Below, piece by piece: positions 1-64,000 of a stretch of 64,000 nucleotides of DNA. How positions within the stretch are numbered: position 1 is the first letter of the stretch; each line of letters starts with the position of its first letter. Source of the stretch: Candidatus Roizmanbacteria bacterium. Lineage in GTDB: Bacteria; Patescibacteriota; Microgenomatia; UBA1406; GWC2-37-13. The notes beneath the pieces are model-generated. The model saw only the letters and a program-made list of their open reading frames with translations, was not told the origin of the DNA and did not search any database. The translations under genes and the position numbers were made by a program. Location of the stretch: the NCBI GenBank assembly GCA_013335175.1, contig JAAXWC010000004.1, positions 40,999 through 104,998 on the forward strand, read 5' to 3'.

Positions 1-37
1 AAAAGAGTCAGAGTCAGTTATAGCTTATAGGGAGCAG

Positions 38-2197
38 TTGGAAGACAATGTAAAAATTTGTAATTCCGCGTTTCGCCAAATAAATATTTTTCTTCGTCCA
101 CAACCCCCTGAATCTTCTCCCATTAATAATGGTAGCTTTAGAATTGGCAAATCCATTACTGTTACTGAAAATAATTCACAACCGAGAGTTGAATATACCG
201 GTGAGGGTGGTTATTCATTTATCGTTACTCCTCATGAGCAGGTCTCATCAGAATATCCGGAAGGAAAACCACTGTCAGATTCAGCGGCTGAGCTGGTTAA
301 ATTTTCTTATAAAACGATGGAGACATCTCAAGCTATCGTACGGAAAATGATGGAAGACATAAAAGAGTGTTCGCCCAAACCAGCTATTTTTGACATCCTG
401 GAAAAAGGAGAAAAAGTATGCACTCTTGAATGGGGATATGTTCCTGATCCCGAAAATGAAGCAAAAAATAAGCTTGTCGTTGTGGTCCATGAGGGGCAAC
501 ATGATCTCGTGCTTACCAGTAGTCTTAATGATCGTCCTCATAATAGATATGGCTACAAAATGGGAGAAGAATTTAGTTTAGAATCAATTGGCAAAATTAG
601 TACACAAACCGAAGAAGCTGAAGAGGTAACACCTCATGATCTTTCACTATTACAGATGCTCGTAACGAAAACATTTGGGAATAATGATTCTATTCATGTT
701 AGTAAATTCCATTTTCGAGATGAATCCCTAGGCTCAACGTTCACTATGGATCAGCTACAAGCTATTTACGCAGAGGAGAGGATCGCATATGAAAAAGAAT
801 GCGAACAAAGACGACTTTTCCAAGAAGAGCAGGAACGTGTGCAAAAAGAAGCAGCTCAGCAACAATATCTCAAGGAGATTGAAGCAAAAGCAATACCTCC
901 AGATCATTTTACTACTGCTCAAAAAGATACATGGAATTATCTTATACAAAGTATTACCTCATTAAAAGCTCAAGGTAAAGGACAGATTTTATCCCTTGTT
1001 GCCTTATCTGGTACCGGAAAAACAGAAATTACAAAAGTTATGGAAGAAAGAGAGCTTTTTAAAGACGCTCAAGTAAGCTTTGTAGAAGCCGACCGTTTGT
1101 GGGGTGAAGAGGAGATAAAAAAATTAGAGTCGGGAACTAAATCAGGAGATATCGTTATTCTTACCGCTACACCCTACGAAATGGAAAAGAAGAATCTCAA
1201 TGGACGAAGTGAATTTTGGCAAAAACCCCATATCTTGAAGACAATGACAGCAGAGGAAGTAAAAACCTTTTTGGTAAGTGCGTATGGAAAGGAGCAATTT
1301 GGCAGTGTGCCCGTTGACGATCTCGTTGCCCACTCACTTGGGATTCCTTTTCTTGCAAAAATACTTGCAGATATGCCTCGTTTGACGCCCGAATCCATGC
1401 GGGGTGCAGTTGGAAAGTATATTTTACGTCGTGCATATATTTATCCGAGAGAAGATGCAGCCTCGAAATTGGAGCCCTATGTAAGTATTCCTATGGCGAG
1501 CGATATAACACAAGAAGATCGTTCCTCAACCAGTCTAAGCAGAAATGTATTGTACGATTCTGAAAATTTATATCTTATCAATGAAATTAGACAAAAGTTA
1601 ATGGAGCAAGGCTATGTTGCTCCTCCCGTTGAATTTATCGATCTCTCCTCGAAAGATATGTATGATGAAGCGTATAGCAGAAAGGAAGGAAGTTCTATAG
1701 AAGTTTTTGTGCCTGCTTTAACTGAAGAGAACTATGAGCTCATTAAAGAAGCCTTCGGTTTTGGCAAAAGACAAATTGAGGAACGTGGCAGTGTTATGTC
1801 GCCACTCGATTTTAGAATGCTACAATACGGAACTCGTGTAAAAATGTATGGCGACATAGTAAGAAAACTAGGTATCCTGTTACGGGATAAACAATATGGG
1901 ATAAGAACTGTACAAGCAGAAGTAGCTACGATCGAAGAAAACTACGAATCTTTGAAAGACATAGCAGAGCAGTATAATGGCTCGTTCAATGAAGAACTTC
2001 CGAGTGTTCTCATACACAAACATGAACATTACGGCATGACTCAACCTCTCGATGTAGGATACCTCACAGAAACCTTGCTTCAACAACTAGGAATACCCTA
2101 TACGGCAAAAAACGAATATGCGAATGCGTACTATTCATACGACCCCTCTCATCAAAAAATAATAATACATCGAGAAATATACCCAAGAAATAAATAA
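38..2197 (+). CDS. P-loop NTPase-like protein of unknown function (possibly 5'-partial)
   Basis: 719-aa ORF. Walker-A-like ALSGTGKTE, then a hydrophobic strand GDIVILTATP. The frame stays open back to window base 2, so the real start may lie upstream. TTG at 38 is preceded by GGGAG. Confidence 0.5.
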   Translation: MEDNVKICNSAFRQINIFLRPQPPESSPINNGSFRIGKSITVTENNSQPRVEYTGEGGYSFIVTPHEQVSSEYPEGKPLSDSAAELVKFSYKTMETSQAIVRKMMEDIKECSPKPAIFDILEKGEKVCTLEWGYVPDPENEAKNKLVVVVHEGQHDLVLTSSLNDRPHNRYGYKMGEEFSLESIGKISTQTEEAEEVTPHDLSLLQMLVTKTFGNNDSIHVSKFHFRDESLGSTFTMDQLQAIYAEERIAYEKECEQRRLFQEEQERVQKEAAQQQYLKEIEAKAIPPDHFTTAQKDTWNYLIQSITSLKAQGKGQILSLVALSGTGKTEITKVMEERELFKDAQVSFVEADRLWGEEEIKKLESGTKSGDIVILTATPYEMEKKNLNGRSEFWQKPHILKTMTAEEVKTFLVSAYGKEQFGSVPVDDLVAHSLGIPFLAKILADMPRLTPESMRGAVGKYILRRAYIYPREDAASKLEPYVSIPMASDITQEDRSSTSLSRNVLYDSENLYLINEIRQKLMEQGYVAPPVEFIDLSSKDMYDEAYSRKEGSSIEVFVPALTEENYELIKEAFGFGKRQIEERGSVMSPLDFRMLQYGTRVKMYGDIVRKLGILLRDKQYGIRTVQAEVATIEENYESLKDIAEQYNGSFNEELPSVLIHKHEHYGMTQPLDVGYLTETLLQQLGIPYTAKNEYANAYYSYDPSHQKIIIHREIYPRNK

Positions 2198-2243
2198 ATA
2201 CATACCCCACCTTTCAACAGGGGAGAAGGGGAGTGTGATGGTT

Positions 2244-3026
2244 TTACAAAATTGGAAATAATTCAGTCACTTGCTGAATAATGTCTGTGGAAAAAATACC
2301 AGAGGTAAAATGAGGGAAACGCTTTACTTGTAGATATGGATATTTTATATTTGTTATCTTTAAACGTTGAGCAATAATTTCAGATGCGTTTTGATTCCTT
2401 AAAGCTTCTACATCTTGAAGTTTTAATCTCTGTTCAATGTAGTTAGGATCATCATCAATGCATAAACACGTTTGAAATAATACCTGTGGAGTTTTTAAAT
2501 ATAAATTAAATCCGGAATCGCTTGTCTCACTATGAATTATTTTTTTCTCAAAATCTTGCAACCATACGGTTGATTCCACCGCTTTGTTGTAGTCATCAAT
2601 GGGATAATATATATTTCCCGTTTCAAGGACTCTTCCATCATCACGAAAATGAACATAGTTGTCTCTATATACAACTAAATCAAAATATTGATCAATTCCA
2701 TTATTTTTTATAAAATCACTCGTTAACTGGTCTCCAGAACTCCAAATAACAAGCGTATATCCTAGCTGTTTTAAAGATTTTAACGTTGATTCTGCTTGTG
2801 GGTTTAAGATTAATGTTTCTTCTCTTTTAAAAGGATTATTCATCAAAACACCGTTCACATCGATCACTATCACACGCGATTGAGCAAATGTAGCACGTAT
2901 TTCCTCTAATAGAGAAGGTTCGTAAATATACCTATCTCCTATATCTATTTTATCAGGTGTCTTGACCTTATCATGCAATGGGGTCGATTCAGGAGGTAAA
3001 TTATCTATATTTAAACTTTTTTCCAT
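2244..3026 (-). CDS. HAD-superfamily-like hydrolase with atypical motif I
   Basis: Motif I VIVIDVNGV (DxN rather than DxD), motif II LVIWSSG, motif IV CIDDDPNY. Start moved to MEKSLN (ATG at 3026) from the ORF-track start at 3050. Confidence 0.45.
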   Translation of the reverse strand: MEKSLNIDNLPPESTPLHDKVKTPDKIDIGDRYIYEPSLLEEIRATFAQSRVIVIDVNGVLMNNPFKREETLILNPQAESTLKSLKQLGYTLVIWSSGDQLTSDFIKNNGIDQYFDLVVYRDNYVHFRDDGRVLETGNIYYPIDDYNKAVESTVWLQDFEKKIIHSETSDSGFNLYLKTPQVLFQTCLCIDDDPNYIEQRLKLQDVEALRNQNASEIIAQRLKITNIKYPYLQVKRFPHFTSGIFSTDIIQQVTELFPIL

Positions 3027-3119
3027 ATTAACAACGCATAATTGTATCATATTATAGGTCTATTTTCAAAGGCAAAGTCAGAACGGGGGAGGGGAGAAGA
3101 GGGGAGAGGGACTTCCCTA

Positions 3120-4067
3120 CTACTTATTATATTTCTCAAGGACCTGAATCATGTCCGCCGGATTAAATATCCCGGGACGGATACGCGTTAAGTAGAATCG
3201 TGAATCTGCACCATGAATAGCGCCGGGGACTACCGAAACCGCCAATTTATACCCCGCCTCCTTTGCCAACTGCACCGCATTGTTATCATACGCCCCAAAT
3301 GGATAGGCAAACGTCTCCACTACAATCCCAAATCGCTCTTCAAACTTGGCTTTACTCTCTATAATCTGATGCCGTGCAGCCTCGTACTGCATATTTTTTA
3401 AATACGCATGATCAAATGTATGGCACCCTATCTCTACCAACCCTGAATTGATCAACTCCTGAATCTCTCGTTCCGTTAAAAAGCCCTTTCTATCAATATA
3501 ATTATAAATAACATATACCGTTGCCTTCACATGGTATTTTTTCAAAAGTGGAAATACAACCGTATAAAAATCTTCATATCCATCATCAAAGGTGAGAACC
3601 ATTCCTTTTGCAATAGGCTGTGTTTCCCCGGAAAGCATATCATTCATATCTTTCGCGAAATACATGGTGTACCCACCCTCAACCAAACGTTTCAGTTCCT
3701 GCTCAAATGTCTCTGGATTTACCGTTAAACCTCTGCGCACAACATCCTTCGGATCTCCATACGCCTCAACATAATGATACATAAGGATCGGCAATTTAAA
3801 CTTAATTTGAGATTCCGTTGAAGAAACCGGCGGAGTTATATCTATTGGCGGTAAAAAGACACTTCGGTCGTAATATTGATTATTTTCCATCCGAATTGAG
3901 CTCATTATCTTACCCTTTGGAAAAATGCTCAAATTTTGCCCTTTTTTGGGGCTTTTCTGGTGAAAATGGTATAGTACTAAGCTACACATTAAAACCAAAA
4001 TCAAAGAAACTAGAATACTAAGATGTATTCGAAGGTGTTTGTCTGTTTTTTCTATTTTTCTTCTCAT
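3120..4067 (-). CDS. polysaccharide deacetylase (NodB homology domain), N-terminal membrane anchor
   Basis: 315-aa ORF with NodB motifs LTFDDGYEDFY and CHTFDH. Hydrophobic N-terminal segment LSILVSLILVLMCSLVL. Confidence 0.8.
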   Translation of the reverse strand: MRRKIEKTDKHLRIHLSILVSLILVLMCSLVLYHFHQKSPKKGQNLSIFPKGKIMSSIRMENNQYYDRSVFLPPIDITPPVSSTESQIKFKLPILMYHYVEAYGDPKDVVRRGLTVNPETFEQELKRLVEGGYTMYFAKDMNDMLSGETQPIAKGMVLTFDDGYEDFYTVVFPLLKKYHVKATVYVIYNYIDRKGFLTEREIQELINSGLVEIGCHTFDHAYLKNMQYEAARHQIIESKAKFEERFGIVVETFAYPFGAYDNNAVQLAKEAGYKLAVSVVPGAIHGADSRFYLTRIRPGIFNPADMIQVLEKYNK

Positions 4068-4300
4068 ACAGATATCACTTCTCTCCTTGAGATGAAATGG
4101 CAGGGGAGCAATCTATAATCAGCTTATTATAGCAATCCGATAATGAAAAAACTAGGGAAAGCTAGCCAGGGAATACCAACGATATATAAAAATTAAATTC
4201 TGTGAAAATACGGCTAAAAAAAATAAAAACGAAATAAATACAGAAATAATTGTAATTCAAAATTGTAAAAAAATCACTCCCCTCTCTCGTGTTTCAGGCT

Positions 4301-4332
4301 AGACGTCGTAAAAGATACAATTTACGACGTCT
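4301..4332. other. perfect 12-bp-stem hairpin in an ORF-poor region
   Basis: AGACGTCGTAAA-agatacaa-TTTACGACGTCT. The arms are exact reverse complements. Confidence 0.9.
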
Positions 4333-5177
4333 TTCATCTTCGTTCCCCTGAGTACAAAAGCATCACTATTTTTCTTACAAGACCAGACCACCATCGGGGG
4401 AAGATTAGGATTCGAGAATAGTACCACCTGCTCCGTATCCTTCATATTTTTGTTAAATAAAAGAATAATATGTACCAAGTTTGACCACTTGTTTTCATAA
4501 TTCGTTTCACATAACCCCTCTCTTCACTCCTCACGAAGCACAGACTAAACTCATCTTAGACCATAATAAAAGCCCATTTGTAGTTTTTGAGGCTATAATT
4601 AGCAGTTATCCACACGAGCTGATGATACCCGTTGCCTCTCCTCTCGAGAAAAAGGCTGAACGAATATAAGAATTGTGTGAGGATTCGGTAAGGATTTCAG
4701 AATTCACGCATGAATACTGTCCTATAGTTTTTAATATGTTTTACGTGATTAAATAGTTACATACAACTATAGGATAGTATATATATTTACTCACGTCCGT
4801 GAATTATTTAATATATCCCAATAATTCACGTCCGTAATTTACATTACTCCCCTCTCCTCCACTATCCTCATGCTATTACTGCATTTTCTCGTGCGTATTT
4901 AGCCTCGAATTACTTATATATTTTCGTGTTATTTTACGATTATGTTCAATGAAAAAGTAAGTTCTTTAAAATCACCTCGATGAAGTCTCTGAAAACGATA
5001 CCCACTCCCCTCCTCTCTATATAGAAATAATTATTTAGATTGATACAGTAATCTAAACTTGATTATTTCGACATTCCATTCCTCGCAATGACAGTGACAG
5101 ACCTCATGCCCTTTTTCATACGGGGACTTCCTATCGGTCGCCCGACAAGCGGGAATGACGTTGAAAGCTCTTGGCAA

Positions 5178-6002
5178 TCACCACCGTATCGAAAGCAGCA
5201 CAATCACCACCACGAAGCTCATAACAATAATATATTCACGAATCGTTTGCTTAAACAAACGTTGCTCCATCTGATGAAAAATAAGACCAGATATACAGTA
5301 ATAGGCAGCAGTAAGCACAAGCGCTAATACCGCTGCATTTAATGAGATAAATGAAAACATTATTGCAATTTCACTAATAATAAGAGCTGTATAACTTGCA
5401 TACAAAATAACTACACGGGTTATCTCATTGCGAGGTTTTACCGACCAGTACAGCTGCAAAACGAGCGGAAAAAAAATAATAAAAACGAGTACGGCGTTTA
5501 CCCAAAATACTTGCTTAAAAGACAAAATTACACTGGTGAGAATAAAAGAAATAAGCGCATGATAAAAATAATTCACAGAAAAGGCTGCTCGGTAGAGCTG
5601 AATGCTTTTTTCTACTCCCACATTAAAAATATTTGAAGTCAGCAAAATAGCGTATGCAGAAAAGCCGTAGACAAAAATAAGCGGAGCCCGATATCTCCAC
5701 AAGGGAGGAAACAGAAAAGAAAAGAAATAGAAGGACAACGTAAGCATAATAGGGATAACAAAGAGCATAAACCACTCCCCTTTTTCGATTCCTTCCAACA
5801 AAGACAAATACGTAAAAAGATAGGTAATCCCGATAAAAATAGGAACCAAAAACCATACCGAATACGAATCAAAGAATGTTGTTGCAACAAACATACTCCC
5901 CGAAAGAACCAACGCGCTAATAACAAATCGAAGCCGCTTTTCTATCTGTAAAAGCGTTTTTATAAGGGAACGATGCAGCTTTTTAGGAATAATATGCACC
6001 AT
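5178..6002 (-). CDS. polytopic integral membrane protein, unknown function
   Basis: 274-aa ORF, hydrophobic throughout with several predicted TM helices. Immediately upstream of the YebC-family gene on the same strand (1-nt gap). Confidence 0.5.
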   Translation of the reverse strand: MVHIIPKKLHRSLIKTLLQIEKRLRFVISALVLSGSMFVATTFFDSYSVWFLVPIFIGITYLFTYLSLLEGIEKGEWFMLFVIPIMLTLSFYFFSFLFPPLWRYRAPLIFVYGFSAYAILLTSNIFNVGVEKSIQLYRAAFSVNYFYHALISFILTSVILSFKQVFWVNAVLVFIIFFPLVLQLYWSVKPRNEITRVVILYASYTALIISEIAIMFSFISLNAAVLALVLTAAYYCISGLIFHQMEQRLFKQTIREYIIVMSFVVVIVLLSIRW

Positions 6003-6003
6003 A

Positions 6004-6735
6004 TTATGAAGTAATTAAGGCATTAGTAAATACATTTTGAACATCTTCCTGCTCTTCCAAAGCTTCAATTAAATTCGTAATCTGTTCACTTTGCTCAGGT
6101 GAAACCTCCACATATGCGTTTGGTTTAAACACAACTTCTGTGTTGGACACTTCTAACCCCTGTAACTCCGTCGTTAATTTCCCTACATCTTCAAAAGGGA
6201 CATATACTATAGTTTCTTCCTCTTCTTCCTCAATATCAATTGCCTTTAATCTGTCAGCAAAGTCTAAAACCGCATCCTCAGTATTTGTTGTTTTAGGAAA
6301 AATTACCATGCCACACTGTTCGAATAAATAGGAAACACTGCCCGGTCCTCCCATTTTACCCGAATGGCGTTCCACTACGTTGCGGATAGCCGCGAAAGAT
6401 CGATTTTGGTTATCCGTTGCAGCAAGAATAATAAGAGCACTTCCCCCGGGGCCAAATGCTTCGTATCGAATTTCCTTCAATGCCGCCGAATCTGAACCAG
6501 CTCCTTTTTCAATAGAACGGGTAATATTTTCCTTCGGCATGTTCGCCTGCCGCGCTTTTTCAACCGCTAATCGAAGTTTTACGTTGTGATCGGGATTGGT
6601 TACCCCGCCGCCTTCCACAACAGCTAAAGTGATATACCGGGCTAACTTGGCAAATACATTACTGCGTGCCTTATCATTGACCTCTTTTTTACGCTTAATA
6701 TTTGCCCATTTAGAATGACCAGACATATTCCCCAT
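6004..6735 (-). CDS. yebC: YebC/PmpR family DNA-binding transcriptional regulator
   Basis: N-terminal family signature MSGHSKWANIKRKK. Start trimmed to MGNMSGH (6735). An alternative ATG lies at 6726. Confidence 0.85.
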   Translation of the reverse strand: MGNMSGHSKWANIKRKKEVNDKARSNVFAKLARYITLAVVEGGGVTNPDHNVKLRLAVEKARQANMPKENITRSIEKGAGSDSAALKEIRYEAFGPGGSALIILAATDNQNRSFAAIRNVVERHSGKMGGPGSVSYLFEQCGMVIFPKTTNTEDAVLDFADRLKAIDIEEEEEETIVYVPFEDVGKLTTELQGLEVSNTEVVFKPNAYVEVSPEQSEQITNLIEALEEQEDVQNVFTNALITS

Positions 6736-6801
6736 TATACTTGACAACGCAGGAAAATTAAATATACTTAAACCTATCACAATCCGTTATAATCAAATTT
6801 T

Positions 6802-7626
6802 ATGAATGATCTCGATATTCTAGAACAACAAGCTGTAGACGCTGCCATAAATCAGGAATGGGAGCAGGCTGTTGTTTACAATAAACAAATCCTTGACCTT
6901 GAGTCACAGAATGTTCCTGCTTTTTTACGGCTTGGGTTTGCTGAGTTGCAGCGCGAAAACATCTCTGCTGCAAAAGAATATTACACCGCAGTTTTGAAAC
7001 TACAGCCAAATAATCAGATGGCACTCGACAATTTAGAACGAATTGCAGTTCTATCTGAAAAAGGCGCAATAGTTCCCGTAAAGGAACGAACCAAACTTGA
7101 TCCTAATCTATTTTTAGAAATCACGGGAAAAACAAAAAGTGTCCCTGTTGTAAATATTGGTCAAAAAAATGTCCTTGCCCGACTTATTGTTGGACAGGAA
7201 ATAGAGCTCAAACTCAAGGCGCGAAAAGTAGAAGTTCGTACACGTCAGGATGAATATATTGGCGCGCTCCCTGACGACGTTTCTAAGAGACTTATCTTTT
7301 TTCTCAAGGCAAAGAGTACCTATCGAGCCTATATCAAAGAAGCAAATCTTTCCAAAGTAGTTATCTTTATTCAAGAAGAAAAGAAAGGGAAAAAAGTAGC
7401 TCACTATTCATCTTTTCCTGCGACCCAAATTCAAACTGCACCCAGCGGAGTTCATGGAGACTCCGATGAAGAACGTGCAGATGACGATGGCGAGGCAGAA
7501 AGTGATTCTGAAGATGATTTCCCCGAAGAAGATGAACTTTCTAAATTAGCCAGTGAAGATTTAGACGAAGAAGATAAAGAACTCCTGCAACTTCAACGAG
7601 AAGAAGAACCGGAAGAGGAAGAATAA
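6802..7626 (+). CDS. TPR-repeat protein with highly acidic C-terminal tail
   Basis: TPR-like helices (AFLRLGFAELQRENISAAKEYYTAVLKLQPNNQMALDNL). The last ~70 aa are D/E-rich. Confidence 0.55.
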   Translation: MNDLDILEQQAVDAAINQEWEQAVVYNKQILDLESQNVPAFLRLGFAELQRENISAAKEYYTAVLKLQPNNQMALDNLERIAVLSEKGAIVPVKERTKLDPNLFLEITGKTKSVPVVNIGQKNVLARLIVGQEIELKLKARKVEVRTRQDEYIGALPDDVSKRLIFFLKAKSTYRAYIKEANLSKVVIFIQEEKKGKKVAHYSSFPATQIQTAPSGVHGDSDEERADDDGEAESDSEDDFPEEDELSKLASEDLDEEDKELLQLQREEEPEEEE

Positions 7627-7796
7627 TGTCGTGGTTCCTTTCCTTTCAAAAACACAATTGTACCCCTTACTTTTTTTGCCGACAGCAATGATTGGATGTC
7701 TTTTGGTAGTTCAAAATCCTTCATAGATCGAACTGCGAGTACAAACGATAGTATAAAAATAAATAGTAAAATAATAAAAAACATAATTACTCCCAT
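7593..7796 (-). CDS. small single-pass membrane protein
   Basis: 67-aa ORF with an N-terminal TM helix (IMFFIILLFIFILSFVLAV) and a Ser-rich tail. Start overlaps the end of the upstream LCP-like gene. 3' end converges on and overlaps 6802..7626 by 34 nt. Confidence 0.4.
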   Translation of the reverse strand: MGVIMFFIILLFIFILSFVLAVRSMKDFELPKDIQSLLSAKKVRGTIVFLKGKEPRHYSSSSGSSSR

Positions 7797-8614
7797 TCTT
7801 TTTCTTTATCTCCTAACTCAAATAGTATATCATAGATGTCTGTTTTTCCTGTTGTAAGGCGACAGTTAAAATATGAAGAGATCGCGGAGGCCGTCTGCGA
7901 AAACGGAGTAGACGATTCTCGAACTGTACAGGGCTCATGAACATCTGTTTCTGTCATATCTCCTACGCGAATACCACTGCCTTCCAGAATCGTATTGACT
8001 GTTTCTGCAGCTTGGTAGGATGTATAGAGAATCTGGACACTTTTATTTTCTAAACGATATCTATTTTGATAGAAAAACCCTTGAAATCGAGTAGCAAAAT
8101 CCCCTTCTGCAGAAAGCAGCCGAAAATCGTGGGAACTTTTTTTAGAAAAAACAGATAGCAGGTATATACGATCCGCAAGAGAAGCGTTGGATGGAAAAAA
8201 TAACAGGTTTACCCAGTTCAACATTGGCACCCGATCAGATGAAGTTTTGCCGTAAAATACCTCTGTACTCGGGCTATAAAAATAAAAATCGACAAACGAT
8301 CCGGTATGAAGGCCAAAAGCCCGTTTATAAATGTCAGGCTTGTGTTCAAGTGCGTTCAACTTTCCCAATGCTCCTACACGATACTCCTTGTACCCTCCCG
8401 GGACAAGAATTTTGAGATCGGGAGAATACGGAACTGCATAATCTATGCCATCCGACAGGCCTATGGAATAAAGGAATGGTTCTTTGCCATACAAAACAAC
8501 GGTAATTCTATCTTTTTTTGTAAAAAACAACGAATGAGAACTGTCTTTTATGAGCTTAAACCCGACATACACCAACACAAATCCACATACTATCCCTATC
8601 AGTATTTTTTTCAT
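7787..8614 (-). CDS. LytR/CpsA/Psr (LCP)-like envelope protein
   Basis: N-terminal TM anchor. The pattern DRITVVLYG...IDYAVPYSPDLKILVPGGYKEYRVGALGKL...VDFYF resembles an LCP domain. Assigned by recall of the pattern, not by search. Confidence 0.4.
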   Translation of the reverse strand: MKKILIGIVCGFVLVYVGFKLIKDSSHSLFFTKKDRITVVLYGKEPFLYSIGLSDGIDYAVPYSPDLKILVPGGYKEYRVGALGKLNALEHKPDIYKRAFGLHTGSFVDFYFYSPSTEVFYGKTSSDRVPMLNWVNLLFFPSNASLADRIYLLSVFSKKSSHDFRLLSAEGDFATRFQGFFYQNRYRLENKSVQILYTSYQAAETVNTILEGSGIRVGDMTETDVHEPCTVRESSTPFSQTASAISSYFNCRLTTGKTDIYDILFELGDKEKEWE

Positions 8615-10338
8615 AGCGCACCCTGTTCCAATTTAAAATGCCGCATCTGAGAGAGCATTTCCTCTTTCGTAAATCCTTTCATATACAGTATTTTTTTAAT
8701 AATGGAAACAGATGCTTCGAGCTCAGGCTGCACCACAATATGGGCACCTAAATCGCGTAACTGCTGTTGATGATCTTGCGTATGTACCCTACTAATGAGA
8801 ACAATACGGGGATTGAGCTGTTTTGCATTGAGTATGACAGACTCCTGAGAAATCCTCTCAGGAACGGCAGAAATAAGGGCTATTGCATGCTCTACACGCG
8901 CAAATGACAACACATCCATGTCGGTAGGATCGCCGTATAAAATTGTGATGCCCTGTCGTTTTGCTCGTTCTACCGTATGGAAGTTATAATCAATTGCAAT
9001 AAAGGGAACGTGAGCAAGTGTTAAAGCTCTTCCAATGAATGCCCCCACTCTTCCATACCCGCAAATAATAACATGCCCCGTCATCCCCTCCTCCTCGAAC
9101 GTAGTTTTTTCAAAATCCATTGAGTTTTTTATAAATAATTCAATAGACGGAACATATTTTTTCAAAACAGAACGCATGAAAAAATACATTACTTCCTTAT
9201 GGGAAATGAGAACCGGAGTTAAAATGAGACTCAATAAAACAGAAGAAATTACCATAGAGTATTGTTCTGAGGTAAATAGCTTGTTAGAGAAAGCTAAAGA
9301 TAATAAAATAAAGGCATTTTCACTCATCTGAAATAGAAAAATAGCGAGAGAAAAAGCAACCCGTGAACTAAACCGCATATACAGAAATATAATCAACAGA
9401 ACCAGAGCTTTTGTAAGCAAAATACAAAACGTAAAAAGGAGAATCTGGGGCAATAAATAGATTATACCGGCAACTTTAATCTGAGTTCCGATGTACGCGA
9501 AAAAAATTATTCCCAGCAAATCTCGAAGCGGACGCATTTGAGAAAAAATATGATAATGCTCGAGCGTCTGGGAAACCAAAATTCCTGCGATAAACATTCC
9601 CACCAAAATAGGAATTTTAAACTGCAAAGAAATAAATCCAATAAAAAAAATAAAGAGGATAATAAACAGATTGAGAAGCTCTCGTGAAACTCTCGCTACT
9701 TTGTTAAAAACATACGGGACTGTCTTACGCCCCAATAGATAAATAATACAGAGAATAATCGACGACTCACCGATACCAAGAATAATGTCTTTCGCAACAT
9801 CCCACGGATTTGAGTTGTTTCCATGGAGCGTACTGAAAATAATGATAAAAGGAATAAACGCTAAATCCTGGAACATAAGAATTCCAATAGCAAGCTCTCC
9901 CATAAAGGAAGATTCCTCTCCCCGCTCCTGAATAATCTTCGCCACTAAAGTAGTAGAAGAGGCAGAAAGAGCTACCCCAATAAGAAGAGCCTGTAGAAAC
10001 GAAAATCCGAACAAAATGCTTAATAAACTAATAAAAAATATCGAAAGCGCAATCTGAAGAAGTCCTCCAACGAGGATAAACTTTTTGAGAACGAACATTC
10101 GCTCTAAATTTGTTTCAAGTCCAATCGTAAACAGTAAAAGGATGATACCAAAGTAGGCAAAGTTTGTGATAATATCGGGAGCGATAAATCCCTCAAATAA
10201 GTTGCCAAAAAGAAGCCCTCCCACCATGTATCCAATAATGGGCGGAAATTTCAATCGTTTAAAAAAGTAACCTCCGAGAAATGGAATTAATAGATAGAGG
10301 AAAAAGCTAAAGAACAAAGAGGGTGGTAAATCCTTCAT
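8611..10338 (-). CDS. cation:proton antiporter (CPA2/Kef-type) with C-terminal TrkA-N (RCK) domain
   Basis: 575 aa. About 12 TM segments followed by a Rossmann motif VIICGYGRVGAFIGRAL. Confidence 0.8.
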   Translation of the reverse strand: MKDLPPSLFFSFFLYLLIPFLGGYFFKRLKFPPIIGYMVGGLLFGNLFEGFIAPDIITNFAYFGIILLLFTIGLETNLERMFVLKKFILVGGLLQIALSIFFISLLSILFGFSFLQALLIGVALSASSTTLVAKIIQERGEESSFMGELAIGILMFQDLAFIPFIIIFSTLHGNNSNPWDVAKDIILGIGESSIILCIIYLLGRKTVPYVFNKVARVSRELLNLFIILFIFFIGFISLQFKIPILVGMFIAGILVSQTLEHYHIFSQMRPLRDLLGIIFFAYIGTQIKVAGIIYLLPQILLFTFCILLTKALVLLIIFLYMRFSSRVAFSLAIFLFQMSENAFILLSLAFSNKLFTSEQYSMVISSVLLSLILTPVLISHKEVMYFFMRSVLKKYVPSIELFIKNSMDFEKTTFEEEGMTGHVIICGYGRVGAFIGRALTLAHVPFIAIDYNFHTVERAKRQGITILYGDPTDMDVLSFARVEHAIALISAVPERISQESVILNAKQLNPRIVLISRVHTQDHQQQLRDLGAHIVVQPELEASVSIIKKILYMKGFTKEEMLSQMRHFKLEQGAL

Positions 10339-10370
10339 ATGCTATACACTATAACACAATTCTACCCTCC

Positions 10371-10733
10371 TCATGTATGCAGCTTATTTTCGCAATCTAC
10401 ACAGTAGCGAGACTCGGGAATAAGAGCCAAGCGAGCAGCCGGAATTTGCTTATTACATTTTTCACAATACCCATATCGACCTTTTGTAATCTTAAGCATC
10501 GCCATATCGATATCCTGAATACGTTTTTGCAAATCTTTAATTTGAGCTTCAATAGTTTGATGCGAAAGTTGTTCACGTACATCGGTATCTACCGCTGCGT
10601 TATCGTAGGCATAATCCGGATTAAGAAACGGATCCCCTTTTTGTAATTCAGCTATTTGTTTCAGAAGGTCCTTCTTCTCGTCCTGTAATTTTTTTTCCTG
10701 TTGTTTTGCCAGATCGGAAACTGCGAGTACCAT
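10371..10733 (-). CDS. DksA/TraR family C4-type zinc-finger protein
   Basis: Coiled-coil N-terminus, then CEKCNKQIPAARLALIPESRYCVDC (CxxC-x17-CxxC). Confidence 0.8.
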   Translation of the reverse strand: MVLAVSDLAKQQEKKLQDEKKDLLKQIAELQKGDPFLNPDYAYDNAAVDTDVREQLSHQTIEAQIKDLQKRIQDIDMAMLKITKGRYGYCEKCNKQIPAARLALIPESRYCVDCENKLHT

Positions 10734-11544
10734 ACCTAAAAAGTAAATTTATAATACCAATTGTCTTACTTTGCAGCAGACTCCTAAAATAATAGATCAA
10801 GTATATGCTAAAAGTCAAGAGTAGGATAAGAGAAACGACATAATTGAGACTCATACCATAGAGAAACGACATTTTTGCCTTGAGCGGATCAAAAACAAAG
10901 TAGACCACACTAAAATACCAGATAAAAAACACCAGTTGGAATCCTTTTTGGTATTTATCCCTTCGAATTTCAAATAAAAGTTGATAGGATAGAAACGCAC
11001 CGAGAAAAAAGAAAAGACTTTCATAAAATGAAGTAAGATGACGAAGACCATCCATGTTTGTATAGTGAATGGCAAGAAAAAAATGCGTTTTCGCACCAAT
11101 TTCTACTCCTGACAAAAAACTACCCAACTTCCCAATGGCCGTTGCTAAAAAGAATGCGGGAATAAAGTAATCGATTACATCAGGAAATTTTATTTTTTTA
11201 ATACCGAAAAAAAGGAAAAGGGTTAATAAAGCTCCTCCCAATGCTCCATAAAGTGATAGCCCCGGATAGCCGTTAATCAGAATAAACTTCAGTACATCTA
11301 CTCCAAATTTATCAAAATGAGAAAGGACATACACAATTCGCCCTCCAAATAAGGCACCGCCAAGCATAAAAAAAAGTCCATCAAAAATATCTTCTTCTTT
11401 GTATGTTGTTAATCGAACGGTACGCCATAAAATAAAACTGGACCAAAAAAAAGCAAGGACCAAAAATACCCCAAAAGTGTAAATTTTGATAAACTTTAAA
11501 TCCAAAAGTACGGGAAGCATAATGAAGAGTATACCAAAAATCAA
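10648..11544 (-). CDS. lgt: prolipoprotein diacylglyceryl transferase
   Basis: Polytopic membrane protein with Lgt-like GGRIVYV and RHLTSFYES motifs. 3' end overlaps the DksA-like start by 86 nt. Confidence 0.6.
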   Translation of the reverse strand: MIFGILFIMLPVLLDLKFIKIYTFGVFLVLAFFWSSFILWRTVRLTTYKEEDIFDGLFFMLGGALFGGRIVYVLSHFDKFGVDVLKFILINGYPGLSLYGALGGALLTLFLFFGIKKIKFPDVIDYFIPAFFLATAIGKLGSFLSGVEIGAKTHFFLAIHYTNMDGLRHLTSFYESLFFFLGAFLSYQLLFEIRRDKYQKGFQLVFFIWYFSVVYFVFDPLKAKMSFLYGMSLNYVVSLILLLTFSIYLIYYFRSLLQSKTIGIINLLFRYGTRSFRSGKTTGKKITGREEGPSETNS

Positions 11545-11610
11545 AGAGACAATGATACAATCAAATCACTAACATTGCTGAATCGAATCATTAGAAAAAG
11601 GAGAAGCATC

Positions 11611-11647
11611 GTCATCCCCGCGAACGCGGGGATCCAGAGGATCGATT
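11611..11647. repeat. single palindromic hairpin unit in a divergent promoter region
   Basis: GTCATCCCCGCgaacGCGGGGATCCAGAGGATCGATT. The same unit plus tail occurs at 44866..44905. Confidence 0.85.
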
Positions 11648-11666
11648 ACATCTCAAAAATCATTTA

Positions 11667-13286
11667 ATGAAAAACTACAAAAAATTTCTCCCTTCCATTT
11701 TATTGATAGTTACTGTGCTTCTCGGCTACCTGCTTCGTACGCTGGGGATAAACTGGGATCAGGGGCAGCACCTTCATCCAGATGAACGAATGCTTATTAT
11801 GGTTGCCGACAGAATTCAATTTTTTTCCCAGCTCAATCCGCATTTTTTTAACTACGGTTCATTACCAATTTATTTGTTAAAAGGTATCTCTCAGTTTTTG
11901 GATACAACGTTCTCTACCCACCTTGCCAATTATGATGGGATGCTCTACGTGGGGAGAGTTCTATCAGCACTTGCAGACAGTCTCACGATTAGTGTAATTT
12001 TTGGCATTGCAGTACAGCTTACACGCAATAAACGAATGGGGATATTGGCTGCGTTTACCTATGCAGTTGCATTCTTCCCTATTCAAAATAGTCATTTTTT
12101 TATTGTAGATACGTTTCTTACCTTATGGACTTCTCTATTACTCTATTTCACAATACGATTTGTAAAAAATCATTCTTTTCAGTGGATTGTGTTGATGAGT
12201 TTTTGTTTTGCAGCAGCACTCGCCACAAAAGTAACTGCTAGTATATTCCTTCCCGTTATTCTCTGCGTTTTATGTATAATGCAAAAACCTTTTTTTCCTT
12301 TCAACAAAAACGGTATTCTCCTGTGGATCTACACAACCGCTTTATTTATCTCCACAACACTCCTTTTTCATCTCTTCTTTATGCCCTACGCATATATTGA
12401 AACACAAACCTTTTTGAAAGATATATCAGAACAATTAAAAATGAATAGTGATCCCTATATCTTTCCCTATACTCGTCAGTACGTGGGGACACTCCCCTAT
12501 TGGTATTATGTAAAAAATATTGCACTTTGGGGTTGGGGGCCGTTTTTATTTTTGCTCAGTAGTATCGGATTATTCCTCGCCGTTCGTATTTTCCGCTCGA
12601 AACGAAACAATGTATCGCTCTTTTGTATTGCCAGTATTTTTTATCTGCTCTACTTTTTGGTCATTGGTAGGTCTGCGGTAAAATTTATGCGATATATGCT
12701 CATCTTGTACCCTGCAATGGCACTATTGGCTGGCTATGCACTTGTACATATAAACAAAAAAATAGCGTCTCTTGTGCTCCTGGGCGCGTGTATTTGGACG
12801 GTTTCTTTTATGGCTATTTACTCAAAACCAAACACCAGGGTAGAAGCAACTAACTGGATCCTTGAACATATTCCGGCAGGTTCTCACCTCGCGGTTGAAC
12901 ATTGGGATGATCGACTTCCTATACGAAATGGAGAGCACTATACTACGACCGATCTTCCGTTGTACGATCTTCCTGACGATGAACGAAAGTTTGAAAATAT
13001 TAACCGTATTTTGAATAATTCAGATTACATTATTATCGCTTCAAACCGGCTTATTACTCCCCTCCCGAAACTGAAAGATTGCTCTCTCTATACCTATTGT
13101 TATCCAAGAACAGCCCGCTATTATGAAGATCTCATTTCCGGAAAACTCGGATTTCACCTGGTTGCCGAATTTCACCAAACTCCTCGAATTCCTATACTGA
13201 ATATCGCGATTGACGATCAAAGCGCAGATGAATCATTTACCGTATATGATCATCCGAAGGTGATGATCTTTCAGAAGACAAAATAA
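11667..13286 (+). CDS. GT-C fold membrane glycosyltransferase (GT39/ArnT/PMT-like)
   Basis: 539 aa, multi-TM. First extracytoplasmic loop carries HLHPDERM (acidic DE motif typical of GT-C enzymes). Confidence 0.55.
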   Translation: MKNYKKFLPSILLIVTVLLGYLLRTLGINWDQGQHLHPDERMLIMVADRIQFFSQLNPHFFNYGSLPIYLLKGISQFLDTTFSTHLANYDGMLYVGRVLSALADSLTISVIFGIAVQLTRNKRMGILAAFTYAVAFFPIQNSHFFIVDTFLTLWTSLLLYFTIRFVKNHSFQWIVLMSFCFAAALATKVTASIFLPVILCVLCIMQKPFFPFNKNGILLWIYTTALFISTTLLFHLFFMPYAYIETQTFLKDISEQLKMNSDPYIFPYTRQYVGTLPYWYYVKNIALWGWGPFLFLLSSIGLFLAVRIFRSKRNNVSLFCIASIFYLLYFLVIGRSAVKFMRYMLILYPAMALLAGYALVHINKKIASLVLLGACIWTVSFMAIYSKPNTRVEATNWILEHIPAGSHLAVEHWDDRLPIRNGEHYTTTDLPLYDLPDDERKFENINRILNNSDYIIIASNRLITPLPKLKDCSLYTYCYPRTARYYEDLISGKLGFHLVAEFHQTPRIPILNIAIDDQSADESFTVYDHPKVMIFQKTK

Positions 13287-13289
13287 TCG

Positions 13290-14336
13290 TTACATAAACC
13301 GTTTGAAGAAGCCTAAGATCCCCTGTTTCCAACCGACAGTGTGAGTTACTCCTGCAGGACGCGACTTAACATCAACATAATTTTCTAGATACCATTGATA
13401 CGATTTTATAAGTGCCTGTCCGTTTGAGTTTTTTGGTTTCCACTTGAGTGTCTTTTTTATTTTATCAATGGAGACAAATGAATCCTTATCTGCCGTATCA
13501 TACACCCACTGGTATAACGGAGAAAGATGAAGTTTTTCAAAGATAAAAAGAGCTTTTTTTATCGGCCACGCCGGGGTAGATAAAAGTGTTGAGCCCGAAT
13601 TGGCGTAGTCAAATAGCTGCTGAAGATCTTGTCGCACCGTGGTAAACTTTTCCGCACCAATGTTGAATGTATCATTTATTTTCTCTTTTGGTCGAACAAG
13701 AAGACAAAGGTACAACGCGTGAACCAAATCGTCTACTTCCAACAGTTGATATCGATTATTGCCCGAACCAACTACTGGTATTTTCTTTCCATCCTTAATC
13801 CAGTCAAATAAAATCTCAAATACCCCCAGTCGGTGGGTACCTACAAACGTTTTCGGTCGAATTACCGTAACGACTAATCCTTTTTTACGCGCTTGTTTAC
13901 AGGCCTTTTCTGCCTGAATTTTACTATGTCCATACGCCCCCACTCCTACCATCGGATCGGTTTCGTAAACAGGATGTTTCTTGGGCACACCGTATACGGC
14001 AGTTGAGGAAATATAGATAAAGCGTTTTATCTTATTGGCAATTGCAGCATCGAGCATCACTTTCGTCCCACGGACATTTGTGTCCATAATTTCTTCCGCT
14101 TTCCAAAGAGGAAGTGCTGCGGCTGCATGTATTACGGCATCGTGGTCTGCCAGTAATTCGTTTACCAGTTTTTTATCTCTGACATCCCCGGTAACAAAAG
14201 TACAACCTTTTGGATATTCTTTTTTGTTAAACGGTGCGATATCCAGTAAGGTAAGAGAGTCTTTTTTGAGAGAAGCGATATATTTGGCTATATGAAGCCC
14301 TAAAAATCCAGCTCCCCCCGTAACAAGTATTTTCAT
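13290..14336 (-). CDS. NAD-dependent epimerase/dehydratase (SDR family)
   Basis: N-terminal GGAGFLG Rossmann motif and catalytic YGHSK (YxxxK). Confidence 0.85.
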   Translation of the reverse strand: MKILVTGGAGFLGLHIAKYIASLKKDSLTLLDIAPFNKKEYPKGCTFVTGDVRDKKLVNELLADHDAVIHAAAALPLWKAEEIMDTNVRGTKVMLDAAIANKIKRFIYISSTAVYGVPKKHPVYETDPMVGVGAYGHSKIQAEKACKQARKKGLVVTVIRPKTFVGTHRLGVFEILFDWIKDGKKIPVVGSGNNRYQLLEVDDLVHALYLCLLVRPKEKINDTFNIGAEKFTTVRQDLQQLFDYANSGSTLLSTPAWPIKKALFIFEKLHLSPLYQWVYDTADKDSFVSIDKIKKTLKWKPKNSNGQALIKSYQWYLENYVDVKSRPAGVTHTVGWKQGILGFFKRFM

Positions 14337-14395
14337 GAATTCATTATAACCAAACTAGAATCAATTGCAAGCAATAAGTTTTTTGAGCGCAGTTG

Positions 14396-15361
14396 TTACC
14401 AGCTTCCACTGGATCCACCGCCTCCGGATGATCCTCCCCCGCGGGAAGAACCCCCTCCTCCTGAAGAACCACTACGTGAGGTAAGTAAGAGTAAAATGTG
14501 AATAATAAACCAGGTAATTTCCCACGAGGCGGTTAAGACATAGAGCCACATACCCTTTTTCCGGATGCGTTCTGCTAACTTTGTTTTTCGGGACATAATA
14601 AAATCGAATAATAAACCAACTGCCCCTAGTCCGAGTACCACTAACAGACTTTGTTGCAGTTGAAAACCGACACTTATCAGTACTCCAAGCACAACCCCTA
14701 TCACTCCTCCTGCCCAAAAGCTTTTACTCACAGCAAAAAAAGCGCTGATAAAAACAATAATCAACACGCTTATATAAAATAGCACTATTAGAAGGAACAG
14801 AAAACCGGTAGTCAGGGAGGTTGTATGTGACGTTGTATTTACCGAGGAGATGGCAGAACTGCTAGCAGATGCCACACTGTCCGGCGTCAGAACAGATTGA
14901 ATACGATGAAGCGCAGTGAGTGTCCCCTGTTCATATGCCCCTTTCTGAAACGCTGGTGCTAACGATTCCCGAATAATGATTCCAGCACGCGCATCAGTCA
15001 AGAGCGGTTCCAGCCCGTAACCAACTTCCATACGCATTTTACGTTCGGCGAGTGCAATAAGAATCAGTATCCCGTTATCTTTCCCCTTTTTTCCTATTTT
15101 CCATTTTTCAAACAATCGTACCGCATAATCCTCTAAATTTTCCTCATTTAAACTCTTTACGGTAACTACTACGATCTCATTTGTAGTCTTAATTTCATAA
15201 GCACTCAGATTGGTTTCTAAACTCTGTTTAAACTGAGGAGAATAAATGCCGGCAAAATCATTTACCAACCCTGTTTGGGTAGGAAAATTTTGAGCAGCTA
15301 AACTGAGAGGAGCCCATATTAATAAAATAGCTACCGTAAAAAACGAGACGAAATAGTTCAC
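14396..15361 (-). CDS. TPM-domain (YgcG-like) membrane protein with Gly/Ser-rich tail
   Basis: Signal peptide. TPM-like core (VNDFAGIYSP...EIVVVTVKSL...DNGILILIALAERKMRMEVGYGLE). TM segments. C-terminal GGGGSS repeats. Confidence 0.75.
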   Translation of the reverse strand: MNYFVSFFTVAILLIWAPLSLAAQNFPTQTGLVNDFAGIYSPQFKQSLETNLSAYEIKTTNEIVVVTVKSLNEENLEDYAVRLFEKWKIGKKGKDNGILILIALAERKMRMEVGYGLEPLLTDARAGIIIRESLAPAFQKGAYEQGTLTALHRIQSVLTPDSVASASSSAISSVNTTSHTTSLTTGFLFLLIVLFYISVLIIVFISAFFAVSKSFWAGGVIGVVLGVLISVGFQLQQSLLVVLGLGAVGLLFDFIMSRKTKLAERIRKKGMWLYVLTASWEITWFIIHILLLLTSRSGSSGGGGSSRGGGSSGGGGSSGSW

Positions 15362-15364
15362 TGA

Positions 15365-15928
15365 TTATTTGGAGTTAATGTTAACTTCCGGTGCCTTTGC
15401 GGCTTGTTCTGTTGCTTGAAAATAGGCTTTTTCACGGTACCCAAAAAGCGAAGCAAACAGAGCGGACGGAAGTGTTTTGGTAGAAAGATTATAGTCTTTA
15501 ACTGTGTCATTATATCTCCTACGTTCTACCGAGATCCGATTTTCTGTACCCGAAAGTTCATCCATTAACTGTTGCACGGTACTATTGGATTGTAACTGAG
15601 GATAGCTTTCTACGATGACCAATAACCGACTCAATGCTGATTCAAGCTGTGAAGCTGCTTTTGCTTTATCATCTACTGACTTTGCTCCGGAATAGTTTGC
15701 CCGTGCATTAGCAATTTCTCCAAACACCGCTCGTTCCTGTGTTTGTGCACCTTCAACTGACTTTACTAAATTTGGTATCAAATCAAACCGACGCTGGTAC
15801 TGGGTTTCTACCTGAGCCCATTGGCTTTCTACGGCCTGCCCTTTCGAAATTAGATTGTTATAAGAGCCTACAAGCACGATGCCAAGAATAAGTATAACTC
15901 CTCCCGATATAAGTAATAGTTTGTTCAT
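15365..15928 (-). CDS. lemA: LemA family protein
   Basis: N-terminal TM helix plus the LemA signature YNNLISKGQAVESQWAQVETQYQRRFDLIPNLV. Adjacent to a TPM gene, the usual LemA-TPM pairing. Confidence 0.85.
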   Translation of the reverse strand: MNKLLLISGGVILILGIVLVGSYNNLISKGQAVESQWAQVETQYQRRFDLIPNLVKSVEGAQTQERAVFGEIANARANYSGAKSVDDKAKAASQLESALSRLLVIVESYPQLQSNSTVQQLMDELSGTENRISVERRRYNDTVKDYNLSTKTLPSALFASLFGYREKAYFQATEQAAKAPEVNINSK

Positions 15929-16011
15929 ATGAATATATAGTAATATGCTCCTTGTAAAAATACAAGAGATCTCTGGACTGCCAGTTTTGACTATTATATA
16001 GTTAAATAGGT

Positions 16012-17823
16012 ATGACTCATAAAATGCTATTCATCAACATTATCCTTGTTTTTTTCATAACTATCATTTTAGATCTACTGCATAAATACTTTTTTCAAAA
16101 TCAATTAAATTTCATCTTTTTTACCGTTTGGTTTACTATTATCATCGCTATTATTACGACAACAATCTCCTATACCCCATTTCCTATTATTTCAAAACTT
16201 ATACAAGGTATGAAAAAGGAATGGAAGACACTTCTTGGCATTTTGATTTTAGCCAGTGTTACTCGTTTTTTCCTTTTAGGTGTGTATCCTTTTGTAACAA
16301 CCGGAGATGAACTAAGAGACGCAGGATTAAATGGTCTGTATTTACAACTGGGAGTTACAAAAGATGTATTCGGATTCGGTTCGTATGACGGATATGGTAA
16401 TTTCATACCTCTTATTGCACAGCTTATGAGCTTGATTACAGGCAGTACCTCGCTTTCATACCTTATTCCCTCCGCTCTAGTGGGAATTGCCTCTATCTGC
16501 GTTACCTATGTACTGGGACGATTACTGGGAGGCAAAACAGTCGGAATGATCGCCACACTTTTATTGATTGCATCTCTATCTCATCTTCATTACAGTCGGA
16601 CTGAACTTCTGGTTATCATGGATAGTCTCCTCTCTGTAGGACTACTTCTTACCGCCTGGTTTGCAGTACGGAACAAAATTGGATTTTTCCTTTTAGGGAT
16701 ACTGGCAGGATTTTGTTTCCATTTTTATGCCGGTATACGAGGTATGCTTTTTGCAATAGTCATTTATTTCCTCTGTCTCTTTCTTTACCAGTTTTCCACT
16801 CTCACTTTTCAAAAAAAGCTATCGTTACTTCACGTAAAAAAAATATTTCTTATTTGTGTCTTGATCTTTACAGGAATAATCATTGGACTTGGCCCCACTA
16901 TCAATTCACTTTCCAACAATATTTTGTTTAATCGAGTTGGCACCACTACCCCCCTCTTTCATAACTCACCGTTTCTTCAGAAATCGGTGTCCGAAAAAAT
17001 AGCACACGTATCAGAGCTCGCTCACAAGTCCTTTTTTGTGTACACATTTGAAAATACCAGCACTCATTTTCCGTATAAAGCGCCGCTTCTTGCGTTTCCC
17101 ATCAACTGGTTATTCTTGTTTGGAGTTAGCGCGCTCATTTTAAGAGAAAAATTTACAAGAAATAAACTTTCATTCTTAATTCTTATTGCTATCTTTAGCA
17201 TTCCATTTACTAATGAAGTATTGGTAAATCACGTAGGGGCAGATCATCGACTGATGTCTACGGTACCGATTATTACCGTAGTGGCTGCCTTTGGTCTTGA
17301 TGCACTTACCAAACGGATATCGAGCATATACCGCACACCCATTCTTGCGCTGTTTCTCATTATATTTATGGCTCTACAGTTTTATGCGTACTTCGTAAAC
17401 CGTTTAAGCGATCTCGACTATGAGAAAACTGGAACGAAAGAATATACATTACAAATGATGTTAAAAACAGCGAAAGAACAATCTCAATACGAAAAAACGT
17501 ACATCATCAATAACCATCCGCATAATTATGATTTTATGCATTATCAAGAAAAAATTGAATTTTTGTTGTATCCACAAAAGGGTCAGGTTATTTCTAAGGA
17601 AGAATTCCTTGAAAAACTAGCGAGCCGTTCTCTAGAAAAAGGTATGAACAGCTTAGTCTTATTTGAGCATCCTATATCCGATCTTATTCCCTATGCAAAG
17701 CTGCATACATTTTCATGTTATGAAAACTATCTTCTCCCCCACTATTTCTGTCCGATTGCGACAAAACAACCATACTCGTTCTACAGTATGAGTACTTCTG
17801 ATTATTACCGTGATTCAAAGTAA
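16012..17823 (+). CDS. GT-C fold membrane glycosyltransferase (GT39/ArnT-like)
   Basis: 603 aa, more than 10 TM helices. First loop has TTGDELRD (acidic DE motif). Confidence 0.55.
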   Translation: MTHKMLFINIILVFFITIILDLLHKYFFQNQLNFIFFTVWFTIIIAIITTTISYTPFPIISKLIQGMKKEWKTLLGILILASVTRFFLLGVYPFVTTGDELRDAGLNGLYLQLGVTKDVFGFGSYDGYGNFIPLIAQLMSLITGSTSLSYLIPSALVGIASICVTYVLGRLLGGKTVGMIATLLLIASLSHLHYSRTELLVIMDSLLSVGLLLTAWFAVRNKIGFFLLGILAGFCFHFYAGIRGMLFAIVIYFLCLFLYQFSTLTFQKKLSLLHVKKIFLICVLIFTGIIIGLGPTINSLSNNILFNRVGTTTPLFHNSPFLQKSVSEKIAHVSELAHKSFFVYTFENTSTHFPYKAPLLAFPINWLFLFGVSALILREKFTRNKLSFLILIAIFSIPFTNEVLVNHVGADHRLMSTVPIITVVAAFGLDALTKRISSIYRTPILALFLIIFMALQFYAYFVNRLSDLDYEKTGTKEYTLQMMLKTAKEQSQYEKTYIINNHPHNYDFMHYQEKIEFLLYPQKGQVISKEEFLEKLASRSLEKGMNSLVLFEHPISDLIPYAKLHTFSCYENYLLPHYFCPIATKQPYSFYSMSTSDYYRDSK

Positions 17824-17844
17824 TTTCTGTTACAATAAATCCTT

Positions 17845-18429
17845 ATGTCTCAAAAACCATTACGAGTAGGCTTTGATTTAGACGGAGTCATTTTATATAA
17901 CCCTGCACGCATTGTTCGACCAATCCTTTCTTTTATCAAACACGACGTTTTTCACAAGAAGTCTGTTTCCTTTTATGTCCCGAAAACAAAGACAGAGCAA
18001 TTAATGTGGACCCTCGCTCATAAAACAAGTATTTTCCCTGCCTATGGATTCCGAGATCTGAAAAAGCTGATTCGACAGCACGATATCGAAGCATATATTG
18101 TAACCGGCAGATTTAATTCGTTGAAAAACGATTTTAACCATTGGTTAAATCGTATGAATGCCGATTCGTTTTTTACCGATCATTTTCATAATGAAAAAAA
18201 CGAGCAACCCCATTTGTTTAAAAAAAGAATGATTGAGCAACTGAATCTTGATGTATTTGTTGAAGATAATTACGACATTGTTACCTACTTAAACAAAGAA
18301 CTGAAAAACACGAAAGTACTCTGGATTTATAATTTCCTTGATCGAACTCTCCCCTATCCGTATAAATTTCCCCATCTCAAACACGCGATAGACCACATAA
18401 AGAAGGATTTGAAAAAGGGAGAAAAATGA
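17845..18429 (+). CDS. HAD-superfamily hydrolase (nucleotidase-like)
   Basis: Motif I VGFDLDGVI (DxD), motif II IVTGR, motif IV VEDNYD. Confidence 0.6.
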   Translation: MSQKPLRVGFDLDGVILYNPARIVRPILSFIKHDVFHKKSVSFYVPKTKTEQLMWTLAHKTSIFPAYGFRDLKKLIRQHDIEAYIVTGRFNSLKNDFNHWLNRMNADSFFTDHFHNEKNEQPHLFKKRMIEQLNLDVFVEDNYDIVTYLNKELKNTKVLWIYNFLDRTLPYPYKFPHLKHAIDHIKKDLKKGEK

Positions 18430-18432
18430 TCT

Positions 18433-18481
18433 AATAACAACGATTCCGGACGCGCTAACGCTTGCCGGAATGACAATGACG
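18433..18481. repeat. palindromic hairpin unit between convergent genes
   Basis: AACAACGATTCCGGacgcgctaacgcttgCCGGAATGAC. Confidence 0.8.
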
Positions 18482-18484
18482 ATC

Positions 18485-19540
18485 TTATCCCTTCACCTTT
18501 TTCAGTACTTCCGGGAGTTTGTGGCCCGTTTTTTTTATGATCTTTGGTTTGCCAGATTTCGGGAAAAGAGCTAAAACGACCTCAAAGAGACCTCCTGCTT
18601 TCTCTTCCTTCACCATAAGTCGAGCACTAACCAAATTTTGAGTATGGGCAATCCCCTGCTTCATACGTTTAAAAAATGTTTCGACAACAGCACGACTTTT
18701 CTCAGAAACATTTTTTTGAATGAGTTCAAAAGGAATTGGTTTGGCAGAAACTATCAATAATTCTAAAAAGTCCCGGGTTGTAATGAGTCCAATTGGCCGT
18801 TTATCTTTATCGATGACAACCACACTCCCGATATTTTTATCAATAACCATTTTGAGTGCCTTTGCCATTGTATCGGATTTAGTAAGCAAAAGAACATTCG
18901 TTTTTGCAAATTTTTTTACTTTTTGAGCGTACAGTCCCCCCTTATCTTTTAACTCTGTTTTTGGCTTCTTCTTCGGAGAAATAAGGAAATGGATAAGATC
19001 ATAATGACACAATATCCCTTTGAGACGGAACAGATGATCCACCACCACAAGCTTTGATACTTTTTCCTTTTTAAAAAGATGCAATGCTACAGAAAGAGGA
19101 TCATCTTCAAACACCGTGAGCGTGGCACGTTTTTTCTTTTCGAGTACCTTACCAATCGGGACATCAAAACGCGGGTCAGTACTGTTTGTCTCCAACAGGT
19201 GCCGAGATGAAATTACACCCATGATATCGTTATGATCATCGAACACCGGAAGGTAATGAATTTTTGAGCCAATGATATGGCGTATAACCTGCTCCATCGA
19301 TTCATGAGAACGGATTTTTGGCGGATGAAAAAGACAATGCTCAAGTTTTGCATTACCAGGGAACGAATTGCGAATAAGACAGTGATAGGGATTTACCAGC
19401 CCTACAAATGCTTTTGCTTCGTTGAAAACAAGGGCCGCATCGTGCGAGGTTGAAAGTTTGGATAATGCAGAGGACAACTGTTCGTGCTGGGAGATACGGA
19501 TAATTTTATCGGTTTTTAATAGTTCGACTACGTTTTTCAT
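18485..19540 (-). CDS. CBS-domain protein
   Basis: Repeated CBS-like segments (HYLPVFDDHNDIMGVISSRHLL; VSKLVVVDHLFRLKGILCHYDL; GSVVVIDKDKRPIGLITTRDFL). Start set at MKNVVELL. The ORF-track start at 19606 is an alternative. Confidence 0.65.
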   Translation of the reverse strand: MKNVVELLKTDKIIRISQHEQLSSALSKLSTSHDAALVFNEAKAFVGLVNPYHCLIRNSFPGNAKLEHCLFHPPKIRSHESMEQVIRHIIGSKIHYLPVFDDHNDIMGVISSRHLLETNSTDPRFDVPIGKVLEKKKRATLTVFEDDPLSVALHLFKKEKVSKLVVVDHLFRLKGILCHYDLIHFLISPKKKPKTELKDKGGLYAQKVKKFAKTNVLLLTKSDTMAKALKMVIDKNIGSVVVIDKDKRPIGLITTRDFLELLIVSAKPIPFELIQKNVSEKSRAVVETFFKRMKQGIAHTQNLVSARLMVKEEKAGGLFEVVLALFPKSGKPKIIKKTGHKLPEVLKKVKG

Positions 19541-19647
19541 AGGTAGATTGAGTAGAATTTGTAACGTACACCCCCTATAGTACTCCCGTCTGTTTAAAGA
19601 AGTCAAGTGTTATCGAAGTCTACTACTGATCCTTATTTTTCAGATAT

Positions 19648-20466
19648 TTATCTATACCGATTTATTTCATTTTGGAGCTTCTGAGACTCCTCCCGAGCAC
19701 GTGTCGCAAAATCTTCTTTATCTGATGCAAAAATAATCCCACGGGATGAATTGATAACTATCCCGGCATTGGAAGAATTTAATCCTGCTTTCACGGTCTT
19801 TTCTACATCCCCGCCCTGAGCACCGATACCGGGCACGAGAAAACTCATGTCCCCTGCCGTTTTTCGAACCTTTGCCAATTCCTCAGGATAGGTTGCGCCA
19901 ACAACTAACATACAATTCCCATTTTGATTCCACTCCCCCGCTACTTTTTCGGCAACCCTCTCATACAACGGTTTTCCCTCGACAAGTTGATTTTGAAACT
20001 CATCCGAACCAGAATTTGAAGTCTTACATAGGATAATCGCAATTTTATCTTTTCGATCGAGAAAGGGTTGAATCGCCTCTCTCCCCAGATACGGATGAAG
20101 GGTTATCGCATCAACACCAAGGTAGTCATAGGCAAACGTAACATATCCCGCATTTGTACTCCCAATATCGGCTCGTTTTGCATCTAAAATGGTTATAATG
20201 CCGGGATACGTTTGGTGGATATAATCGCAGGTCAGTTTCAACTCCCGAATCCCCTGTTCTCCCCGCGCTTCATAAAACGCGGAGTTAGGTTTGTAGGTAC
20301 ACACCAGATCGTGCGTGGCATCGATGATGGCTTTATTGAACTCAAACTGCGGATTTTCCTGAGATTGAATATGTTGCGGAATTTTTTCAAGCAATGGATC
20401 AAGCCCAACACACACAAGCGAATTGTTTTTTTGGATAATTGCATCCAGTTTTTGCTGTATGGACAT
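19648..20466 (-). CDS. pyrF: orotidine 5'-phosphate decarboxylase
   Basis: LVCVGLDP and ILDAKRADIGSTN motifs. Last gene of the pyr operon. Confidence 0.9.
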   Translation of the reverse strand: MSIQQKLDAIIQKNNSLVCVGLDPLLEKIPQHIQSQENPQFEFNKAIIDATHDLVCTYKPNSAFYEARGEQGIRELKLTCDYIHQTYPGIITILDAKRADIGSTNAGYVTFAYDYLGVDAITLHPYLGREAIQPFLDRKDKIAIILCKTSNSGSDEFQNQLVEGKPLYERVAEKVAGEWNQNGNCMLVVGATYPEELAKVRKTAGDMSFLVPGIGAQGGDVEKTVKAGLNSSNAGIVINSSRGIIFASDKEDFATRAREESQKLQNEINRYR

Positions 20467-20483
20467 AGTAAATATATGGATAA

Positions 20484-21125
20484 TTACACTGCGTTGCCTG
20501 CTTTTGCCTCAAGATATTTTTTTCCATGGCCGACCTGTGTATTAACGGGCACACCGTTTTTGCAAAGCTCACACTCAGCTTCTTCATACGAAACTACCTC
20601 CATAACTCCTAGCGCACGGAAATCAGAAACACCGATACTCTCTTTCGTTACAAGTTTTGGATCACGGTTTACCATCACCCCAACAGCGACCACCTCGCCT
20701 CCCGCAGCGCGAACGACATCAACTACTTTTTTGACAGAACCACCAGTGCTGGTGAGATCTTCTATGACCAGAACTTTTTTCCCCACAACGAGCTTATCAT
20801 AACCCCGTGTGAAGATCATCGATTTATCAGGCCCTTTTTCTGTGTAAACACCTAATACCTCTTTATTTTTTAATTGACCCAAATGATAGGCTGTCCACTG
20901 TGAAAGGATAATTCCTCCTAATGCCGGGGCCGCGACCACATCGATATCAAGATCGCTAAATTTTTCTGCAAACAGTTTACCTACTTCTGATGATGACTCT
21001 GTGTGTGGATACAAGGCATCTTTGTTTATATAAGCAGGTGAATGTCGGCCCGAGGTAAGCACAAAATGACTTTCTGTAATAACTGCTCCAACGTTTTTTA
21101 AAATTGAGATCACATCGTCATTCAT
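20484..21125 (-). CDS. pyrE: orotate phosphoribosyltransferase
   Basis: PRPP-binding motif VLVIEDLTSTGGS. Operon context. Confidence 0.9.
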   Translation of the reverse strand: MNDDVISILKNVGAVITESHFVLTSGRHSPAYINKDALYPHTESSSEVGKLFAEKFSDLDIDVVAAPALGGIILSQWTAYHLGQLKNKEVLGVYTEKGPDKSMIFTRGYDKLVVGKKVLVIEDLTSTGGSVKKVVDVVRAAGGEVVAVGVMVNRDPKLVTKESIGVSDFRALGVMEVVSYEEAECELCKNGVPVNTQVGHGKKYLEAKAGNAV

Positions 21126-21146
21126 AGATAAAAATAAATTTATAAA

Positions 21147-21563
21147 TTACTTAGCTGAAAAAAGCAAATAGATCCCACTACAAGCTAATAGTATCCCTAC
21201 TATTGCTTGTAAACTTAACTTTTCCTTCAAAAGGAGCACGCTCAGCAAAACTACTATTACCACACCACCAACGCGTAGAGTTGGCATAACAACAGCAGCC
21301 CCTGGGCCTTGAGAAAGAGCTTTAAAAGAAAATGTTGTAAATAATGCTATAAAAACCCCCCCTAACATAGCCAGCCCTATCCCTTTAGGATTAAAATCAG
21401 TTTTTCTTACTATAAGAAACAGTAACCATGAAGTGAGATAACTGCCTGTCTGAAACATAAGATTAGCAAATACCGGATCCTTCAGTCCTGAACCAAGTTT
21501 ACGTAAAATATCTGATAATCCTGAAAACCCAATTGCTGTAATTGCATATATAACCCAGTTCAT
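21147..21563 (-). CDS. small EamA-like (DMT superfamily) membrane protein
   Basis: 138 aa with 4 TM helices, resembling a single EamA domain. Embedded between pyrD and pyrE. Confidence 0.5.
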   Translation of the reverse strand: MNWVIYAITAIGFSGLSDILRKLGSGLKDPVFANLMFQTGSYLTSWLLFLIVRKTDFNPKGIGLAMLGGVFIALFTTFSFKALSQGPGAAVVMPTLRVGGVVIVVLLSVLLLKEKLSLQAIVGILLACSGIYLLFSAK

Positions 21564-21567
21564 ATGA

Positions 21568-22644
21568 TTATTTTAAAACCTTTTGTTTTATCTCTTGAGC
21601 AAGTAACGGATTCCACATGGCGCCAGTAGCACTCATAACTGCGTCTGCACCCACGTCAAGGAAGTCCTGATAATCCTGCGCATTCATTACTCCACCGACT
21701 CCCTCGATTTTGTAGGAATATCCTTTTTCCTCTTTGAGTTTTTTGAGACGTTTTACCATTTCGATCCCCGCCCATTTTATCGAGGTACCGCAGACACCGG
21801 ACTTGAGCCGCATCGGGCTTCCTGGCAGTGCCTGATTACCGTTTTTATCAACAATCGGTGCGGCTATCGTATTAATGGCCGAGATAGCGTGAGCATAGTT
21901 TGCACAGCTCTCCGCAAACTGAGCAAGAGCACCTTCATCAGCAAAATATCCAGTCTTGACGATAAGCGGAAGATCACCGATTTCTTTACGAACCGCTTTC
22001 AAAATTGCATCAGTTGCCGACAGGTTATAACAGACCAACCCTTCATTTCCAATGTTTGGACAAGACAGATTTGCTTCAAGTACTGTTGCCCCTGTCTCAG
22101 TCGCAAGTTTCGCCGCCAAAACAAAATCATCAATGAATTCCTGTGGCGTTTGATTGGGACGAACGGTTCCCATAAAGCTGAGGATGAGTACCTGACCTTT
22201 CCCTGCATAGGAAAGCGCTTTCTTTACATCATCCTGCCACTCAGACGGATCTTTGGAAGGGACACCAAAGGAGTTTGTAATCGAAAGCGGCTCAGAGTAA
22301 TCTTCTTTTACTACCAAAGGTTTCTCTGCACGTTCAATCGTTAAATCACCTTCAAGTTCAACGGGAAGAACATTGGGATGCGGATGACAGGGGAAAATAC
22401 CACTACGAACCGTTTTGTAGACGACAAGATCAAAGCCTTTTTCAAAAGCTCCCTTTACATACGCACTGTTTAGGATTGGGCCAGCGGGAATACCAAAGGG
22501 AAGATATACTTTGTGGCCGAAAAAATCATATGGTGGTTCACCGCTCTGTTGATAAACCGTTCCATCGATAAACGCCCCAAATGGACCTTCTTTGTAATTG
22601 TCTTCGTATGATTTTGTTGGATCATAAAATGGTGTTTTCAACAT
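21568..22644 (-). CDS. pyrD: dihydroorotate dehydrogenase (class 1-like)
   Basis: Active-site region ANLSCPN and a TIM-barrel FMN-binding C-terminus (GVGGV). Start set at MLKTPF (22644). Confidence 0.85.
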   Translation of the reverse strand: MLKTPFYDPTKSYEDNYKEGPFGAFIDGTVYQQSGEPPYDFFGHKVYLPFGIPAGPILNSAYVKGAFEKGFDLVVYKTVRSGIFPCHPHPNVLPVELEGDLTIERAEKPLVVKEDYSEPLSITNSFGVPSKDPSEWQDDVKKALSYAGKGQVLILSFMGTVRPNQTPQEFIDDFVLAAKLATETGATVLEANLSCPNIGNEGLVCYNLSATDAILKAVRKEIGDLPLIVKTGYFADEGALAQFAESCANYAHAISAINTIAAPIVDKNGNQALPGSPMRLKSGVCGTSIKWAGIEMVKRLKKLKEEKGYSYKIEGVGGVMNAQDYQDFLDVGADAVMSATGAMWNPLLAQEIKQKVLK

Positions 22645-22690
22645 TATGGTAATTATAAATGAGTAACTGCGATAAAATAACAATAAATTA

Positions 22691-23749
22691 CTAACTCCTG
22701 CACCGCACTATACGCCCCGATCCAGCCTCCATAAGCACGTTGCCATTCTCAAACACCGTTTTTCCCCTCAGTATCACCCGCTTCACTCTCCCCTTCCCTT
22801 TCATTCCTGCAAAGGGAGTCCAGCCGCATTTCGTATGAAGCCCCTCGTTTGTGATTTCGAACTCTTCATCGAGATCTATCTCTACTTTTGTATCAGGATC
22901 TGTCGGTAGGGAAAAAATTCGTTTTGGATTATCATAGAGTTTCGTTAAAATGTCCTCTCTACCTATTCTCCCCTCTTTCTCCGCCATAAAAAGAAGTGGT
23001 AACGTTGTTTCTAAACCAGGCACCCCAAAAGGCGGAGTGTCAGAATCTTTTTCTTCTTTCGTATGGGGAGCATGATCCGATTCTATCGTATCTACATATC
23101 TCAGATGTTCCCACAAGAAATCCTGATCCGCTTTTGATTTGAGTGAAGGCTTCATCCGTCCATAGGAACCTAAATGGGCAACATCATCTTCCGTGAGGAA
23201 TAAATGATGCGGACACACGCCACAGGTAATGGGCAACCCTTCTTCTTTTGCTTGTATAATCGGCTCCAACTCTTTTTTACTCGAAACATGACACACATGC
23301 GTCCGCTTTCCGTAAGCCCGTACAGCTTTGACCACATCTCCAATGGTGTCTTCCTCCGAATGAGTCAAAATCGGCTGAGGATACACCCAAGCTCGGAACA
23401 CTTTATCTAAAATATCGCCATTGATAAGAAAATTACCCGTTGTATGATTCAGATACAGTTTGATACCAAAAACTTTGTCGTGAATAAGAGGAAACTGATC
23501 AATATTATCCCCTAGCGAACCAAAATAAAAGCCTATATCACACACTGTTTTTGCCTTTGCGGATGCAATTTTTTCCGCTAATCGCTCAGCAGTAGTAACG
23601 GGGACCGCATTATTTGGCATATCCAAAACCGTGGTAAAGCCACCAGCTAGCGCAGCAGCCGTGCCCGTGAAAAAATCCTCTTTTTGTGTTTGCCCCGGAT
23701 CACGAAGATGAACATGGACATCTATGAAACCTGGGAATTGGGTAAGCAT
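22691..23749 (-). CDS. pyrC: dihydroorotase
   Basis: Metal-binding IDVHVHLRDPG and amidohydrolase fold motifs (HVCHVS, SDHAPH). Confidence 0.9.
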   Translation of the reverse strand: MLTQFPGFIDVHVHLRDPGQTQKEDFFTGTAAALAGGFTTVLDMPNNAVPVTTAERLAEKIASAKAKTVCDIGFYFGSLGDNIDQFPLIHDKVFGIKLYLNHTTGNFLINGDILDKVFRAWVYPQPILTHSEEDTIGDVVKAVRAYGKRTHVCHVSSKKELEPIIQAKEEGLPITCGVCPHHLFLTEDDVAHLGSYGRMKPSLKSKADQDFLWEHLRYVDTIESDHAPHTKEEKDSDTPPFGVPGLETTLPLLFMAEKEGRIGREDILTKLYDNPKRIFSLPTDPDTKVEIDLDEEFEITNEGLHTKCGWTPFAGMKGKGRVKRVILRGKTVFENGNVLMEAGSGRIVRCRS

Positions 23750-23814
23750 ACTATGTTGTTAATTTTTAATACGCTATTTGAAATAAGTCGCATTCGTCAT
23801 CTCAGACTGATGTA

Positions 23815-23890
23815 CGTCATCACGCTCATTGCATTCGCTGTCCGGAATGACAGTGAGGATAACAACGACTACCGGCGAGCGGGAGTGACG
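23815..23890. repeat. hairpin-repeat units inside the pyr operon (between carB and pyrC)
   Basis: GTCATCACGCTCATTGCATTCGCTGTCCGGAATGAC (compare 35946..35988) and AACAACGACTACCGGCGAGCGGGAGTGAC. Confidence 0.8.
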
Positions 23891-23937
23891 GTCTGTGCGT
23901 CTTTCCCGCAAACGAGGAACTGATGGTGGATGGGCAC

Positions 23938-26900
23938 TTACCGATACTCTCCCCATGCCTTAACCAATAAATCCTTATCCTTCTTTTCAGTCAGTGCCTT
24001 TACAAACAAAAATGCTTTTTCTCGATCCATAATAAGGTGAATATTGTTGTCTATAGCAGATCGACGGATAACATAGTACCCCTGTAATCCATCCCGTTCT
24101 CGATAATCGGTAACATTAATAGCAAGATCTATTTTTCCCTGTTTAAAACAATCCAAAACCGTCGGGGACATTTGCTCGTGAATTTTATATAAACGCTTCG
24201 ATGGAATACCGTTTGCTTTCATAAATTTATGCGTCTTCTCCGTAGCATAAATAGGCAATCCTAACTTATGGATACGCAAGAGCGTCGATAACAATTTCAC
24301 CTTGTTTTCATCGCCACCTATAGAAACAAAGATACCTTTTTTGGGGCGAGTTGCACCCACACTCAGTTCTGCTTTTAACAAGGCCTCTTCAACGTCTTCA
24401 CCAAAGGCCGCGGCTTCCCCAGTAGAAGACATTTCTACCCGGAGCACTGGATCGGCCCCTTCTAAACGTGCGAATGAAAATTGCGGTGCTTTCACTACCA
24501 CATAATCTTTGTACTCTACCTCAATTCGTTTTGCTTTTCCAAACAATGCATCCACTAAAATATCGGCAAAGTTTATACCTGTTGCTTTTGAAATAAACGG
24601 CAACGTACGCGATGCACGAACATTCATTTCTATCACATACACTTTTCTGTTTTTACTAATGAACTGAATATTGCATGGCCCAGTTACTTTTAATGCAGCA
24701 ACCAATTGCTTTGCAATCGAAACAATTTTTTGCTCTGTCTGCAAATAGATACGCTGCGGCGGAAAAACGATCGTTGCATCTCCTGAATGCACCCCCGCGT
24801 TTTCCACGTGTTCAGAAACAGCATAAACCTTCAATTCACCATTTTGTGCAATACCGTCAAACTCAATTTCCTGTGCGTCTTCAATAAATTTAGAGACCGT
24901 AATTGGATGCTCTTTGCTTACATCTGTTGCCATTTCAATAAACTCTAAAAGGTCCGATTCGTTATAGCACACATTCATCGCACTTCCAGAAAGCACATAC
25001 GAAGGCCGGATTAATACGGGATACCCAACTCGATTTGAGAACGATTTTGCCTCTTCAACTGTTACAAATTTATTCCATTCCGGTTGAGGAACATGAAGAG
25101 AATCTAGCAAATCAGAGAACTTATTTCTATCCTCTGCTCGATCAATATCGTCTGCCTGTGTACCAATAATTGGAATATTGTATGCAGCAAATTTTTTTGC
25201 ATTGTTATTCGGACGTTGCCCTCCCACGGAAATAATCATCCCCTGCGACTGTTCAAACTCATAGACATCGGCTACCCGTTCAAAACTGATTTCATCGAAA
25301 TACAAACGATCAGAAATATCATAATCCGTGGAAACCGTCTCAGGATTGCAGTTTATAACAATAGACGAATGGTGATGTTGTTTGAGCGCTAGTACGGTAT
25401 GTACATTTGTCCAATCAAACTCAACCGAAGATCCAATGCGGTACGGTCCAGAGCCGAGAACTATAATACCTTCTTTATGAAATGGCTCAATATCATGATA
25501 TGTTGCATTATAGGTAAGGTAGAGGTAATTTGTTTTTGCAGGAACCTCCCCTGCCAGGGTATCTATCTGTAAAACGGCAGGAATAACTTCCAATTTTTTT
25601 CGTTCTTGCCGCATTTCAAGCTCTGTTTTTCCACATAATAATCCAATTTTCCGGTCAGAAAAGCCCAATTGTTTTAAATGAAGGATCGTTTCACGGTTTA
25701 ATTTTGGTTCTTTTTGAAATGAAACCTGAGTATCTACAATGTTTTTTATTCGTGATAAAAACCATGGATCAATTCCCGTCTCCTTAGAGAGTTTTTCTAC
25801 CGTTATACCGCGTTTCAATGCTTCCGCAAGCGCGAAAATACGCTTTGGCGTGGGGGTTTTCGCTTCTTTTATGATATCGCATTTATCATCGGGAAACTTT
25901 TTATCCAACACTCCCTGATATCCAATATCTAGCATACGAATTGCTTTTTGCAACGCCTCTTCAAATGTTCTTCCAATTGACATCACTTCTCCCACTGATT
26001 TCATACTACTCCCCAATGAACTTTTTACATTTTTAAATTTCTCAAGATCCCAACGAGGAATTTTTACAACAACATAATCGAGTGCTGGTTCAAAAAAAGA
26101 TTGCGTTACTGATGTTACCTGATTTTTAATTTCAGATAATCGATACCCGAGTTGAATTTTGGCAGCGACATAGGCCAGCGGGTAGCCCGTCGCTTTTGAC
26201 GCTAGAGCAGACGAACGAGACAATCGCGCATTTACTTCGATGACATAATACTCAATTCGTCCTTTTTTTGGGTGTGGATTCAGCCCAAACTGAATATTAC
26301 ATTCACCAATAATATTCAATGTTTTGATGATAGAAATTGCGGCGGAACGAAGGGTATGGTACTCGAAATTATTCAGCGTCTGACTTGGAGCAACCACAAT
26401 CGACTCTCCCGTATGAATGCCAAGCGGGTCCATATTTTCCATATTGCAAACCGTCACACAGTTATCTTCTGCATCTCGAACAATTTCGTACTCTAATTCT
26501 TTGTAATGATGGAGATATTTATCTATTAATACCTGTGAAGAAAAAACCAGTGCATTTTTTGCTGTTTCCTTCAGTTCCTCCTCATTGTATGCAACTCCCG
26601 ATTTCTGACCGCCTAGTGCAAAAGCGGCACGAATCATAACCGGATAGCCAATTTCTTTCGCAAAAGCAACTGCCGCTTCAACCGATTCGGCCGCTCGACT
26701 GGCCGGTGCTGGAGCTCCAATAGAAGATAAATGTTTTGAGAACATATCCCGATCTTCTGTTAAGATTACAGAGTCCATGGGTGTTCCCAGTACTCGCACT
26801 CCATATTTCTTGAGAATACCTTTTTCGTACAGCTTAATGGCACAGTTTAGTGCCGTCTGTCCGCCAAACGAAACAGCAATCGCATCAGGGCGTTCTTTTT

Positions 26901-27138
26901 CGAGTACTTGTCCCACAAATTCAACTTCAACAGGAAGGAAATATACTTTATCTGCAAGTGATTCAGAGGTTTGAATCGTTGCAATATTCGGGTTTATCAA
27001 AACGGTTTTAATACCTTCTTCTTTGAATGCCTTAATCGCCTGAGAACCCGAATAATCAAACTCGCCAGCTTCACCTATTTTAAGCGCGCCAGAGCCAAGA
27101 ACAAGAATTTTTTTTGGTAGTTTTAGAAGCGGTGTCAT
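23938..27138 (-). CDS. carB: carbamoyl-phosphate synthase large subunit
   Basis: 1066 aa. Duplicated ATP-grasp halves. N-terminus ILVLGSGALKIGEAGEFDYSGSQA. Confidence 0.95.
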   Translation of the reverse strand: MTPLLKLPKKILVLGSGALKIGEAGEFDYSGSQAIKAFKEEGIKTVLINPNIATIQTSESLADKVYFLPVEVEFVGQVLEKERPDAIAVSFGGQTALNCAIKLYEKGILKKYGVRVLGTPMDSVILTEDRDMFSKHLSSIGAPAPASRAAESVEAAVAFAKEIGYPVMIRAAFALGGQKSGVAYNEEELKETAKNALVFSSQVLIDKYLHHYKELEYEIVRDAEDNCVTVCNMENMDPLGIHTGESIVVAPSQTLNNFEYHTLRSAAISIIKTLNIIGECNIQFGLNPHPKKGRIEYYVIEVNARLSRSSALASKATGYPLAYVAAKIQLGYRLSEIKNQVTSVTQSFFEPALDYVVVKIPRWDLEKFKNVKSSLGSSMKSVGEVMSIGRTFEEALQKAIRMLDIGYQGVLDKKFPDDKCDIIKEAKTPTPKRIFALAEALKRGITVEKLSKETGIDPWFLSRIKNIVDTQVSFQKEPKLNRETILHLKQLGFSDRKIGLLCGKTELEMRQERKKLEVIPAVLQIDTLAGEVPAKTNYLYLTYNATYHDIEPFHKEGIIVLGSGPYRIGSSVEFDWTNVHTVLALKQHHHSSIVINCNPETVSTDYDISDRLYFDEISFERVADVYEFEQSQGMIISVGGQRPNNNAKKFAAYNIPIIGTQADDIDRAEDRNKFSDLLDSLHVPQPEWNKFVTVEEAKSFSNRVGYPVLIRPSYVLSGSAMNVCYNESDLLEFIEMATDVSKEHPITVSKFIEDAQEIEFDGIAQNGELKVYAVSEHVENAGVHSGDATIVFPPQRIYLQTEQKIVSIAKQLVAALKVTGPCNIQFISKNRKVYVIEMNVRASRTLPFISKATGINFADILVDALFGKAKRIEVEYKDYVVVKAPQFSFARLEGADPVLRVEMSSTGEAAAFGEDVEEALLKAELSVGATRPKKGIFVSIGGDENKVKLLSTLLRIHKLGLPIYATEKTHKFMKANGIPSKRLYKIHEQMSPTVLDCFKQGKIDLAINVTDYRERDGLQGYYVIRRSAIDNNIHLIMDREKAFLFVKALTEKKDKDLLVKAWGEYR

Positions 27139-28166
27139 AGTCGTTCAATAAAATAATCAAAAATCCATTCTGTATCAAAAGGTCCACACATAGCTTCGGG
27201 ATGAAACTGAACCGACATGAATGGATATTTTGTATGAATAATGCCTTCATTCGTGCCATCGTTCCCATTGGTAAACCACGGTTTAAACCCATCGGGCATT
27301 TCCCCAATCGCAAATCCATGATTTTGAGTGGTAAGGAAACATTTTTTTGATCCTTCCAATACCACTGGCTGATTTTGGCCGCGGTGTCCAAATTTGAGTT
27401 TAAAGGTGTCTCCCCCGGCAGCCAATGAAAGAATCTGATTTCCCAAACAAATACCCATAGTAGGAACCTTATGCTCCAATGCTTTTTTAGCCGTTTCAAT
27501 TGTTTTATCAGCCATTTTTGGATCGCCCGGACCATTTGAAATGAGAATTGCATCAAACTTAAAATCGCTGGCAAACACATCATAATCCCAAGGCACTGTT
27601 ATTACCTGTAGTCCTCGACGTAATAAATTGCGTTTGATATTTTCTTTGGACCCGCAGTCGATCAGTACAATAGTTTTGTTCCCTTTTCCTTCCTTTTTCA
27701 CTTCTTTTGCTGATACCTGCGCTACCAGATTGTCTTTGTTTGGATCGTGGAATGAAATATGATCAGAAATAAGAATTTTACCGAGTGGAGATCCATCATT
27801 CCGAATTTTCTGTGCAAGAAATCGAGTATCTTTCATTTCTATCGCTGGAATCTGTTCATCTTTGAGCCACTGAGAAAGAGTCCGTTTACTTTCAAAGTGA
27901 GAGGGAGTATCGATATACTGTGAAACAATTAATCCTGATATCTGAATTTTTTCTGATTCCCAATAAACCGGATCGGGAACACCATAATTTCCAACAAGAG
28001 GATAGGTCAGTACCAAAATCTGTCCTTTGAAAGATGGATCGGTTAGGCTTTCCGGATAGCCTACCATTCCTGTCGAGAAGACAACCTCTCCAGATACCGA
28101 ATGGGGAGCCCCAAAGCTGGTTCCCAAAAACTCTGTTCCATCCTGCAAGAGTAGTTTAGTATTCAT
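27135..28166 (-). CDS. carA: carbamoyl-phosphate synthase small (glutaminase) subunit
   Basis: GATase motif GICLGNQIL with a C-terminal QFHPE. ATGA overlap with carB. Start set at MNTKLLLQDG (28166), which removes the overlap with pyrB. Confidence 0.9.
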   Translation of the reverse strand: MNTKLLLQDGTEFLGTSFGAPHSVSGEVVFSTGMVGYPESLTDPSFKGQILVLTYPLVGNYGVPDPVYWESEKIQISGLIVSQYIDTPSHFESKRTLSQWLKDEQIPAIEMKDTRFLAQKIRNDGSPLGKILISDHISFHDPNKDNLVAQVSAKEVKKEGKGNKTIVLIDCGSKENIKRNLLRRGLQVITVPWDYDVFASDFKFDAILISNGPGDPKMADKTIETAKKALEHKVPTMGICLGNQILSLAAGGDTFKLKFGHRGQNQPVVLEGSKKCFLTTQNHGFAIGEMPDGFKPWFTNGNDGTNEGIIHTKYPFMSVQFHPEAMCGPFDTEWIFDYFIERL

Positions 28167-28188
28167 AGTTCTCTCGTATTCAACAATG

Positions 28189-29169
28189 TTATTTTCCAAA
28201 AACAAGCGATAAGAGTGCCATTCGGACATACATTCCGTTTGGCACCTCGTGGGTTAAGTAATAAGCGCGAGGATCTGTATCTATTGCAGGGTCTATTTCC
28301 CCTACTCGCGGTAATGGATGCATAATAATCATATCGGCATTTCCTTTTTCTTTCAGTAGTTTTTTGGTGACAATAAATCTATTTTTGAGTACTTCGTATG
28401 TCGAAGGATCTGCCAATCGTTCCTTTTGAACTCGTGTCCAGTACCAGACCTGACAATCTGTCGGAATATCAGTTTCTTTTTCAATTTCAACGAGAGTTAC
28501 TCTCGCTTTGGTATATTCTTCAAATAGTTCTCGGGGAAGTCTGAGTTCTTTGGGTGAAAGGAGGTAAAATGTGTTTCCCGGGTAGAAAGAAAGTCCTTTT
28601 AAGAGCGAATGCACGGTACGGCCATACAAAAGATCTCCAGCGATTACCCCTTTGAGATGATCTAATCTACCAAATTTCTCGTAAAGGGTAAACATATCGA
28701 GCAGCGCTTGGGTTGGATGTTCACCAGAGCCATCGCCAGCATTCATTATAGGAATTCGAGAAAGTGCTTTGGCAGCTCGGGCAGGTGCTCCTTCTTCAAA
28801 GTGACGCATTACGATACCGTCGCTATACCCTTCGAAAACGCGAACTGTATCTTCTAGAGTCTCCCCTTTTATGGCAGAGGAGGTTTGCATGGGGTTTTGA
28901 TACTCAATCGTCTGACCACCAAGTCGTTTGATTGCAGCAGAAAAAGAACTGAAAGTGCGAGAAGAAGGCTCAAAAAAAAGCAGGGTTATTACTTTCCCTG
29001 CTAGTGCTTCCCCCTGTTCTCCATTTTGGAGACAGCGTTTAATAGTACTGGTTTTATGAAATAAAATTTCGAGAGACTGAGGGTCAAATTGACGAATAGA
29101 AATAATATGCTTTCCCGCGAAGTTTTGCCCGATTTTTACAGGATCGTCTACAAATACTTGAGTGTGCAT
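28189..29169 (-). CDS. pyrB: aspartate carbamoyltransferase catalytic subunit
   Basis: Carbamoyl-phosphate site FFEPSSRTFSSF and HPLPRV motif. Confidence 0.9.
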   Translation of the reverse strand: MHTQVFVDDPVKIGQNFAGKHIISIRQFDPQSLEILFHKTSTIKRCLQNGEQGEALAGKVITLLFFEPSSRTFSSFSAAIKRLGGQTIEYQNPMQTSSAIKGETLEDTVRVFEGYSDGIVMRHFEEGAPARAAKALSRIPIMNAGDGSGEHPTQALLDMFTLYEKFGRLDHLKGVIAGDLLYGRTVHSLLKGLSFYPGNTFYLLSPKELRLPRELFEEYTKARVTLVEIEKETDIPTDCQVWYWTRVQKERLADPSTYEVLKNRFIVTKKLLKEKGNADMIIMHPLPRVGEIDPAIDTDPRAYYLTHEVPNGMYVRMALLSLVFGK

Positions 29170-29308
29170 ATTTCTTTGTTGAGTCTATCAAACAACTAAT
29201 ACGCTGTCAATGTGTAATTTATTAACTTCTAACAATGAGCGTTCGGTTATAAAATCTAATCCAAAAATTGAATGTTTAGTGGTAAAATAGAAAAGGTATA
29301 CGCACATT

Positions 29309-29338
29309 GTCATTCCCGCACAGTCGGGAATCGTTGTT
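29309..29338. repeat. palindromic hairpin unit upstream of pyrB
   Basis: GTCATTCCCGcacagtCGGGAATCGTTGTT. Confidence 0.85.
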
Positions 29339-29391
29339 GGTTCTTTTAATCGTAGAGACGGCCAACCTGGCCGTCTAAAAAAAGGAATAAT

Positions 29392-29925
29392 GCGGGGGCA
29401 GATAATTGCGGTTATTGGTAGATATATGTTTAAGACTGCCGCGGTGTTGGAATGCTCAACTGTCCGTTTCCGATACAATGTGAGGAATTACGGACAGTTA
29501 GTCCCGCAAAGTGAAAGCACGAGCGGATACGTCGAGTGCATGAATGAGGCGGGGGCAGACAATTGCGGTTATTGGTAGATATGTGTTTAAGACTGCCGCG
29601 GTGTTGGAATGCTCAACTGTCCGTTTCCGATACAATGTGAGGAATTACGGACAGTTAGTCCCGCAACGTGATGGCATGAGGCGATTGAGCCGAATGCGAG
29701 AACGTGCGGGGGCAGACAATTGCGGTTATTGGTAGATATGTGTTTAAGACTGCCGCGGTGTTGGAATGCTCAACTGTCCGTTTCCGATACAATGTGAGGA
29801 ATTACGGACAGTTAGTCCCGCAACGTGATAGCATGAGGCGATTGAGCCGAATGCGAGAACGTGCGGGGGCAGACAATTGCGGTTATTGGTAGATATGTGT
29901 TTAAGACTGCCGCGGTGTTGGAATG
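29392..29925 (+). repeat. 157-bp tandem repeat (3 full units plus a partial 4th that runs into tRNA-Leu)
   Basis: GGGGGCAGA(C/T)AATTGCGG recurs at 29394, 29551, 29708 and 29865, a period of exactly 157. Each unit holds the tRNA upstream region, the first 17 nt of tRNA-Leu (GCCGCGGTGTTGGAATG), then a hairpin AACTGTCCGT..ACGGACAGTT. Units 2 and 3 differ at 1 position. Unit 1 has a divergent ~42-nt tail. Confidence 0.95.
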
Positions 29926-29991
29926 GCAGACAAGTCAGTCTCAAAAACTGATGGGGGCAACCCCGTGAGAGTTCGACTCTCTCCCGCGGCA
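29909..29991 (+). tRNA. tRNA-Leu (anticodon CAA), class II with long variable arm, no encoded CCA
   Basis: Acceptor GCCGCGG/CCGCGGC. Anticodon stem TCAGT/ACTGA with loop CTCAAAA. Variable arm GGGGGCAACCCC. T arm GAGAG-TTCGACT-CTCTC. Discriminator A. Confidence 0.9.
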
Positions 29992-30025
29992 CTAGAGTCG
30001 CTTTGCGAAGAACCAATATTTGTGT

Positions 30026-31189
30026 TTATTTATATTTTTCCACCTCTTCAACTGAGCTGATGATTGTTTTTTTTATTGCAGGAAACGAATTGAATAATTT
30101 TTTCTGTTTTTCTGTTAATTCTGTTCCATACTTTATCTCTATCAACTCCTTATCTTCTGTCATAAAATCCAGTTCTATACCCTCTTCATACACATACCGT
30201 AAATTTTTCTGTTTTAATTTCAAAAATACATAATTTTCAAATAAACTGCCCTTGTCACGAAAGCCAGTAAAAAAAGTTCGTATTCCTAGGTCTGCCGCAT
30301 ACAATTTTTTTGGTGCACGAACCAAGGAACTTGTTTTTCCATAGCGGGGAACTAAATAAATAAGATACGTATCTGTGAACATCTGTAAATATCGCTTTGC
30401 CGTGTCCGGAGATATTTCAAGAATATGAGCCAACTTGTTAATACTGACAATTTTTCCTGCCCGCTCCATTAATAGCAGAAAAAAATCCTTGAGTAATTGC
30501 GTATTTGTAATATTGTAATGAGCAGCAATATCTTTATACAAAATATCATCCACAAGTTGCCTCAAATACTCTACATTTTTTTCCAACACATACTCCGGCA
30601 TTCCCCCCGTTTGTAAATAATCTTCAAAATATGTATGAAGTAAATGACTATCACTTTTTTTCAAGACAATATCTTTAAAAGTTAAATATTCTGAAAAATT
30701 TAGTGGTTGTATTTCTCGGGTAATATGTCTTCCTGTTAAAAAAGAAGCGCGGTTGCGAAGCAACGTAGCACTCGAAGATGAGGCTACAATTTTTACTAAT
30801 TGCTGATCATAGATGTTTTTTAACTGACGTTCAAAACCTTTTTGATAGGTAATTTCATCCAAAAATACATAAACCGATTCCTGATACGATAACTTTTGAA
30901 GTGTTCTATATTCCTCGATCAAACTCAATATACTCTTACTGCTCAATGTGTAATCGTCCATGCTCATATAAAAAATATGGCGTGGTGACACTTTTTGTGA
31001 AAGTAGATATTGAATGAGTCGTTTCATAAGAGTTGTTTTACCCACGCGTCTGAGACCAGTTAGAAACACAATAGACTTCGATTCTAAATCTTTTTTCAAG
31101 GCAGAAAATACAACAGGACGCTCTTTATACACCGAAAATTTGTATTCATCTTCCCACCATGGATTGTACCGATAATATAATTCTTCCAT
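30026..31189 (-). CDS. AAA-type ATPase (AAA_14 plus DUF4143-like architecture)
   Basis: Walker A GLRRVGKTTL, Walker B VFLDEI. The C-terminal region resembles the DUF4143 family. Start set at MEELYYRYNPWW (31189). Confidence 0.7.
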   Translation of the reverse strand: MEELYYRYNPWWEDEYKFSVYKERPVVFSALKKDLESKSIVFLTGLRRVGKTTLMKRLIQYLLSQKVSPRHIFYMSMDDYTLSSKSILSLIEEYRTLQKLSYQESVYVFLDEITYQKGFERQLKNIYDQQLVKIVASSSSATLLRNRASFLTGRHITREIQPLNFSEYLTFKDIVLKKSDSHLLHTYFEDYLQTGGMPEYVLEKNVEYLRQLVDDILYKDIAAHYNITNTQLLKDFFLLLMERAGKIVSINKLAHILEISPDTAKRYLQMFTDTYLIYLVPRYGKTSSLVRAPKKLYAADLGIRTFFTGFRDKGSLFENYVFLKLKQKNLRYVYEEGIELDFMTEDKELIEIKYGTELTEKQKKLFNSFPAIKKTIISSVEEVEKYK

Positions 31190-31261
31190 ATAAGTATTAT
31201 ACGACACCATCGTATAAAAAGTCAATAAACTATACGACAACATCGTATAGCATCTCATACA

Positions 31262-31298
31262 ACAATAACAACGACTCCCGGCGAGCGTGAGTGACGAA
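31262..31298. repeat. degenerate hairpin unit in a divergent intergenic region
   Basis: AACAACGACTCCCGGCGAGCGTGAGTGAC. Confidence 0.6.
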
Positions 31299-31878
31299 CA
31301 GAGATTATTACTGTATAATTTTTTTCATGATTCTTGTTGCTTTCTTTATTGCAGTACTTTTTTTTTCCATCCTCGCCCTGTTTGCCTTTCCCATCTTCTC
31401 CCCCATTCCCTACTTTCCTTCAAATGGAAAGGATAAAAAACTCATACTCACTACATTGAAGTTAAAAAATAACCAGGTAATGATCGATCTCGGAGCAGGC
31501 GACGGCTGGGTGGTATTTCAAGCAGCCCATATGGCTTTTCAAAAAAAATTAAATACAAAGTTTATCGCGGTAGAACTCAATCCTATCTTAGTAATGATTT
31601 TGATGATTTTGCGCATTTTTCATCCGAATAGGAATAACATTACCGTAATACGCGGAGATATCTTTTCGATAGATTATTCTCCTTTTCAAACTTCAAACCC
31701 AAACTTTCACATTCTATTTTATATGTATATTTCTCCCTGGCTTATTGACCGCGTAGTTAAAAAAATACGAGCGGCTATCCCCCACTATTCAATGGTATCC
31801 TATTACTATCCGGTAAAAAATATGAACGCATATTCTGAACAGAAAGGAATCCATTCTATTTACCGCTATGAAATATGA
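31291..31878 (+). CDS. class I SAM-dependent methyltransferase with N-terminal TM segment
   Basis: Motif I MIDLGAGDGWVV. GTG start at 31291, with an alternative ATG at 31327. ATGA overlap with the next gene. Confidence 0.6.
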   Translation: MTNRDYYCIIFFMILVAFFIAVLFFSILALFAFPIFSPIPYFPSNGKDKKLILTTLKLKNNQVMIDLGAGDGWVVFQAAHMAFQKKLNTKFIAVELNPILVMILMILRIFHPNRNNITVIRGDIFSIDYSPFQTSNPNFHILFYMYISPWLIDRVVKKIRAAIPHYSMVSYYYPVKNMNAYSEQKGIHSIYRYEI

Positions 31879-32411
31879 ACTATTTACAAAATCTAGATTC
31901 TCAACTTTCCCACCTTATTTTTCAGTTCATCCCTCATACATCACTAACTGACATATTATTTTCTTTTCTTTCCTTGAAGGGAAACTCTATTGTCATCTGG
32001 CTTCTACTCCTCGGGATATTATTTTTATTTGAAGAAAAACGCAATAAAAAATTTCTCGTTTATTTTATTACCACTTTTGTTATTACCTCATTCATTGTTA
32101 TCGGTATAAAAGACGTAATAAAACGACCTCGCCCCTGTCATGTTTTTCAACCCATTGTTTCGTATCACTGCCCTACCGACGCTAGTTTTCCCTCTGCACA
32201 TGCCGCTGCGGCGTTTGCTTCTGCTCTTATTTTTGCGTACTTTGATAAAAAACGTGCGGGATTTTATTATGGATTGGCCTTTCTCATCGCGCTCTCTCGT
32301 GTATATTTTGGATACCATTATGTAGGAGATGTGGTAGGAGGAGGGGTACTAGGGATTGCGGTGAGCTATATCATATTACGTAATCATCGAGTAACAACAA
32401 GGAGCATATAA
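31875..32411 (+). CDS. PAP2 family phosphatase (undecaprenyl-diphosphatase-like)
   Basis: All three PAP2 motifs: KDVIKRPRP, SFPSAH, SRVYFGYHYVGD. Confidence 0.85.
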   Translation: MNYLQNLDSQLSHLIFQFIPHTSLTDILFSFLSLKGNSIVIWLLLLGILFLFEEKRNKKFLVYFITTFVITSFIVIGIKDVIKRPRPCHVFQPIVSYHCPTDASFPSAHAAAAFASALIFAYFDKKRAGFYYGLAFLIALSRVYFGYHYVGDVVGGGVLGIAVSYIILRNHRVTTRSI

Positions 32412-32489
32412 CGTACAAAAAAATAATCAGTAGACCAGATATTAAACAATCAATCAATTTTTTGTAGCTTCATCCAAAGAAAATGAAGA

Positions 32490-33473
32490 TTATCGATTTG
32501 ACAACTTCCGGTATTTTCTACCTAAAAGAATACCAAGCTTACTCCGTACTGCGACATTATTTTTAGCTCCAAAAAGCAAGCTGTTAATTGCCTCGTTTCG
32601 CCGATTCATATATTCATTATCTGCCTCAGTTAGCGGCAAACCATTATTTCTTTCCGAGAGGTCTTGCATATTCTCCTCAGCATATCCTTCTGTTTGTTTC
32701 AAAATGGGAACCACATCTGCAAGTGTATCAAGAAATAGACAACCTGAATATGACTCTTCTTGGACAATTGCACGAAGTTCTTGGGGTGTAAGAAAGGTTA
32801 TACTACCCACAATCTTGGTTACTGATTCAACGAGATCTTGCAAAGCAACATCTTTTTGTCTTGGGTCTGCAATCTTAAGTACTTCATTAAGTTTATTAGG
32901 TACCTCTTCAATTGTTTTCTTTCCTGTCTCATTATAGTCTGAAACTGAATTACGTGTGCTATAACCACTCAATATTGAACCTTTACTTTTACGAAGTAAC
33001 ATTTCTGTAATAACACGAAACCTCTCTTTATCCCATAACAGTAACATGGTTTTCGCTTGCTCTTCTCGCTCACGCCGCATATATAACTCAACTAAAGGAT
33101 CTAATGCTTGAGTAAATTTTTCTAAATCAGCTTCCTTCAACTCCCACACTTTGGCCGCACTTTTTCGTAATTCATCTACGCTGACAAGTGAAGTTCTTTT
33201 TACTCCAACAACATTTAATCCAAATAATAGCCTCAATTCTGCCTCTATTGGAGGTTTTCTTGGTTCTTTATCATCATTAGGAAATACATACTCAGGATCA
33301 ATAACTGATAGTACATCCTTTATCGAACCACTTTGTCTTATAACATTGAGTCTATGAGATAAAACGTCAACTACACTTCCAAATTGAGAATTATTCTTCC
33401 ATGGGCCTTCTAGTGATTCAAGAGAGCTAGTAGGACCTGTCTGTATTGAGGAAAAGCCTTCAATTTCTGGCAT
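32490..33473 (-). CDS. hypothetical protein
   Basis: 327-aa ORF, soluble, with no motif I recognise. Confidence 0.45.
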   Translation of the reverse strand: MPEIEGFSSIQTGPTSSLESLEGPWKNNSQFGSVVDVLSHRLNVIRQSGSIKDVLSVIDPEYVFPNDDKEPRKPPIEAELRLLFGLNVVGVKRTSLVSVDELRKSAAKVWELKEADLEKFTQALDPLVELYMRREREEQAKTMLLLWDKERFRVITEMLLRKSKGSILSGYSTRNSVSDYNETGKKTIEEVPNKLNEVLKIADPRQKDVALQDLVESVTKIVGSITFLTPQELRAIVQEESYSGCLFLDTLADVVPILKQTEGYAEENMQDLSERNNGLPLTEADNEYMNRRNEAINSLLFGAKNNVAVRSKLGILLGRKYRKLSNR

Positions 33474-33563
33474 ATATATTATATATTATCATTCTATCAG
33501 TAATATGCAACTGTTTTTTACATTGCCGCAGTTTTATTTTCTCAAACGAATTTTGCTTCCACA

Positions 33564-34910
33564 CTACAAACTATTCACTTTATCCACGGTGTAGAACTTT
33601 ACCCGATCTCCGCGGAACAGGAGGTCGATTTCTCCAACCGGGCCGTTTCGATGTTTCGCAATCAGAAGTTTCATATTTCGTTTATTGGGATCTAACAAAT
33701 CTTCTGTTTCTTCTTCCTGGTAAATAAACATAACAACGTCTGCATCCTGTTCAATTGCCCCCGATTCACGAAGATCGGCAAGCTGTGGTTTTTTCACATT
33801 TCGCTGCTCCACTGCACGGGAAAGCTGAGAAAGCGCCAAAACGGGAATTCTCAGTTCACGAGCGAGGTTCTTTAACCCCTGTGAAACAAATGAAACCTCC
33901 TGTACGCGCGATTCCATCTTTCGTCCGGCATCCGCAAGCTGTAAGTAGTCTACGATAATCATTTTTAAATCGTGTTCTGCCTTTAGTTTTCGGGCTTTCG
34001 TACGCATTTCCAAAATCGTAGAACCGGGCGTATCATCAATAAAAATGGGGGCTTCAGCCAAATCTCCCATTGCCTCCGTTAAACGTTTCATATCGTCATC
34101 CGATAATCGGCCCGTTTTCAAACGCCATGCATCTATGTCTGCCTGCCCCACCAAAAGACGGTCCACAAGTTCTTCCTTACTCATTTCCAACGAAAAGAAT
34201 CCGACCGGCATCTTGTGTTTTGTTGCTACATTGAGTGCGATATTCAAGGCAAAACTTGTTTTTCCAACACCCGGACGAGCTGCAAGAATCACTAAATTGG
34301 AAGCCTGCATTCCGGAAAGTTTGTTATCTAAATCCGTGTAACCAGTAGGAACCCCTCGCATTGAGTTTCCCCCATCGCGTCCAAACTCCTCCAATCGTTC
34401 AAAACTTTGAGTAAGAATTTCTTTGAGCTGAATAAAATCGCGGTGCATGTGCTCCTGCGAAAGAGCAAAAATCTGACTTTCTGCATGATCCAAAAGCATC
34501 TTTACATCTCCGGTATCTTCAAATGCTTCTTCCACCATTTTAGAAGAAAGCTCAATCATTTTCCGTTTCGTGTAAAACCCCTTAATAATATTGGCATAGT
34601 GCTCCACATACGCCGCCGTAGGTACCGTGTTAATCAAATCGGACAAATAACTTACTCCCCCGATTTTTTTGAGGGTACCCTCTTTTGTTAGAGCGTTTTT
34701 TAAGGTAACAACATCTACGGGCTGTTGCTGTTCAAATAATGAAATGATGGCAGAAAAAATAAATTGGTGTTCTGGTTGGTAAAAATGTTCAGGACGAAGA
34801 ATCTCAATAACCGTAGTAATAGTTGAAGGATCAATTAAAACAGCCCCCAAAACAGATTTTTCCGTATCTAAATCGTGCGGAGGAACTTTCAAGGCATCAG
34901 TCATTGACAT
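33564..34910 (-). CDS. dnaB: replicative DNA helicase
   Basis: 448 aa. Walker A ARPGVGKTSFALN, Walker B MIIVDYLQL. The N-terminal DnaB domain starts at PHDLDTEKSVLG. Confidence 0.95.
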   Translation of the reverse strand: MSMTDALKVPPHDLDTEKSVLGAVLIDPSTITTVIEILRPEHFYQPEHQFIFSAIISLFEQQQPVDVVTLKNALTKEGTLKKIGGVSYLSDLINTVPTAAYVEHYANIIKGFYTKRKMIELSSKMVEEAFEDTGDVKMLLDHAESQIFALSQEHMHRDFIQLKEILTQSFERLEEFGRDGGNSMRGVPTGYTDLDNKLSGMQASNLVILAARPGVGKTSFALNIALNVATKHKMPVGFFSLEMSKEELVDRLLVGQADIDAWRLKTGRLSDDDMKRLTEAMGDLAEAPIFIDDTPGSTILEMRTKARKLKAEHDLKMIIVDYLQLADAGRKMESRVQEVSFVSQGLKNLARELRIPVLALSQLSRAVEQRNVKKPQLADLRESGAIEQDADVVMFIYQEEETEDLLDPNKRNMKLLIAKHRNGPVGEIDLLFRGDRVKFYTVDKVNSL

Positions 34911-34912
34911 AC

Positions 34913-35569
34913 TTAGGGAGTAATCTTCATAACCACAACCTTCATCTCTTCTTGCATAATGTCTTCTTTTTTCAGTACGAGTTTATCGATAGGTTCTGGT
35001 TCGGGGACTCCCATTTTATGAATAAATTCATCAACACCGGCAAGAGTAGGAAACTGTTCCTGGTTCAAACCGGGAGTGTTGTAATGCATTGGAATTACAT
35101 AGGTTGGTTCTATTTTCTTTACCAGTTCAGCTGCCTGAGCACTATCAATCGTGTGAAGTCCGCCAACTGGCACCAGAAGAATATCTACTTCTCCGACGTC
35201 TGCGATAAAACCATTATCGGGAACTACTCCTAAATCACCGCAGTGTAAAATGGTGATTCCTTCCATTTCAAATTTGTAGAGAATATTTTCTCCTCTTTCT
35301 GCTCCTTTTTTATTATCATGAAAGGAAGAGTATCCAAAAATGCGCACTTCTTGTTTCTCAAATTCACCGGGCCAATCGATAATTAAGGGATTATCCCCCA
35401 CGGCGGGACTATTGTTATGATCCGGATGCTGATGAGAAACTGTTACAATATCGGCTTCCAGTTTGGGAAGACTAAATCCAACAACCTGAGGATCGAATGG
35501 ATCTGTTATTACTCGAGCAACAGCGGTTTTAATTGAGAAGCATGAATGACCGAAATATTTTATTTCCAT
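34913..35569 (-). CDS. MBL-fold metallo-hydrolase
   Basis: HxHxDH motif (SHQHPDH). 218 aa. Confidence 0.8.
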   Translation of the reverse strand: MEIKYFGHSCFSIKTAVARVITDPFDPQVVGFSLPKLEADIVTVSHQHPDHNNSPAVGDNPLIIDWPGEFEKQEVRIFGYSSFHDNKKGAERGENILYKFEMEGITILHCGDLGVVPDNGFIADVGEVDILLVPVGGLHTIDSAQAAELVKKIEPTYVIPMHYNTPGLNQEQFPTLAGVDEFIHKMGVPEPEPIDKLVLKKEDIMQEEMKVVVMKITP

Positions 35570-35635
35570 AGCAGGTCAAAGATAACAAAAAATCAAACGA
35601 AAGTCAAAAGAAAAACGACAGGAGGGTATAAGAAT

Positions 35636-35998
35636 ACTTCTTCCCGGGAATCCATGTATTTAGTTTATTGTATAGATTCCCCCGGATCGGCGCAGTCCGG
35701 GGCAGGCTCCTCAGGACGGAATGACCTACAAAAAGAATGGGTGGCACGAGTCAGGGGTCTCACGCACTTTTGATGGTGGTGTAATGCTCAAACTCAAGTG
35801 CGTGGGAAAGACGAGTGGCAGGCCTCCATTCTTTTTGAAGGAGAGAGTATTGATCCACTGGATCCCCTCGTTCGAGGGGATGACGTAATGACCACTGTTA
35901 GGCCGCCATTCTTTTCGAAGCGTTGTTGAATTGAATAGATTCCGGATCACGCTCATTCCATTCGCTGTCCGGAATGACGACAGAAGGTTCTGGAACGA
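35636..35998. repeat. mosaic palindromic-repeat cluster including one ~110-nt composite element (35728..35840)
   Basis: Hairpin units (ATCCCCTCGttCGAGGGGAT; CATTCGCTGTCCGGAATGAC) plus the element AAAAAGAATGGGTGGCACGAGTCAGGGGTCTCAC...GGGAAAGACGAGTGGCAGGCCTCCATTCTTTTTGAAGG, also found at 36896..37004 and, inverted, at 45597..45708. Confidence 0.9.
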
Positions 35999-36002
35999 CA
36001 AT

Positions 36003-36752
36003 CTATTTCTTCCCCACAAGTTGTTTAAATCCTTCAAGAATCTCAACCGGGACCGCAAACACAACCGTATTTGCCGGATTTGAGGTAGAAGACTCGATCG
36101 TTTGTAAAGTACGCAAAGAAATCGCTCCGCTTTCTGTCAAAACCTTCATGGCCTGAGTTAAGTTCTGTGAGGCAGACAGTTCTCCCTGCGATCGAATGAT
36201 AGTCGCTCGTCGTTCACGTTCCGCTTCTGCTTGCTTTGCCATCACACGTTTCATATCTCCTGGAACCTCGATATCCTGAATTTTGATAGCGGTTACATCA
36301 ATACCCCAATCGGTGGTTTCACTATCTACAATCTGCTTTATTTCATCCGCTAATTTTTGTCGTTCTACCAACAATGTATCCAATTCTACCCCGCCGATTA
36401 CATCACGCAGTGCCGTTTGCGCATACTGTGTTATTGCATAGGTATAATCCTGAATTTTCAAAACAGCATCTTCTGGCCTTGTTACCTGAAAATATACCAC
36501 TGCGTTAATGCCAACGGGTACATTGTCCCGGGTAATTACTTCTTGCTGGGGAATATCTGCAGTACGAATACGAACATCCACCTTAATTGCTCGCTGAAAA
36601 ATGGGGACCAATAGCTTTAGCCCTGGTTGCAGGGTGTAAGAATATTTTCCCAGCGTAAGAACGATTCCCCGCTCATACTGATCAATAATAACCAACATTT
36701 TGAAAAAAAGCGCCACCCCGATAATTAAGAGTATCAAAATAACTATTTCCAT
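36003..36752 (-). CDS. SPFH/band-7 (stomatin/prohibitin-like) membrane protein
   Basis: N-terminal TM helix MEIVILILLIIGVALFF followed by an SPFH core (VDVRIRTADIPQQEVITRDNVPVGINAVVYFQV). The ORF-track N-terminal extension to 37028 is translated repeat DNA and was trimmed. Confidence 0.85.
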   Translation of the reverse strand: MEIVILILLIIGVALFFKMLVIIDQYERGIVLTLGKYSYTLQPGLKLLVPIFQRAIKVDVRIRTADIPQQEVITRDNVPVGINAVVYFQVTRPEDAVLKIQDYTYAITQYAQTALRDVIGGVELDTLLVERQKLADEIKQIVDSETTDWGIDVTAIKIQDIEVPGDMKRVMAKQAEAERERRATIIRSQGELSASQNLTQAMKVLTESGAISLRTLQTIESSTSNPANTVVFAVPVEILEGFKQLVGKK

Positions 36753-36895
36753 GAAAATATATAAACTTATATATACCTTTAATAGTAGGACGAAACGCAG
36801 CTTTGTCAAGGATATTTCTGTTAACCTCTTCCGGTCATTAAAGCTACGATACAAAGCACAGCACCTGGTTCGTAAGATTTTGGGTTCCGATAGAC

Positions 36896-37062
36896 ACAAA
36901 AAGAATGGGTGGCACGAGTCAGGGGTCTCACCCACTTGTGACGCGGGTGTTCTAGAAGTCAAGTGGGTGGGAAAGACGAGTGACAGGCCGCCGTTCTTTT
37001 TGAAACAATGATTCCACCGGATCGACATAAGGCCGGGGCAGGCTCCTCAGTCCGAAATGACG
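36896..37062. repeat. composite ~110-nt element (direct copy of 35728..35840) plus hairpin unit
   Basis: Near-identical ends AAAAAGAATGGGTGGCACGAGTCAGGGGTCTCAC and GGGAAAGACGAGTGACAGGCCGCCGTTCTTTTTGAA. Followed by GGGGCAGGCTCCTCAGTCCGAAATGAC, as at 35700. Confidence 0.9.
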
Positions 37063-37072
37063 ACAGATCCCG

Positions 37073-37474
37073 TTACTGACAAATCATCTTTTTCACTTCC
37101 TCTTTTTGTTTCTCCGGCAGTTTGTCTACCTGCTTCACCAAATTCCCAACCGTATTTTGAAAAATATACTCTCCAACAACCTCACCTGCTTTTGAAGCAG
37201 TATCTGATGCCAGTGCTGTGGCCTGCTTTGTGACCCCTCCAATCGCCGTTTGCGCCTGTTGAGAGACATCTTTATATACTGCTTCCCATTCAACCGGAAC
37301 TGGAGTTGGTGAAGAAAAAACCGATTGAACACCCAAAACGCGCGGTTTCGCCTTGCTCTTTCCAAAATACAGTGATCCAACCACTACAAATCCGATGACT
37401 CCTGCGGTGAGCCATAGTTTCCACGAAGGAATACCTGGGTTTTTCTCGATCGGATGAATCTGCATATGTTCCAT
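37073..37474 (-). CDS. membrane-anchored hypothetical protein
   Basis: Start set at MEHMQIH (37474) because the ORF-track extension overlaps tRNA-Thr. One TM helix (WLTAGVIGFVVVGSLYF). Confidence 0.45.
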   Translation of the reverse strand: MEHMQIHPIEKNPGIPSWKLWLTAGVIGFVVVGSLYFGKSKAKPRVLGVQSVFSSPTPVPVEWEAVYKDVSQQAQTAIGGVTKQATALASDTASKAGEVVGEYIFQNTVGNLVKQVDKLPEKQKEEVKKMICQ

Positions 37475-37515
37475 TATATTACGAATTCTATGATAAAATA
37501 TTCTGTTATACGAAG

Positions 37516-37587
37516 GCCCAAATGGCTCAGTGGCAGAGCGTGTTCTTGGTAAGAACAAGGTCGTGGGTTCGATTCCCACTTTGGGCT
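37516..37587 (+). tRNA. tRNA-Thr (anticodon GGT)
   Basis: Acceptor GCCCAAA/TTTGGGC. D arm GCTC-AGTGGCA-GAGC. Anticodon stem TGTTC/GAACA with loop TTGGTAA. T arm GTGGG-TTCGATT-CCCAC. Confidence 0.9.
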
Positions 37588-37609
37588 CAAAATAATTACC
37601 CTACCTTAC

Positions 37610-38308
37610 TTATTCAGTTTTCTGACTATAAACACCTCGAAAGTTTGAAATTAACGGTATTAATCCAAATAGTTCACCCCGATTATTTAATCCTATCGCT
37701 TCTATAAATTGAAAAACATTTCCAGCATCATTGCGACCATCTATTCTCTGCGCATGTAAAAATGCGGTAACATCAGCTTCATCCCTAATATGAGTCTTTA
37801 ATTGATTTGCTACCAGTCCATAGAGAAAAAGAATTTCATGGCTATATCCATCAAGTTTCCCTTCATCTACATCTTCTCCTCTCACTGAAATCATAGAATT
37901 AATTGTTGTTAATAATTCTCTATTATTGAGATGAGCAATGTACTCTTCAATATTATTAAGCTGCCTTATCAGCTTTCCATCTTTTTCAGTTGTTGCCATA
38001 ATTGGATTTTCTAAAGATATTGTTTGATAATCTCCAGCAAACATATACACTGACAACATCCACATACCATATCTATAAGCCTGTTCATAATCTTGATATC
38101 TCATGGCTGAGAGCATACTGTTCATCGACTTAGAAAAGGCCATCTCCGCAGATTCCTGAGACATTATATGATTTATTATTCGTTCTAAAACTACCGCCGA
38201 ATGCTCATTAGGAAGCATATACTTGAAATTTGTGACAAAAGGAGGTTCTCCATCAACTGAATGGTCTTTTTTACCGCCAAACAATTCTCGAAAATTTACC
38301 ATGAGCAC
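37610..38308 (-). CDS. hypothetical protein
   Basis: 232-aa ORF, soluble, probably helical, with no recognisable motif. Lies beside tRNA-Thr. Confidence 0.45.
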   Translation of the reverse strand: MLMVNFRELFGGKKDHSVDGEPPFVTNFKYMLPNEHSAVVLERIINHIMSQESAEMAFSKSMNSMLSAMRYQDYEQAYRYGMWMLSVYMFAGDYQTISLENPIMATTEKDGKLIRQLNNIEEYIAHLNNRELLTTINSMISVRGEDVDEGKLDGYSHEILFLYGLVANQLKTHIRDEADVTAFLHAQRIDGRNDAGNVFQFIEAIGLNNRGELFGLIPLISNFRGVYSQKTE

Positions 38309-38361
38309 ATGGTAATAGACGAGTATAAATCTGTCAATAGTAAGTATAAAGTTATTAAAAT

Positions 38362-38943
38362 TTAGGTAGTACTTGTTACAATGTGATAGCTTACAATCGC
38401 AGTAGAAACGATAACGTTTAACGACTTATTTATCCCCCACATGGGAATTTCAACAATCTGATCTACTTTTTGCAACGTTTCCGGAAGCACTCCATAGGTT
38501 TCATTTCCCATAAGGAGCGCAACGGGAAACTGATACGCTTCCTTTGTATACTCCACTGAGGTTGTATCCTGTTCAACGGCATAGACTCGAACACCCTGTT
38601 GCTGGACTTCTACAATTGCCTCTTCTGCCGTTTTTTTGTACTCCCACGGGACAACCTTATAGGTGCCAATCGAGGCCTTTTTGATCCGCGGATTTGGAGG
38701 AATTTCCGTCTCACCACATAAATATATTTTCTTTACTTTTAAGGCATCTGCCAAACGAAATATGCCTCCAATATTGTAGGTATCGTATATATTTTCCAGA
38801 ATAAAATAGAGTGGATTTCTCTCCTGTTCAAGAAATTCCTTATCTATTTCCTCTTCAGGAATCTCTCGCAGTTCCCGTGCATTTAATTTCATCTCTCTAT
38901 TATACCTTACATAATTGTTACTAAGTTTTTGCAGAGAATCCAT
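38362..38943 (-). CDS. TrmH/SpoU family RNA 2'-O-methyltransferase
   Basis: SpoU motifs NIGGIFRLA, LLMGNETYGV and IPMWGINKSLNV. Confidence 0.85.
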   Translation of the reverse strand: MDSLQKLSNNYVRYNREMKLNARELREIPEEEIDKEFLEQERNPLYFILENIYDTYNIGGIFRLADALKVKKIYLCGETEIPPNPRIKKASIGTYKVVPWEYKKTAEEAIVEVQQQGVRVYAVEQDTTSVEYTKEAYQFPVALLMGNETYGVLPETLQKVDQIVEIPMWGINKSLNVIVSTAIVSYHIVTSTT

Positions 38944-39038
38944 GAATGGTTGGTATTTTCTAGAGAAAGATTATGAATTAATAATTAAATATGACCTATA
39001 GTTGACAGCCAGTCTATCCTGTAGTATAATACGCACAT

Positions 39039-39713
39039 ATGAAACTGAACAGTATGGCTACCGCAATCGCTTTTGGAGCCTTATTCTTTCTCATCTCCGC
39101 AAAAACAACATTTGCTCAGTACGGGTGTACTGGCCAATATGGTCAATATGGAGGTTGCACTCCTTCTCAATCGCTTGTGGTAGATAAAACTGTCGGAAAA
39201 CCAGTACAAGATAAGGGGGGAACAACCCTTACCTATGTAGACAATCTTACTTCTTCCGATGTTCATTTTTTTGCGAAAGATTCGGTCTATTTTCAGATTA
39301 AAGTAAAAAATACCTCAACCACAGTTGCACCAAATGTAATCTTAAAAGACACTCTTCCTTCTTATCTCTCCCCTGCTTCGTATCCTGGGACCTACGATAC
39401 AACCAATAACGTTATCACGATCTCTGTAGGAGATTTACAAGTAAACGAAGAAAAAACCTACACCTTTCGAATGGTTGTCGCGCCACAAGAAAAACTTCCT
39501 GCAAATCAGGGTATTATCTGTCTGACCAATAAGGCAGAAGCCTATTCGGGAAATATTTCTGATAATGATTCTTCACAGTTTTGTATTGAAAAACAGGTGT
39601 CAAGCGGTATTCAAACCGTACCTGCTACTGGTCCGGAAATGGGAATAGTTATCCTTGCGGGAGAATTCGCCGCATTGGCTGGTGGAATTGCTCTCAAAAA
39701 GAAACTCGGCTGA
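39039..39713 (+). CDS. secreted DUF11-like repeat-domain surface protein with sortase-type C-terminal sorting signal
   Basis: Signal peptide ending TFAQ. DUF11-like beta domain (FQIKVKNTSTTVAPNVILKDTLPSYL). C-terminus is VPATG, a hydrophobic helix, then KKKLG, resembling an LPXTG signal. Confidence 0.65.
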   Translation: MKLNSMATAIAFGALFFLISAKTTFAQYGCTGQYGQYGGCTPSQSLVVDKTVGKPVQDKGGTTLTYVDNLTSSDVHFFAKDSVYFQIKVKNTSTTVAPNVILKDTLPSYLSPASYPGTYDTTNNVITISVGDLQVNEEKTYTFRMVVAPQEKLPANQGIICLTNKAEAYSGNISDNDSSQFCIEKQVSSGIQTVPATGPEMGIVILAGEFAALAGGIALKKKLG

Positions 39714-39926
39714 TTCCTACTTCATTATTACTGTCCTTTCACGATTCATTCTAATTTGTTATGAGAAACTTTCCTGTTCTTATCTAAAATACTGTGCAAT
39801 AGCCGTACAGATGTTTTCCCTTTTAAAAAGAACACGTGCATTATGAGTGTGGTTTTATTTTGCGTTAAACCTATGCACTGCAATGCACTTTGAAAGTTTA
39901 AGGAAAAGAAAAAAGGAGGTTTCCGT

Positions 39927-40907
39927 ATGAAGAAACCAGTCTTGATCATCATCATCGCGGCATGTATCTGGCTTATGTTTGCTATTACAGTCGTAGTACT
40001 TAATTCTGCGCCCGTGCCACAAACCAAGGCACAGGTGATCGAAGAAACACCCGTCGTTGCTACGATAGCGGTTAGCGCTACCGGAGATGAAGTTACTATT
40101 GAGGTAACTCAGGAGATAACTTCCAATAACTCCTCTACAGTTTCTATTACAGAAGAGGTAACAGAGAACCCCACAACAGAAGCACCCGTTACTACAGATA
40201 TCCCAACTACCGAACCGCCAACACCAGACATTCTCACCACAGTTGCAGAAACTACTGCAGCAGATCCAATTGTAAGGAGTCTCAATTTACTTGGATTCAA
40301 TTCAGCAGAAGACTTATTTACCTATTTTAATATGTTTGTAATGTCCCCAAACGATATTCAAGCATGTCCTGGTGAACCCGATGCGTGTGTAAGGATAGTC
40401 CGTCCGGACAATCCATTTACAATGACAAATGTAACTTTGACTACGTTTGATGGCCAAAGCTGTCAAGCAAACTCTTCTGGGATTATTCCCGGCGGGCCAT
40501 TTTGTGTCTATGGAGTAACAATACGACCGTTTCTAAAACCGGCCGGTTCAGATCCACAGACATCTATGATAACAACCGTTTTTGCAGCCGAAACAACACC
40601 AACACTACCACCCACAACCCCGACGCTGACCGCACCAATACCAGAGACTACCCCAACTGTTGCACCCCCGTGGGCACAAGCAGACGCCTTATCATTTTTT
40701 GGTATCACCGAAGCCGTTACGGTAACCAGCTGTCCCGGAGAACAGCGTTGTTTTTCCGTTATAAAAAGAGATACATCCGGGATAATTACCCCGTTCCACA
40801 TCATCAATCCCACAGATAAGTGGATTGATGGCCAACTATCTAATGGCAATACGGGCATTCCCCCCCAGTACAACGGACTTGTTCTTGGAGCGACACTGCG
40901 TCCTTAA
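39927..40907 (+). CDS. membrane-anchored Thr/Pro-rich protein carrying two copies of a novel Cys-containing domain
   Basis: Strong RBS AAGGAGG. N-terminal TM helix, T/P/E-rich linkers, then two related domains (CPGEPDACVRIVRPDNPFTMTN...TFDG and CPGEQRCFSVIKRD...PFHIINPT...DG). Confidence 0.7.
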   Translation: MKKPVLIIIIAACIWLMFAITVVVLNSAPVPQTKAQVIEETPVVATIAVSATGDEVTIEVTQEITSNNSSTVSITEEVTENPTTEAPVTTDIPTTEPPTPDILTTVAETTAADPIVRSLNLLGFNSAEDLFTYFNMFVMSPNDIQACPGEPDACVRIVRPDNPFTMTNVTLTTFDGQSCQANSSGIIPGGPFCVYGVTIRPFLKPAGSDPQTSMITTVFAAETTPTLPPTTPTLTAPIPETTPTVAPPWAQADALSFFGITEAVTVTSCPGEQRCFSVIKRDTSGIITPFHIINPTDKWIDGQLSNGNTGIPPQYNGLVLGATLRP

Positions 40908-41163
40908 CTTTTCTTATCCTAAACCAACACGAGGTGTTGAAGACCTTTTATACCTTCATGCATAGTTCTTCAGCACCTTTTTTGTATCCTATCATTTCCT
41001 ACCTATTTGTTACCTTCTTTTCACACTCTTGCATGAGGTCGTATGAGATAAAGAGGTGTTTTACATTTCATTCATGCATTAGCCGCGTGAAAGAGAAATG
41101 CCGCACTTTTACACATCGGTTTAGGAAAGAGGTTCATAGCCTCGATTTGAGAGTGAATACGAA

Positions 41164-41252
41164 CGTCACTCCCGCTTGTCGGGAGTCATTGTGAAGAGAT
41201 ACGGGCAAAACCGAACAATAACAACGATTCCGGACAAGCCGGAATGACAATA
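41164..41252. repeat. two palindromic hairpin units
   Basis: GTCACTCCCGcttgtCGGGAGTCAT and AACAACGATTCCGGacaaGCCGGAATGAC. Confidence 0.85.
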
Positions 41253-41314
41253 CTATTCTCCCCAGATCGAGGTTATGCAACCTTAATATATTATTAAGAA
41301 AAGGAGAATATAAC

Positions 41315-41686
41315 GTGACAGAAAAAAAAGAAACTCCAGATCTTATTGCTCAAGAGGAACGAACAGAAGTCGAAGAGGCTCTGTTAACCATTGCCAGAGA
41401 GCTCACTGCTCTCAAAAAACAAACCAAGGATCAAGTACAGGGCTTACAAGCACAAATAGAAGCTCTACAAACAAAAAACGCCCAACTCGAGAGCCAACTC
41501 AAAAAACATGAAACAGCTATTTACAAAGAGTATCAGCCGGTAAAATTTCCTCCCAAAGAGGAAATAAAACCCATTATGCCACAACAAGCACAACCTTCTC
41601 AAAAAAAGAGAACCTTTATGAGTGATTTCATGAGTGCGTTAAAAGGAGAAAAAAATGGCGGTATTGATTCCTCCCGCACGCCCTAG
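41315..41686 (+). CDS. coiled-coil protein
   Basis: GTG start preceded by AAGGAGA. Heptad-like Q/L/E/K-rich sequence. 32-nt overlap with the next gene. Confidence 0.5.
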   Translation: MTEKKETPDLIAQEERTEVEEALLTIARELTALKKQTKDQVQGLQAQIEALQTKNAQLESQLKKHETAIYKEYQPVKFPPKEEIKPIMPQQAQPSQKKRTFMSDFMSALKGEKNGGIDSSRTP

Positions 41687-42302
41687 TTTGGGAACTCGCC
41701 TCGGGCGTTTTATCAGAAATTTCTGGTATCTGATTGTACTTGCAGGTTTAGTCCTACTAATCGTCGTAATACTTATCATAAACGCTGTTTCAGGCGCGAA
41801 TGAGCAACAAGCGCAGGAACAGGCACAGCATGGAGCAACATTGACAGCCGGTTTGGCGCGAATTCAAACAAATCAAGCCTCGGTCTCGCTCCGTCCCACA
41901 AACGAACTAACTCCAACAACGGCACTACAAACCGTTGCAGGGGAATCTGCTGTTCCTAGTACGCCTACACTCGTCCCAACCATCGCACCAACCACGCAAG
42001 TCGTCAGTTCTCACTCTGACCCCGTCCTCATTGCCCTTTCTCGAATAGGTTTTTCATCACGCGAAGAGTTTATTCGCTATTTTCAGATGGATGTTCAGCC
42101 ATTCGAAATCGCAACCTGTCCAGAAGAGGATAACTGTGTGCGAGTCCTGAGAGAAAAGGATTCAGCAAACAGAATTCTCCCTTTCCACATGACAAACCCC
42201 ACCTCAGTCACATTTGACGGATGGCGTACCGGATCACAACCAAAAGTTCCACCCGGATCTTGGGAAGTCGAAGGTGTCACAATTCGGAACTTTGGGAAAT
42301 AA
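41655..42302 (+). CDS. membrane-anchored protein with one copy of the same novel Cys-containing domain
   Basis: RBS AAGGAGA. TM helix LIVLAGLVLLIVVILII. C-terminal domain IGFSSREEFIRYFQMDVQPFEIATCPEEDNCVRVLRE...PFHMTNPTSVTFDGW...GVTIRNF is paralogous to the domains in 39927..40907. Confidence 0.7.
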   Translation: MAVLIPPARPSLGTRLGRFIRNFWYLIVLAGLVLLIVVILIINAVSGANEQQAQEQAQHGATLTAGLARIQTNQASVSLRPTNELTPTTALQTVAGESAVPSTPTLVPTIAPTTQVVSSHSDPVLIALSRIGFSSREEFIRYFQMDVQPFEIATCPEEDNCVRVLREKDSANRILPFHMTNPTSVTFDGWRTGSQPKVPPGSWEVEGVTIRNFGK

Positions 42303-42410
42303 GTTTTTCCTAAACCGCGCAAGTGGTGTCCAAGCTGTTACTCAGAGGTAACCCTCTATAAAAAAGTGACTTCTTGACACCCTTCATTTTGTTTGTAATG
42401 AGATGCCACT

Positions 42411-42682
42411 ATAACAACGATTCCCGGCAAACCGGAATAACTCTACTCCCGTCATCCCCCTGAACAGATGGCTCAAGGAGTAAGTTCTTCACTGGATTCC
42501 TGTCGTCGCCTCCTGCGAGATCCCGCCAACGGCGGTGACGCTCTTAGGAATGACGAAAAAATGGGTGTCTGAGCTTAGGGCTCCCACACACCGCGTCAAA
42601 CGCGGCTTCGCGCGCAGAACTGGCGCTATGCCAGTCGAGCATGGGTGGGAAAAAGCGAATGACAGGCCTCCATTTTTTGAAC
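42411..42682. repeat. palindromic-repeat cluster with variant-B composite element (42556..42682)
   Basis: AACAACGATTCCCGG unit and GTCATCCCCC unit. GGGTGTCTGAGCTTAGGGCTCCC...GCTATGCCAGTCGAGCATGGGTGGGAAAAAGCGAATGACAGGCC recurs at 53074..53190. Confidence 0.9.
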
Positions 42683-42718
42683 CTGCTATTCAGTGATATT
42701 GTGAACAGAGTGAAGACT

Positions 42719-43522
42719 ATGAAAACATTAACGCTCATTATTCCCGTCTACAACGAAGGAGAACGTATCACGAATACGTTGCAAACTCTGGAAAAAGGGT
42801 TCTCGTTTCGTGGGCTCAAGCTCACCAAACTTATCTTTTTTAATGACGGTTCTACCGACAGTACTCTTTCGCTTCTGTACTCTTTTCGGAAAAAATTAGA
42901 AAAAATATTGAGGATTCCTATACAGATCGTGAGTTCACCCGATAATAGAGGTAGGGGCTTTGCAGTAATCCATAGCGCATTTCTCGCTGATACCGAATAC
43001 GTGCTGTATACCGACGCAGATTTTTCAATCCCGCTCTCAAATTTGTACACCTGCCTTCCGTCTGTACGCAACAACGTAGATCTTATTTTTGGCAGTAAAA
43101 AAATGCCGGGCGCAAAAGAATGTATCCCTCGCACATTGTTGCGAAAAATAGTAGGGTATGGTCATTCTTTGGTTGCTTCTGTGGTGTTTGGTATGTTCAT
43201 TTGGGACTTCCAAGGAGGGTTTAAACTGTTTTCGCGAAAATTCATTCAGGAACTCTTTCCCCTGTTGAAAATCGATCGATGGGGGTTCGACATGGAAGTA
43301 ATCTTTCTGGCGAAAAAATATAAGTTTTCTCATCAAGAGATTCCCGTTACCTGGAGCCATGTCGAAAACGGAAGCAAAGTAAAACTGCTCCGCGATAGCC
43401 TTCGGAGCCTTCAGGAAATGGCACGGATAACGTATGGTTGGCATACAGGAATGTACGCTCTCGACTCTTCTCATAAAAATCGCGCTTCTACATTAGTATC
43501 TCTTCTCAAACTCTATGAATAA
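42719..43522 (+). CDS. family 2 glycosyltransferase (polyprenyl-phosphate sugar transferase-like)
   Basis: IIPVYNEGERI, FNDGSTD and DADFS (DxD) motifs. Start set at MKTLTL (42719). The ORF-track extension is repeat DNA. Confidence 0.8.
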   Translation: MKTLTLIIPVYNEGERITNTLQTLEKGFSFRGLKLTKLIFFNDGSTDSTLSLLYSFRKKLEKILRIPIQIVSSPDNRGRGFAVIHSAFLADTEYVLYTDADFSIPLSNLYTCLPSVRNNVDLIFGSKKMPGAKECIPRTLLRKIVGYGHSLVASVVFGMFIWDFQGGFKLFSRKFIQELFPLLKIDRWGFDMEVIFLAKKYKFSHQEIPVTWSHVENGSKVKLLRDSLRSLQEMARITYGWHTGMYALDSSHKNRASTLVSLLKLYE

Positions 43523-44720
43523 ACTTATCTATATTTCACCCTTTCCCCCTTCGCATTCTTACTCTCATAAAAATAGTGCTCTTGCATCGTTTTCATTTCA
43601 TCTGCTTTCGAATATCCAACACAAAAAGATTACGGTTCTTGCAGATGCAGGAGAACACCCAGAAGTCTCCGATCAGTTTTCACCCGATATTACCCTAGAT
43701 CGCTGCTGGAAACGCAACCATCCGTTTGTATTTATCCAGCTTCTTTTACGCATTCGTACCGAAAAAAGTTCTCAGGTTTTGGTTCAGTATGAGTGGAATG
43801 TGTTTGGATCTGGGTTGTGGTATCTTATCCAGTTTCCTGTGTTTCTCTGGGCACTTAAATGTATGAAAAAACGGGTAACGGTTGTTCTCCATGGAGTTCT
43901 TCTTAATTTTGCGCCACTCTCCCCGACTTTTATAGGGCTCTACTTATTAAATGGAATGGCTCAACTATTTTATAAAGCTGTATCGTATCAGTCAGATCGG
44001 GTAATTGTCCTCGAGGAAAAACTCAAGTCCGACCTTGTTCGTATCGGAATTCCTTCGAAAAAGGTGGGTTGGATCCCCCATGGGGTAGACACAGAGCTTC
44101 GTTCGATCGAAAAACAGTATGCACGAGAACTTTTAAACATACCGCGTGACTGCTTTTTGTTTGTCTATTTTGGATTTATTGCAGATTACAAAGCCCCAGA
44201 TATCCTTCTTAATCAATTTAGAACTCTTATTGATCAGGAAGAAATTTACCTCTATTTTGTAGGTGGCAAACGATTTCATAAAAAACACGACCTCTATTAC
44301 GAACGATTCATGAATCAGCTTGCCACCTGCACCGATCGTATCCACTTCACTGGCTATGTTTCCAAAGAACAGATTGAACTCTATCTTTCTGCCTGCGATG
44401 TAATGGTTTTTCCCCATCGCACCCTCCTTTCTTCTTCGGGCCCGCTCTCACTGGCTTATACCTTTGAAAAACCAATTCTGCTGTCGAATCAGCTAAAAGG
44501 GTATTTGGAGAGCCCCGACTTTCAAAAAGCACTACTTCATACTAAACTCAACGAGGAGTATTTGTTCTACGACTTTACGAAAAATCATTTAAAAGAAAAA
44601 ATCTATGAGGTATACCAAAATATGCAAAAACTACAGGACTTTTCCCTAGCTATGAAGCAGGCGCGAGCCTGGCCCCGTGTGGCGAAAATGTATGAGAAAA
44701 CACTGAGACCTGGTGAGTGA
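43515..44720 (+). CDS. GT-B glycosyltransferase (family 4/1-like)
   Basis: C-terminal GT1/4-type region FTGYVSKEQIELYLSACDVMVFPH...SSSGPLSLAYTFEKPIL. Paralogous to 50164..51474. Confidence 0.65.
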   Translation: MNKLIYISPFPPSHSYSHKNSALASFSFHLLSNIQHKKITVLADAGEHPEVSDQFSPDITLDRCWKRNHPFVFIQLLLRIRTEKSSQVLVQYEWNVFGSGLWYLIQFPVFLWALKCMKKRVTVVLHGVLLNFAPLSPTFIGLYLLNGMAQLFYKAVSYQSDRVIVLEEKLKSDLVRIGIPSKKVGWIPHGVDTELRSIEKQYARELLNIPRDCFLFVYFGFIADYKAPDILLNQFRTLIDQEEIYLYFVGGKRFHKKHDLYYERFMNQLATCTDRIHFTGYVSKEQIELYLSACDVMVFPHRTLLSSSGPLSLAYTFEKPILLSNQLKGYLESPDFQKALLHTKLNEEYLFYDFTKNHLKEKIYEVYQNMQKLQDFSLAMKQARAWPRVAKMYEKTLRPGE

Positions 44721-44723
44721 TAA

Positions 44724-45033
44724 CGTCATCCCCGACCTGCCTGCCCATCGAAGCCCTGGCGAAGTTGGGATCGGGGATCTATGTATTGTTTTATTGAATA
44801 GATTCCGGCATGTACGCCATGGTGGCGACAGCCATGCGGCATCGCAGGGTATGCCAGGGACCCGGACGTCACCCCTGCGAACGCAGGGGTCCAGAGGATC
44901 GATTACTACTGGAGTGATCGGTAATGCTGAAAAAGCAAGATACGATGTAATTAGTCCACTGGATTCCCCTGTTCAGGGGAATGACGAACATTGGTCATTC
45001 CGGCTTGCCCGGAATCGTTGTTAATGGAATTTG
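44724..45033. repeat. mosaic palindromic-repeat cluster
   Basis: Units GTCACCCCTGCgaacGCAGGGGTCCAG, GGATTCCCCTGttCAGGGGAATGAC and GTCATTCCGGcttgCCCGGAATCGTTGTT, plus a longer unit shared in inverted form with 45950..46050. Confidence 0.9.
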
Positions 45034-45089
45034 TTGGTTCAGTGACTTCGGCCCTAATTTGCAATGATAAAAATATATTTTCGTTCACA

Positions 45090-45416
45090 TTATTTATACA
45101 CCTTCTTTTTTTTATTATAGGAAGTTTTCTTTGTACCATATGCACTCTTTTTCTGTTCATCTTTCACTCTGTCGGCAATATATATTTTCATGAGTGATTG
45201 GTACGGAACATTCATCTTCCGCGCTTCAGATTTTATATCTTCCAATAAAGAAACGGGTAATCGAATACTAATTGTCTCCGTACTGAGTTTAAGGTTGGGA
45301 AATTCCATATGTACTGGCTTCCGTACATCGAAATACTCTGTAGTATTATGAGTTGCCCAAAACTCCCGTTCCTCACCTTCATTTTTGAACTTTGGTATTA
45401 CGTTTTTATTTTTCAT
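45090..45416 (-). CDS. CopG/RHH-type antitoxin (BrnA-like), no adjacent toxin gene
   Basis: EEREFWATHNTTEYFD...ISIRLPVSLLEDIKSEARKMNVPYQSLMKIYIADRV is typical of this antitoxin family. Start set at MKNKNV (45416). Confidence 0.65.
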   Translation of the reverse strand: MKNKNVIPKFKNEGEEREFWATHNTTEYFDVRKPVHMEFPNLKLSTETISIRLPVSLLEDIKSEARKMNVPYQSLMKIYIADRVKDEQKKSAYGTKKTSYNKKKKVYK

Positions 45417-45422
45417 TTGTAT

Positions 45423-45431
45423 ATTATGGCA
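45423..45431 (-). promoter_or_regulatory. extended -10 element (TGCCATAAT) 6 nt upstream of the antitoxin ATG
   Basis: The minus strand reads TTGACA-20 nt-CATAAT-atacaa-ATG with no Shine-Dalgarno, a leaderless-type arrangement. Confidence 0.4.
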
Positions 45432-45465
45432 ATATACAAAGTTACGATTGTCAAGAGCCACGTAA

Positions 45466-46070
45466 GTAATTATTCAGAAGTTTCCAAAGGCAGGCCATAG
45501 TTGTATTTTCTGTCATCCCCGACCTCTCTCCCGTCATCCCCGACCTCTCTCCCGTCATCCCCGCGAAGGCGGGGATCCAGTGGATCAATACTCTCTCCTT
45601 CAAAAAGAATGGCGGCCTGTCGCTCGTCTTTCCCACGCACTTGACTTCGAGCATCACACCATCGTCAAAAGTGCGTGAGACCCCTGACTCGTGCCACCCA
45701 TTCTTTTTTTTGGTTTGTTTGTCACTCCCGCTTGCCGGGAGTCGTTGTTACAGGTTAACATTGTCATTCTGGACTGAGGAGCCTGCCCCGAATTACGGGG
45801 CTCAAGGTTGTTATTCCGGCTCTCTCGTCATTCCCTCGAAGGAGGGAATCCATGGGAGGAGTCTGATGCAAGGGTCGGGATGGATCCCCGCCTACGCGAG
45901 GATGACGATGCAACGTCATTCCGGACAGCGAATGGAGTGAGCGTGATCCGGAATCTATACAATTCAACAATACATGGATCCCGGGTCCCTGGCATGCCCT
46001 GCGATGCCGCATGGCTGTCGCCGCCATGGCGTGCAAGCCCGGGATGACGTACATTAGTGAGGGATGACGG
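45466..46070. repeat. densest mosaic repeat cluster: 45-bp IR arm, 21-nt tandem half-units, inverted composite element, many hairpin units
   Basis: 45466..45510 is the exact reverse complement of 47777..47821. GTCATCCCCGACCTCTCTCCC occurs twice in tandem (45512..45553). The composite element lies inverted at 45597..45708. Units GTCACTCCCGcttgCCGGGAGTCGTTGTT and GTCATTCCCTCgaagGAGGGAATCC are also present. Confidence 0.9.
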
Positions 46071-46162
46071 CGAAACTCGAGACCAATAACGATTTTGTTC
46101 TCTTCTAAATAATTACAATTATTACTCTCGTATTTAGTAATACTTTATGTATAATTACTACT

Positions 46163-46423
46163 ATGCAAACAAGTTCATATACTCGAACCATTACCGTAAA
46201 GGGCCAGGTAACTATCCCCTTGGTTATTCGTCAAAAGTTAAAGATTAAACCTCAGGATAAAGTTGTATTTATTATCAATAAAGATACTGTTGAATTACAA
46301 CCTCCGAAACACACCCTCGATTCCCTGTTTACCCAGGCAAAACAGAGAAAAAGCAATAAGAAATATTCTGATAAAGAAATGATCGAGATAGCAAAACAGG
46401 AATTCATTTCTCAAAAAAAATAG
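46163..46423 (+). CDS. vapB: AbrB/MazE/SpoVT-family antitoxin (VapB-like)
   Basis: SpoVT/AbrB-like swapped-hairpin motif TITVKGQVTIPLVIRQKLKIKPQDKV. Located directly upstream of the PIN gene. Confidence 0.75.
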   Translation: MQTSSYTRTITVKGQVTIPLVIRQKLKIKPQDKVVFIINKDTVELQPPKHTLDSLFTQAKQRKSNKKYSDKEMIEIAKQEFISQKK

Positions 46424-46429
46424 CATCGT

Positions 46430-46840
46430 ATGTATTACCTTGATACCAATATATTTGTTCGAGCTCTCACGGGTGATGACGAAAAAAAGATGAAGCATTG
46501 TCAAGATTTGTTTCAAAAAATAGCTCAAAAAAAAGTAATAGCCACAACTTCAGAAACCGTTATCGCCGAGGTGGTGTATGTACTTTCCTCGAAAGTATTA
46601 AACTATGGATTCTCACGCAAAGAGATACGTGACCAGCTTGAAACACTGCTCATGCTGAACGGTTTCCGTTTTTCTCAAAAAGAAATGGTTATTCAAGCGT
46701 TGTATCTTTATGCAGAAAAAAACATTGATTTTTCCGATGCACTTCTTGCTCAGTATGCAATAAATTCTGAAGCAAACGGCGTGTACTCCTATAATACAGA
46801 CTTTGATAAAATACCTTCAGTAAAACGCAAAGTGCCATAA
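46430..46840 (+). CDS. vapC: PIN-domain ribonuclease toxin (VapC-like)
   Basis: N-terminal YYLDTNIFVR (first acidic PIN residue). 136 aa. Further acidic residues (SETVIAEV, DFSDALL, NTDFD). Confidence 0.8.
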   Translation: MYYLDTNIFVRALTGDDEKKMKHCQDLFQKIAQKKVIATTSETVIAEVVYVLSSKVLNYGFSRKEIRDQLETLLMLNGFRFSQKEMVIQALYLYAEKNIDFSDALLAQYAINSEANGVYSYNTDFDKIPSVKRKVP

Positions 46841-46911
46841 AAGAATCCCCGTTGTAGCATATAGTCCGTTGACTCCCCCACACTACAATCAAAAACAACG
46901 TCATCCTCGCG

Positions 46912-46920
46912 TGCTATAAT
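46912..46920 (+). promoter_or_regulatory. extended -10 promoter element TGCTATAAT, 8 nt upstream of the HEPN ATG
   Basis: TGnTATAAT consensus match with no Shine-Dalgarno before ATG 46929. Confidence 0.45.
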
Positions 46921-46928
46921 AGATATAA

Positions 46929-47261
46929 ATGAAAAAAGAAACAGAGGCTTGGTTAAATGTAGCAAAAGAAGATTATGCGGATATGCAGGTTATGATGCAG
47001 GCAAAACGATATCGAGGCGCTGTCTTTTTTGCACAACAGGCAGTTGAAAAAATCCTCAAAGGATATATCGCAGAATATACAAACACTGTACCCAAAAAAA
47101 CACATTTTATTGAAATTCTAATAAAAGATGCTAAATTAGAATTAGCAGAAATTGATAATCCAAATGTCGCAATACTTAGTAGTGCATATGCATGGGTCCG
47201 GTATTCAGATTTAAGCAATGAACATTTCAAAACAAAAAAAAATAACAAAAAAAAATATTGA
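46929..47261 (+). CDS. HEPN-domain protein, apparently frameshifted near the 3' end
   Basis: AKEDYADMQVMMQAKRYRGAVFFAQQAVEKILKGYI is a typical HEPN N-terminus. The expected C-terminal helix (EPLLVLAEQLYEWVQKKF) is encoded in another frame downstream of an A-rich tract (47229..47258). Confidence 0.6.
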   Translation: MKKETEAWLNVAKEDYADMQVMMQAKRYRGAVFFAQQAVEKILKGYIAEYTNTVPKKTHFIEILIKDAKLELAEIDNPNVAILSSAYAWVRYSDLSNEHFKTKKNNKKKY

Positions 47262-47294
47262 ACCATTATTAGTTCTTGCAGAACAACTCTACGA

Positions 47295-47615
47295 ATGGGT
47301 ACAGAAAAAATTCAAAGCTCAATAAAGATTTTTGTACAACGAGTACAAAAGAAATATAAGCCAAAAAAAGTGATCTTATTTGGTTCCTATGCTCGTGGTG
47401 AAGCAAATAGTTATAGTGATATCGATATTCTAGTAGTTGCCGATACATTCAAAGGAACTGAGCCATTTCAGCGAGTGTGTGATTTACACGATTTAGGAAA
47501 AGACCTTCAGCCAGACATTAATGCCTTCGGGTACACATCTACAGAATTAAAAGCAAATTCCTATAAGACAACTCTCCGTGATGCTCTTGCAACAGGAATT
47601 GAACTTACTGCATAA
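47295..47615 (+). CDS. nucleotidyltransferase-domain protein (MNT partner of HEPN)
   Basis: Pol-beta NTase motif VILFGSYARGEANSYSDIDILVV. Confidence 0.8.
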   Translation: MGTEKIQSSIKIFVQRVQKKYKPKKVILFGSYARGEANSYSDIDILVVADTFKGTEPFQRVCDLHDLGKDLQPDINAFGYTSTELKANSYKTTLRDALATGIELTA

Positions 47616-47621
47616 AAAAAC

Positions 47622-47821
47622 CCGTCATTCTCGAGCAAACGAACCCGGGCAAAGAGAAAACGCAACGTCAATCCTCCCCCACGATACAATACAAACCTAC
47701 GTCATCCTCCTGGACAGGAGGATCCAAGGGGTAATAAACATCCACACCATGGATCCCCGCCTTCGCGGGGATGACGGAAAATACAACTATGGCCTGCCTT
47801 TGGAAACTTCTGAATAATTAC
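47622..47821. repeat. 156-bp direct-repeat copy 1 (47622..47777) plus 45-bp IR arm (47777..47821)
   Basis: CCGTCATTCTCGAGCAAACGAACCCGGGCAAAGAGAAAACGCAACGTC ... GTCATCCTCCTGgaCAGGAGGATCCAAGGGGTAATAAACATCCACACCATGGATCCCCGCCTTCGCGGGGATGACGG. The same sequence occurs at 48376..48528. Confidence 0.95.
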
Positions 47822-47832
47822 AATTGTAGCCA

Positions 47833-47861
47833 TTGACATTCTACATACATTCTACTACAAT
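47833..47861 (+). promoter_or_regulatory. sigma70-type promoter TTGACA-17-TACAAT
   Basis: -35 TTGACA at 47833..47838, a 17-nt spacer, -10 TACAAT at 47856..47861. GTG 47868 lies 6 nt downstream with no SD, consistent with a leaderless transcript. Confidence 0.6.
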
Positions 47862-47867
47862 GTGTTT

Positions 47868-48038
47868 GTGAAGAAAATTAGCTGGAACGAAGAGAAAAAT
47901 GATCTGTTACGAAAAACGAGAAATGTATATTTTGAGTTGATAGAAGAAGCAATTATAAATGGAAACGTGCTTGATGTTGTTCAAATAAAAAAAACCGTTA
48001 ATAATTCCATTATGTACTATGAAAAAACAAACACATAA
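47868..48038 (+). pseudogene. truncated BrnT-like (DUF497-type) toxin remnant
   Basis: 56 codons. The N-terminus KKISWNEEKNDLLRKTRNVYFELIEEAI matches the BrnT pattern (W-[DN]-E-x-K-N-x3-L-x-K-x3-[VI]-x-F-E). It ends just after an A8 run at about two-thirds of the usual family length. Overlaps the antitoxin start by 20 nt. Confidence 0.5.
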
Positions 48039-48327
48039 CTATCAATTAGATCCCGAAGAGAAGCAACTAGTTGCTGATATAGAAAGCGGCAACTATCGGT
48101 CTATTCCCTATCTGGAAGAAGAAAAGAAACGCTATCAGTCGTATGCGCGATCTTCACAAGAACTACGAGCCGAAAATAGGAAAGATAAAAATATAAATAT
48201 ACGTATTTCTTCGGGTGATATTGAAAAAATTCAAGAGCGAGCTATCCAGAATGGCCTCCCCTACCACACCCTTATTTCCACGGTTCTGCACCAGTTCGCA
48301 AATGGGAAAATTGAAGTAAAGCTGTAA
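48019..48327 (+). CDS. CopG/RHH-type antitoxin
   Basis: DPEEKQLVADIESGNY...INIRISSGDIEKIQERAIQNGLPYHTLISTVLHQFANGKIEV is the typical C-terminal RHH antitoxin pattern. Confidence 0.65.
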   Translation: MKKQTHNYQLDPEEKQLVADIESGNYRSIPYLEEEKKRYQSYARSSQELRAENRKDKNINIRISSGDIEKIQERAIQNGLPYHTLISTVLHQFANGKIEVKL

Positions 48328-48375
48328 ATATCCTTCCTTTGTAGCACATATTTATTCAGCAATAAATCAAAAGCA

Positions 48376-48808
48376 CCGTCATTCTCGAGCAAACGAACCC
48401 GGGCAAAGAGAAAACGCAACGTCGTCTCGCGGAACTCCAATACAAGCCAACGTCATCCTCCTGTCCAGGAGGATCCAAGGGGTAATAAACATCCACACCA
48501 TGGATCCCCGCCTTCGCGGGGATGACGGGAGAGGTCGTGGCGATGACGGGAGAGGTCGGGGATGACGGGAGAGAGGTCGGGGATGACGAGCACGAACGTC
48601 ATTCCCGCGCACGCGGGAATCCAGCGGATCAATTACCTCTGAAGAAATCAGTAAAGCTGAAGAAAACATTCTTTTTATCTCGCTGTACTCCATAATCACA
48701 AAGTTGTCGATACTCTGGACCCCTGCGTTCGCAGGGGTGACGTTGCATTGTCATTCCGGCTTGCCCGGAATCTGCATTTCCCGGGCGGACGCGCATGTCC
48801 GCCCCTAC
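48376..48808. repeat. direct-repeat copy 2 (48376..48528), tandem half-units (about 48527..48587), further hairpin units
   Basis: Same ends as 47622..47777 but with the hairpin loop inverted (CTGtcCAG versus CTGgaCAG). GGGAGAGGTCGGGGATGAC-type units occur three times. GTCATTCCCGCgcacGCGGGAATCCAG, ACCCCTGCgttcGCAGGGGT, GTCATTCCGGcttgCCCGGAAT and GGCGGACgcgcatGTCCGCCCCTAC are also present. Confidence 0.9.
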
Positions 48809-48837
48809 TTGAAATTTTAATCCTTTTATGCTATACT
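48809..48837 (+). promoter_or_regulatory. sigma70-type promoter TTGAAA-17-TATACT
   Basis: -35 at 48809..48814, a 17-nt spacer, -10 at 48832..48837. About 265 nt upstream of the next SD-preceded start (49109). Confidence 0.55.
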
Positions 48838-49108
48838 ATGGGCCTTACATTAAAGGGAGAAAACTAGCTTTTCTTCTCCACGATGTACGCATTTACGGTG
48901 CCAAACGAAATCGCTTTCTACAAGCTAGAAAATCCGATTTCCCAAGCACTTTTACAACTGGGTTCAGATTTTAATAAACATAAACCAGTACTCATAAAAG
49001 AAATGGGTTGTGGGGATGAATCCTTTCCTCCCTAGAATCCATTTTCTTTTATTTGAGGAAAATTTTTTGTTTTTTATAACAGCGCGAAAGCGCAGAGGAG
49101 GTTTGGCC

Positions 49109-49381
49109 ATGAGCCAAGAACAAAACAATAATGATGTCTTTGTCCCTGCGGAGGAAATTAATTTTCGAGCGAGGAACAGAAGACGAAAGGAAGAAACTAA
49201 GTTTTTAATGACAGGTTTTTTTTCCTTGATCGCGATAGCTATCATCATACTGCTTGAAATATTAGTGACCCGCGTAGGATCTCTTATTACCTGGCGGATT
49301 GAAGAAACGCTAATCGTATTTCTTTTTATCATTTTAGGACTAGTGGTCGACACAGGCCGCTATGTAGGTTTTTGGAGGTAA
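49109..49381 (+). CDS. small two-TM membrane protein
   Basis: RBS GGAGG 6 nt upstream of ATG 49109. Basic N-terminus followed by two hydrophobic helices. Confidence 0.5.
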   Translation: MSQEQNNNDVFVPAEEINFRARNRRRKEETKFLMTGFFSLIAIAIIILLEILVTRVGSLITWRIEETLIVFLFIILGLVVDTGRYVGFWR

Positions 49382-49387
49382 AATACA

Positions 49388-49948
49388 ATGAAAAAATTTA
49401 TTTTTTCATTATTAGTGCTTTCCCTTATTTTAGGTCTCTCTGCTTGCACAGCAGAAGACCCCGGTTTAACCCCTGGCGTTCCAACCGGTACCCCTGGGTC
49501 ATATCCCACGGAATATCCTTTAAATGGACCTACGGTAACCCCGTCAGGTACATTTACCCCCGCCCCGGTAACAACCCCCGCAGCCCCTGGTCAACTTCAG
49601 GCAAACAACTGCACCTCAGAACCGCAGTTCAAAAAACCGGACGGCTTAATTGTGGGATCACATTACGTGGCCCAAATCGGTGCCAATGGTTGTTATACAA
49701 TCTTTGAAGGCCGCATATTTGAAGCTGGACAAAGTGGTCCCGCTGATAGACATGACCTTTATTTGGTTGACGGAGCTAAGGATAACTTTGCATACTGGGA
49801 GGGGTCTCTTTGGACCTTTTCTAAAAGCACTGATCCAAAATCGGTAGCAGGCCTATTATGGGACGGTAAAAAAACTAACTGGATAAAACAAGGAATTAAT
49901 CCACTGCCTTTAAAGCTTTGGAACTTCCCTGTAGGATTCAGTTTGTAA
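49388..49948 (+). CDS. lipoprotein, unknown function
   Basis: Signal peptide with lipobox LGLSAC. Pro/Thr-rich linker followed by a globular domain. Confidence 0.6.
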   Translation: MKKFIFSLLVLSLILGLSACTAEDPGLTPGVPTGTPGSYPTEYPLNGPTVTPSGTFTPAPVTTPAAPGQLQANNCTSEPQFKKPDGLIVGSHYVAQIGANGCYTIFEGRIFEAGQSGPADRHDLYLVDGAKDNFAYWEGSLWTFSKSTDPKSVAGLLWDGKKTNWIKQGINPLPLKLWNFPVGFSL

Positions 49949-50163
49949 CCCTAGCCTAACCCCTTCCATCCTCGCTTTCGCTCACATCTGAGCCCAGGAA
50001 ACAAAAAGTGACAATGACGTCACTTGGACAAGACTCATTTATAGAGTCAATTACAAACAGCGATGTTTGTTACTGCAACGATGCAGTTTTGACTTTAGAG
50101 TCTTGTCCTTTCCCCTATCGCGACAAACACCTGTTTATCGTGAGAGGTGAAAGGATACGCACT

Positions 50164-51474
50164 ATGAAAACCTTTAACAGCAACAACACACTACTCGTCG
50201 TCTCCAGCTACCCCGATCCCAAAAAAGGAATTCGGGATCTCAATGCGGTGGCCTGGCATGCGCAAAAAACATTCCTCGAACTCTCGAAACATCAAAAAGT
50301 CATTATCTTTGCCGAACAGCTTCCCCACGTAGCAAAAAAAACAAAAATCAATAAAAATTTACTGATCTTACGCACCTGGAAACGCGGCAATCCATTTTCA
50401 TTACTAACGCTGTTTTTTCACCTCGTATCATTCCGCGAAGCCGAACACGTGCTCTTTCAGTTTGAGTTTAATATTTTTGGTGGCATTTTGCCCGTTCTCG
50501 TTACGCCGTTTTTGTTAGCACTGCTTCGCATTGCGGGAAAGACCACTCATTTTGAACTGCACCAGGTCCTGTTTGATGTAAAGGAAATTAGTGCACACAT
50601 TAACATTACCAATCCCCACCTGCAGCGTATATTCAACCTGGGTATTCGCTCGTTCTACCGTGCTGTTGGTTTTCTTTCTGATACCGTCATTGTATTGGAA
50701 GAAGAACTAAAATCACGACTCAGTCAGTTCATTTCAGCAGAAAAGATAGCAGTACTGCCTTTGAGTGTGGAACACAAACATAGCACCAACTCAATCGCAG
50801 CAAAAAAACGACTTGGTTACACAGAAAATGATTTTGTAGTTTTAAGTTTTGGCTTTATTAACTGGTACAAAGGAAGTGATTGGTTGGTAAAAACATTTCA
50901 AGGAGTACACGATAATTCCTGTAAACTACTTGTTGCCGGCGGAGAAAATCCTACCTTGAAAGACAAGCTGTACTATCAAACATTTATTAAAAAGGTACAC
51001 AAGGAGCAAAAAAATAATCCCAATATTACATTTACCGGATTTATTCCTGATGAAAAGGTCAGCCTCTACTTCGCCGCTGCCGACTTGGTCATTCTTCCCT
51101 ACCGTGTGTTTATGTCTGCATCCGGCCCCTTTTCACTGGCTCTTTCGTACAAAAAACCGGTTATTCTTTCTGAAAATTTACTGCGATACGCACAATCAGA
51201 AGATATTAAATACACCTTTTCTGAACTCGGTTTACGCACCTCAGATATCTTTTTTAAGTATTCAAAAAAATCCTGTATTGATCTTATGTTAAAAGCAAAA
51301 AAAGATAAAAAATTCTATGCAAAACTGCAACAGTTTTCGATACAACTCGGGAAAAAACGAAGTATCCAATCGGTAGTAAATAAACTCTCTTTGATAGTCC
51401 AACCGAAACAGTACGTTTCTTTGAAATCAACTGCATTACCAGTATATTTGCCTGCATACAAAAAGGTACAATAA
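50164..51474 (+). CDS. GT-B glycosyltransferase (family 4/1-like), paralogue of 43515..44720
   Basis: FTGFIPDEKVSLYFAAADLVILPY...SASGPFSLALSYKKPVIL. N-terminal similarity to the other GT4 (RTWKRGNPF...VLFQFEFNIFGG versus RCWKRNHPF...VLVQYEWNVFGS). Start set at MKTFNS (50164). Confidence 0.65.
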   Translation: MKTFNSNNTLLVVSSYPDPKKGIRDLNAVAWHAQKTFLELSKHQKVIIFAEQLPHVAKKTKINKNLLILRTWKRGNPFSLLTLFFHLVSFREAEHVLFQFEFNIFGGILPVLVTPFLLALLRIAGKTTHFELHQVLFDVKEISAHINITNPHLQRIFNLGIRSFYRAVGFLSDTVIVLEEELKSRLSQFISAEKIAVLPLSVEHKHSTNSIAAKKRLGYTENDFVVLSFGFINWYKGSDWLVKTFQGVHDNSCKLLVAGGENPTLKDKLYYQTFIKKVHKEQKNNPNITFTGFIPDEKVSLYFAAADLVILPYRVFMSASGPFSLALSYKKPVILSENLLRYAQSEDIKYTFSELGLRTSDIFFKYSKKSCIDLMLKAKKDKKFYAKLQQFSIQLGKKRSIQSVVNKLSLIVQPKQYVSLKSTALPVYLPAYKKVQ

Positions 51475-51478
51475 TACT

Positions 51479-54400
51479 ATGCAGCGGATTTTGAATTTTC
51501 TTTCTTTTCACCGGTATCCCCTTTTTCTTTCCTTCATTGTTCTGATTCTTGGCATTGCGAATTATCATCCCGGAAGTTTTTTATCCGGGTGGGATAACAT
51601 ACAGACTGATCTGAATCCCTGGCTTGGGGTGAAGCGGGCGGTGTTTTCCGTGTGGGAGGAGTACCAAAGTTTTGGACTGGTTTCGGGTATGGCACATGCG
51701 GCCGATTTGGTCCGCGCGGTTTTTATCTGGATGCTTTCTTTTGTGCTTCCGCAGTCGTTTTTACGCTATTTTTTTCATGTTTTGATGTTAGGGGTGGGGA
51801 CGATGGGGATGTACTGGTTTTTGGTGTTTACCAGAGAACATTCGTGTCATTCTGGCAAGCGGAGCGCGTCCAGAATCGATAATCCTGGTCGATTCCCGAC
51901 AAGCGGGAATGACGAAAGGGGCGAGGATGACGACGCTACCCCTGATTCCGGACAAGCCGGAATGACTTTGCATTGTCATTCCCGCAAGCGAAGTATGAGC
52001 GCGTCGGGAATCGTTGTTAATCGTGCGGACACCTCGTCATTCCTCGGCGCGCTGTTCTACCTCCTCAACTTTGCCACGATCCAGATGTTTTACGTTCCCT
52101 TTGAAGCATTTTCCGTTTTTTCTGCCTTCCTCCCCTGGGAAATCTGGATTTTTATGAAACTCCTGGAACAGAAAAAATGGAGCCGAAAAGACGTGATTTT
52201 GTTTGTTGTGATTAACTTTCTCGCCACACCGCAGGCCTACGTCCAGACCCTGTTTATCGTCTACGGAGTGATGTTGGGGGTGGCAACAGTGACATTGACT
52301 TTCCATAGGAAACAAAAAGAACGGGTGACACGAGAATGGGGCATCCCCGTGCACGCGGAGCGGAAAGCGAGCATGTGCGGGGAGACTTCGAGTGGCAGGC
52401 CGCCGTTCTTTTTGAAGAAATGGATCCTGAATGGTACTCAATTGAATGGATCCCGGATCGGAGTCCGGGATGACAATTCAAGAAACAACGATTCCGGTCT
52501 TCGCCGGAATGACGGGCGGGAAAACCCCGCCCCTACATTTCAATTGTTAAAACGTTCCATCGCCCTATTTCTCCTCCTCTTTTCCATTAATGCCTTCTGG
52601 CTTTTACCCCAACTCTACTTTTTGAAAACCAACCAAAACGTCGTAACTGAGGCAAAATCCAACATGCTCGCTACCGAAGACGTCCTCTACCAAAATAAAG
52701 AAAAAGGAACCATTGATCAATTCATTCCCATGCGTGGTTTCTACTACGACTTATTTGATGCTGACCAAAAGCAGCTTTTTGAACCATGGAAACAACACTT
52801 TCAAAACCCTCTATTTGCCATACTCTCCTATCTGTTCGCGCTGATTTGGATCATCGGCATTTTTGCAAAAAGTAGATACCGTTGGACATTTCTCTCCCTC
52901 TTATTTGTGGTCGCCATTGCACTCTTAAATAACACTCCTCCCTTTTCCTGGATCAATGATTTCTTACGAAAAAATGAAATTGTGAATCAATTGTTTCGCT
53001 CGCCTTTTACCAAGTTTGCGATTCCCTATGCGTTTGTCGCCAGTTATTTTTTTGCAGTTGGAGTGGAAAGACTGCAAAACGGGTGTCTGAGCTTAGGGCT
53101 CCCGCGCACGCGGAGATCTGGCGCTATGCCAGTCGAGCATGGGTGGGAAAAAGCGAATGACAGGCCACCGTTTTGCATAAATTCAGAACAACGATTCCGG
53201 GCAAGCCGGAATGACGTACAGGCGGGCGGACACCTGGGTCCGCCCCTACGTAATTCCTCGGGCGGGAAGACCACGTCAAACGTGGCTGTTGCCCCGCCCC
53301 TACACAATCATGGATCCTCGATCAGGTCGAGGATGACGATGGTTTATTCGTCCATCGTTCAACATTCATCCTTAATCATTGTCATCGTGATAGTTCTCTC
53401 CGCTCTCCCCGCCTTTACCGGCAACTACTTCGCTCGCTCCATGCACGTATCAATTCCCAACGATTACCTCCAAGTGATGCAGTATCTGCAACATCAGGAT
53501 AAAAATAAACGCATTGCCCTCCTCCCAGACTACACCTTTTGGGGCTGGTTTTACACCCGCTGGGGCTACAACGGTTCGGGTTTTTTGTGGTACGGGATAG
53601 AACAACCAATTGTGTCTCGAACCTTCGATGTCTGGAGTGATAAAAGTGAAGGATATTTCTGGGAAATGAAAACGGCAATAGAATCCGAGCAAGTGCAAAA
53701 ATTCGATCAATTACTTGAAAAATATGATATTGATTATCTCATTTTAGATTACTCTCTTCTGCCTGTCAGTGCTTCGCTCAAAGGACTTCAGTACGAACGC
53801 ATTGAACGAATTTTAGCTCATTCAGAACACGTCTCGTTGGTACAAAAAGGAAAAAATGTACTTCTTTATCAAGTGATAAACAAAAAACCGGTGAAAAATT
53901 TTATCTCTCTGGCCACTGAACTTCCCAACATCGGCCCAACAATAAAACTGACAAACGACGACACCGCCTATACTTATTTTGGCGATTACAAAACTGATGC
54001 AACACAACCGTTTGATTACTACTTTCCGTATCTCGATCTTACAACACAAACACGTTTAAAACATAAATTATGGACTTTGAGTGAACAAGAGAACCAGTTT
54101 CGTATCTCTCAACCGTTACTGATCAATGCACAGGATTTTGAGCTGAAAGGGACTGTCACTTCAGCCGGGTATCAACTCTATCTCCAAAACGAAGTTCAAC
54201 AGTTCAAAAGCACCTTGTCCCACTCCATCGAAAACAACATGCTCGTCACCACGATAGCAAAAGAGCCTATTTATCAATTTGATGTAACCAATACATCGGT
54301 TCACAATTGCAGTCCTCTGGGAACTACGTCTCGCATAAATAGCAGTGATCTTACTGTTTCATCTACAAATCGTGCAATAGGTTGTTTTGGTTATGAAGCT

Positions 54401-55162
54401 CCCGCACTTGAGCAAAAAAATGGATATTTAGTAAAAATAGCATCGAAACTCAGAGAAGGACGCCCCTTATTTTTGTATATTTTAGACCAAACAAAACGGC
54501 AGGCGTTTCTTGAAGATCGTTTACTAAACTCTACAGAATACTTTATCTTAAGCCCTAAATACCAATATGGACTCGGATATAGTTTTAGTTTTAATAATAA
54601 TTCATATCACAATATTCCATCTACCAATACGCTCCAGGAATTATCGGTGTATCAATTCCCCTACGATCAATTGAAACAAACCTTTTTTGAGAGTAAGACA
54701 ACGCATCCAACGAACGCAAAATTTGCGTACACCATACCCGCAGAAAAATTGAACTATTACACCTATAAAGTAACCATCCCCGATCAAAAAATCAGTACCG
54801 TGATACTGAATCAATCTTTTCATCCTGGATGGACGGCCTTCGTCATTCCCGCTTGTCGGGAATCGACCCACGCCTTCCCTTTATCGATTCTGGACACGCT
54901 CGTTCCTCGCTGCCAGAATGACGTAAATCATGTCATCATCAACAACTGGGCAAACGGATGGACTATCCCTCAAGGGACAAAAGAGGTCGTCCTTATTTTC
55001 TGGCCTCAGTATTTGGAATACGTAGGATTTGGGGTACTCCTTCTCACCGTTATTATTGCAATTTTGCATTTCTCGCTTCATCAAGGTACAATGAGAGTAT
55101 GGTATTTATCTGGGACTACGATCGTAAAGAACTGGAAAAAACCGAAGAAGGACGCATTCTGA
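51479..55162 (+). CDS. large polytopic membrane protein, putative GT-C glycosyltransferase (AftD/DUF3367-like), carrying four in-frame repeat-element insertions
   Basis: Uninterrupted 1227-codon ORF. The N-terminus GWDNIQTDLNPWLGVKRAVFSVWEEYQSFG and many TM helices resemble arabinofuranosyltransferase-like GT-C proteins (by recall). Four segments are repeat-derived. Confidence 0.6.
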   Translation: MQRILNFLSFHRYPLFLSFIVLILGIANYHPGSFLSGWDNIQTDLNPWLGVKRAVFSVWEEYQSFGLVSGMAHAADLVRAVFIWMLSFVLPQSFLRYFFHVLMLGVGTMGMYWFLVFTREHSCHSGKRSASRIDNPGRFPTSGNDERGEDDDATPDSGQAGMTLHCHSRKRSMSASGIVVNRADTSSFLGALFYLLNFATIQMFYVPFEAFSVFSAFLPWEIWIFMKLLEQKKWSRKDVILFVVINFLATPQAYVQTLFIVYGVMLGVATVTLTFHRKQKERVTREWGIPVHAERKASMCGETSSGRPPFFLKKWILNGTQLNGSRIGVRDDNSRNNDSGLRRNDGRENPAPTFQLLKRSIALFLLLFSINAFWLLPQLYFLKTNQNVVTEAKSNMLATEDVLYQNKEKGTIDQFIPMRGFYYDLFDADQKQLFEPWKQHFQNPLFAILSYLFALIWIIGIFAKSRYRWTFLSLLFVVAIALLNNTPPFSWINDFLRKNEIVNQLFRSPFTKFAIPYAFVASYFFAVGVERLQNGCLSLGLPRTRRSGAMPVEHGWEKANDRPPFCINSEQRFRASRNDVQAGGHLGPPLRNSSGGKTTSNVAVAPPLHNHGSSIRSRMTMVYSSIVQHSSLIIVIVIVLSALPAFTGNYFARSMHVSIPNDYLQVMQYLQHQDKNKRIALLPDYTFWGWFYTRWGYNGSGFLWYGIEQPIVSRTFDVWSDKSEGYFWEMKTAIESEQVQKFDQLLEKYDIDYLILDYSLLPVSASLKGLQYERIERILAHSEHVSLVQKGKNVLLYQVINKKPVKNFISLATELPNIGPTIKLTNDDTAYTYFGDYKTDATQPFDYYFPYLDLTTQTRLKHKLWTLSEQENQFRISQPLLINAQDFELKGTVTSAGYQLYLQNEVQQFKSTLSHSIENNMLVTTIAKEPIYQFDVTNTSVHNCSPLGTTSRINSSDLTVSSTNRAIGCFGYEAPALEQKNGYLVKIASKLREGRPLFLYILDQTKRQAFLEDRLLNSTEYFILSPKYQYGLGYSFSFNNNSYHNIPSTNTLQELSVYQFPYDQLKQTFFESKTTHPTNAKFAYTIPAEKLNYYTYKVTIPDQKISTVILNQSFHPGWTAFVIPACRESTHAFPLSILDTLVPRCQNDVNHVIINNWANGWTIPQGTKEVVLIFWPQYLEYVGFGVLLLTVIIAILHFSLHQGTMRVWYLSGTTIVKNWKKPKKDAF
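51846..52022. repeat. in-frame palindromic repeat cluster 1 inside CDS 51479..55162
   Basis: GTCATTCTGG..CCAGAATCG, GATTCCCGacaaGCGGGAATGAC, GATTCCGGacaaGCCGGAATGAC and GTCATTCCCGC..CGGGAATCGTTGTT. Boundaries are approximate. Confidence 0.85.
52313..52537. repeat. in-frame repeat cluster 2 (diverged composite element plus hairpin units)
   Basis: AAAAAGAACGGGTGACACGAG...GAGTGGCAGGCCGCCGTTCTTTTTGAAG resembles 35728..35840. Followed by AACAACGATTCCGGtcttcGCCGGAATGAC and GGGCGGGaaaaCCCCGCCCCTAC. Confidence 0.85.
53074..53338. repeat. in-frame repeat cluster 3 (variant-B composite element plus hairpin units)
   Basis: 53074..53190 is nearly identical to intergenic 42556..42682. Followed by AACAACGATTCCGGgcaaGCCGGAATGAC, GGCGGACacctgggTCCGCCCCTAC and GGATCCTCGatcaggtCGAGGATGAC. 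Confidence 0.9.
54842..54923. repeat. in-frame repeat cluster 4
   Basis: GTCATTCCCGcttgtCGGGAATCG and GATTCTGG..CCAGAATGAC. This splits the conserved-looking FHPGWTAF / NHVIINNWANGW. Confidence 0.85.
55064..55092 (+). promoter_or_regulatory. sigma70-type promoter TTGCAT-17-TACAAT embedded in the 3' end of the large gene
   Basis: -35 at 55064..55069, a 17-nt spacer, -10 at 55087..55092. ATG 55099 lies 6 nt downstream with no SD. Confidence 0.5.
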
Positions 55163-55305
55163 TCCTTGAACGGATGATAAACTATGGCCCGGGTGATGAA
55201 AAAATTCCCCTTGATCAGGTAAAAAAGTATTGGGATCGATTACACCTTCAAAAACCTCAACAACGATTATTAGAATTACTAATATGGAACCAATATCAAT
55301 CCTAA
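55099..55305 (+). CDS. small protein, putative antitoxin partner of the AbiEii-like toxin
   Basis: 68 aa. The pattern WDYDRKELEKTEEGRILILERMINYGPGDE...W recalls small proteins found upstream of AbiEii-type genes. Overlaps the toxin start by 22 nt and the end of the large gene by 64 nt. Confidence 0.4.
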   Translation: MVFIWDYDRKELEKTEEGRILILERMINYGPGDEKIPLDQVKKYWDRLHLQKPQQRLLELLIWNQYQS

Positions 55306-55940
55306 CGGAGAAACACAAGATTATTCTGAACCTTGTCTCTCAGGAGCCCGAACTCGTGAAATCATTTTATTTTACTGGCGGGACCGCTCTTACTGAGTTT
55401 TATTTACATCACCGCTATTCTGAAGACCTCGATTTTTTCAGCAAAACTCCTCTCGAGAATCAATACTTGTCAGTAAAAATGCATGAATGGAGCGAACAGT
55501 ATCAATTCACCTTCCAATCACGATTTATAGAAGTGGTGTACATTTTCAACCTCACATTCGCTGATGGAGAACAACTCAAAGTTGACTTCGGTTATTACCC
55601 GTACAAACAACTGGAGAAAGGGACTACCTATAAGTCAATTCCTGTTGATAGTGAGCTCGACATTGCTATAAACAAACTCAATACCATATCGCAGCGAACT
55701 GAAATAAAAGATTTTGTGGATTTATATTTTCTGTTACAGAAATACTCTGTATATGATTTGATGGAAGGAGTTAAGGTAAAATTTCAGGTAAAAGTCGAGC
55801 CTTTTTTATTGGCAGCCGATATGCTAAAAGTTGAAGATTTTACCTACCTTCCTCGCATGGTTACTCCGCTTCCTCTTGATACGCTCAAAGATTATTACAG
55901 AAAACAGGCGCGTGCGTTCGGTCTCAGGACAATAATCTGA
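55284..55940 (+). CDS. nucleotidyltransferase AbiEii/AbiGii-family toxin (DUF1814-like)
   Basis: FYFTGGTALTEFYLHHRYSEDLDFF is the family signature. Start set at MEPISIL (55284). Confidence 0.75.
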   Translation: MEPISILTEKHKIILNLVSQEPELVKSFYFTGGTALTEFYLHHRYSEDLDFFSKTPLENQYLSVKMHEWSEQYQFTFQSRFIEVVYIFNLTFADGEQLKVDFGYYPYKQLEKGTTYKSIPVDSELDIAINKLNTISQRTEIKDFVDLYFLLQKYSVYDLMEGVKVKFQVKVEPFLLAADMLKVEDFTYLPRMVTPLPLDTLKDYYRKQARAFGLRTII

Positions 55941-55953
55941 AAAATGCTCTATA

Positions 55954-58131
55954 ATGGTGTATATGAAGCAGAGCTTAAGCTTTTTACAGATAAAAAATCC
56001 AAAAGATGATGAAACTCCTATCGAAGCCGCTACTCAGATTTTCTCATCGGTGCTTCCCTATCCTTACGTCCCTTTGTGGAAAAGACCTTTTGTAAAGCCT
56101 CAAACTTATTCTTTTGAACTCTATCTCCTTAATCAGACCATTTTTTTCTACGTTACTACTCCTTCAAAAAATGAAACCTTTATACGAAGCCTCATTACCT
56201 CTGCCTTTCCAAAGTCGGCTATTCAGAAAACTACCGATCCTATGGATATTATTTTTCAATCAAAACGACTCGCTATAGGTGAGGTTTCCCTTAATTCGTA
56301 TTTCTATTTTCCGATAAAAACCTATTACGACTTTCGCGACATTGACCCACTTTCCCCCATTATCGGTTTTTTGGCAAAACAGGATCCTGCCATTCGCATG
56401 GCTGTTCAAATCTTGGTGACGCCCGCAACTTTTGCCTGGCAAGATAAAGCCGTAGAAGCGGTAAAGGTACAATCTCTCGATACTACTTCTGGCCGATACG
56501 GACAAAACCCACATCGACAGATTCTGATGAAAAAAGCTTCGTTTCAAGGCGGGAAAGCCCTTATTCGTTTGATCGCCGGTTCAAACAACGAGCACCTTCC
56601 CTCGCTCCCCTATTTGCAAAACTTGGCTGGGACATTCGGGACTTTTTCTTTAGGTGAAGGGAACCAACTGGTTTTTAAACGACGATTCTTTTTCCCCGAA
56701 CGTCTCAAACAACGAATTAAAACCCGATCCACCCATTATTTTGAGAGAAAGTATCAGATTCTTAATTCTCAGGAACTCGCATCGCTGTGGCATCCTCCCG
56801 GATTTTTGCTTTCGGGAATTAAAAATATCGCTTGGGGGAAAACACTCTCTGGAGAACCACCCGAAAATTTGCCCATTGCCGATAACCTGACAGATCTTCA
56901 AAAACAGGATATAAATTTTTTTGCTGAGACAGAGTATAAAAATAAAAAAACAAAATTTGGAATTAAAACACCTGATCGACGAAAACACATGTACATTATC
57001 GGAAAAACGGGTGCTGGGAAATCTACCCTTATCGCCAATATGGCCATTGATGATATCCGAAAAGACCGTGGTATCGGCATTATTGATCCTCACGGGGACC
57101 TGTGCGAAACCATTCTGAATTACATCCCCAAACGTCGCATGAACGATGTGGTGTATCTTGAACCTTTTGATACCGAACACCCTTTCTCGCTCAATGTGCT
57201 CGAAATAAAAAACAAACAACATAAAGATCTGATCGCTTCTGGTATTGTCTCTATCTTCAACAAACTTTACAAAGATAGCTGGGGGCCCCGTCTAGAGTAC
57301 ATTCTACGTAACGTTATCTTGACCCTTTTGGAAATACCGGATTCTACCTTAGTAGATGTACTATCTCTTCTCTCCAACGCAGATTATCGAAAAAAAATGG
57401 TTGCATATGTTGAAGATCCGGTGCTGAGAAATTTCTGGTTGAAAGAATTTGACCGCATGCCCGACCGACTCCGCGCTGAAGCGATTTCACCGATTCAAAA
57501 TAAAGTTGGACAGTTCGTATCTTCAAAAATGATACGGAATATTATTGGAAAACCTCGATCGTCTATTAACTTAGAACAGATTATGAATGAAGGAAAAATT
57601 CTCATTCTGAATTTATCGCAAGGAAAGTTAGGAGAAGACAATGCCGCCTTACTGGGGGCAATGATGATTACGCAGATTCAACTTGCAGCTATGAACCGTT
57701 CGTTTATACACGAAAATGATCGCCGCGATTTTTTCCTGTATGTCGATGAATTTCAGAATTTTGCTACCTCTTCGTTCGTTAAAATCTTGTCGGAAGCACG
57801 AAAATATCGACTTTCCCTCACCCTTGCCAATCAGTATATTGAGCAACTAGACTTAGAAGTTCAGCGCGCCATATTTGGGAACGTTGGCACTTTGATGGCT
57901 TTTGTGGTTGGAGCACGGGATGCCTATCCTTTGAGCAAGGAATTTGGAGAACTGTACTCAGAGAACGACCTTGTTTCTTTAGGAAAACACGAAGTAGTGA
58001 CCAAGCTTTCTATTGAGAATATGACGTCCGCACCTTTCCCTGCGAATACACTTCCTCTTCCCAATATAGTAAATGATAACCGAGAAAAGATTATCCGACT
58101 CTCCAAAGAAAAATACGGAAGAAAGGTTTGA
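55954..58131 (+). CDS. FtsK/HerA/VirD4-like P-loop ATPase (T4SS coupling-protein-like, DNA-binding)
   Basis: Walker A IIGKTGAGKSTL, Walker B FFLYVDEFQNF, C-terminal TraD/TraG-like region. Alternative start MKQSLS at 55963. Confidence 0.65.
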   Translation: MVYMKQSLSFLQIKNPKDDETPIEAATQIFSSVLPYPYVPLWKRPFVKPQTYSFELYLLNQTIFFYVTTPSKNETFIRSLITSAFPKSAIQKTTDPMDIIFQSKRLAIGEVSLNSYFYFPIKTYYDFRDIDPLSPIIGFLAKQDPAIRMAVQILVTPATFAWQDKAVEAVKVQSLDTTSGRYGQNPHRQILMKKASFQGGKALIRLIAGSNNEHLPSLPYLQNLAGTFGTFSLGEGNQLVFKRRFFFPERLKQRIKTRSTHYFERKYQILNSQELASLWHPPGFLLSGIKNIAWGKTLSGEPPENLPIADNLTDLQKQDINFFAETEYKNKKTKFGIKTPDRRKHMYIIGKTGAGKSTLIANMAIDDIRKDRGIGIIDPHGDLCETILNYIPKRRMNDVVYLEPFDTEHPFSLNVLEIKNKQHKDLIASGIVSIFNKLYKDSWGPRLEYILRNVILTLLEIPDSTLVDVLSLLSNADYRKKMVAYVEDPVLRNFWLKEFDRMPDRLRAEAISPIQNKVGQFVSSKMIRNIIGKPRSSINLEQIMNEGKILILNLSQGKLGEDNAALLGAMMITQIQLAAMNRSFIHENDRRDFFLYVDEFQNFATSSFVKILSEARKYRLSLTLANQYIEQLDLEVQRAIFGNVGTLMAFVVGARDAYPLSKEFGELYSENDLVSLGKHEVVTKLSIENMTSAPFPANTLPLPNIVNDNREKIIRLSKEKYGRKV

Positions 58132-58155
58132 TGTTTATCACTGAGTGTTCCCACC

Positions 58156-58285
58156 CGTCACTCCCGCGAAGGCGGGGATCCATGATATGCGGATATTACC
58201 CATTGGATCCTCGTGGCCACGAGGATGACGTGCAGGATCCTGCACCTTGCCTACCGTCAAGTAGGTTGCTGTCCGGGATGACATA
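58156..58285. repeat. palindromic hairpin units between convergent genes
   Basis: GTCACTCCCGCgaagGCGGGGATCC, GGATCCTCGtggccaCGAGGATGAC, CAGGATCCTG and a GGGATGAC unit. Confidence 0.85.
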
Positions 58286-58403
58286 TACCTGAAGCGTGAT
58301 GGCCTTGTTCGGAGTGACTTGGGAGATGCGCAGGAACGAGCACGCCCATTTGTCACGAAGAATCAAGAAGACACGCGATAGGATATGATTTTGACAATGA
58401 TGG

Positions 58404-58655
58404 TTACTTCATAAACGGCAAAAATCGACGAAGCCTCCCCATAACTATACTCCCTACAATTGGTATGACAATACTTAGCCACCACATTGTTTTTTTCCGT
58501 TCCGCTAACGATTGTACTGCTGTACCCACCTTCACTCGCGTATCCACAATTTGGTTTTTGAGCCAAACGAGGAAAAATAAGACCGACAGTACGAGTACGA
58601 TCCACAGCGACATATAGATAATCCCCACGAGATAAAAGAGTGTTTGTATATCCAT
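58404..58655 (-). CDS. small two/three-TM membrane protein (paralogue of 59198..59440)
   Basis: MDIQTLFYLVGIIYM... compared with MDLQTLFYIVGIVFM... Same length class and same position relative to a YtxH-like gene. Confidence 0.55.
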   Translation of the reverse strand: MDIQTLFYLVGIIYMSLWIVLVLSVLFFLVWLKNQIVDTRVKVGTAVQSLAERKKTMWWLSIVIPIVGSIVMGRLRRFLPFMK

Positions 58656-58663
58656 ACGCTCTT

Positions 58664-59107
58664 TTATAAACCAGTAACGCGTTCCGCCTCATTTTTCATA
58701 TCGCGGACGCCTCGCATAATATCTCGCTCCTTACTCAAAATCTCCTTGCGCATCTGATCGAGCTTATGTTTATTTGATTCCTCGTTTTTTTTCTGCCACT
58801 CCGAAATCGAATCGTCCAAAGTATGTCGAAAAGCACGATCATCTACCTGCTCATTTCGAGACCGCATGTCCTGTAAACGACCCTTCACGTCTGAAATAAG
58901 CTGAAAAGACGGCATTCCATTTCCCAGTTCTCCCTTCATTTTATGCATACGCTTTTGCATCTGCTCCATCGCCTCTTTCATTGTTTTTCTATTCCCTTCC
59001 CCGGTTTTTGGAGAGGTCAAAAGAGCAACTACGCCCCCAACAAGAGCACCGATAAGAATACCCGCGCTAAAAGAAGGAGCTTGATTATGATTGTTGTAGT
59101 CTCCCAT
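58664..59107 (-). CDS. YtxH-like protein
   Basis: GILIGALVGGVVALLTSPKTGEGNRKTMKE is a YtxH-type N-terminus. Start set at MGDYNNH (59107). Confidence 0.65.
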   Translation of the reverse strand: MGDYNNHNQAPSFSAGILIGALVGGVVALLTSPKTGEGNRKTMKEAMEQMQKRMHKMKGELGNGMPSFQLISDVKGRLQDMRSRNEQVDDRAFRHTLDDSISEWQKKNEESNKHKLDQMRKEILSKERDIMRGVRDMKNEAERVTGL

Positions 59108-59197
59108 AATAAAACAGTAACTAATAATAGGTAGTTTATTTATACCCAGCATTCTGTAAAGAAGCACGAAAAAGGAGTAAGAGAGAGGTAAGGAATG

Positions 59198-59440
59198 TTA
59201 TCTATTTTTTCGGAATATTTTTTTCACCAACGGAATGAGAATGTTTTTCACTAACAAACCCGTGGTAAAAACTGAGCTTGAATTTGCAGCCAGGGAGATT
59301 ACTTTTGCAGTTACCGATTCCTTTGCATGACGAATTCCTTGAACTAAGGCTACTATAAAAACGACACAAAACACCATAACGAGAATGGATAAAAGCATGA
59401 ACACAATCCCGACGATGTAAAAAAGTGTTTGTAGATCCAT
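59198..59440 (-). CDS. small membrane protein (paralogue of 58404..58655)
   Basis: See 58404..58655. Confidence 0.55.
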   Translation of the reverse strand: MDLQTLFYIVGIVFMLLSILVMVFCVVFIVALVQGIRHAKESVTAKVISLAANSSSVFTTGLLVKNILIPLVKKIFRKNR

Positions 59441-59447
59441 AATAATG

Positions 59448-59876
59448 TTATGTTTTTTTCGTTTTCTTCAGTTCTTCCCATTGGTCCACAAAATAGTCTT
59501 GCAACTGTTTTATTTTGGGAAGGGAAGCTTTTGCTTCCTCTGTTACCTGGGCTAAAGTATCTCCCACAAGCTGTACAAACTCTTCTCGATCCATATCCTT
59601 TGAAACTTTTTGCACCTCTTTCATTTTTTCTGAAAGCCGAACCCGAGCTGCTTCATAAAGCTTTGTACCTTCCTCTGTTACATCACCAAAAATAACCTTT
59701 GTTTTTTTCTCAACTTCATGTTCTTCAAGCATTTTAAGAAATTCTTCATATTTCTTTTTTACCAGTTCTTTGTTCTCTTTCCCCGATTGCGGAGTAAGAA
59801 ACAAAGCGGCAAGCGCGCCTGCGGTTGCACCAATAAGCAATCCTATCCCGAATTTAGATGATTTTTGAGTAGACAT
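59448..59876 (-). CDS. YtxH-like protein
   Basis: GLLIGATAGALAALFLTPQSGKENKELVKK followed by a helical charged C-terminus. Confidence 0.65.
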   Translation of the reverse strand: MSTQKSSKFGIGLLIGATAGALAALFLTPQSGKENKELVKKKYEEFLKMLEEHEVEKKTKVIFGDVTEEGTKLYEAARVRLSEKMKEVQKVSKDMDREEFVQLVGDTLAQVTEEAKASLPKIKQLQDYFVDQWEELKKTKKT

Positions 59877-59924
59877 ATGGAATCATTGTACTACATTTCA
59901 TAATTTTAAAATACCATTTGAAAT

Positions 59925-60003
59925 TTTCCCGTCATCGAGATCGCTATGCACGAACAACGATTCCCGACGCGGCACTTCCGTTCCTTGCGGGAATGACAAT
60001 CAT
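59925..60003. repeat. hairpin units
   Basis: CCGTCATCGAGATCG.. and AACAACGATTCCCGacgcggcacttccgttccttGCGGGAATGAC. Confidence 0.75.
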
Positions 60004-60013
60004 GTTCTATTGT

Positions 60014-61360
60014 TTAATCTCTCTTAACTTGTTCATACAGCGTTGCCAGCAAATAAAACGATCCCGTTATCACCCTCGGAGAAGTACTTTTTTTATTTAA
60101 AACGTGAGAAAGTGCCATCGAAGGATTCTCTATAAGAACATAATTACGGTAGCCTAATCTTTCTAACTCGTGGGCTATCTCTTGCGGAGGAAGACTAATA
60201 GAAGAAAATTCTTGAATACCAGTCGCGAAATTAGTAAGAGTAATCGATTCCGCTACCGGAATAATCTCTCTTAAAATAGGAATAATTTGCTTTCCCTTCT
60301 TAAAAGCAAGAAGAAAATGAAAGCTTTGGTTCGGGAAACGTTGTCGAAGCCCCTGGATAAAACTCTTCATCTTTTGTGGATTATGCGCACCATCTAACAC
60401 AATGATGCTCCCATTTTTGTTGATAATCTCTCCCCTGCCTGGGATAAACATCTTGGACAAAAGAGAGCGGACCTTTGACTCTTCTACGGCAAAATGATCC
60501 CGTCCGCTTAAATAGATTACCGTTGCCAACGCCAGAGCAGCGTTTTTCACTTGATACTCCCCTATCAAATTCAATCGAAGCTTTTTGTATGTTATCCCTC
60601 CATAGGAAAAATTAAAATAAATACCTTCTGTCCCAGGTTTCATCTGAAAAAATTCTTTATTTTGTTTAATATACGTTACCGATCCTTTTTTGTCTTTGAC
60701 CACCTGATCTATTACCTTTCGAGCTTGCGGAACCTGCCCGATAGAAAATACTTTATTGAAATTTTGCGTAATCATCGCTTTTTGATAGGCTATTTCTGAA
60801 ATTTTTTCTCCAAGAATTTCCATATGATCGTACCCAATTGTTGTGAGCACTGCCAATTTTTCAGCGTTTTCTACAATGTTTGTACTATCGTACAACCCCC
60901 CTAAGCCAGTTTCCACCACCATATAATCCACCTTTTCCTTCCAACAACTGTAATACGCCAACGCAATAAATATTTCAAAGTAGGTAACCATTTCATTCTC
61001 ACGTTTTTCAATGAGATCAATGGTGGGGATTAGTTCGGTTAAATATCGACAAAAAGTTTCTTCTGAGACAAATGATTCGTTTATCTGTATCCGCTCGCAC
61101 AAGGAGGTAATATGAGGAGAAATAGTAAGTCCTACCCTAAAACCGAGACTATGTAACAACGAACGGAGAAAATACGCAGTGGAGCCTTTGCCCGATGTAC
61201 CAGCGACATGAATTACCCGCATTTGTTCTTGGGGATTTCCTAGTTCGTTCATCAAGATCTTCATTTTTTTAAGTCCCCATTCTCCGGTATATTTTTTCTT
61301 TACATCGGGTATGTGAGCAAAAAGATATTCTTCGGCTTGTTTTAGAGTGCTGATTTGCAT
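60014..61360 (-). CDS. folC: bifunctional folylpolyglutamate synthase/dihydrofolate synthase (Mur ligase family)
   Basis: P-loop HVAGTSGKGST and the Mur-ligase middle and C-terminal domains (LDGAHNP). Confidence 0.85.
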   Translation of the reverse strand: MQISTLKQAEEYLFAHIPDVKKKYTGEWGLKKMKILMNELGNPQEQMRVIHVAGTSGKGSTAYFLRSLLHSLGFRVGLTISPHITSLCERIQINESFVSEETFCRYLTELIPTIDLIEKRENEMVTYFEIFIALAYYSCWKEKVDYMVVETGLGGLYDSTNIVENAEKLAVLTTIGYDHMEILGEKISEIAYQKAMITQNFNKVFSIGQVPQARKVIDQVVKDKKGSVTYIKQNKEFFQMKPGTEGIYFNFSYGGITYKKLRLNLIGEYQVKNAALALATVIYLSGRDHFAVEESKVRSLLSKMFIPGRGEIINKNGSIIVLDGAHNPQKMKSFIQGLRQRFPNQSFHFLLAFKKGKQIIPILREIIPVAESITLTNFATGIQEFSSISLPPQEIAHELERLGYRNYVLIENPSMALSHVLNKKSTSPRVITGSFYLLATLYEQVKRD

Positions 61361-61404
61361 GCCGCTATTTTACACTTTGTTGATGAATGGGACAAGAGAA
61401 TTTC

Positions 61405-61478
61405 CATCCCCGATCCGGGGAATCTATTCAATGAAACAATACATGACATGGATCCCCGCCTTCGCGGGGATGACGTGC
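61405..61478. repeat. hairpin units in the folC / small-ORF divergent region
   Basis: CCATCCCCGATCCGGGGAATC and GGATCCCCGCcttcGCGGGGATGAC. Confidence 0.8.
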
Positions 61479-61525
61479 CTCTTCTTTTTCTCTCTTGACA
61501 TGGTGAACGTTTGTTCAGTATCATA

Positions 61526-61792
61526 ATGAGTATGAACGAACCAATTCATGAAAAAGTAAGCGTGGAACTTATTTATGACCGGACAAAAGGGACCGTTTTT
61601 CCCCGACGCATCCGTTGGCAGGGACGTTTGTATACTATGCAAAAACTCGGCTATTATCACAAACGAAAAGAAGGCAGAAATTTGCTTCATATTTTCGATG
61701 TGAGTGATGGCACGATGGCTTTTCGGCTTCAGTGCAACCCAGAAACGCTTCATTGGATTTTAGAGGAGGTATCTGATGGAAATGCAGATTAA
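61526..61792 (+). CDS. small conserved protein upstream of dinB
   Basis: FPRRIRWQGRLYTMQKLGYYH resembles small proteins associated with Y-family or ImuB polymerase genes (recall only). 17-nt overlap with dinB. Confidence 0.4.
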   Translation: MSMNEPIHEKVSVELIYDRTKGTVFPRRIRWQGRLYTMQKLGYYHKRKEGRNLLHIFDVSDGTMAFRLQCNPETLHWILEEVSDGNAD

Positions 61793-63008
61793 TCAGAATA
61801 AACCGCTGATTATGCACATCGATCTCAATTCGTGTTTTGCTACTGTGGCTCAACAGGCCAATCCCCTTCTTCGCAACAAACCTCTGGTGGTGGCTGCCTA
61901 TGCGACACCGAATGGCTGTGTCCTTTCCCCTTCTATCGAAGCAAAACGCTACGGAATAAAAACAGGTATGACGGTACGTGATGCTCATGCTTTGTATTCT
62001 GGCGTTCTTGTTCGTACTCCCGATCCTCCCATGGTTCGTGATGTACATGCAAAGTTCAGAAAAATTTTTAATGATTACTCTCCCCATGTGACCCCGAAAT
62101 CAATTGATGAGGCAATTATAAATTTTGAACATACGCTCTATGAGCAGAAAGATTTAACGGAAGTAGCAAAAGAAATAAAGCTCCGTATGCGGCGGGAAAT
62201 TGGAGAATGGATTTCGTGTAGCATTGGCATTGGTACGAATCGTTTTTTAGCAAAAACAGGAGCTTCTCTTCATAAACCCGACGGACTCGACATTATTAGC
62301 CATAGGAATCTTCGAAATATCTATGCAAATCTTACTCTTCTTGATCTCTGTGGGATAAATCAAAAATATCAGGCCCGTCTTAATATGTACGGCATCTTTA
62401 CCCCGCTTCAATTTTTTGATGCATCCGCAGAATTTCTCAAAAAACAGGTATTTGAAAGTGTGGTTGGCTATTATTGGTTTTTACGTCTCCATGGTTGGGA
62501 ACCAGATGCACAGGAGTTCCAACGCAAAAGCTATGGGCAGGAGTACTCTTTGCAAAAACCGACCTCAAATCTGGAAGAACTGTGCCCAATTTTGATGAAA
62601 CTGTGTGAAAAAATGGGAAGAAGATTACGAGCTTCAGGGCATGCCGCGTTCGGTATTCATGTTGCCTGTTTATATCATGATTATACCCACTGGCATCGAG
62701 GACGAAAGTTGCAGGACGAACTGTATGCCACGGTCGATTTATATAAAAAAGCATTGTTCATTTTTAACCAACAGCCTGAACGAAAAATTATTTCTAAACT
62801 AGCAGTAAGTTGCTACGATTTAGTTCCAAGTGCTTCCTCTCAAATGAATTTATTTGATACTGAAGTGCAAAAACGAAAACTTGTCTCCGACGCCATGGAT
62901 AAAATCAATGATCGATATGGAGAGTTTGTCATCACTCCTGCCCGCATGATGGGAATGGATGATTTGGTCCTCGATCGCATCGCATTTGGTGGCGGAAATG
63001 AAATGTGA
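61776..63008 (+). CDS. dinB: DNA polymerase IV (Y-family)
   Basis: MHIDLNSCFATVAQ (catalytic Asp motif), SIDEA motif, C-terminal little-finger region. Confidence 0.9.
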   Translation: MEMQINQNKPLIMHIDLNSCFATVAQQANPLLRNKPLVVAAYATPNGCVLSPSIEAKRYGIKTGMTVRDAHALYSGVLVRTPDPPMVRDVHAKFRKIFNDYSPHVTPKSIDEAIINFEHTLYEQKDLTEVAKEIKLRMRREIGEWISCSIGIGTNRFLAKTGASLHKPDGLDIISHRNLRNIYANLTLLDLCGINQKYQARLNMYGIFTPLQFFDASAEFLKKQVFESVVGYYWFLRLHGWEPDAQEFQRKSYGQEYSLQKPTSNLEELCPILMKLCEKMGRRLRASGHAAFGIHVACLYHDYTHWHRGRKLQDELYATVDLYKKALFIFNQQPERKIISKLAVSCYDLVPSASSQMNLFDTEVQKRKLVSDAMDKINDRYGEFVITPARMMGMDDLVLDRIAFGGGNEM

Positions 63009-63102
63009 TTCTTACTCAAGATTAATACTTCACGTCATTATTTGTCATACCAAAGAACTATTCTATTGAGTTCGTAGATCAAGAAAGAAAGGAGAAAATT
63101 GT

Positions 63103-63294
63103 ATGAAAGATGCTGTTCTCAGCTTGGTTCAAGTATTACAAGGAATAATAATTATTATTATCTGGATCAAACGTTCAAATCCCTATTCACAAAGAGAGAT
63201 TGTAGCAAACTCTTTTAACAATAGAGTGTTATTTTGGACCATCATATCAGCACAACTATTTGTAATGATAATGCATGCTTTTTTACAAGAATAA
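63103..63294 (+). CDS. small membrane protein (doubtful)
   Basis: 63-aa ORF with RBS-like GGAGAA upstream and two hydrophobic stretches. Confidence 0.3.
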   Translation: MKDAVLSLVQVLQGIIIIIIWIKRSNPYSQREIVANSFNNRVLFWTIISAQLFVMIMHAFLQE

Positions 63295-63600
63295 TTCTTG
63301 ATCTATTGTGGGAAAGATAGCACTCCAATCAATACTACCTGGTCTATCCGCTTACCAGCTTTTGTGTTTTTGAACACGCTATCTTTCCCCTTCTTCTTCC
63401 CCTTACGCTATAATCTCTTTAGGTCCTGCTTGCTACCTCCGATCTTCTCAACTCTTATCTCAGTTCGCAGTTAAAGATTTCGTAGTTGGAGAAGCCCTCA
63501 TCGAAATAAATTACCGAACATCTTTTTTCACTGCTATTTCAAAGTAAAATCTTACCAATTTGACACATGATTCTTCAATCAGATCATTAATATTGGTTTC

Positions 63601-64000
63601 ATGAAAGAACAACTCCCTCATTCTCAACCACTTGTTCAACGTATTTGCCAAATCCTAGAATCGAAAATAGAATCTGAACCTCTCAGCTTTCCTCCCCATG
63701 CAAATGATATTCCTCCCATAAAAACAACTGTTTTAGACCAGGTATATACATTATTAGAAAAACCACGACCGGTAAAACTACCTCACGAAGCACGGATCTA
63801 CACCTATTCAGATAACAGTTCTCGTTTCGAATTATTATTGGAACAATTGTATGAACCGAAAAAAAAGGCAAAACCTCCACAAAAAAATGTACCTAAAAAA
63901 CCATATGAGCCGCCAATTAAACAAAAAATACCCGATACCTCGCCTCGGTATCCTATTTCGTATCCCATGCCTATGGATCGAGAGACCTATTTAAAAAATT
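63601..64000 (+). CDS. hypothetical Pro/Lys-rich protein, 3'-partial at the window end
   Basis: I translated this frame by hand. It is open from ATG 63601 (in-frame TGA at 63568) to the end of the window, so it is absent from the ORF track. Confidence 0.4.
   Translation, partial: MKEQLPHSQPLVQRICQILESKIESEPLSFPPHANDIPPIKTTVLDQVYTLLEKPRPVKLPHEARIYTYSDNSSRFELLLEQLYEPKKKAKPPQKNVPKKPYEPPIKQKIPDTSPRYPISYPMPMDRETYLKN

Follow-up and report, generated by a model that had tools for sequence, protein, structure and literature searches.

Upstream of the intact tRNA-Leu(CAA) gene in this Candidatus Roizmanbacteria DNA lies a tandem array whose full units each carry a discrete insert of two hairpins, here called E, lodged inside a copy of the 5′ part of that tRNA. 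The hairpin opens onto a conserved family of elements, which is more than was first described: E recurs in distantly related ultra-small (CPR) bacteria, where it is again found in tRNA loops. We favour, with a probability of about 0.55, the reading that E is a non-autonomous, site-specific mobile hairpin element that is probably moved in trans via a folded single-strand intermediate, and that the array arose by insertion and local duplication. Neither this conserved hairpin family with its specificity for tRNA loops nor the resumption of tRNA sequence behind the insert appears in the earlier note on this DNA, which had no comparison data.

In the window, by which we mean the whole stretch of 64,000 nt that was analysed, Tandem Repeats Finder reported positions 29391-29925 of the assembly as one tandem array (period 157, 3.4 copies, 94% matches, 0% indels, score 942). 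A repeat search of the window located three 157-nt copies, starting at 29392, 29549 and 29706, as well as a 63-nt module present four times (starts 29392, 29549, 29706 and 29863; mutual identity 97-100%). The 3′ end of the array is formed by the intact tRNA-Leu(CAA), called at 29909-29992 by ARAGORN and matched by the Rfam tRNA model with 52.8 bits at 29909-29991. Together these programs bear out the 157-bp array before an intact tRNA-Leu(CAA) that the earlier note had described.

Each 157-bp unit runs in the order L-E-R-S′, where L is a 17-nt copy of tRNA-Leu(CAA) nucleotides 1-17, E the 100-nt insert, R the 8 nt of tRNA nucleotides 18-25 and S′ a 32-nt spacer; the same spacer stands directly 5′ of the intact gene (Table 1). 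The copying of nucleotides 1-17 had been recognized before, and the upstream stretch copied with them measures 46 nt, not 44 nt as first given. Identity to the tRNA had also been said to end at nucleotide 17, with the hairpin as a fusion partner. Instead, tRNA sequence resumes after the 100-nt insert as GCAGACAA (nucleotides 18-25), indicating that E has been inserted into a 5′ fragment of the tRNA. When aligned to the Rfam tRNA consensus and numbered in the standard way, the insertion point falls in the D-loop, between G18 and G19.

Table 1. Features of the array and its surroundings (positions in the window; the slash in the target site marks the insertion point)
Feature	Position	Strand	Remarks
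Possible decayed older element copy	29294..29331	+	AGGTATACGCACATTGTCATTCCCGCA, resembling hairpin-1 3′ arm, linker and start of hairpin 2; followed by a hairpin ATTCCCG..CGGGAAT
E0, cut-down tail of an older element copy	29385..29397	+	GAATAATGCGGGG, similar to the end of E1, TGAATGAGGCGGGG; 29381-29437 aligned with the end of unit 1
R0 + S′0	29398..29437	+	R0 = GCAGATAA, copy of tRNA nt 18-25 with 1 mismatch; S′0 32 nt, 1 mismatch
L1	29438..29454	+	copy of tRNA-Leu nt 1-17 (GCCGCGGTGTTGGAATG); last base is G18 of the D-loop
E1, two-hairpin element, variant a, 100 nt	29455..29554	+	84.7 bits (covariance model); folding z = -5.4
E1 hairpin 1	29458-29499	+	
E1 hairpin 2	29502-29554	+	
R1 + S′1	29555..29594	+	R1 = GCAGACAA, identical to tRNA nt 18-25; S′1 32 nt
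L2	29595..29611	+	copy of tRNA nt 1-17
E2, variant b, 100 nt	29612..29711	+	-49.6 kcal/mol, z = -7.0; hairpin-2 interior differs from E1 at 24 positions
R2 + S′2	29712..29751	+	from unit alignment
L3	29752..29768	+	copy of tRNA nt 1-17
E3, 100 nt	29769..29868	+	1 nt different from E2 (A at 29830)
R3 + S′3	29869..29908	+	directly 5′ of the intact tRNA
Intact tRNA-Leu(CAA)	29909..29991	+	unbroken target site GGAATG/GCAGAC

To the left the array continues as a truncated older copy at about 29385-29437, recognized by alignment with unit 1. For the stretch that heads Table 1, 21 of 28 aligned columns are identical to E (shuffle p about 0.13), a likeness that is suggestive only of a still older, decayed copy. 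Units 2 and 3 differ by a single base (G at 29673, A at 29830), as had been noted, and because of this 1-nt difference they represent a very recent duplication or repeat insertion. The deviating tail of unit 1, likewise pointed out before, comprises 24 differences from unit 2, all within unit positions 73-111 (29510-29548), the other 118 nt being identical. Concentrated as they are in one 39-nt stretch, these changes are not clock-like, indicating that two variants of E are present rather than the products of drift. An independent short-read contig (L001, Logan) is 100% identical to window positions 23840-29456; it spans the junction between tRNA nucleotide 17 and the insert and breaks inside the array. 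Exact look-ups with the spurious ORFs that the array yields, and with its neighbour to the right, put no other assembly with the array on record. A further contig, L066, begins inside the tRNA.

Hairpin 1 of E consists of the 10-bp arms AACTGTCCGT and ACGGACAGTT with a TTCC/GGAA extension, and all three units contain it in the form first reported. Hairpin 2 has the form TCCCGC...GCGGGG. Its 5′ strand, TAGTCCCGC, had been taken for an echo of the tRNA 3′ acceptor strand; the same strand is kept in copies of E that adjoin unrelated tRNAs, and the resemblance is coincidental. The window contains three occurrences of the 38-nt hairpin core, where the expected number is zero. Folding of the window copies, a check proposed in the earlier note, gave strong structures of -39 to -50 kcal/mol (z = -5.4 to -7.0), and across the family copies z ranges from -4.4 to -7.0. 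ViennaRNA predicts the hairpin-2 helix in both unit 1 and unit 2 despite their 24 changes, and on our reading of the two sequences some of the pairs appear to have changed on both sides.

Across the family E is gene-less and 62-100 nt long, with a long conserved hairpin that holds fixed unpaired T residues and tandem GA motifs, followed by a GC-rich second hairpin with a variable interior. In the covariance alignment 99.2% of the cells are paired and 13 changes are double-sided, a number matched by none of 500 shuffles; three pairs show four pair types each, and the ten lower-stem pairs, fixed by the search pattern, carry no covariation information. Compensatory variants of hairpin 2 include TCCCGC/GCGGGA, TCCCGAT/ATCGGGA, TCCCGCC/GGCGGGA and GCCGAGC/GCTCGGC. 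The wobble cells in the model helices are all G-U on the E strand (four of four, none A-C), and the sense strand of E folds better than the antisense strand in six of nine copies, indicating that E's own strand is the folding one. The two hairpins lie near the ends of E, together span it from end to end and both covary; the ends themselves, CTCAAC.. and ..GCGGGA, are not inverted repeats.

A stem pattern was scanned over 185,579 species-representative genomes, supplemented by a metagenome scan. The genomes yielded 54 loci, most of them unrelated terminators or other repeats; six share the flanks of E (..TG / YTMAACTGTCCGT ... ACGGACAGTT ARTCCCG..CGGGA, the slash marking the left junction), and all six adjoin tRNA genes. 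One further locus, L057, came from the metagenome scan. Because the pattern fixes the 10-bp stem, the census of eight loci, the window included, is biased as well as small. A covariance model of hairpin 1 (R1) scored ten true copies at 50-85 bits, compared with 21.6 bits or less for chance hairpins having the same stem, and detected no further copy of E in the 64-kb window. The hairpin, which the earlier note had suggested looking for elsewhere, occurs at seven other loci (six in Table 2, and L021); blastn of the unit gave no match among plasmid and phage sequences, and E had none in viral-contig collections. The other hosts carry the labels Microgenomates, Roizmanbacteria and Patescibacteria, one being labelled just "bacterium" and one being a MAG labelled Gammaproteobacteria.

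Table 2. Copies of E in tRNA loops (the slash marks the step of insertion)
Locus	tRNA	Insertion site	E relative to tRNA	R	Spacer
window	Leu(CAA)	D-loop G18/G19	sense	8 nt	32 nt
L020	Leu(CAG)	D-loop G18/G19	sense	7 nt	20 nt
L038	Leu(GAG)	T-loop 55/56	antisense	6 nt	12 nt
L045	Val(GAC)	T-loop 55/56	antisense	9 nt	8 nt
L050	Val(TAC)	T-loop 55/56	antisense	7 nt	12 nt
L057	Leu(GAG)	T-loop 55/56	antisense	4 nt	36 nt
L028	tRNA-Gly-like pseudogene	T-loop 55/56	antisense	66 nt	about 6 nt

Among the seven other loci, E occupies the D-loop of a tRNA-Leu in sense once, T-loops in antisense five times, and once follows the 3′ end of a tRNA, standing directly 3′ of the tRNA-Thr end (L021). At six of the seven tRNA-loop loci L-E-R is followed by a spacer of 8-36 nt, behind which the same tRNA is encoded intact; L028 has as its fragment a diverged tRNA-Gly-like copy, and the intact neighbouring tRNA-Gly(GCC) differs in sequence. 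The intact gene always lies 3′ of E on the E strand, and R ends at about the base of the tRNA arm. Arrays with the older copies farther from the gene occur in the window and in L020, where the period is 107 bp and the hairpin modules decay progressively away from the gene. L038 and L045, in tRNA-Leu(GAG) and tRNA-Val(GAC), belong to the same MAG, and their E copies read as closely similar, which would point to movement within one genome. Three separately listed assembly records contain the L038 locus, and L038 and L057 may not be independent events.

Neither an empty site nor a presence/absence polymorphism came to light among relatives as distant as these. PyrB of the window has its best relatives, 59-65% identical, among Roizmanbacteria, Levybacteria and Patescibacteria proteins, with synteny lost, and these homologues make a CPR bacterium the most likely source of the window, in place of the Bacteroidetes origin that was also considered; a search through the antiporter neighbouring the L038 locus gave no E-less orthologue, the homologues being at most 65% identical and the tRNA not syntenic. 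Neither the derivation of S′ from a degenerate tRNA copy nor its conservation between the window and L020 was significant (p = 0.54, 0.48, 0.04).

The position of E within its target is exact. In all tRNA-loop copies the tRNA sequence is contiguous across the L/R junction, with neither duplication nor deletion, and, counted along the E strand, 17 nt always separate the insertion point from the first base of the acceptor stem; in the T-loop class E follows, on that strand, the complement of C56. The left flank ends in CTTG at four loci, TTTG at one, AATG at two and CAGG at one, so that the common part is only ..TG/..GG. In the tRNA elbow G18 pairs with Psi55 and G19 with C56, and the two steps at which E is inserted, G18/G19 and 55/56, are the steps that pair with each other there.

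The fragments around E are direct repeats of the neighbouring gene, L being 17-19 nt long with 95-100% identity. In the T-loop class L starts with the complement of CCA at four of five loci (CC at the fifth), compared with CCA encoded in two of the 21 tRNA genes of these loci (Fisher's exact p = 0.005). The CCA is not expected in T-loop fragments from a purely DNA-level event; taken with an R of small and changing length, it suggests that a mature tRNA was copied and hence that reverse transcription took part. In formal terms the product is spacer, L and R duplicated in tandem, E occupying the copy that lies farther from the gene. The D-loop class, whose units contain gene-upstream DNA, agrees with such a duplication; the T-loop class does not, because the DNA outside L bears no relation to the spacer there.

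That E occurs in both orientations relative to the tRNA indicates that it is inserted DNA acting at the DNA level, and not an intron, leader or pseudo-tRNA. Its small size, its lack of coding capacity and a strand-specific fold with invariant unpaired T point to a non-autonomous element, as do the lack of target duplication beside ..TG, the spread to different tRNAs in one genome and the polar, decaying arrays. In the mechanism that we propose, an enzyme encoded elsewhere would move E in trans, recognizing the folded single strand of E sense in the manner of ssDNA transposases and recombinases, and E would enter the loop of the first cloverleaf arm, as read on the E strand, with no target bases duplicated or lost. 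Because disrupting a single-copy tRNA gene in this way would kill the cell, the copies observed would be those in which E sits in a short tRNA piece (L + R) with an intact gene, possibly regenerated, 8-36 nt off. In the window at least two E variants would have reached the D-loop of tRNA-Leu(CAA), after which the 157-bp L-E-R-spacer unit would have been amplified, with the newest units adjoining the gene. Among the three explanations first offered for the array, integrations or recombinations at the D-loop came closest, since a discrete insert does lie exactly in the D-loop of the fragment; taken as a whole, the first interpretation is partly supported.

A Pfam scan of the window ORFs of at least 150 aa recognized no transposase, integrase or reverse transcriptase. 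The mobilising enzyme is hypothetical, because these ORFs include no candidate and no protein is common to the eight loci. The consistent architecture, with R ending where it does and the gene on the 3′ side of E, is outside every known transposition mechanism. A bolder proposal, which we rate as unlikely, is a previously unknown mobility system that reads the shape of the tRNA and not its sequence: 17 nt away from the acceptor end, its enzyme would bind a folded tRNA or a single strand that resembles one, and it would act at the elbow step G18/G19 or 55/56, mature CCA-tailed tRNA would serve as template or scaffold through reverse transcription, and the E-bearing fragment would be placed beside the intact essential gene.

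The blocks of fragment plus E might also be the work of a retro-mobile or tRNA-templated element, arising by reverse transcription of mature tRNA or through an enzyme that binds folded tRNA or tRNA-like DNA at the elbow; a short cDNA from the CCA end could, for example, receive E and integrate beside the gene. The excess of CCA at the start of L argues for this, as does R, which is short and variable as in truncated cDNAs (4-9 nt; 66 nt in L028), and so does the pairing of the two insertion steps within the elbow, which follows from established tRNA structure and the alignment. We nevertheless judge it unlikely. The D-loop units include gene-upstream DNA, absent from mature tRNA, and E points in opposite directions along the tRNA in the two classes, which one RNA-level insertion reaction cannot give; in addition, the window ORFs of at least 150 aa include no reverse transcriptase, and L038 and L057 may be dependent events.

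An equally doubtful alternative is that the tRNA pieces are scars left by integrases, that is, att direct repeats or cis-mobilisable mini-elements, in which E would be a leftover end or a later insert in a non-essential att copy. Integrative elements that target tRNAs, and their derivatives that lack an integrase, resemble E in landing at a tRNA gene, in leaving behind both an intact tRNA and a direct repeat of part of it, and in being able to build up in tandem. At our loci direct repeats of 17-19 nt, reaching from the loop to the tRNA end, flank E-R-spacer, the extent of T-loop L plus R (nucleotides 49-76) is typical of the att repeats of elements that integrate in the T-loop, and the arrays build up at the intact site. 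An att scar should nevertheless preserve a contiguous core in both att sites, whereas E lies inside the loop that would be the crossover core and splits it at 55/56 or G18/G19, which a conservative site-specific exchange cannot yield. E itself measures 62-100 nt and the whole "element" just about 80-140 bp, and none of the eight loci has an integrase in it or close by, the neighbourhood in the window included. The duplicated part is the 5′ end of tRNA-Leu at two loci, and it is the fragment that carries the CCA while the reconstituted gene lacks it, the reverse of what classical integration gives. Finally, strand-specific covariation suits a folded single strand better than duplex binding sites.

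The same strong, conserved and strand-specific secondary structure could belong to a functional RNA: a transcript of the unit or of E might serve the tRNA precursor as leader or processing element, act as a decoy pseudo-tRNA or regulate the tRNA in antisense. The array in the window is co-oriented with the tRNA and lies directly upstream of it, and L of the antisense class would be perfectly complementary to the mature tRNA 3′ end including CCA. We find this reading improbable, since the family has no consistent orientation to the tRNA and since decaying older copies and variable copy number resemble a selfish element and not a gene under purifying selection. No promoter or terminator is predicted in the units, and no sigma-70-like promoter was found inside them, so that the early suggestion of hairpin RNAs driven by tRNA promoters finds no support; the parallel suggestion of decoy or regulatory pseudo-tRNAs is opposed by the antisense placement of E at five of the seven other loci. 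Against Rfam the units have no match at the gathering threshold or at an E-value of 10, where only the tRNA itself is hit.

Mis-assembly of a repeat is very improbable as the source of the tandem copies: short-read contigs do break at the array (L001 ends at 29456) and its copy number is known from the assembly alone, but the three unit sequences can be told apart, the L/E junction is present in the independent contig L001, the same architecture, array included, is found in other genomes, and the L038 locus stands in three separate assembly records.

Returning to E as a hairpin element mobilised in trans, its nearest analogues would appear to be IS200/IS605 with PATE and REP/RAYT by mechanism, the tRNA-targeting integrative elements by lifestyle and the double-hairpin elements of fungal mitochondria by form. 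IS200/IS605 with PATE and REP/BIME with RAYT resemble E in being small, non-coding, imperfect hairpins with conserved unpaired bases, and resemble our reading of E in their strand-specific fold, short left-flank motif, lack of target duplication and movement in trans. IS608 has a guide and cleavage-site arrangement that needs room at the left end, whereas hairpin 1 of E begins 3 nt from the left junction and leaves no such room. The target of E is a structural position in tRNA loops, more than the tetranucleotide of IS200/IS605-PATE, and neither these elements nor REP/RAYT offer a parallel to a partial copy of the target standing next to an intact one. No Y1 (HUH) transposase was recognized among the window ORFs of at least 150 aa, the comparison covering 64 kb here and 8-kb pieces of the other genomes. 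Nor is a replication-strand bias seen, the GC skew on the E strand being negative at four loci and positive at four, as measured over a noisy local 8 kb.

The double-hairpin elements of Allomyces and chytrid mitochondrial DNA, like GC-cluster and palindromic elements, are tens of nucleotides long and mobile without coding capacity. They share with E this size, two adjacent hairpins and the lack of coding sequence, but are unrelated to it in sequence and in hosts, and we know of no report of tRNA-loop specificity or of an accompanying target duplication for them. IS91 and other rolling-circle (HUH) elements insert beside CTTG or GTTC without duplication, and their one-ended events give tandem multimers with flanking DNA. 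Four E copies do follow ..CTTG; the others follow TTTG, AATG and CAGG, and neither ori/ter ends nor an HUH gene were recognised. Moreover, the flanks of E match each local tRNA, which is not what capture of a donor site by rolling circle would give.

Several further classes were considered and rejected. Integron attC sites share with E a folded single strand with unpaired bases, and G/CTCAAC ... GTTAGTC of E approximates the boxes RYYYAAC ... GTTRRRY; in E, however, the outer box halves (GCTC / AGTC) are unpaired, the junctions lie at the ends of E and not at G/TT, and there is no integron integrase or cassette context. A MITE derived from a DDE transposon does not agree with junctions that show neither terminal inverted repeats nor a target-site duplication. 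A tRNA intron, whether group I or bulge-helix-bulge, was dismissed on the grounds that E is antisense in five of seven tRNA-loop copies, that its hosts are fragments beside intact genes without E and that Rfam gives no intron match. A type III toxin-antitoxin RNA repeat would be expected to directly precede an endoribonuclease toxin gene, and downstream of this array stand the tRNA and a convergent AAA_14/DUF4143 ATPase. Split tRNAs and CRISPR-like arrays were likewise set aside. Full-text literature searches returned no description of E. It is apparently undescribed and probably a small hairpin element mobilised in trans, whose tRNA-loop target is unusual and defined by structure and whose insertion goes together, in an unexplained way, with duplication of the target.

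The genomes of CPR/Patescibacteria are very small and are generally considered to contain little mobile DNA. If E is mobile, a conserved, gene-less element would be colonising the essential single-copy tRNA genes of widely separated lineages while leaving these genes intact, a new "safe harbour" solution compared with that of integrases, which carry a replacement tRNA end. The two loop positions in the elbow and the CCA-bearing fragments hint at recognition of shape, possibly with RNA-templated DNA synthesis, and either would be of interest for transposition and for programmable insertion tools. At a practical level, E breaks short-read assemblies at tRNA genes and makes pseudo-tRNA fragments that can confuse annotation.

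In the tRNA-Gly-like pseudogene of L028, which carries the two-hairpin element E and lacks nucleotides 1-8, the 17-nt anticodon arm is replaced by CCCCGCCAAAGGCGGGA, the same sequence that forms the hairpin-2 module of the E copies in L020 and L057. Comparison of L020 positions 5102-5120 with 5317-5335 gave 84% identity between a hairpin-2-type module, TCCCGATCAGATCGGGATT, and the long variable arm of tRNA-Leu(CAG); the module belongs to a decayed upstream copy, which the tRNA adjoins. This likeness may be due to chance or to exchange between element and tRNA. Additionally, L057 (E in the T-loop of a tRNA-Leu(GAG) fragment) contains a second tRNA fragment, a tRNA-Thr-like 5′ half in which the acceptor stem differs and which runs, at the anticodon loop, into a long, unrelated hairpin (GTAGTAGTAAGCTAATT..AATTAGCTACTTACTAC), suggesting that tRNA fragments lying next to hairpins may be more widespread in these genomes.

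A 48-nt palindromic repeat, cgAACTGTCCGTAG..CTACGGACAGTTcg, is present in multiple copies in Acidimicrobiia and Actinomycetota MAGs (e.g. L008, L014, L022, L026, L029, L036 and L040; related loci L006, L023, L031 and L034). Its 10-bp stem is identical to that of E, whereas the flanks and loop are different, and it looks like a REP-like family unrelated to E. These loci were left out of the search set for the covariance model of hairpin 1, which was used to separate true E copies from chance hairpins.

Short-read contigs repeatedly ended at or just past these loci of an element with its tRNA duplicate (L064, L065 and L001, the last identical to window 23840-29456), indicating that such tRNA-adjoining elements are probably under-represented in metagenome bins.

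Features of the window and of two other E loci
Feature	Location	Strand
Pyrimidine-biosynthesis gene cluster	window 19648-29169	-
Strong hairpin GAGACGGCC-AACC-TGGCCGTCT, then A7	window 29348-29377	
Contig end of L001	window 29456	
Short ORFs in series	window about 44.7-49.4 kb	+
1227-aa protein, no Pfam match	window, after the short ORFs, within 44700-58200	
AbiEii toxin-family protein	window 55230-55940	
VirD4/TraG-like coupling ATPase	window 55954-58131	
tRNA-Thr-like 5′ half	L057, about 3060-3125	-
tRNA-Gly-like pseudogene with E	L028, about 4730-4800	-

Between the 157-bp tandem array and the divergent pyrB start lies a strong hairpin, at which a terminator scan of both strands found no terminator-like signal. 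The pyrimidine cluster comprises carB, carA, pyrB, a pyrC-like amidohydrolase gene, pyrD, a pyrE-like phosphoribosyltransferase gene and pyrF. The closest homologues of the window genome are CPR bacteria, in which nucleotide biosynthesis is usually regarded as poor. Finally, the short ORFs, the 1227-aa protein, the AbiEii toxin-family protein and the VirD4/TraG-like ATPase follow one another in that order across window 44700-58200, which may be an integrated island, either mobile or secretion-related.

Follow-up and report, generated by a model that had tools for sequence, protein, structure and literature searches.

CGTC-tagged REPs (CGTC-1 and CGTC-2) were described in 2013 and include dRS3 of Neisseria as well as RPE-6 and RPE-4 of Rickettsia, with dRS3 and RPE-6 placed in CGTC-1 (Di Nocera et al., BMC Genomics 2013, PMC3733652). 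CGTC-1 REPs carry the tag CGTC or TGTC, an 8-bp stem starting with AT, a 4-nt loop and the tail CCA, and the family was reported without a dedicated transposase (PMC3733652). In 2025, the NTS of Neisseria was defined as the 28-nt sequence CGTCATTCCCGCGMAVGCGGGAATCYRG (Chenal et al., Nat Commun 2025, PMC11893778). The NTS is recognised by SsnA, a GIY-YIG protein of 94 aa, which binds it only in the form of single-stranded DNA (ssDNA) and makes its cut 3 nt to the 5′ side; binding depends most on the C that follows the palindrome and cleavage on the three bases in front of the palindrome, and activity is lost when the sequence of the palindrome is altered and its structure retained (PMC11893778). 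The ssnA genes are typically flanked by repeats, the sole demonstrated function of Ssn is the restriction of NTS-bearing transforming ssDNA, and Ssn enzymes have been flagged by their authors as useful tools (PMC11893778).

Here we examined a 64-kb stretch of DNA (the window) from the 1.45-Mb genome, in 46 contigs, of an ultra-small CPR bacterium, in which a preliminary description of positions 44724-46070 had pointed to a family of short hairpin units. The units were present where it had placed them, and all seven stem pairs that it listed were recovered. Three classes of unit, set apart by the 3′ tail, could be distinguished in the genome:

Class A: 124 units; tail CCA; stem 8 bp; loop 4 nt (GAAG, GAAC, GGAC or GTAG); 25 stem variants.
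Class B: 90 units; tail CGTTGTT; stem 7 bp (variants ATTCCGG, ACTCCCG, ATTCCCG, ATTCTGG and ATTGCCG); loop CTTGY or a long insert.
Class C: 34 units; tail CTAT; stem 7-8 bp; loop 4-8 nt or a long insert; 12 stem variants.

GTC, an outer stem of A-Y-Y-C and a C right after the palindrome are invariant across units; the head, (C/T)GTC, is unpaired, and variation falls on the inner bases of the GC-rich palindrome. The combination of an 8-bp stem and a 4-nt loop is found in 97 of the 124 class A units, whose first stem position is always A and whose second is T in 33 of 35 distinct sequences. Within positions 44724-46070, the following features were resolved:

44725..44782, plus strand: long-loop unit, GTC followed by ATCCCCGA ... 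TCGGGGAT and the tail CTAT, with a 35-nt loop; the outer 8-bp stem folds as ssDNA.
44803..44866, plus strand: decayed long-loop unit without the GTC head, its interior homologous to the 52-nt loop insert of 45975-46051.
44867..44893, plus strand: class A (NTS-type) unit CGTCACCCCTGCGAACGCAGGGGTCCA; R1 42.2 bits.
44960..44986, minus strand: class A unit CGTCATTCCCCTGAACAGGGGAATCCA; R1 45.7 bits; head-to-head with 44993..45022 (plus strand) across the 8-nt spacer GAACATTG.
44993..45022, plus strand: class B unit GGTCATTCCGGCTTGCCCGGAATCGTTGTT; R2 50.9 bits; ssDNA fold -6.3 kcal/mol, z -3.0.
45090..45461, minus strand: CopG-type antitoxin gene (PF12441, E 2.3e-27), inside the repeat cluster as context and not as a member of the family.
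45512..45553, plus strand: two tandem 21-nt half-units GTCATCCCCGACCTCTCTCCC, which consist of just the head and the 5′ arm and immediately precede a full unit.
45553..45579, plus strand: class A unit CGTCATCCCCGCGAAGGCGGGGATCCA; R1 46.2 bits; ssDNA fold -9.7 kcal/mol, z -3.75.
45720..45749, plus strand: class B unit TGTCACTCCCGCTTGCCGGGAGTCGTTGTT; R2 49.7 bits.
45763..45826, plus strand: degenerate long unit (GTCATTCTGGAC...), directly 5′ of the next full unit; a remnant, ATTCCGGCTCTCTC, forms its end and corresponds to the 17-nt half-units with TT replacing the GTC head.
45826..45907, both strands: tail-to-tail composite of a class A unit (plus strand, 45826-45852), a 34-nt spacer and a class A unit (minus strand, 45881-45907); 43.9 and 37.4 bits; the minus-strand unit has one T:G mismatch; the composite recurs at least 10 times in the genome.
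45915..45958, plus strand: long-loop unit GTCATTCCGGA...TCCGGAAT with the tail CTAT; the spacer GATGCAAC separates it from 45881-45907, to which it stands head-to-head.
45975..46051, minus strand: class A unit of the long-loop kind, GTCATCCCGGG ... CCCGGGATCCA, whose 52-nt loop insert is structured; ssDNA fold -21.8 kcal/mol, z -2.7.
46049..46068, minus strand: 20-nt half-unit GTCATCCCTCACTAATGTAC, 5′ of the GTCATCCCGGG unit on that strand.

The cluster is part of a toxin-antitoxin island (PIN, HEPN/MNT, CopG) lying between glycosyltransferase genes.

The scan for GTCA with a perfect stem of at least 7 bp from the A returned 360 matches genome-wide, compared with 56-68 in shuffled genomes and 42-154 for ten alternative 4-mer anchors. 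After filtering for family stems and removing nested matches, 281 non-nested units were counted on 32 of the 46 contigs, so that the family extends well beyond the contig of the window, and at least 281 GTCA-headed perfect hairpins stand against a chance expectation of about 60. The window itself holds 36 of the 281, nine of them full units in positions 44724-46070, to which the half-units and decayed copies there are additional. About 216 of the 356 GC-rich perfect short hairpins of the whole genome bear the GTCA head. The C directly 3′ of the palindrome, which was not a selection criterion, occurs in 272 of 281 units, and the base 5′ of GTC, the search anchor, is C in 187 and T in 81 (268 of 281 together).

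Pairing is kept across 39 stem variants, with 224 perfect cases versus about 20 with one mismatch. This was assessed in a non-circular way, with the head motif GTCAYYB alone as anchor and the best short hairpin taken at each site: 224 sites had no mismatch and 37 had one, compared with 0-4 and 15-45, respectively, for five control anchors. The 100% pairing of alignment A1 was not used as evidence because A1 was built from perfect-stem units and pairs fully by construction. About 12 of the approximately 21 single stem mismatches are T:G, and representative units folded as ssDNA gave z-scores of -3 to -3.75. The hairpin family is therefore real and abundant, and is of a kind already described. 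The proposals that selection acts on the hairpin rather than on its sequence, and that the units form one repeat family, were borne out, and the two half-unit minisatellites reported at 45512-45553 and about 48527-48587 were likewise found. The copies noted in the pyr operon at 23815-23890 exist in imperfect form, one being a class B unit with a single mismatch (37.6 bits) and the other a decayed long unit.

Units form mosaics, in which neighbours at most 150 bp apart are arranged tail-to-tail in 55 cases, head-to-tail in 53 and head-to-head in 29. Some tail-to-tail pairs are repeated with a spacer of constant length, 34 nt in at least 10 instances and 55 nt in at least five, and in each recurring composite the left and right stems differ from each other and are always the same. 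Stem diversity therefore in part represents subfamily structure, and much of the compensatory variation that had been read as covariation is partitioned among subfamilies and composite ends; pairing is kept, and the variants did not all arise by independent compensatory change. In twelve head-to-head pairs, the GTC heads are separated by exactly 8 nt, often GWTGCAWY. Half-units, consisting of the head, the 5′ arm and a pyrimidine-rich stretch, stand 17, 20 or 21 nt before full units in 59 cases and also precede full units in four further genera. Copies inside coding sequences, as had been proposed, were confirmed, and units are translated there.

Class A agrees with the CGTC-1 definition in every feature, namely tag, stem, loop and tail. 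The predominance of head-to-head dimers given for CGTC-1 is not seen here; this trait concerns organisation and is not part of the sequence definition. Four copies in the genome are verbatim NTS (CGTCATTCCCGCGMAVGCGGGAATCYRG), and the published SRM pattern has 59 matches compared with a mean of 3.1 in 10 dinucleotide shuffles, none of them among the 90 class B units. The invariant GTC and the invariant C 3′ of the palindrome coincide with the bases that matter most to SsnA, for cleavage and for binding. We therefore conclude, with a probability of about 80%, that the units are NTS/SRM-type hairpin repeats, equivalent to CGTC-tagged REPs, and are sites of Ssn-family nucleases. The family is not new: it entered the literature in 2013 under the name of CGTC-tagged REPs and in 2025 under that of NTS/SRM.

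The window holds no transposase, in agreement with the preliminary description, and both Y1 genes and ssn genes occur elsewhere in the genome. A genome-wide search for an enzyme that could mobilise the units, which had been suggested, yielded a GIY-YIG nuclease of the Ssn type as candidate. Ten small GIY-YIG genes are present, four of which form a distinct group encoding proteins of 96-97 aa (PF01541, 52-56 bits); all four lie outside the window, and units flank them tail-inward at 6-26 bp:

C33:6066-6359: ssn type 1; class A units at 26 bp and 13 bp.
C32:66827-67117: ssn type 2; class B units at 26 bp and 6 bp.
C45:24135-24425: ssn type 2; intact class B unit 6 bp downstream, decayed long-loop unit upstream.
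C45:34339-34629: ssn type 2; flanked in the same way as the preceding gene, by an intact class B unit 6 bp downstream and, upstream, a long-loop unit that has decayed.

The other six small GIY-YIG genes are UPF0213-like and without flanking inverted units, two adjacent ones on contig C31 having units 115-188 bp upstream only. Conserved residues Y8, Y19 and E66 line up with Y6, Y17 and E64, the residues mutated in SsnA. A collection scan with a 5-sequence alignment subset as query returned more than 587 relatives at 52-63% protein identity in many phyla, other CPR groups included, and among the best 80 of these loci GTCAT...ATCCA hairpins were found on both sides in 43 and on one side in 16. 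With the flanking motif shared by relatives as a proxy for membership, the four proteins probably belong to the Ssn family. A structure search found no solved structure of a relative.

The ssn homologues of related genomes have the same repeat-flanked architecture, and units and Ssn co-occur across 41 genomes of the order (15/2/4/20 for both, units only, ssn only and neither; OR 37.5, p=6e-6), where unit counts in related genomes are lower bounds. In the two genomes with units only, an ssn gene was not detected, and in the four with ssn only, no units were found by two models. Furthermore, the type-2 subclade of Ssn, recognised by the motif YIMAN.RPTLY and by the missing Trp of K.W.R.WK, always goes with units of a 7-bp ATTCYGG stem and a 5-nt CTTGN loop, in at least eight genera of the phylum, and the type-1 proteins (NGTLYIGVT) are accompanied by units whose stem is 8 bp and whose tail is CCA. 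In line with this, the genome studied has one type-1 ssn gene with class A/C units and three type-2 genes with class B units. Family identity, the SRM-ssn-SRM architecture, co-occurrence, the pairing of subclade with subtype and differences in presence and absence between orthologues are thus observed here, and it is the pairing of class B with type-2 Ssn that is modestly new.

By analogy with Neisseria, the palindrome would fold when the DNA becomes single-stranded, the folded hairpin would be bound by the 96-97-aa, single-domain GIY-YIG nuclease of the Ssn family, and a nick would be made a few bases 5′ of the head. Both binding restricted to ssDNA and the position of the cut are inferred from SsnA. 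Recognition of the hairpin by Ssn would explain why stems covary and why head and tail stay constant. The preliminary description had left the level of selection at DNA or RNA; the DNA part of that proposal, in the form of ssDNA, is favoured, because the characterised partner enzyme binds ssDNA and neither RNA nor double-stranded DNA (PMC11893778).

How the repeats multiply is a separate matter. There is in our judgement an even chance that they spread as selfish SRM-ssn-SRM cassettes, along with gene-less singlets and tail-to-tail miniatures, whose ends would be defined by Ssn nicks. From one head to the other, a distance of 412 bp, the two cassettes on contig C45 share 97% identity, and the sequence beyond the heads is unrelated; the cassette on C32 is 74% identical to them overall and 82% in the core. 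The duplicated 412-bp cassette and the tail-to-tail miniatures suggest that Ssn spreads the repeats. Assuming the cut offset of Neisseria, the nicks of both strands would fall at the centre of the 8-nt head-to-head spacer. Turnover of the units is evident among relatives: related genera each have their own dominant unit subfamilies, one related genome (G011) has in-frame unit insertions of 14, 25 and 32 aa that are lacking in the orthologues of the genome studied, and comparison of the two genomes gave one orthologous spacer with units in both and others with units in only one. These orthologue differences and genus-specific subfamilies show turnover after the genera diverged, and not Ssn as its agent. 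A Logan search for related strains returned one identical 2.2-kb contig, breaking inside repeats. Several points weigh against Ssn as the nuclease of the units and as the agent of their spread: the exceptions among the 41 genomes, the inverted position of the flanking units, which leaves each strand a single cleavable site, the lack of strand bias relative to GC skew, and the loss of SsnA activity on changing the palindrome, in view of which it is hard to see how one type-1 enzyme would serve about 25 different stems.

The units might instead be Ssn sites that have spread by other means (for example recombination, gene conversion, template switching at hairpins or another transposase), with Ssn as a domesticated host enzyme that trims ssDNA, whether incoming or exposed, where it bears these marks; a role of this kind has been proposed for transformation in Neisseria. 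Such an account would fit the sole demonstrated role of Ssn, the restriction of NTS-bearing transforming ssDNA, and the clustering of repeats at the accessory toxin-antitoxin island and glycosyltransferase genes; one genome (G014) has at least 15 units and no detected ssn gene. The genome studied encodes ComEC and DprA, both of them common genes, which makes imported ssDNA a possible substrate of Ssn, as in Neisseria. Nevertheless, the ssn cassette has itself been duplicated with unit heads as boundaries, gene-less tail-to-tail miniatures recur, dominant subfamilies are genus-specific, and the conjunction of 52-63% protein identity in different phyla with one shared DNA motif suggests a unit that moves horizontally, so that we consider spread by other means with a domesticated Ssn rather unlikely. 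Selfish spread may coexist with an effect on incoming ssDNA at the level of the host, like that in Neisseria.

A more ambitious and only tentative reading, less probable to us than selfish spread alone, has two parts: the SRM-ssn-SRM structure would be an autonomous mobile element in which Ssn is the missing mobilising enzyme of CGTC-type REPs, and the type-2/class B pair would provide a second, orthogonal and hitherto undescribed specificity of ssDNA cleavage, outside the published SRM pattern. The Ssn nick, 3 nt to the 5′ side of CGTC, would then mark the ends of the element. Ssn as mobiliser would explain the 412-bp duplicate ending at heads, the gene-less miniatures and the 12 head-to-head pairs with 8 nt between GTC heads, which abut exactly where the nicks are predicted.

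If the units were classical REPs or REPINs, they would be moved by a Y1 (HUH) transposase of the RAYT type or by the resident IS200/IS605 TnpA. In favour of this, ssDNA hairpins are substrates of HUH enzymes and the genome holds two RAYT-like genes of 220 aa (NF047646, E 1e-16 and 5e-15) as well as IS200 TnpA copies. The expectation of a RAYT behind the units was nevertheless wrong: the RAYT-like genes are flanked by different, low-copy inverted hairpins, ATCAACCTCGGGGGTTGAT (12 copies genome-wide) or CACCTTTAAGGTG (7 copies). At 20 loci of relatives, the perfect flanking hairpins, where detected, are gene-specific and of the CAACC..GGTTG type, never GTCA units, and an IS200 copy has GAAAACCATAGGTTTTC and CCCTGTGG..CCACAGGG hairpins unlike the units. 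Across genomes, Y1 genes and units show no association (p=0.71), one genome (G015) having at least 67 units and no Y1 gene. Lagging-strand bias is also absent, neither replication-strand (GC skew) nor gene-strand orientation bias of the units being found (p=0.28 and 0.46). Movement by Y1 enzymes is accordingly very improbable. Of the other candidates considered, PATE-like miniatures derived from IS200/IS605 were rejected on unit ends unlike the subterminal hairpins of the resident IS200, and targets of an IS110 (DEDD) recombinase, a role that dRS3 has in Neisseria, on the lack of any PF01548 match in the genome.

An RNA-level role, be it in termination, in stabilising mRNA or as processed small RNAs, has in its favour the GC-rich, stable stems, a mild depletion of units in divergent spacers and the T:G mismatches, which would be wobble pairs in RNA, yet it is hardly credible given that T-runs follow on the tail side in only 14 of 281 units and on the other strand in 10 of 281, that orientation relative to flanking co-directional genes is 53:46, that copies are translated within genes, and that the asymmetric conserved head and tail match the determinants of a nuclease that does not bind RNA; on the T-runs and orientation, intrinsic terminators were rejected, in keeping with the earlier view that the units are not simply terminators.

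The identification of the units as Ssn sites would unite the CGTC-REPs of 2013 and the Ssn/NTS repeats of 2025 in one class, with the genome studied as a further example. It would extend the system to ultra-small CPR bacteria, in which the repeats number about 280 perfect copies in 1.45 Mb, have entered coding sequences and surround an accessory toxin-antitoxin island. The class B/type-2 pair is a candidate for a second, orthogonal ssDNA-nuclease specificity, and the cassette duplicate, together with the geometry of head-to-head junctions, offers a concrete model for repeat movement.

Among known systems, REP/REPIN-RAYT elements (Nunvar 2010; Bertels and Rainey 2011; Ton-Hoang 2012) resemble the present one in their short hairpins, conserved unpaired tetranucleotide, mosaic clusters, single-copy gene between inverted repeats and recognition at the ssDNA level; they differ in the enzyme (HUH Y1 instead of GIY-YIG) and the tag (GTAG instead of CGTC), and the resident RAYT-like genes go with separate hairpin families. 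CGTC-tagged REPs (PMC3733652) are closer, sharing the loop of 4 or 5 nt, heterogeneous stems, loops and tails, copies in genes, and RAYT genes never flanked by units. In contrast, tail-to-tail pairs (55) outnumber head-to-head pairs (29) here, whereas head-to-head was reported there as predominant and tail-to-tail as rare; the phylum is outside the five listed there; and a dedicated flanked gene, ssn, is present here, none having been found there. With the NTS/Ssn system (PMC11893778), the units share the conserved GTC head and post-palindrome C, clustering around particular genes, a single-domain GIY-YIG partner gene of about 94-97 aa with flanking inverted repeats, and co-occurrence of gene and repeat across genomes. 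The present system differs in its host, from the ultra-small CPR bacteria that PMC11893778 does not discuss, in having two Ssn subclades in one genome, with class B outside the SRM pattern, and in its abundance of half-unit arrays, long-loop variants and in-frame insertions into coding sequences.

The loops of the GTCA-headed hairpin units are strongly polar, with G in first position in about 97%, except that two class A units (tail CCA, 8-bp stem, 4-nt loop) at window 47700-47726 and 48451-48477 differ solely by a reverse-complemented loop, GGAC versus GTCC. Genome-wide, about 21 units of the family have one mismatched stem position, which is T:G or G:T in about 12 of them. Such pairs are only weakly in excess of A:C, and some of the copies are identical by descent. 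The mismatch variant ATCCTCGC/GCGGGGAT was found five times in the genome. The T:G/G:T mismatches are consistent with stepwise stem changes from C:G via T:G to T:A.

Half-units, composed of the head, the 5′ arm and a pyrimidine-rich stretch, lie 17, 20 or 21 nt ahead of full units in 59 cases across the genome. Examples in the window are:

45512-45553, half-units
48527-48587, half-units
46049-46068, half-units

Similar half-unit arrays flank the small GIY-YIG nuclease (ssn) genes in four other genera. Also inside the repeat-rich cluster at 44724-46070 is a composite element at 45597-45708, roughly 110 nt long, which is not a GTCA-headed unit and was flagged separately in the preliminary description.

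Units also occur within coding sequences. The genes at window 11667-13286 and C15:8200-9687 have orthologues in the related genome G011 (L056:1316-3259 and L051:2151-3716), in which stretches of 14, 25 and 32 aa made of repeat units are inserted in frame. The two genes of the studied genome are without these insertions, and a class A unit lies just 5′ of the start of the window gene, at 11610-11636.

Elsewhere in the genome, transposase-related genes of two kinds were found:

C35:34332-34694, IS200/IS605 TnpA copy
C8:19412-end, IS200/IS605 TnpA copy
C28:49466-49621, IS200/IS605 TnpA copy
C45:75109-75935, RAYT-like Y1 gene, outside the window
C12:1918-2743, RAYT-like Y1 gene, outside the window

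At these loci TnpA copies sit at contig ends, one pseudogene has a TAA stop, and a UPF0213-like GIY-YIG gene adjoins the C35 copy. The RAYT-like proteins (220-224 aa) are encoded by genes each flanked by inverted copies of its own low-copy hairpin (ATCAACCTCGGGGGTTGAT, 12 copies; CACCTTTAAGGTG, 7 copies), and gene-specific hairpins of the CAACC..GGTTG type occur at those RAYT-like loci of relatives where flanking hairpins were detected. In this CPR order, the RAYT-like genes and their own hairpins appear to form a separate REPtron-like system.

Follow-up and report, generated by a model that had tools for sequence, protein, structure and literature searches.

How can a single protein-coding gene carry the repeats that fill the intergenic spacers around it and still be read from end to end? 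This question is raised by an open reading frame of 1227 aa at 51479..55162 (+ strand) in the window, by which we mean the whole 64,000-nucleotide stretch that was analysed, from the genome of a Candidatus Roizmanbacteria bacterium, an ultra-small member of the CPR. The frame is uninterrupted, and its product is identical to the NCBI hypothetical protein HGA88_02325 of Candidatus Roizmanbacteria bacterium. The first-pass annotation had described it as an intact gene holding four blocks of the repeats seen between genes elsewhere in the window, and the distribution of hairpin units bears this out. Units composed of GTCAY, an 8-nt arm, a 3–30 nt loop and the complementary arm occur 36 times in the window, compared with 1–7 times in shuffled sequences. 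Eleven of the 36 lie inside the gene (51846-52011, 52450-52513, 53194-53337 and 54842-54922), and the other 25 make up 12 clusters that are all intergenic. The window thus holds 16 clusters, 12 between genes and four in this one gene, and no unit was found in the rest of the ORF-covered DNA (82% of the window).

Judged by their sequence, the GTCAT-type units belong to or resemble the NTS/SRM family of Neisseria. The published degenerate pattern of the Ssn-related motif (SRM), HGTCWYN(0-2)YYVSBRHN(0-5)WNVSBRGN(0-2)RNCYNB, is matched 10 times in the window, whereas dinucleotide-preserving shuffles average 0.1 matches and never exceed 1, and the intergenic hairpin unit at 48597..48624 (+) is an exact match to the strict Neisseria NTS consensus CGTCATTCCCGCGMAVGCGGGAATCYRG (PMC11893778). 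The two sets of repeats have in common a conserved GTCAT flank, an ATYCC...GGRAT stem whose centre is free, and their orientation, and the units of the window likewise cluster in intergenic mosaics. NTS/dRS3 repeats, the SRM and NIME mosaics have been described in Neisseria (Nat Commun 2025, PMC11893778), where NTS repeats modulate transformation. A member of this family is expected to be cut in single-stranded form by its own Ssn enzyme, a small GIY-YIG nuclease of one domain (cd10448) whose gene typically has the repeats on its flanks. Unlike the Neisseria repeats, however, units of class B/C (GTCATTCCSGCTTGYCSGGAATCG or forms with a long loop) fall outside the SRM pattern. They provide most of the copies in the gene, where 52446-52475 alone among the 11 units conforms to it. 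A regular-expression motif scan of all six frames of the window and of 118 loci revealed no ssnA-like, Ssn-type GIY-YIG gene. The hairpin units are not an unknown family, since some match repeats published in 2025, but we found no report of in-frame NTS/SRM copies, nor of any copies in CPR bacteria (the word 'intragenic' is absent from PMC11893778, and we found no passage on in-frame copies there).

The blocks in the gene contain two further repeat types. One is a MITE-like element of 98–125 nt, present in six copies in the window with common termini (left, AAAAGAATGGGTGGC; right, as the reverse complement, AAAAGAATGG(A/C)GGCC); with its terminal inverted repeats, small size and several dispersed copies this ~100–125-nt module resembles MITEs, and no transposase was noticed in the window. 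The reference copies are intergenic, the X type at 42555..42679 (+) in the 5′ leader of a GT2 gene and the Y type at 35731..35835 (+), and further copies lie at 36899-37000 (+) and 45603-45707 (−). The two resemblances pointed out at first reading are real: 53065-53174, covering most of the proposed 53074-53190, aligns with 42547-42676 (proposed as 42556-42682) at 84% over 45 nt and 94% over 66 nt, the two stretches being separated by a 20-nt indel that is a deletion in the in-gene copy, and 52315-52412 (proposed as 52313-52424) is of the same family as 35731-35835 (proposed as 35728-35840) and 36899-37000, with shared terminal repeats and 73% identity over 49 nt. An open frame that ends with ...RPPFF is present in all copies, the intergenic ones included, and the host gene uses this frame. 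One end of the element looks like a terminator. The other additional type is a set of GC hairpins with a CCCCTAC end.

These modules are combined differently in each block. Insert 1 (51842..52021, +; aa 122-181) consists of hairpin units at 51846-51876 (+), 51892-51913 (−), 51945-51966 (−) and 51975-52011 (+), in which the tail-to-tail pair 51945/51975 is arranged like the intergenic pairs 44963/44994 and 48719/48750. Insert 2 (52316..52537, +; aa 280-353) begins with a MITE-like element (52315-52412) and continues with a unit that matches the SRM expression (52446-52475, −), a second unit (52491-52513, −) and a GC hairpin ending in CCCCTAC (52514-52536). Insert 3 (53078..53341, +; aa 534-621) comprises a MITE-like element (~53073-53174), units at 53194-53215 (−) and 53314-53337 (−), and GC hairpins at 53223-53249 and 53259-53303. 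Insert 4 (54842..54925, +; aa 1122-1149) is an inverted pair of units, 54842-54863 (+) and 54887-54922 (−), with a 23-nt spacer between. Insert boundaries are approximate, as they were set against orthologues that are at most 47% identical. The 'four independent insertions' of the first-pass annotation stand as four blocks, but each is a mosaic of 84–264 nt with 2–5 modules that encodes a peptide of 28–88 aa; together the four mosaics with their 11 units account for ~250 residues, ~20% of the host protein.

If the gene is functional in spite of this load, the protein around the inserts should look like that of its relatives. A Foldseek search with the model of the host protein returned the arabinofuranosyltransferase AftD (PDB 6W98) as the best match (E 1.2e-15), ahead of OST/STT3 and DPY19. 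Like AftD, the protein has a GT-C membrane domain and a large, carbohydrate-binding-like extracytoplasmic domain; its chain runs from 11 TM helices through this large outside domain, which is beta-rich, to a last TM helix. The N-terminal TM bundle carries an acidic residue in the first outside loop, as is expected of a GT-C fold; this loop (29-72) contains the invariant G37-W38-D39 of the family, whose acidic residue may be catalytic. Unlike AftD itself, the host protein shares just 9–10% sequence identity with 6W98 and scores 12.6 bits against Pfam PF11847 (GT-C_AftD), below the gathering threshold of 26, and PF11847 is present in the precomputed annotation of a few homologues. We therefore regard the gene as probably encoding a working AftD-like GT-C membrane glycosyltransferase, an activity suggested by fold and conserved residues. 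Many glycosyltransferase genes and repeats are found in its neighbourhood.

The ~540 homologues are 910–1010 aa long, as compared with 1227 aa here, and the best orthologue is 47% identical. The orthologues are single, collinear genes for products of ~950–1000 aa, and the gene order GT1 / GT-C / TrwB-like is common to them and the host gene, which argues against the long ORF being a chance read-through of spacers between separate genes. The inserted residues are absent from the orthologues and are thus not ordinary family sequence. Against 53 orthologues the excess length is ~+59 aa at site 1, +74 aa at site 2 and +82 aa at site 3; at site 4, however, the 36 aa of the host protein lie within the orthologue range of 14–44 aa (median 29), so that the picture of four clean insertions applies to sites 1–3 and not to site 4. 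For the same reason FHPGWTAF and NHVIINNW, read at first as a single motif split by the fourth insert, are the two edges of a linker whose length already varies among orthologues. The proposed check that each length be a multiple of 3 adds nothing, since homologous flanks that are in frame on both sides already guarantee the outcome. Outside the inserts, identity to the family is 46.1% compared with a family mean of 45.1% (rank 21 of 54), and all invariant family residues are retained. As its core is as conserved as that of any orthologue, the gene does not look decayed.

The inserts fall where extra sequence might be expected to do little harm. In the AlphaFold2 model (pLDDT 81.6, pTM 0.84, core confident), long segments with pLDDT < 50 are essentially the inserts alone (aa 131-179, 292-343 and 546-613 for inserts 1, 2 and 3), and pLDDT is 54–69 across the insert 4 stretch. 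Helix alternation and the positive-inside rule assign sites 1–3 and the K/R-rich loops 231-239 and 463-467 to one side of the membrane. Together with the model this places inserts 1–3, as predicted, in short TM-connecting loops that would be cytoplasmic and opposite the GT-C active site; insert 4 occupies an outside-domain loop of variable length, directly before the last TM helix. The frame used in inserts 1–3 is the sole stop-free frame on the + strand, and we estimate the joint chance of this under neutral insertion at roughly 3e-4. The inserts are most likely transcribed and translated as ~250 residues of hydrophilic disordered loop. The insert RNA is predicted to be very stably structured (about −0.40 kcal/mol per nt, z −4.2 to −4.7), and this structure or the terminator-like end of the MITE-like element could impair expression of the host gene.

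The phenomenon recurs in orthologues from other CPR genomes. Peptides of the RLRGND type are present in 7 of 120 orthologues, compared with ~1.3 in shuffles, and are located at sites 1, 2 and 3 and in loop 231; the frame …DSRLRGND… recurs among the orthologue inserts. The DNA of two orthologues (L001 and L002) contains NTS-like units in frame, and L002 has one ~100-nt composite at two sites, both in the same frame. Units are also in frame in a GT2 gene of L001 and in a GT1 gene of L054, another Roizmanbacteria genome. In these orthologues and the two other glycosyltransferase genes, it is mostly the same loops that are occupied. Similar inserts occur in the unrelated assemblies NCBI GCA_964543535.1 and JGI 3300047586, and across the orthologues neither the presence of the host-gene inserts nor their length or sequence is conserved.

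We consider it probable that selfish repeats colonised a working GT-C gene four times and were kept only where they were in frame, free of stops and in permissive loops. The source would be the repeats of the genome's own spacers, in which small GTCAT...ATC units of the NTS/SRM type, the MITE-like element and GC hairpins would join into NIME/BIME-like mosaics. Insertions into coding DNA would usually be lost, and the blocks in the host gene would persist because the frame is kept, no stop arises in the frame that is read, and the extra peptide is harmless at its site, namely in three cytoplasmic TM-connecting loops (inserts 1–3) and an already variable surface loop (insert 4). The units may have been mobilised by an Ssn-type GIY-YIG single-strand nuclease, or by recombination.

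Several other explanations would account for parts of these data. The concentration of four clusters in one gene, with zero in the others of the window, could also reflect relaxed constraint, and if the gene were a recent pseudogene the open frame would survive by luck or for want of time; the strong RNA hairpins and the terminator-like end would fit such a fate. Yet there is no stop or frameshift in 1227 codons, the frame used in inserts 1–3 is in each case the sole open one, the core has the average conservation of the family with every invariant residue present, and orthologues elsewhere tolerate like inserts in the same loops, which together make decay quite improbable. We judge it slightly less improbable, though still unlikely, that the inserts have been recruited as disordered loops for interaction or regulation, as mRNA structures that tune expression, or as NTS-like sites through which an Ssn-type nuclease would curb how far transforming DNA can replace envelope-glycan genes, along the lines suggested for Neisseria. 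In several lineages inserts have repeatedly gone into the same loops, with a recurrent …DSRLRGND… frame, the MITE-like open frame is kept even in intergenic copies, glycosyltransferase genes and repeats abound nearby, and NTS repeats modulate transformation in Neisseria (PMC11893778); but the inserts are not conserved among orthologues, survivorship in permissive loops accounts for the recurrence equally well, and the motif scan of the window and 118 loci showed no Ssn gene.

That the repeats were moved from spacers into the gene by misassembly of the metagenome bin appears very improbable. The sequence does come from a MAG, and these repeats do confuse assemblers: in an independent assembly (Logan, SRR11449211) the contig stops within insert 3, at 53308. 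From there to 64000, however, that assembly is identical to the window at 100%, insert 4 included (L119), every insert is a unique mosaic, both flanks of all inserts are collinear with the orthologues and in frame, and like inserts are present in the unrelated assemblies. We give the least credence to removal of the inserts before the protein matures, in the manner of an intron or intein. CPR bacteria are known for insertions in their rRNA genes, and this background is the sole, indirect argument in its favour; against it, an Rfam search of the host gene revealed no intron or other RNA family, and the 28–88 aa insert peptides are low-complexity sequences without intein splicing blocks, built of spacer hairpin units.

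Colonisation by selfish repeats also has precedents. Like the REP/BIME elements of Enterobacteria and Pseudomonas (RAYT-associated), the units are short, GC-rich, extragenic hairpins that form mosaics and are excluded from coding DNA, although they belong to another sequence family and no Y1 transposase was seen here. To our knowledge REPs are essentially never translated. Bacterial MITEs do occur in frame in genes (ERIC, QMITE1 of Coxiella and Anabaena MITEs; PMC10969869, PMC3184786) and are, like the present module, small and non-autonomous, with terminal inverted repeats and an ORF that can fuse to that of the host; these are usually single events, in contrast to the repeated hits on the same permissive loops of one family across lineages. 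The parallel with the Rickettsia palindromic elements (RPEs) drawn in the first-pass annotation is apt for the mode of working. As summarised in PMC10969869, RPEs (Ogata et al. 2000) are single elements of ~100–150 bp in defined families, selfish palindromic repeats that lie in spacers and in frame in unrelated protein-coding genes, with an open frame of their own and insertions that fit the protein fold. Relative to that description the present inserts differ in being mosaics of 22–40-nt hairpin units and a ~100–125-nt MITE-like module in a CPR host, and in adding ~250 aa to one gene at four sites; the likeness would be one of working and not of membership.

The same outcome would thus be reached in a different phylum, that of the CPR bacteria (Roizmanbacteria), through another repeat family whose sequence links it to the recently described NTS/Ssn hairpins, and in an extreme form, with four mosaics and 11 units making up ~20% of one protein. 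Independent hits on these loops in orthologues from other CPR genomes make the family a natural map of permissive sites in a GT-C enzyme. CPR/Patescibacteria genomes have very little spacer DNA, and the family offers a handle on how mobile hairpins spread under such conditions. There are practical costs as well, in CPR protein annotations that repeat-encoded peptides lengthen and distort and in assemblies that break. A broader idea, which we think rather doubtful, is that CPR NTS/SRM repeats and their MITE-like partners have evolved to be compatible with translation, with a preferred open frame, and systematically colonise cytoplasmic loops of envelope enzymes. If so, such repeats (with peptides such as ...DSRLRGND... 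and ...RPPFF...) would be a general and undescribed source of disordered segments and protein-length growth in CPR bacteria, and within surface-glycan genes might serve in addition as sites of Ssn-type recombination control. Between genes, the largest mosaic of the window (44868..45954) combines 9 units with a MITE-like copy, and together with the mosaic at 47612-48808 it flanks toxin-antitoxin genes.

The open reading frame 51479..55162 (+) runs through 1227 codons without a stop in a window of ~40% G+C, and its product has the same sequence as NCBI 'hypothetical protein HGA88_02325 [Candidatus Roizmanbacteria bacterium]', which identifies the source organism as a CPR/Patescibacteria (Microgenomates) MAG. 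A database search returned 541 matches, the query itself and ~540 homologues of 910-1010 aa, nearly all from CPR bins and the best only 47% identical. Foldseek recovered a GT-C fold (top match mycobacterial AftD, 6W98, E 1.2e-15, followed by STT3 and DPY19), and the protein matches Pfam GT-C_AftD below threshold only. The window and two loci from other genomes, L001 (NCBI GCA_964543535.1) and L002 (JGI 3300047586), have one gene order in common, in which a GT1 glycosyltransferase precedes the GT-C gene and toxin-antitoxin genes follow it together with a TrwB/TraD-like ATPase, so the ORF is a single gene and not a read-through of several, the alternative that the first-pass annotation had wanted checked.

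Alignment with 15, then 53, orthologues positions four repeat-built inserts in this gene: insert 1 at aa 122-181 (51842-52021; site length 79 aa vs an orthologue median of 20), insert 2 at aa 280-353 (52316-52537; 104 aa vs 30), insert 3 at aa 534-621 (53078-53341; 130 aa vs 48) and insert 4 at aa 1122-1149 (54842-54925; 36 aa vs 29). Repeat-encoded residues thus account for ~250 of the 1227, and G+C is 54-59% in the inserts vs 41.6% in the core. The earlier claim that repeats lying between genes elsewhere in the window are placed in frame at four sites of this gene is therefore borne out, sites 1-3 being longer than the median of the 53 orthologues. Its reading of the site 4 flanks as a single split motif did not survive the alignment, as the orthologues have a length-variable loop of 14-44 aa there. 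In several orthologues (P0003, P0005, P0013, P0020 and P0026 of alignment A4) the site 4 loop carries other low-complexity, repeat-like peptides, e.g. NSKFKIQN, NVTCNMKHVTCRIQ and VKCHPFGKTQDDPERSRTGQMSNVKC, whose source may be another CPR repeat family that is richer in AT.

The hairpin units have stems of 8-11 bp and are missed by an inverted-repeat search with a minimum length of 16, hence we used our own scan (GTCAY and then two complementary 8-nt arms around a loop of 3-30 nt). This found 36 units in the window, vs 1-7 in shuffled sequence, with 11 of them inside the gene, which makes up 5.8% of the window. The stems differ among copies with compensated changes (CCCCGCG/CGCGGGG, CCTCCTG/CAGGAGG, TCCGGC/GCCGGA), and a single unit has 4-5 of its 6 frames open. 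Class A units (CGTCATCCCCGCGAAGGCGGGGATCCAK) are assigned by sequence pattern to the Neisseria Transformation Sequence (NTS) hairpin family, which contains dRS3, and more broadly to the Ssn-related motif (SRM), described in 2025 (PMC11893778). The window matches the published SRM pattern at 10 places, vs 0.1 in dinucleotide shuffles, and the unit at 48597-48624 is an exact fit to the strict NTS consensus, by which part of the units are placed in the NTS/SRM family. A sequence-motif scan, which is a weak negative, found no Ssn-type GIY-YIG ORF in the window or the fetched loci. Class B units (GTCATTCCSGCTTGYCSGGAATCG) do not fit the published SRM pattern, and class C units have the same ends, with a loop of 12-21 nt between them. 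Among the matches listed in a contig scan (loci L003-L118), exact copies of the 24-nt class B unit occur in MAGs of many phyla and groups, including Nitrospirota/Thermodesulfovibrionia, Magnetominusculus, Gemmatimonadota, Calditrichota, Fibrobacterota/Fibrobacteria, Deferribacteres and Peribacteria, which suggests a hairpin family common to, or transferred between, phyla. There, only ~1-2 of 128 copies among the matches listed lie in a plausible gene, most clearly a Roizmanbacteria GT1 gene.

Six copies of a MITE-like element (98-125 nt, bounded by the termini AAAAGAATGGGTGGC ... GGCCNCCATTCTTTT) lie at 35731-35835, 36899-37000 (directly upstream of an SPFH/Band 7 gene), 42555-42679 (directly upstream of a GT2 gene), 45603-45707 (-), 52315-52412 (in insert 2) and ~53073-53174 (in insert 3). 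Units, MITE-like elements and GC hairpins ending in CCGCCCCTAC (48782, 52514, 53223, 53259) are strung together as mosaics reminiscent of both NIMEs and BIMEs. The 16 unit clusters are distributed as 12 intergenic and 4 in the gene, leaving none in the remaining coding 82% of the window. Two mechanical ORFs, 42641..43522 and 36003..37028, were considered as further in-frame insertions and rejected, as both begin inside MITE-like copies and their real starts lie downstream (MKTLTLIIPVYNE... for the former, MEIVILILL... ahead of the SPFH domain for the latter). The copies at 42555-42679 and 36899-37000 are leader copies, from which automatic annotation could add false repeat-encoded N-terminal extensions to GT2 and SPFH/Band 7 proteins.

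An AlphaFold2 model of residues 1-1200, built with the orthologue alignment, has a pLDDT of 81.6 and a pTM of 0.84. Its pLDDT falls below 50 at 131-179, 292-343, 546-613 and 1129-1135, corresponding to the inserts, and in two further stretches of 3-4 residues. Topology was derived from the model helices, strict side alternation, an outside first loop with the invariant GWD, and the positive-inside rule, the orthologue loop net charges being +1.9 (229-238), +2.8 (461-469), +1.7 (site 3 loop) and -1.1 (first loop). In this topology inserts 1-3 would occupy TM-connecting loops on the cytoplasmic face, which measure 3-11 residues in orthologues, and insert 4 would be part of the soluble domain on the outside, immediately ahead of the final TM helix. 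If this is right, the membrane separates inserts 1-3 from the GT-C active site, and this would account for their tolerance. On the RNA level the inserts fold at ~-0.40 kcal/mol per nt and the remainder of the gene at -0.18 (z = -4.2 to -4.7, with insert 4 at -2.4). The MITE-like copy of insert 2 is rated at its right end as a weak terminator-like site, so that expression of the gene may be affected.

The best-supported reading is that these are selfish hairpin and MITE-like repeats whose survival in a functional gene would require both an in-frame position and a permissive loop, the inserts being predicted to be translated as disordered loops. Since both flanks are homologous, an insert length divisible by three is automatic; in inserts 1-3, the only stop-free + strand frame is the one in use. 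By our own rough estimate, the joint chance of four neutral insertions keeping a length divisible by three and an open frame is roughly 3e-4, which bears the mark of survivorship where selection favours an intact product. Such selection was one of two options given in the first-pass annotation. A decaying gene in which repeats accumulate is less likely, as every family-invariant residue is kept and the mean identity to the 53 orthologues is average for the family (46.1%, vs 45.1% among orthologues; rank 21st of 54), with no sign of accelerated decay. Recruitment of the inserts for a function is likewise the less likely account. One open frame ending ...(G/D)RPPFF... is kept in all MITE-like copies of the window, intergenic ones included, and is the frame the gene reads, echoing the 'element ORF' of Rickettsia palindromic elements (RPEs), but the common ancestry of the copies makes this weak evidence for adaptation.

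Placement of the repeats by misassembly would fit the break of L119, a contig of the Logan assembly (run SRR11449211), within insert 3 (class A unit 53314-53337), which shows that short-read assemblies of this genome are broken up by the repeats. This explanation is less likely too, because L119 is 100% identical to window 53308-64000 and so confirms insert 4, its coverage beginning inside insert 3. The same contig runs 1447 nt past the right end of the window, into a Fic-domain gene. Removal of the inserts by splicing is also less likely, since Rfam (gathering thresholds) detected only a tRNA in the window and no match in the gene, which sets aside an intron or structured-RNA family; an intein was dismissed given the size and composition of the inserts. 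Survival of selfish repeats in permissive loops parallels the RPEs (PMC10969869), palindromic repeats that likewise lie in frame in genes, and the likeness drawn in the first-pass annotation is upheld for this way of working, not as a claim of family membership.

In-frame units recur in relatives. NTS-type unit peptides (RLRGND, RFRGND, FARND and the like) are found in 7 of 120 listed family members, window protein included, vs ~1.3 in shuffled proteins, and map to site 1, the 231-239 loop, site 2 and site 3. On the DNA level, site 1 of L001 contains CTGGATCCCCGCCTCCGCGGGAATGAC in frame, and site 1 of L002 an SRM-matching NTS-like unit, off the strict NTS consensus at the first base only. One ~100-nt composite (NTS unit + CCACTTCGCCCTTCGGGCTTCGAGGGGCAAGC) is present twice in L002, at sites 1 and 3, and lies in the same frame at each. 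A database search with the joined insert peptides gave no match, the parent protein included, and so carries no weight on the frequency of same-frame copies. Two further genes carry in-frame units: a GT2 gene in L001 (19138-20118 (-); peptides ...SSFAKASEDKQ...VIPAEAGIQ...) and a GT1 gene in L054 (Roizmanbacteria RIFCSPLOWO2_01_FULL_35_13; 3181-4344 (+); peptide ...NRHSGEFAELGGRLQNRSFEQRFRTSRNDES...). All in-frame cases found are glycosyltransferase genes, which may only mirror which genes were searched. The pattern repeated across CPR orthologues could serve as a genome-wide test, with the window gene an unusually heavy case. Our literature search found RPEs and scattered in-frame MITEs, none on CPR bacteria and none on in-frame NTS/SRM units; in-frame palindromic repeats were thus known before, and the CPR host and the NTS/SRM units, as judged from sequence, appear to be newly seen.

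The window also contains a 4-kb island (44700-49000) with almost no ordinary genes, in which toxin-antitoxin pairs (MazE/PIN, 46163-46840; HEPN/nucleotidyltransferase, 46929-47615; CopG-like, 45090-45461 and 48019-48327) sit amid dense repeat mosaics. One of the pairs lies between two copies of a ~170-nt repeat block, at 47612-47777 and 48366-48528 (751-754 nt apart), a repeat-gene-repeat arrangement that recalls the NTS-ssnA-NTS order described for Ssn genes. Finally, a tandem array at 29391-29925 repeats a 157-nt unit 3.4 times with 94% matches, the last partial copy running into the 5' end of tRNA-Leu(CAA) (29909-29992); GC skew in the array region is locally positive.
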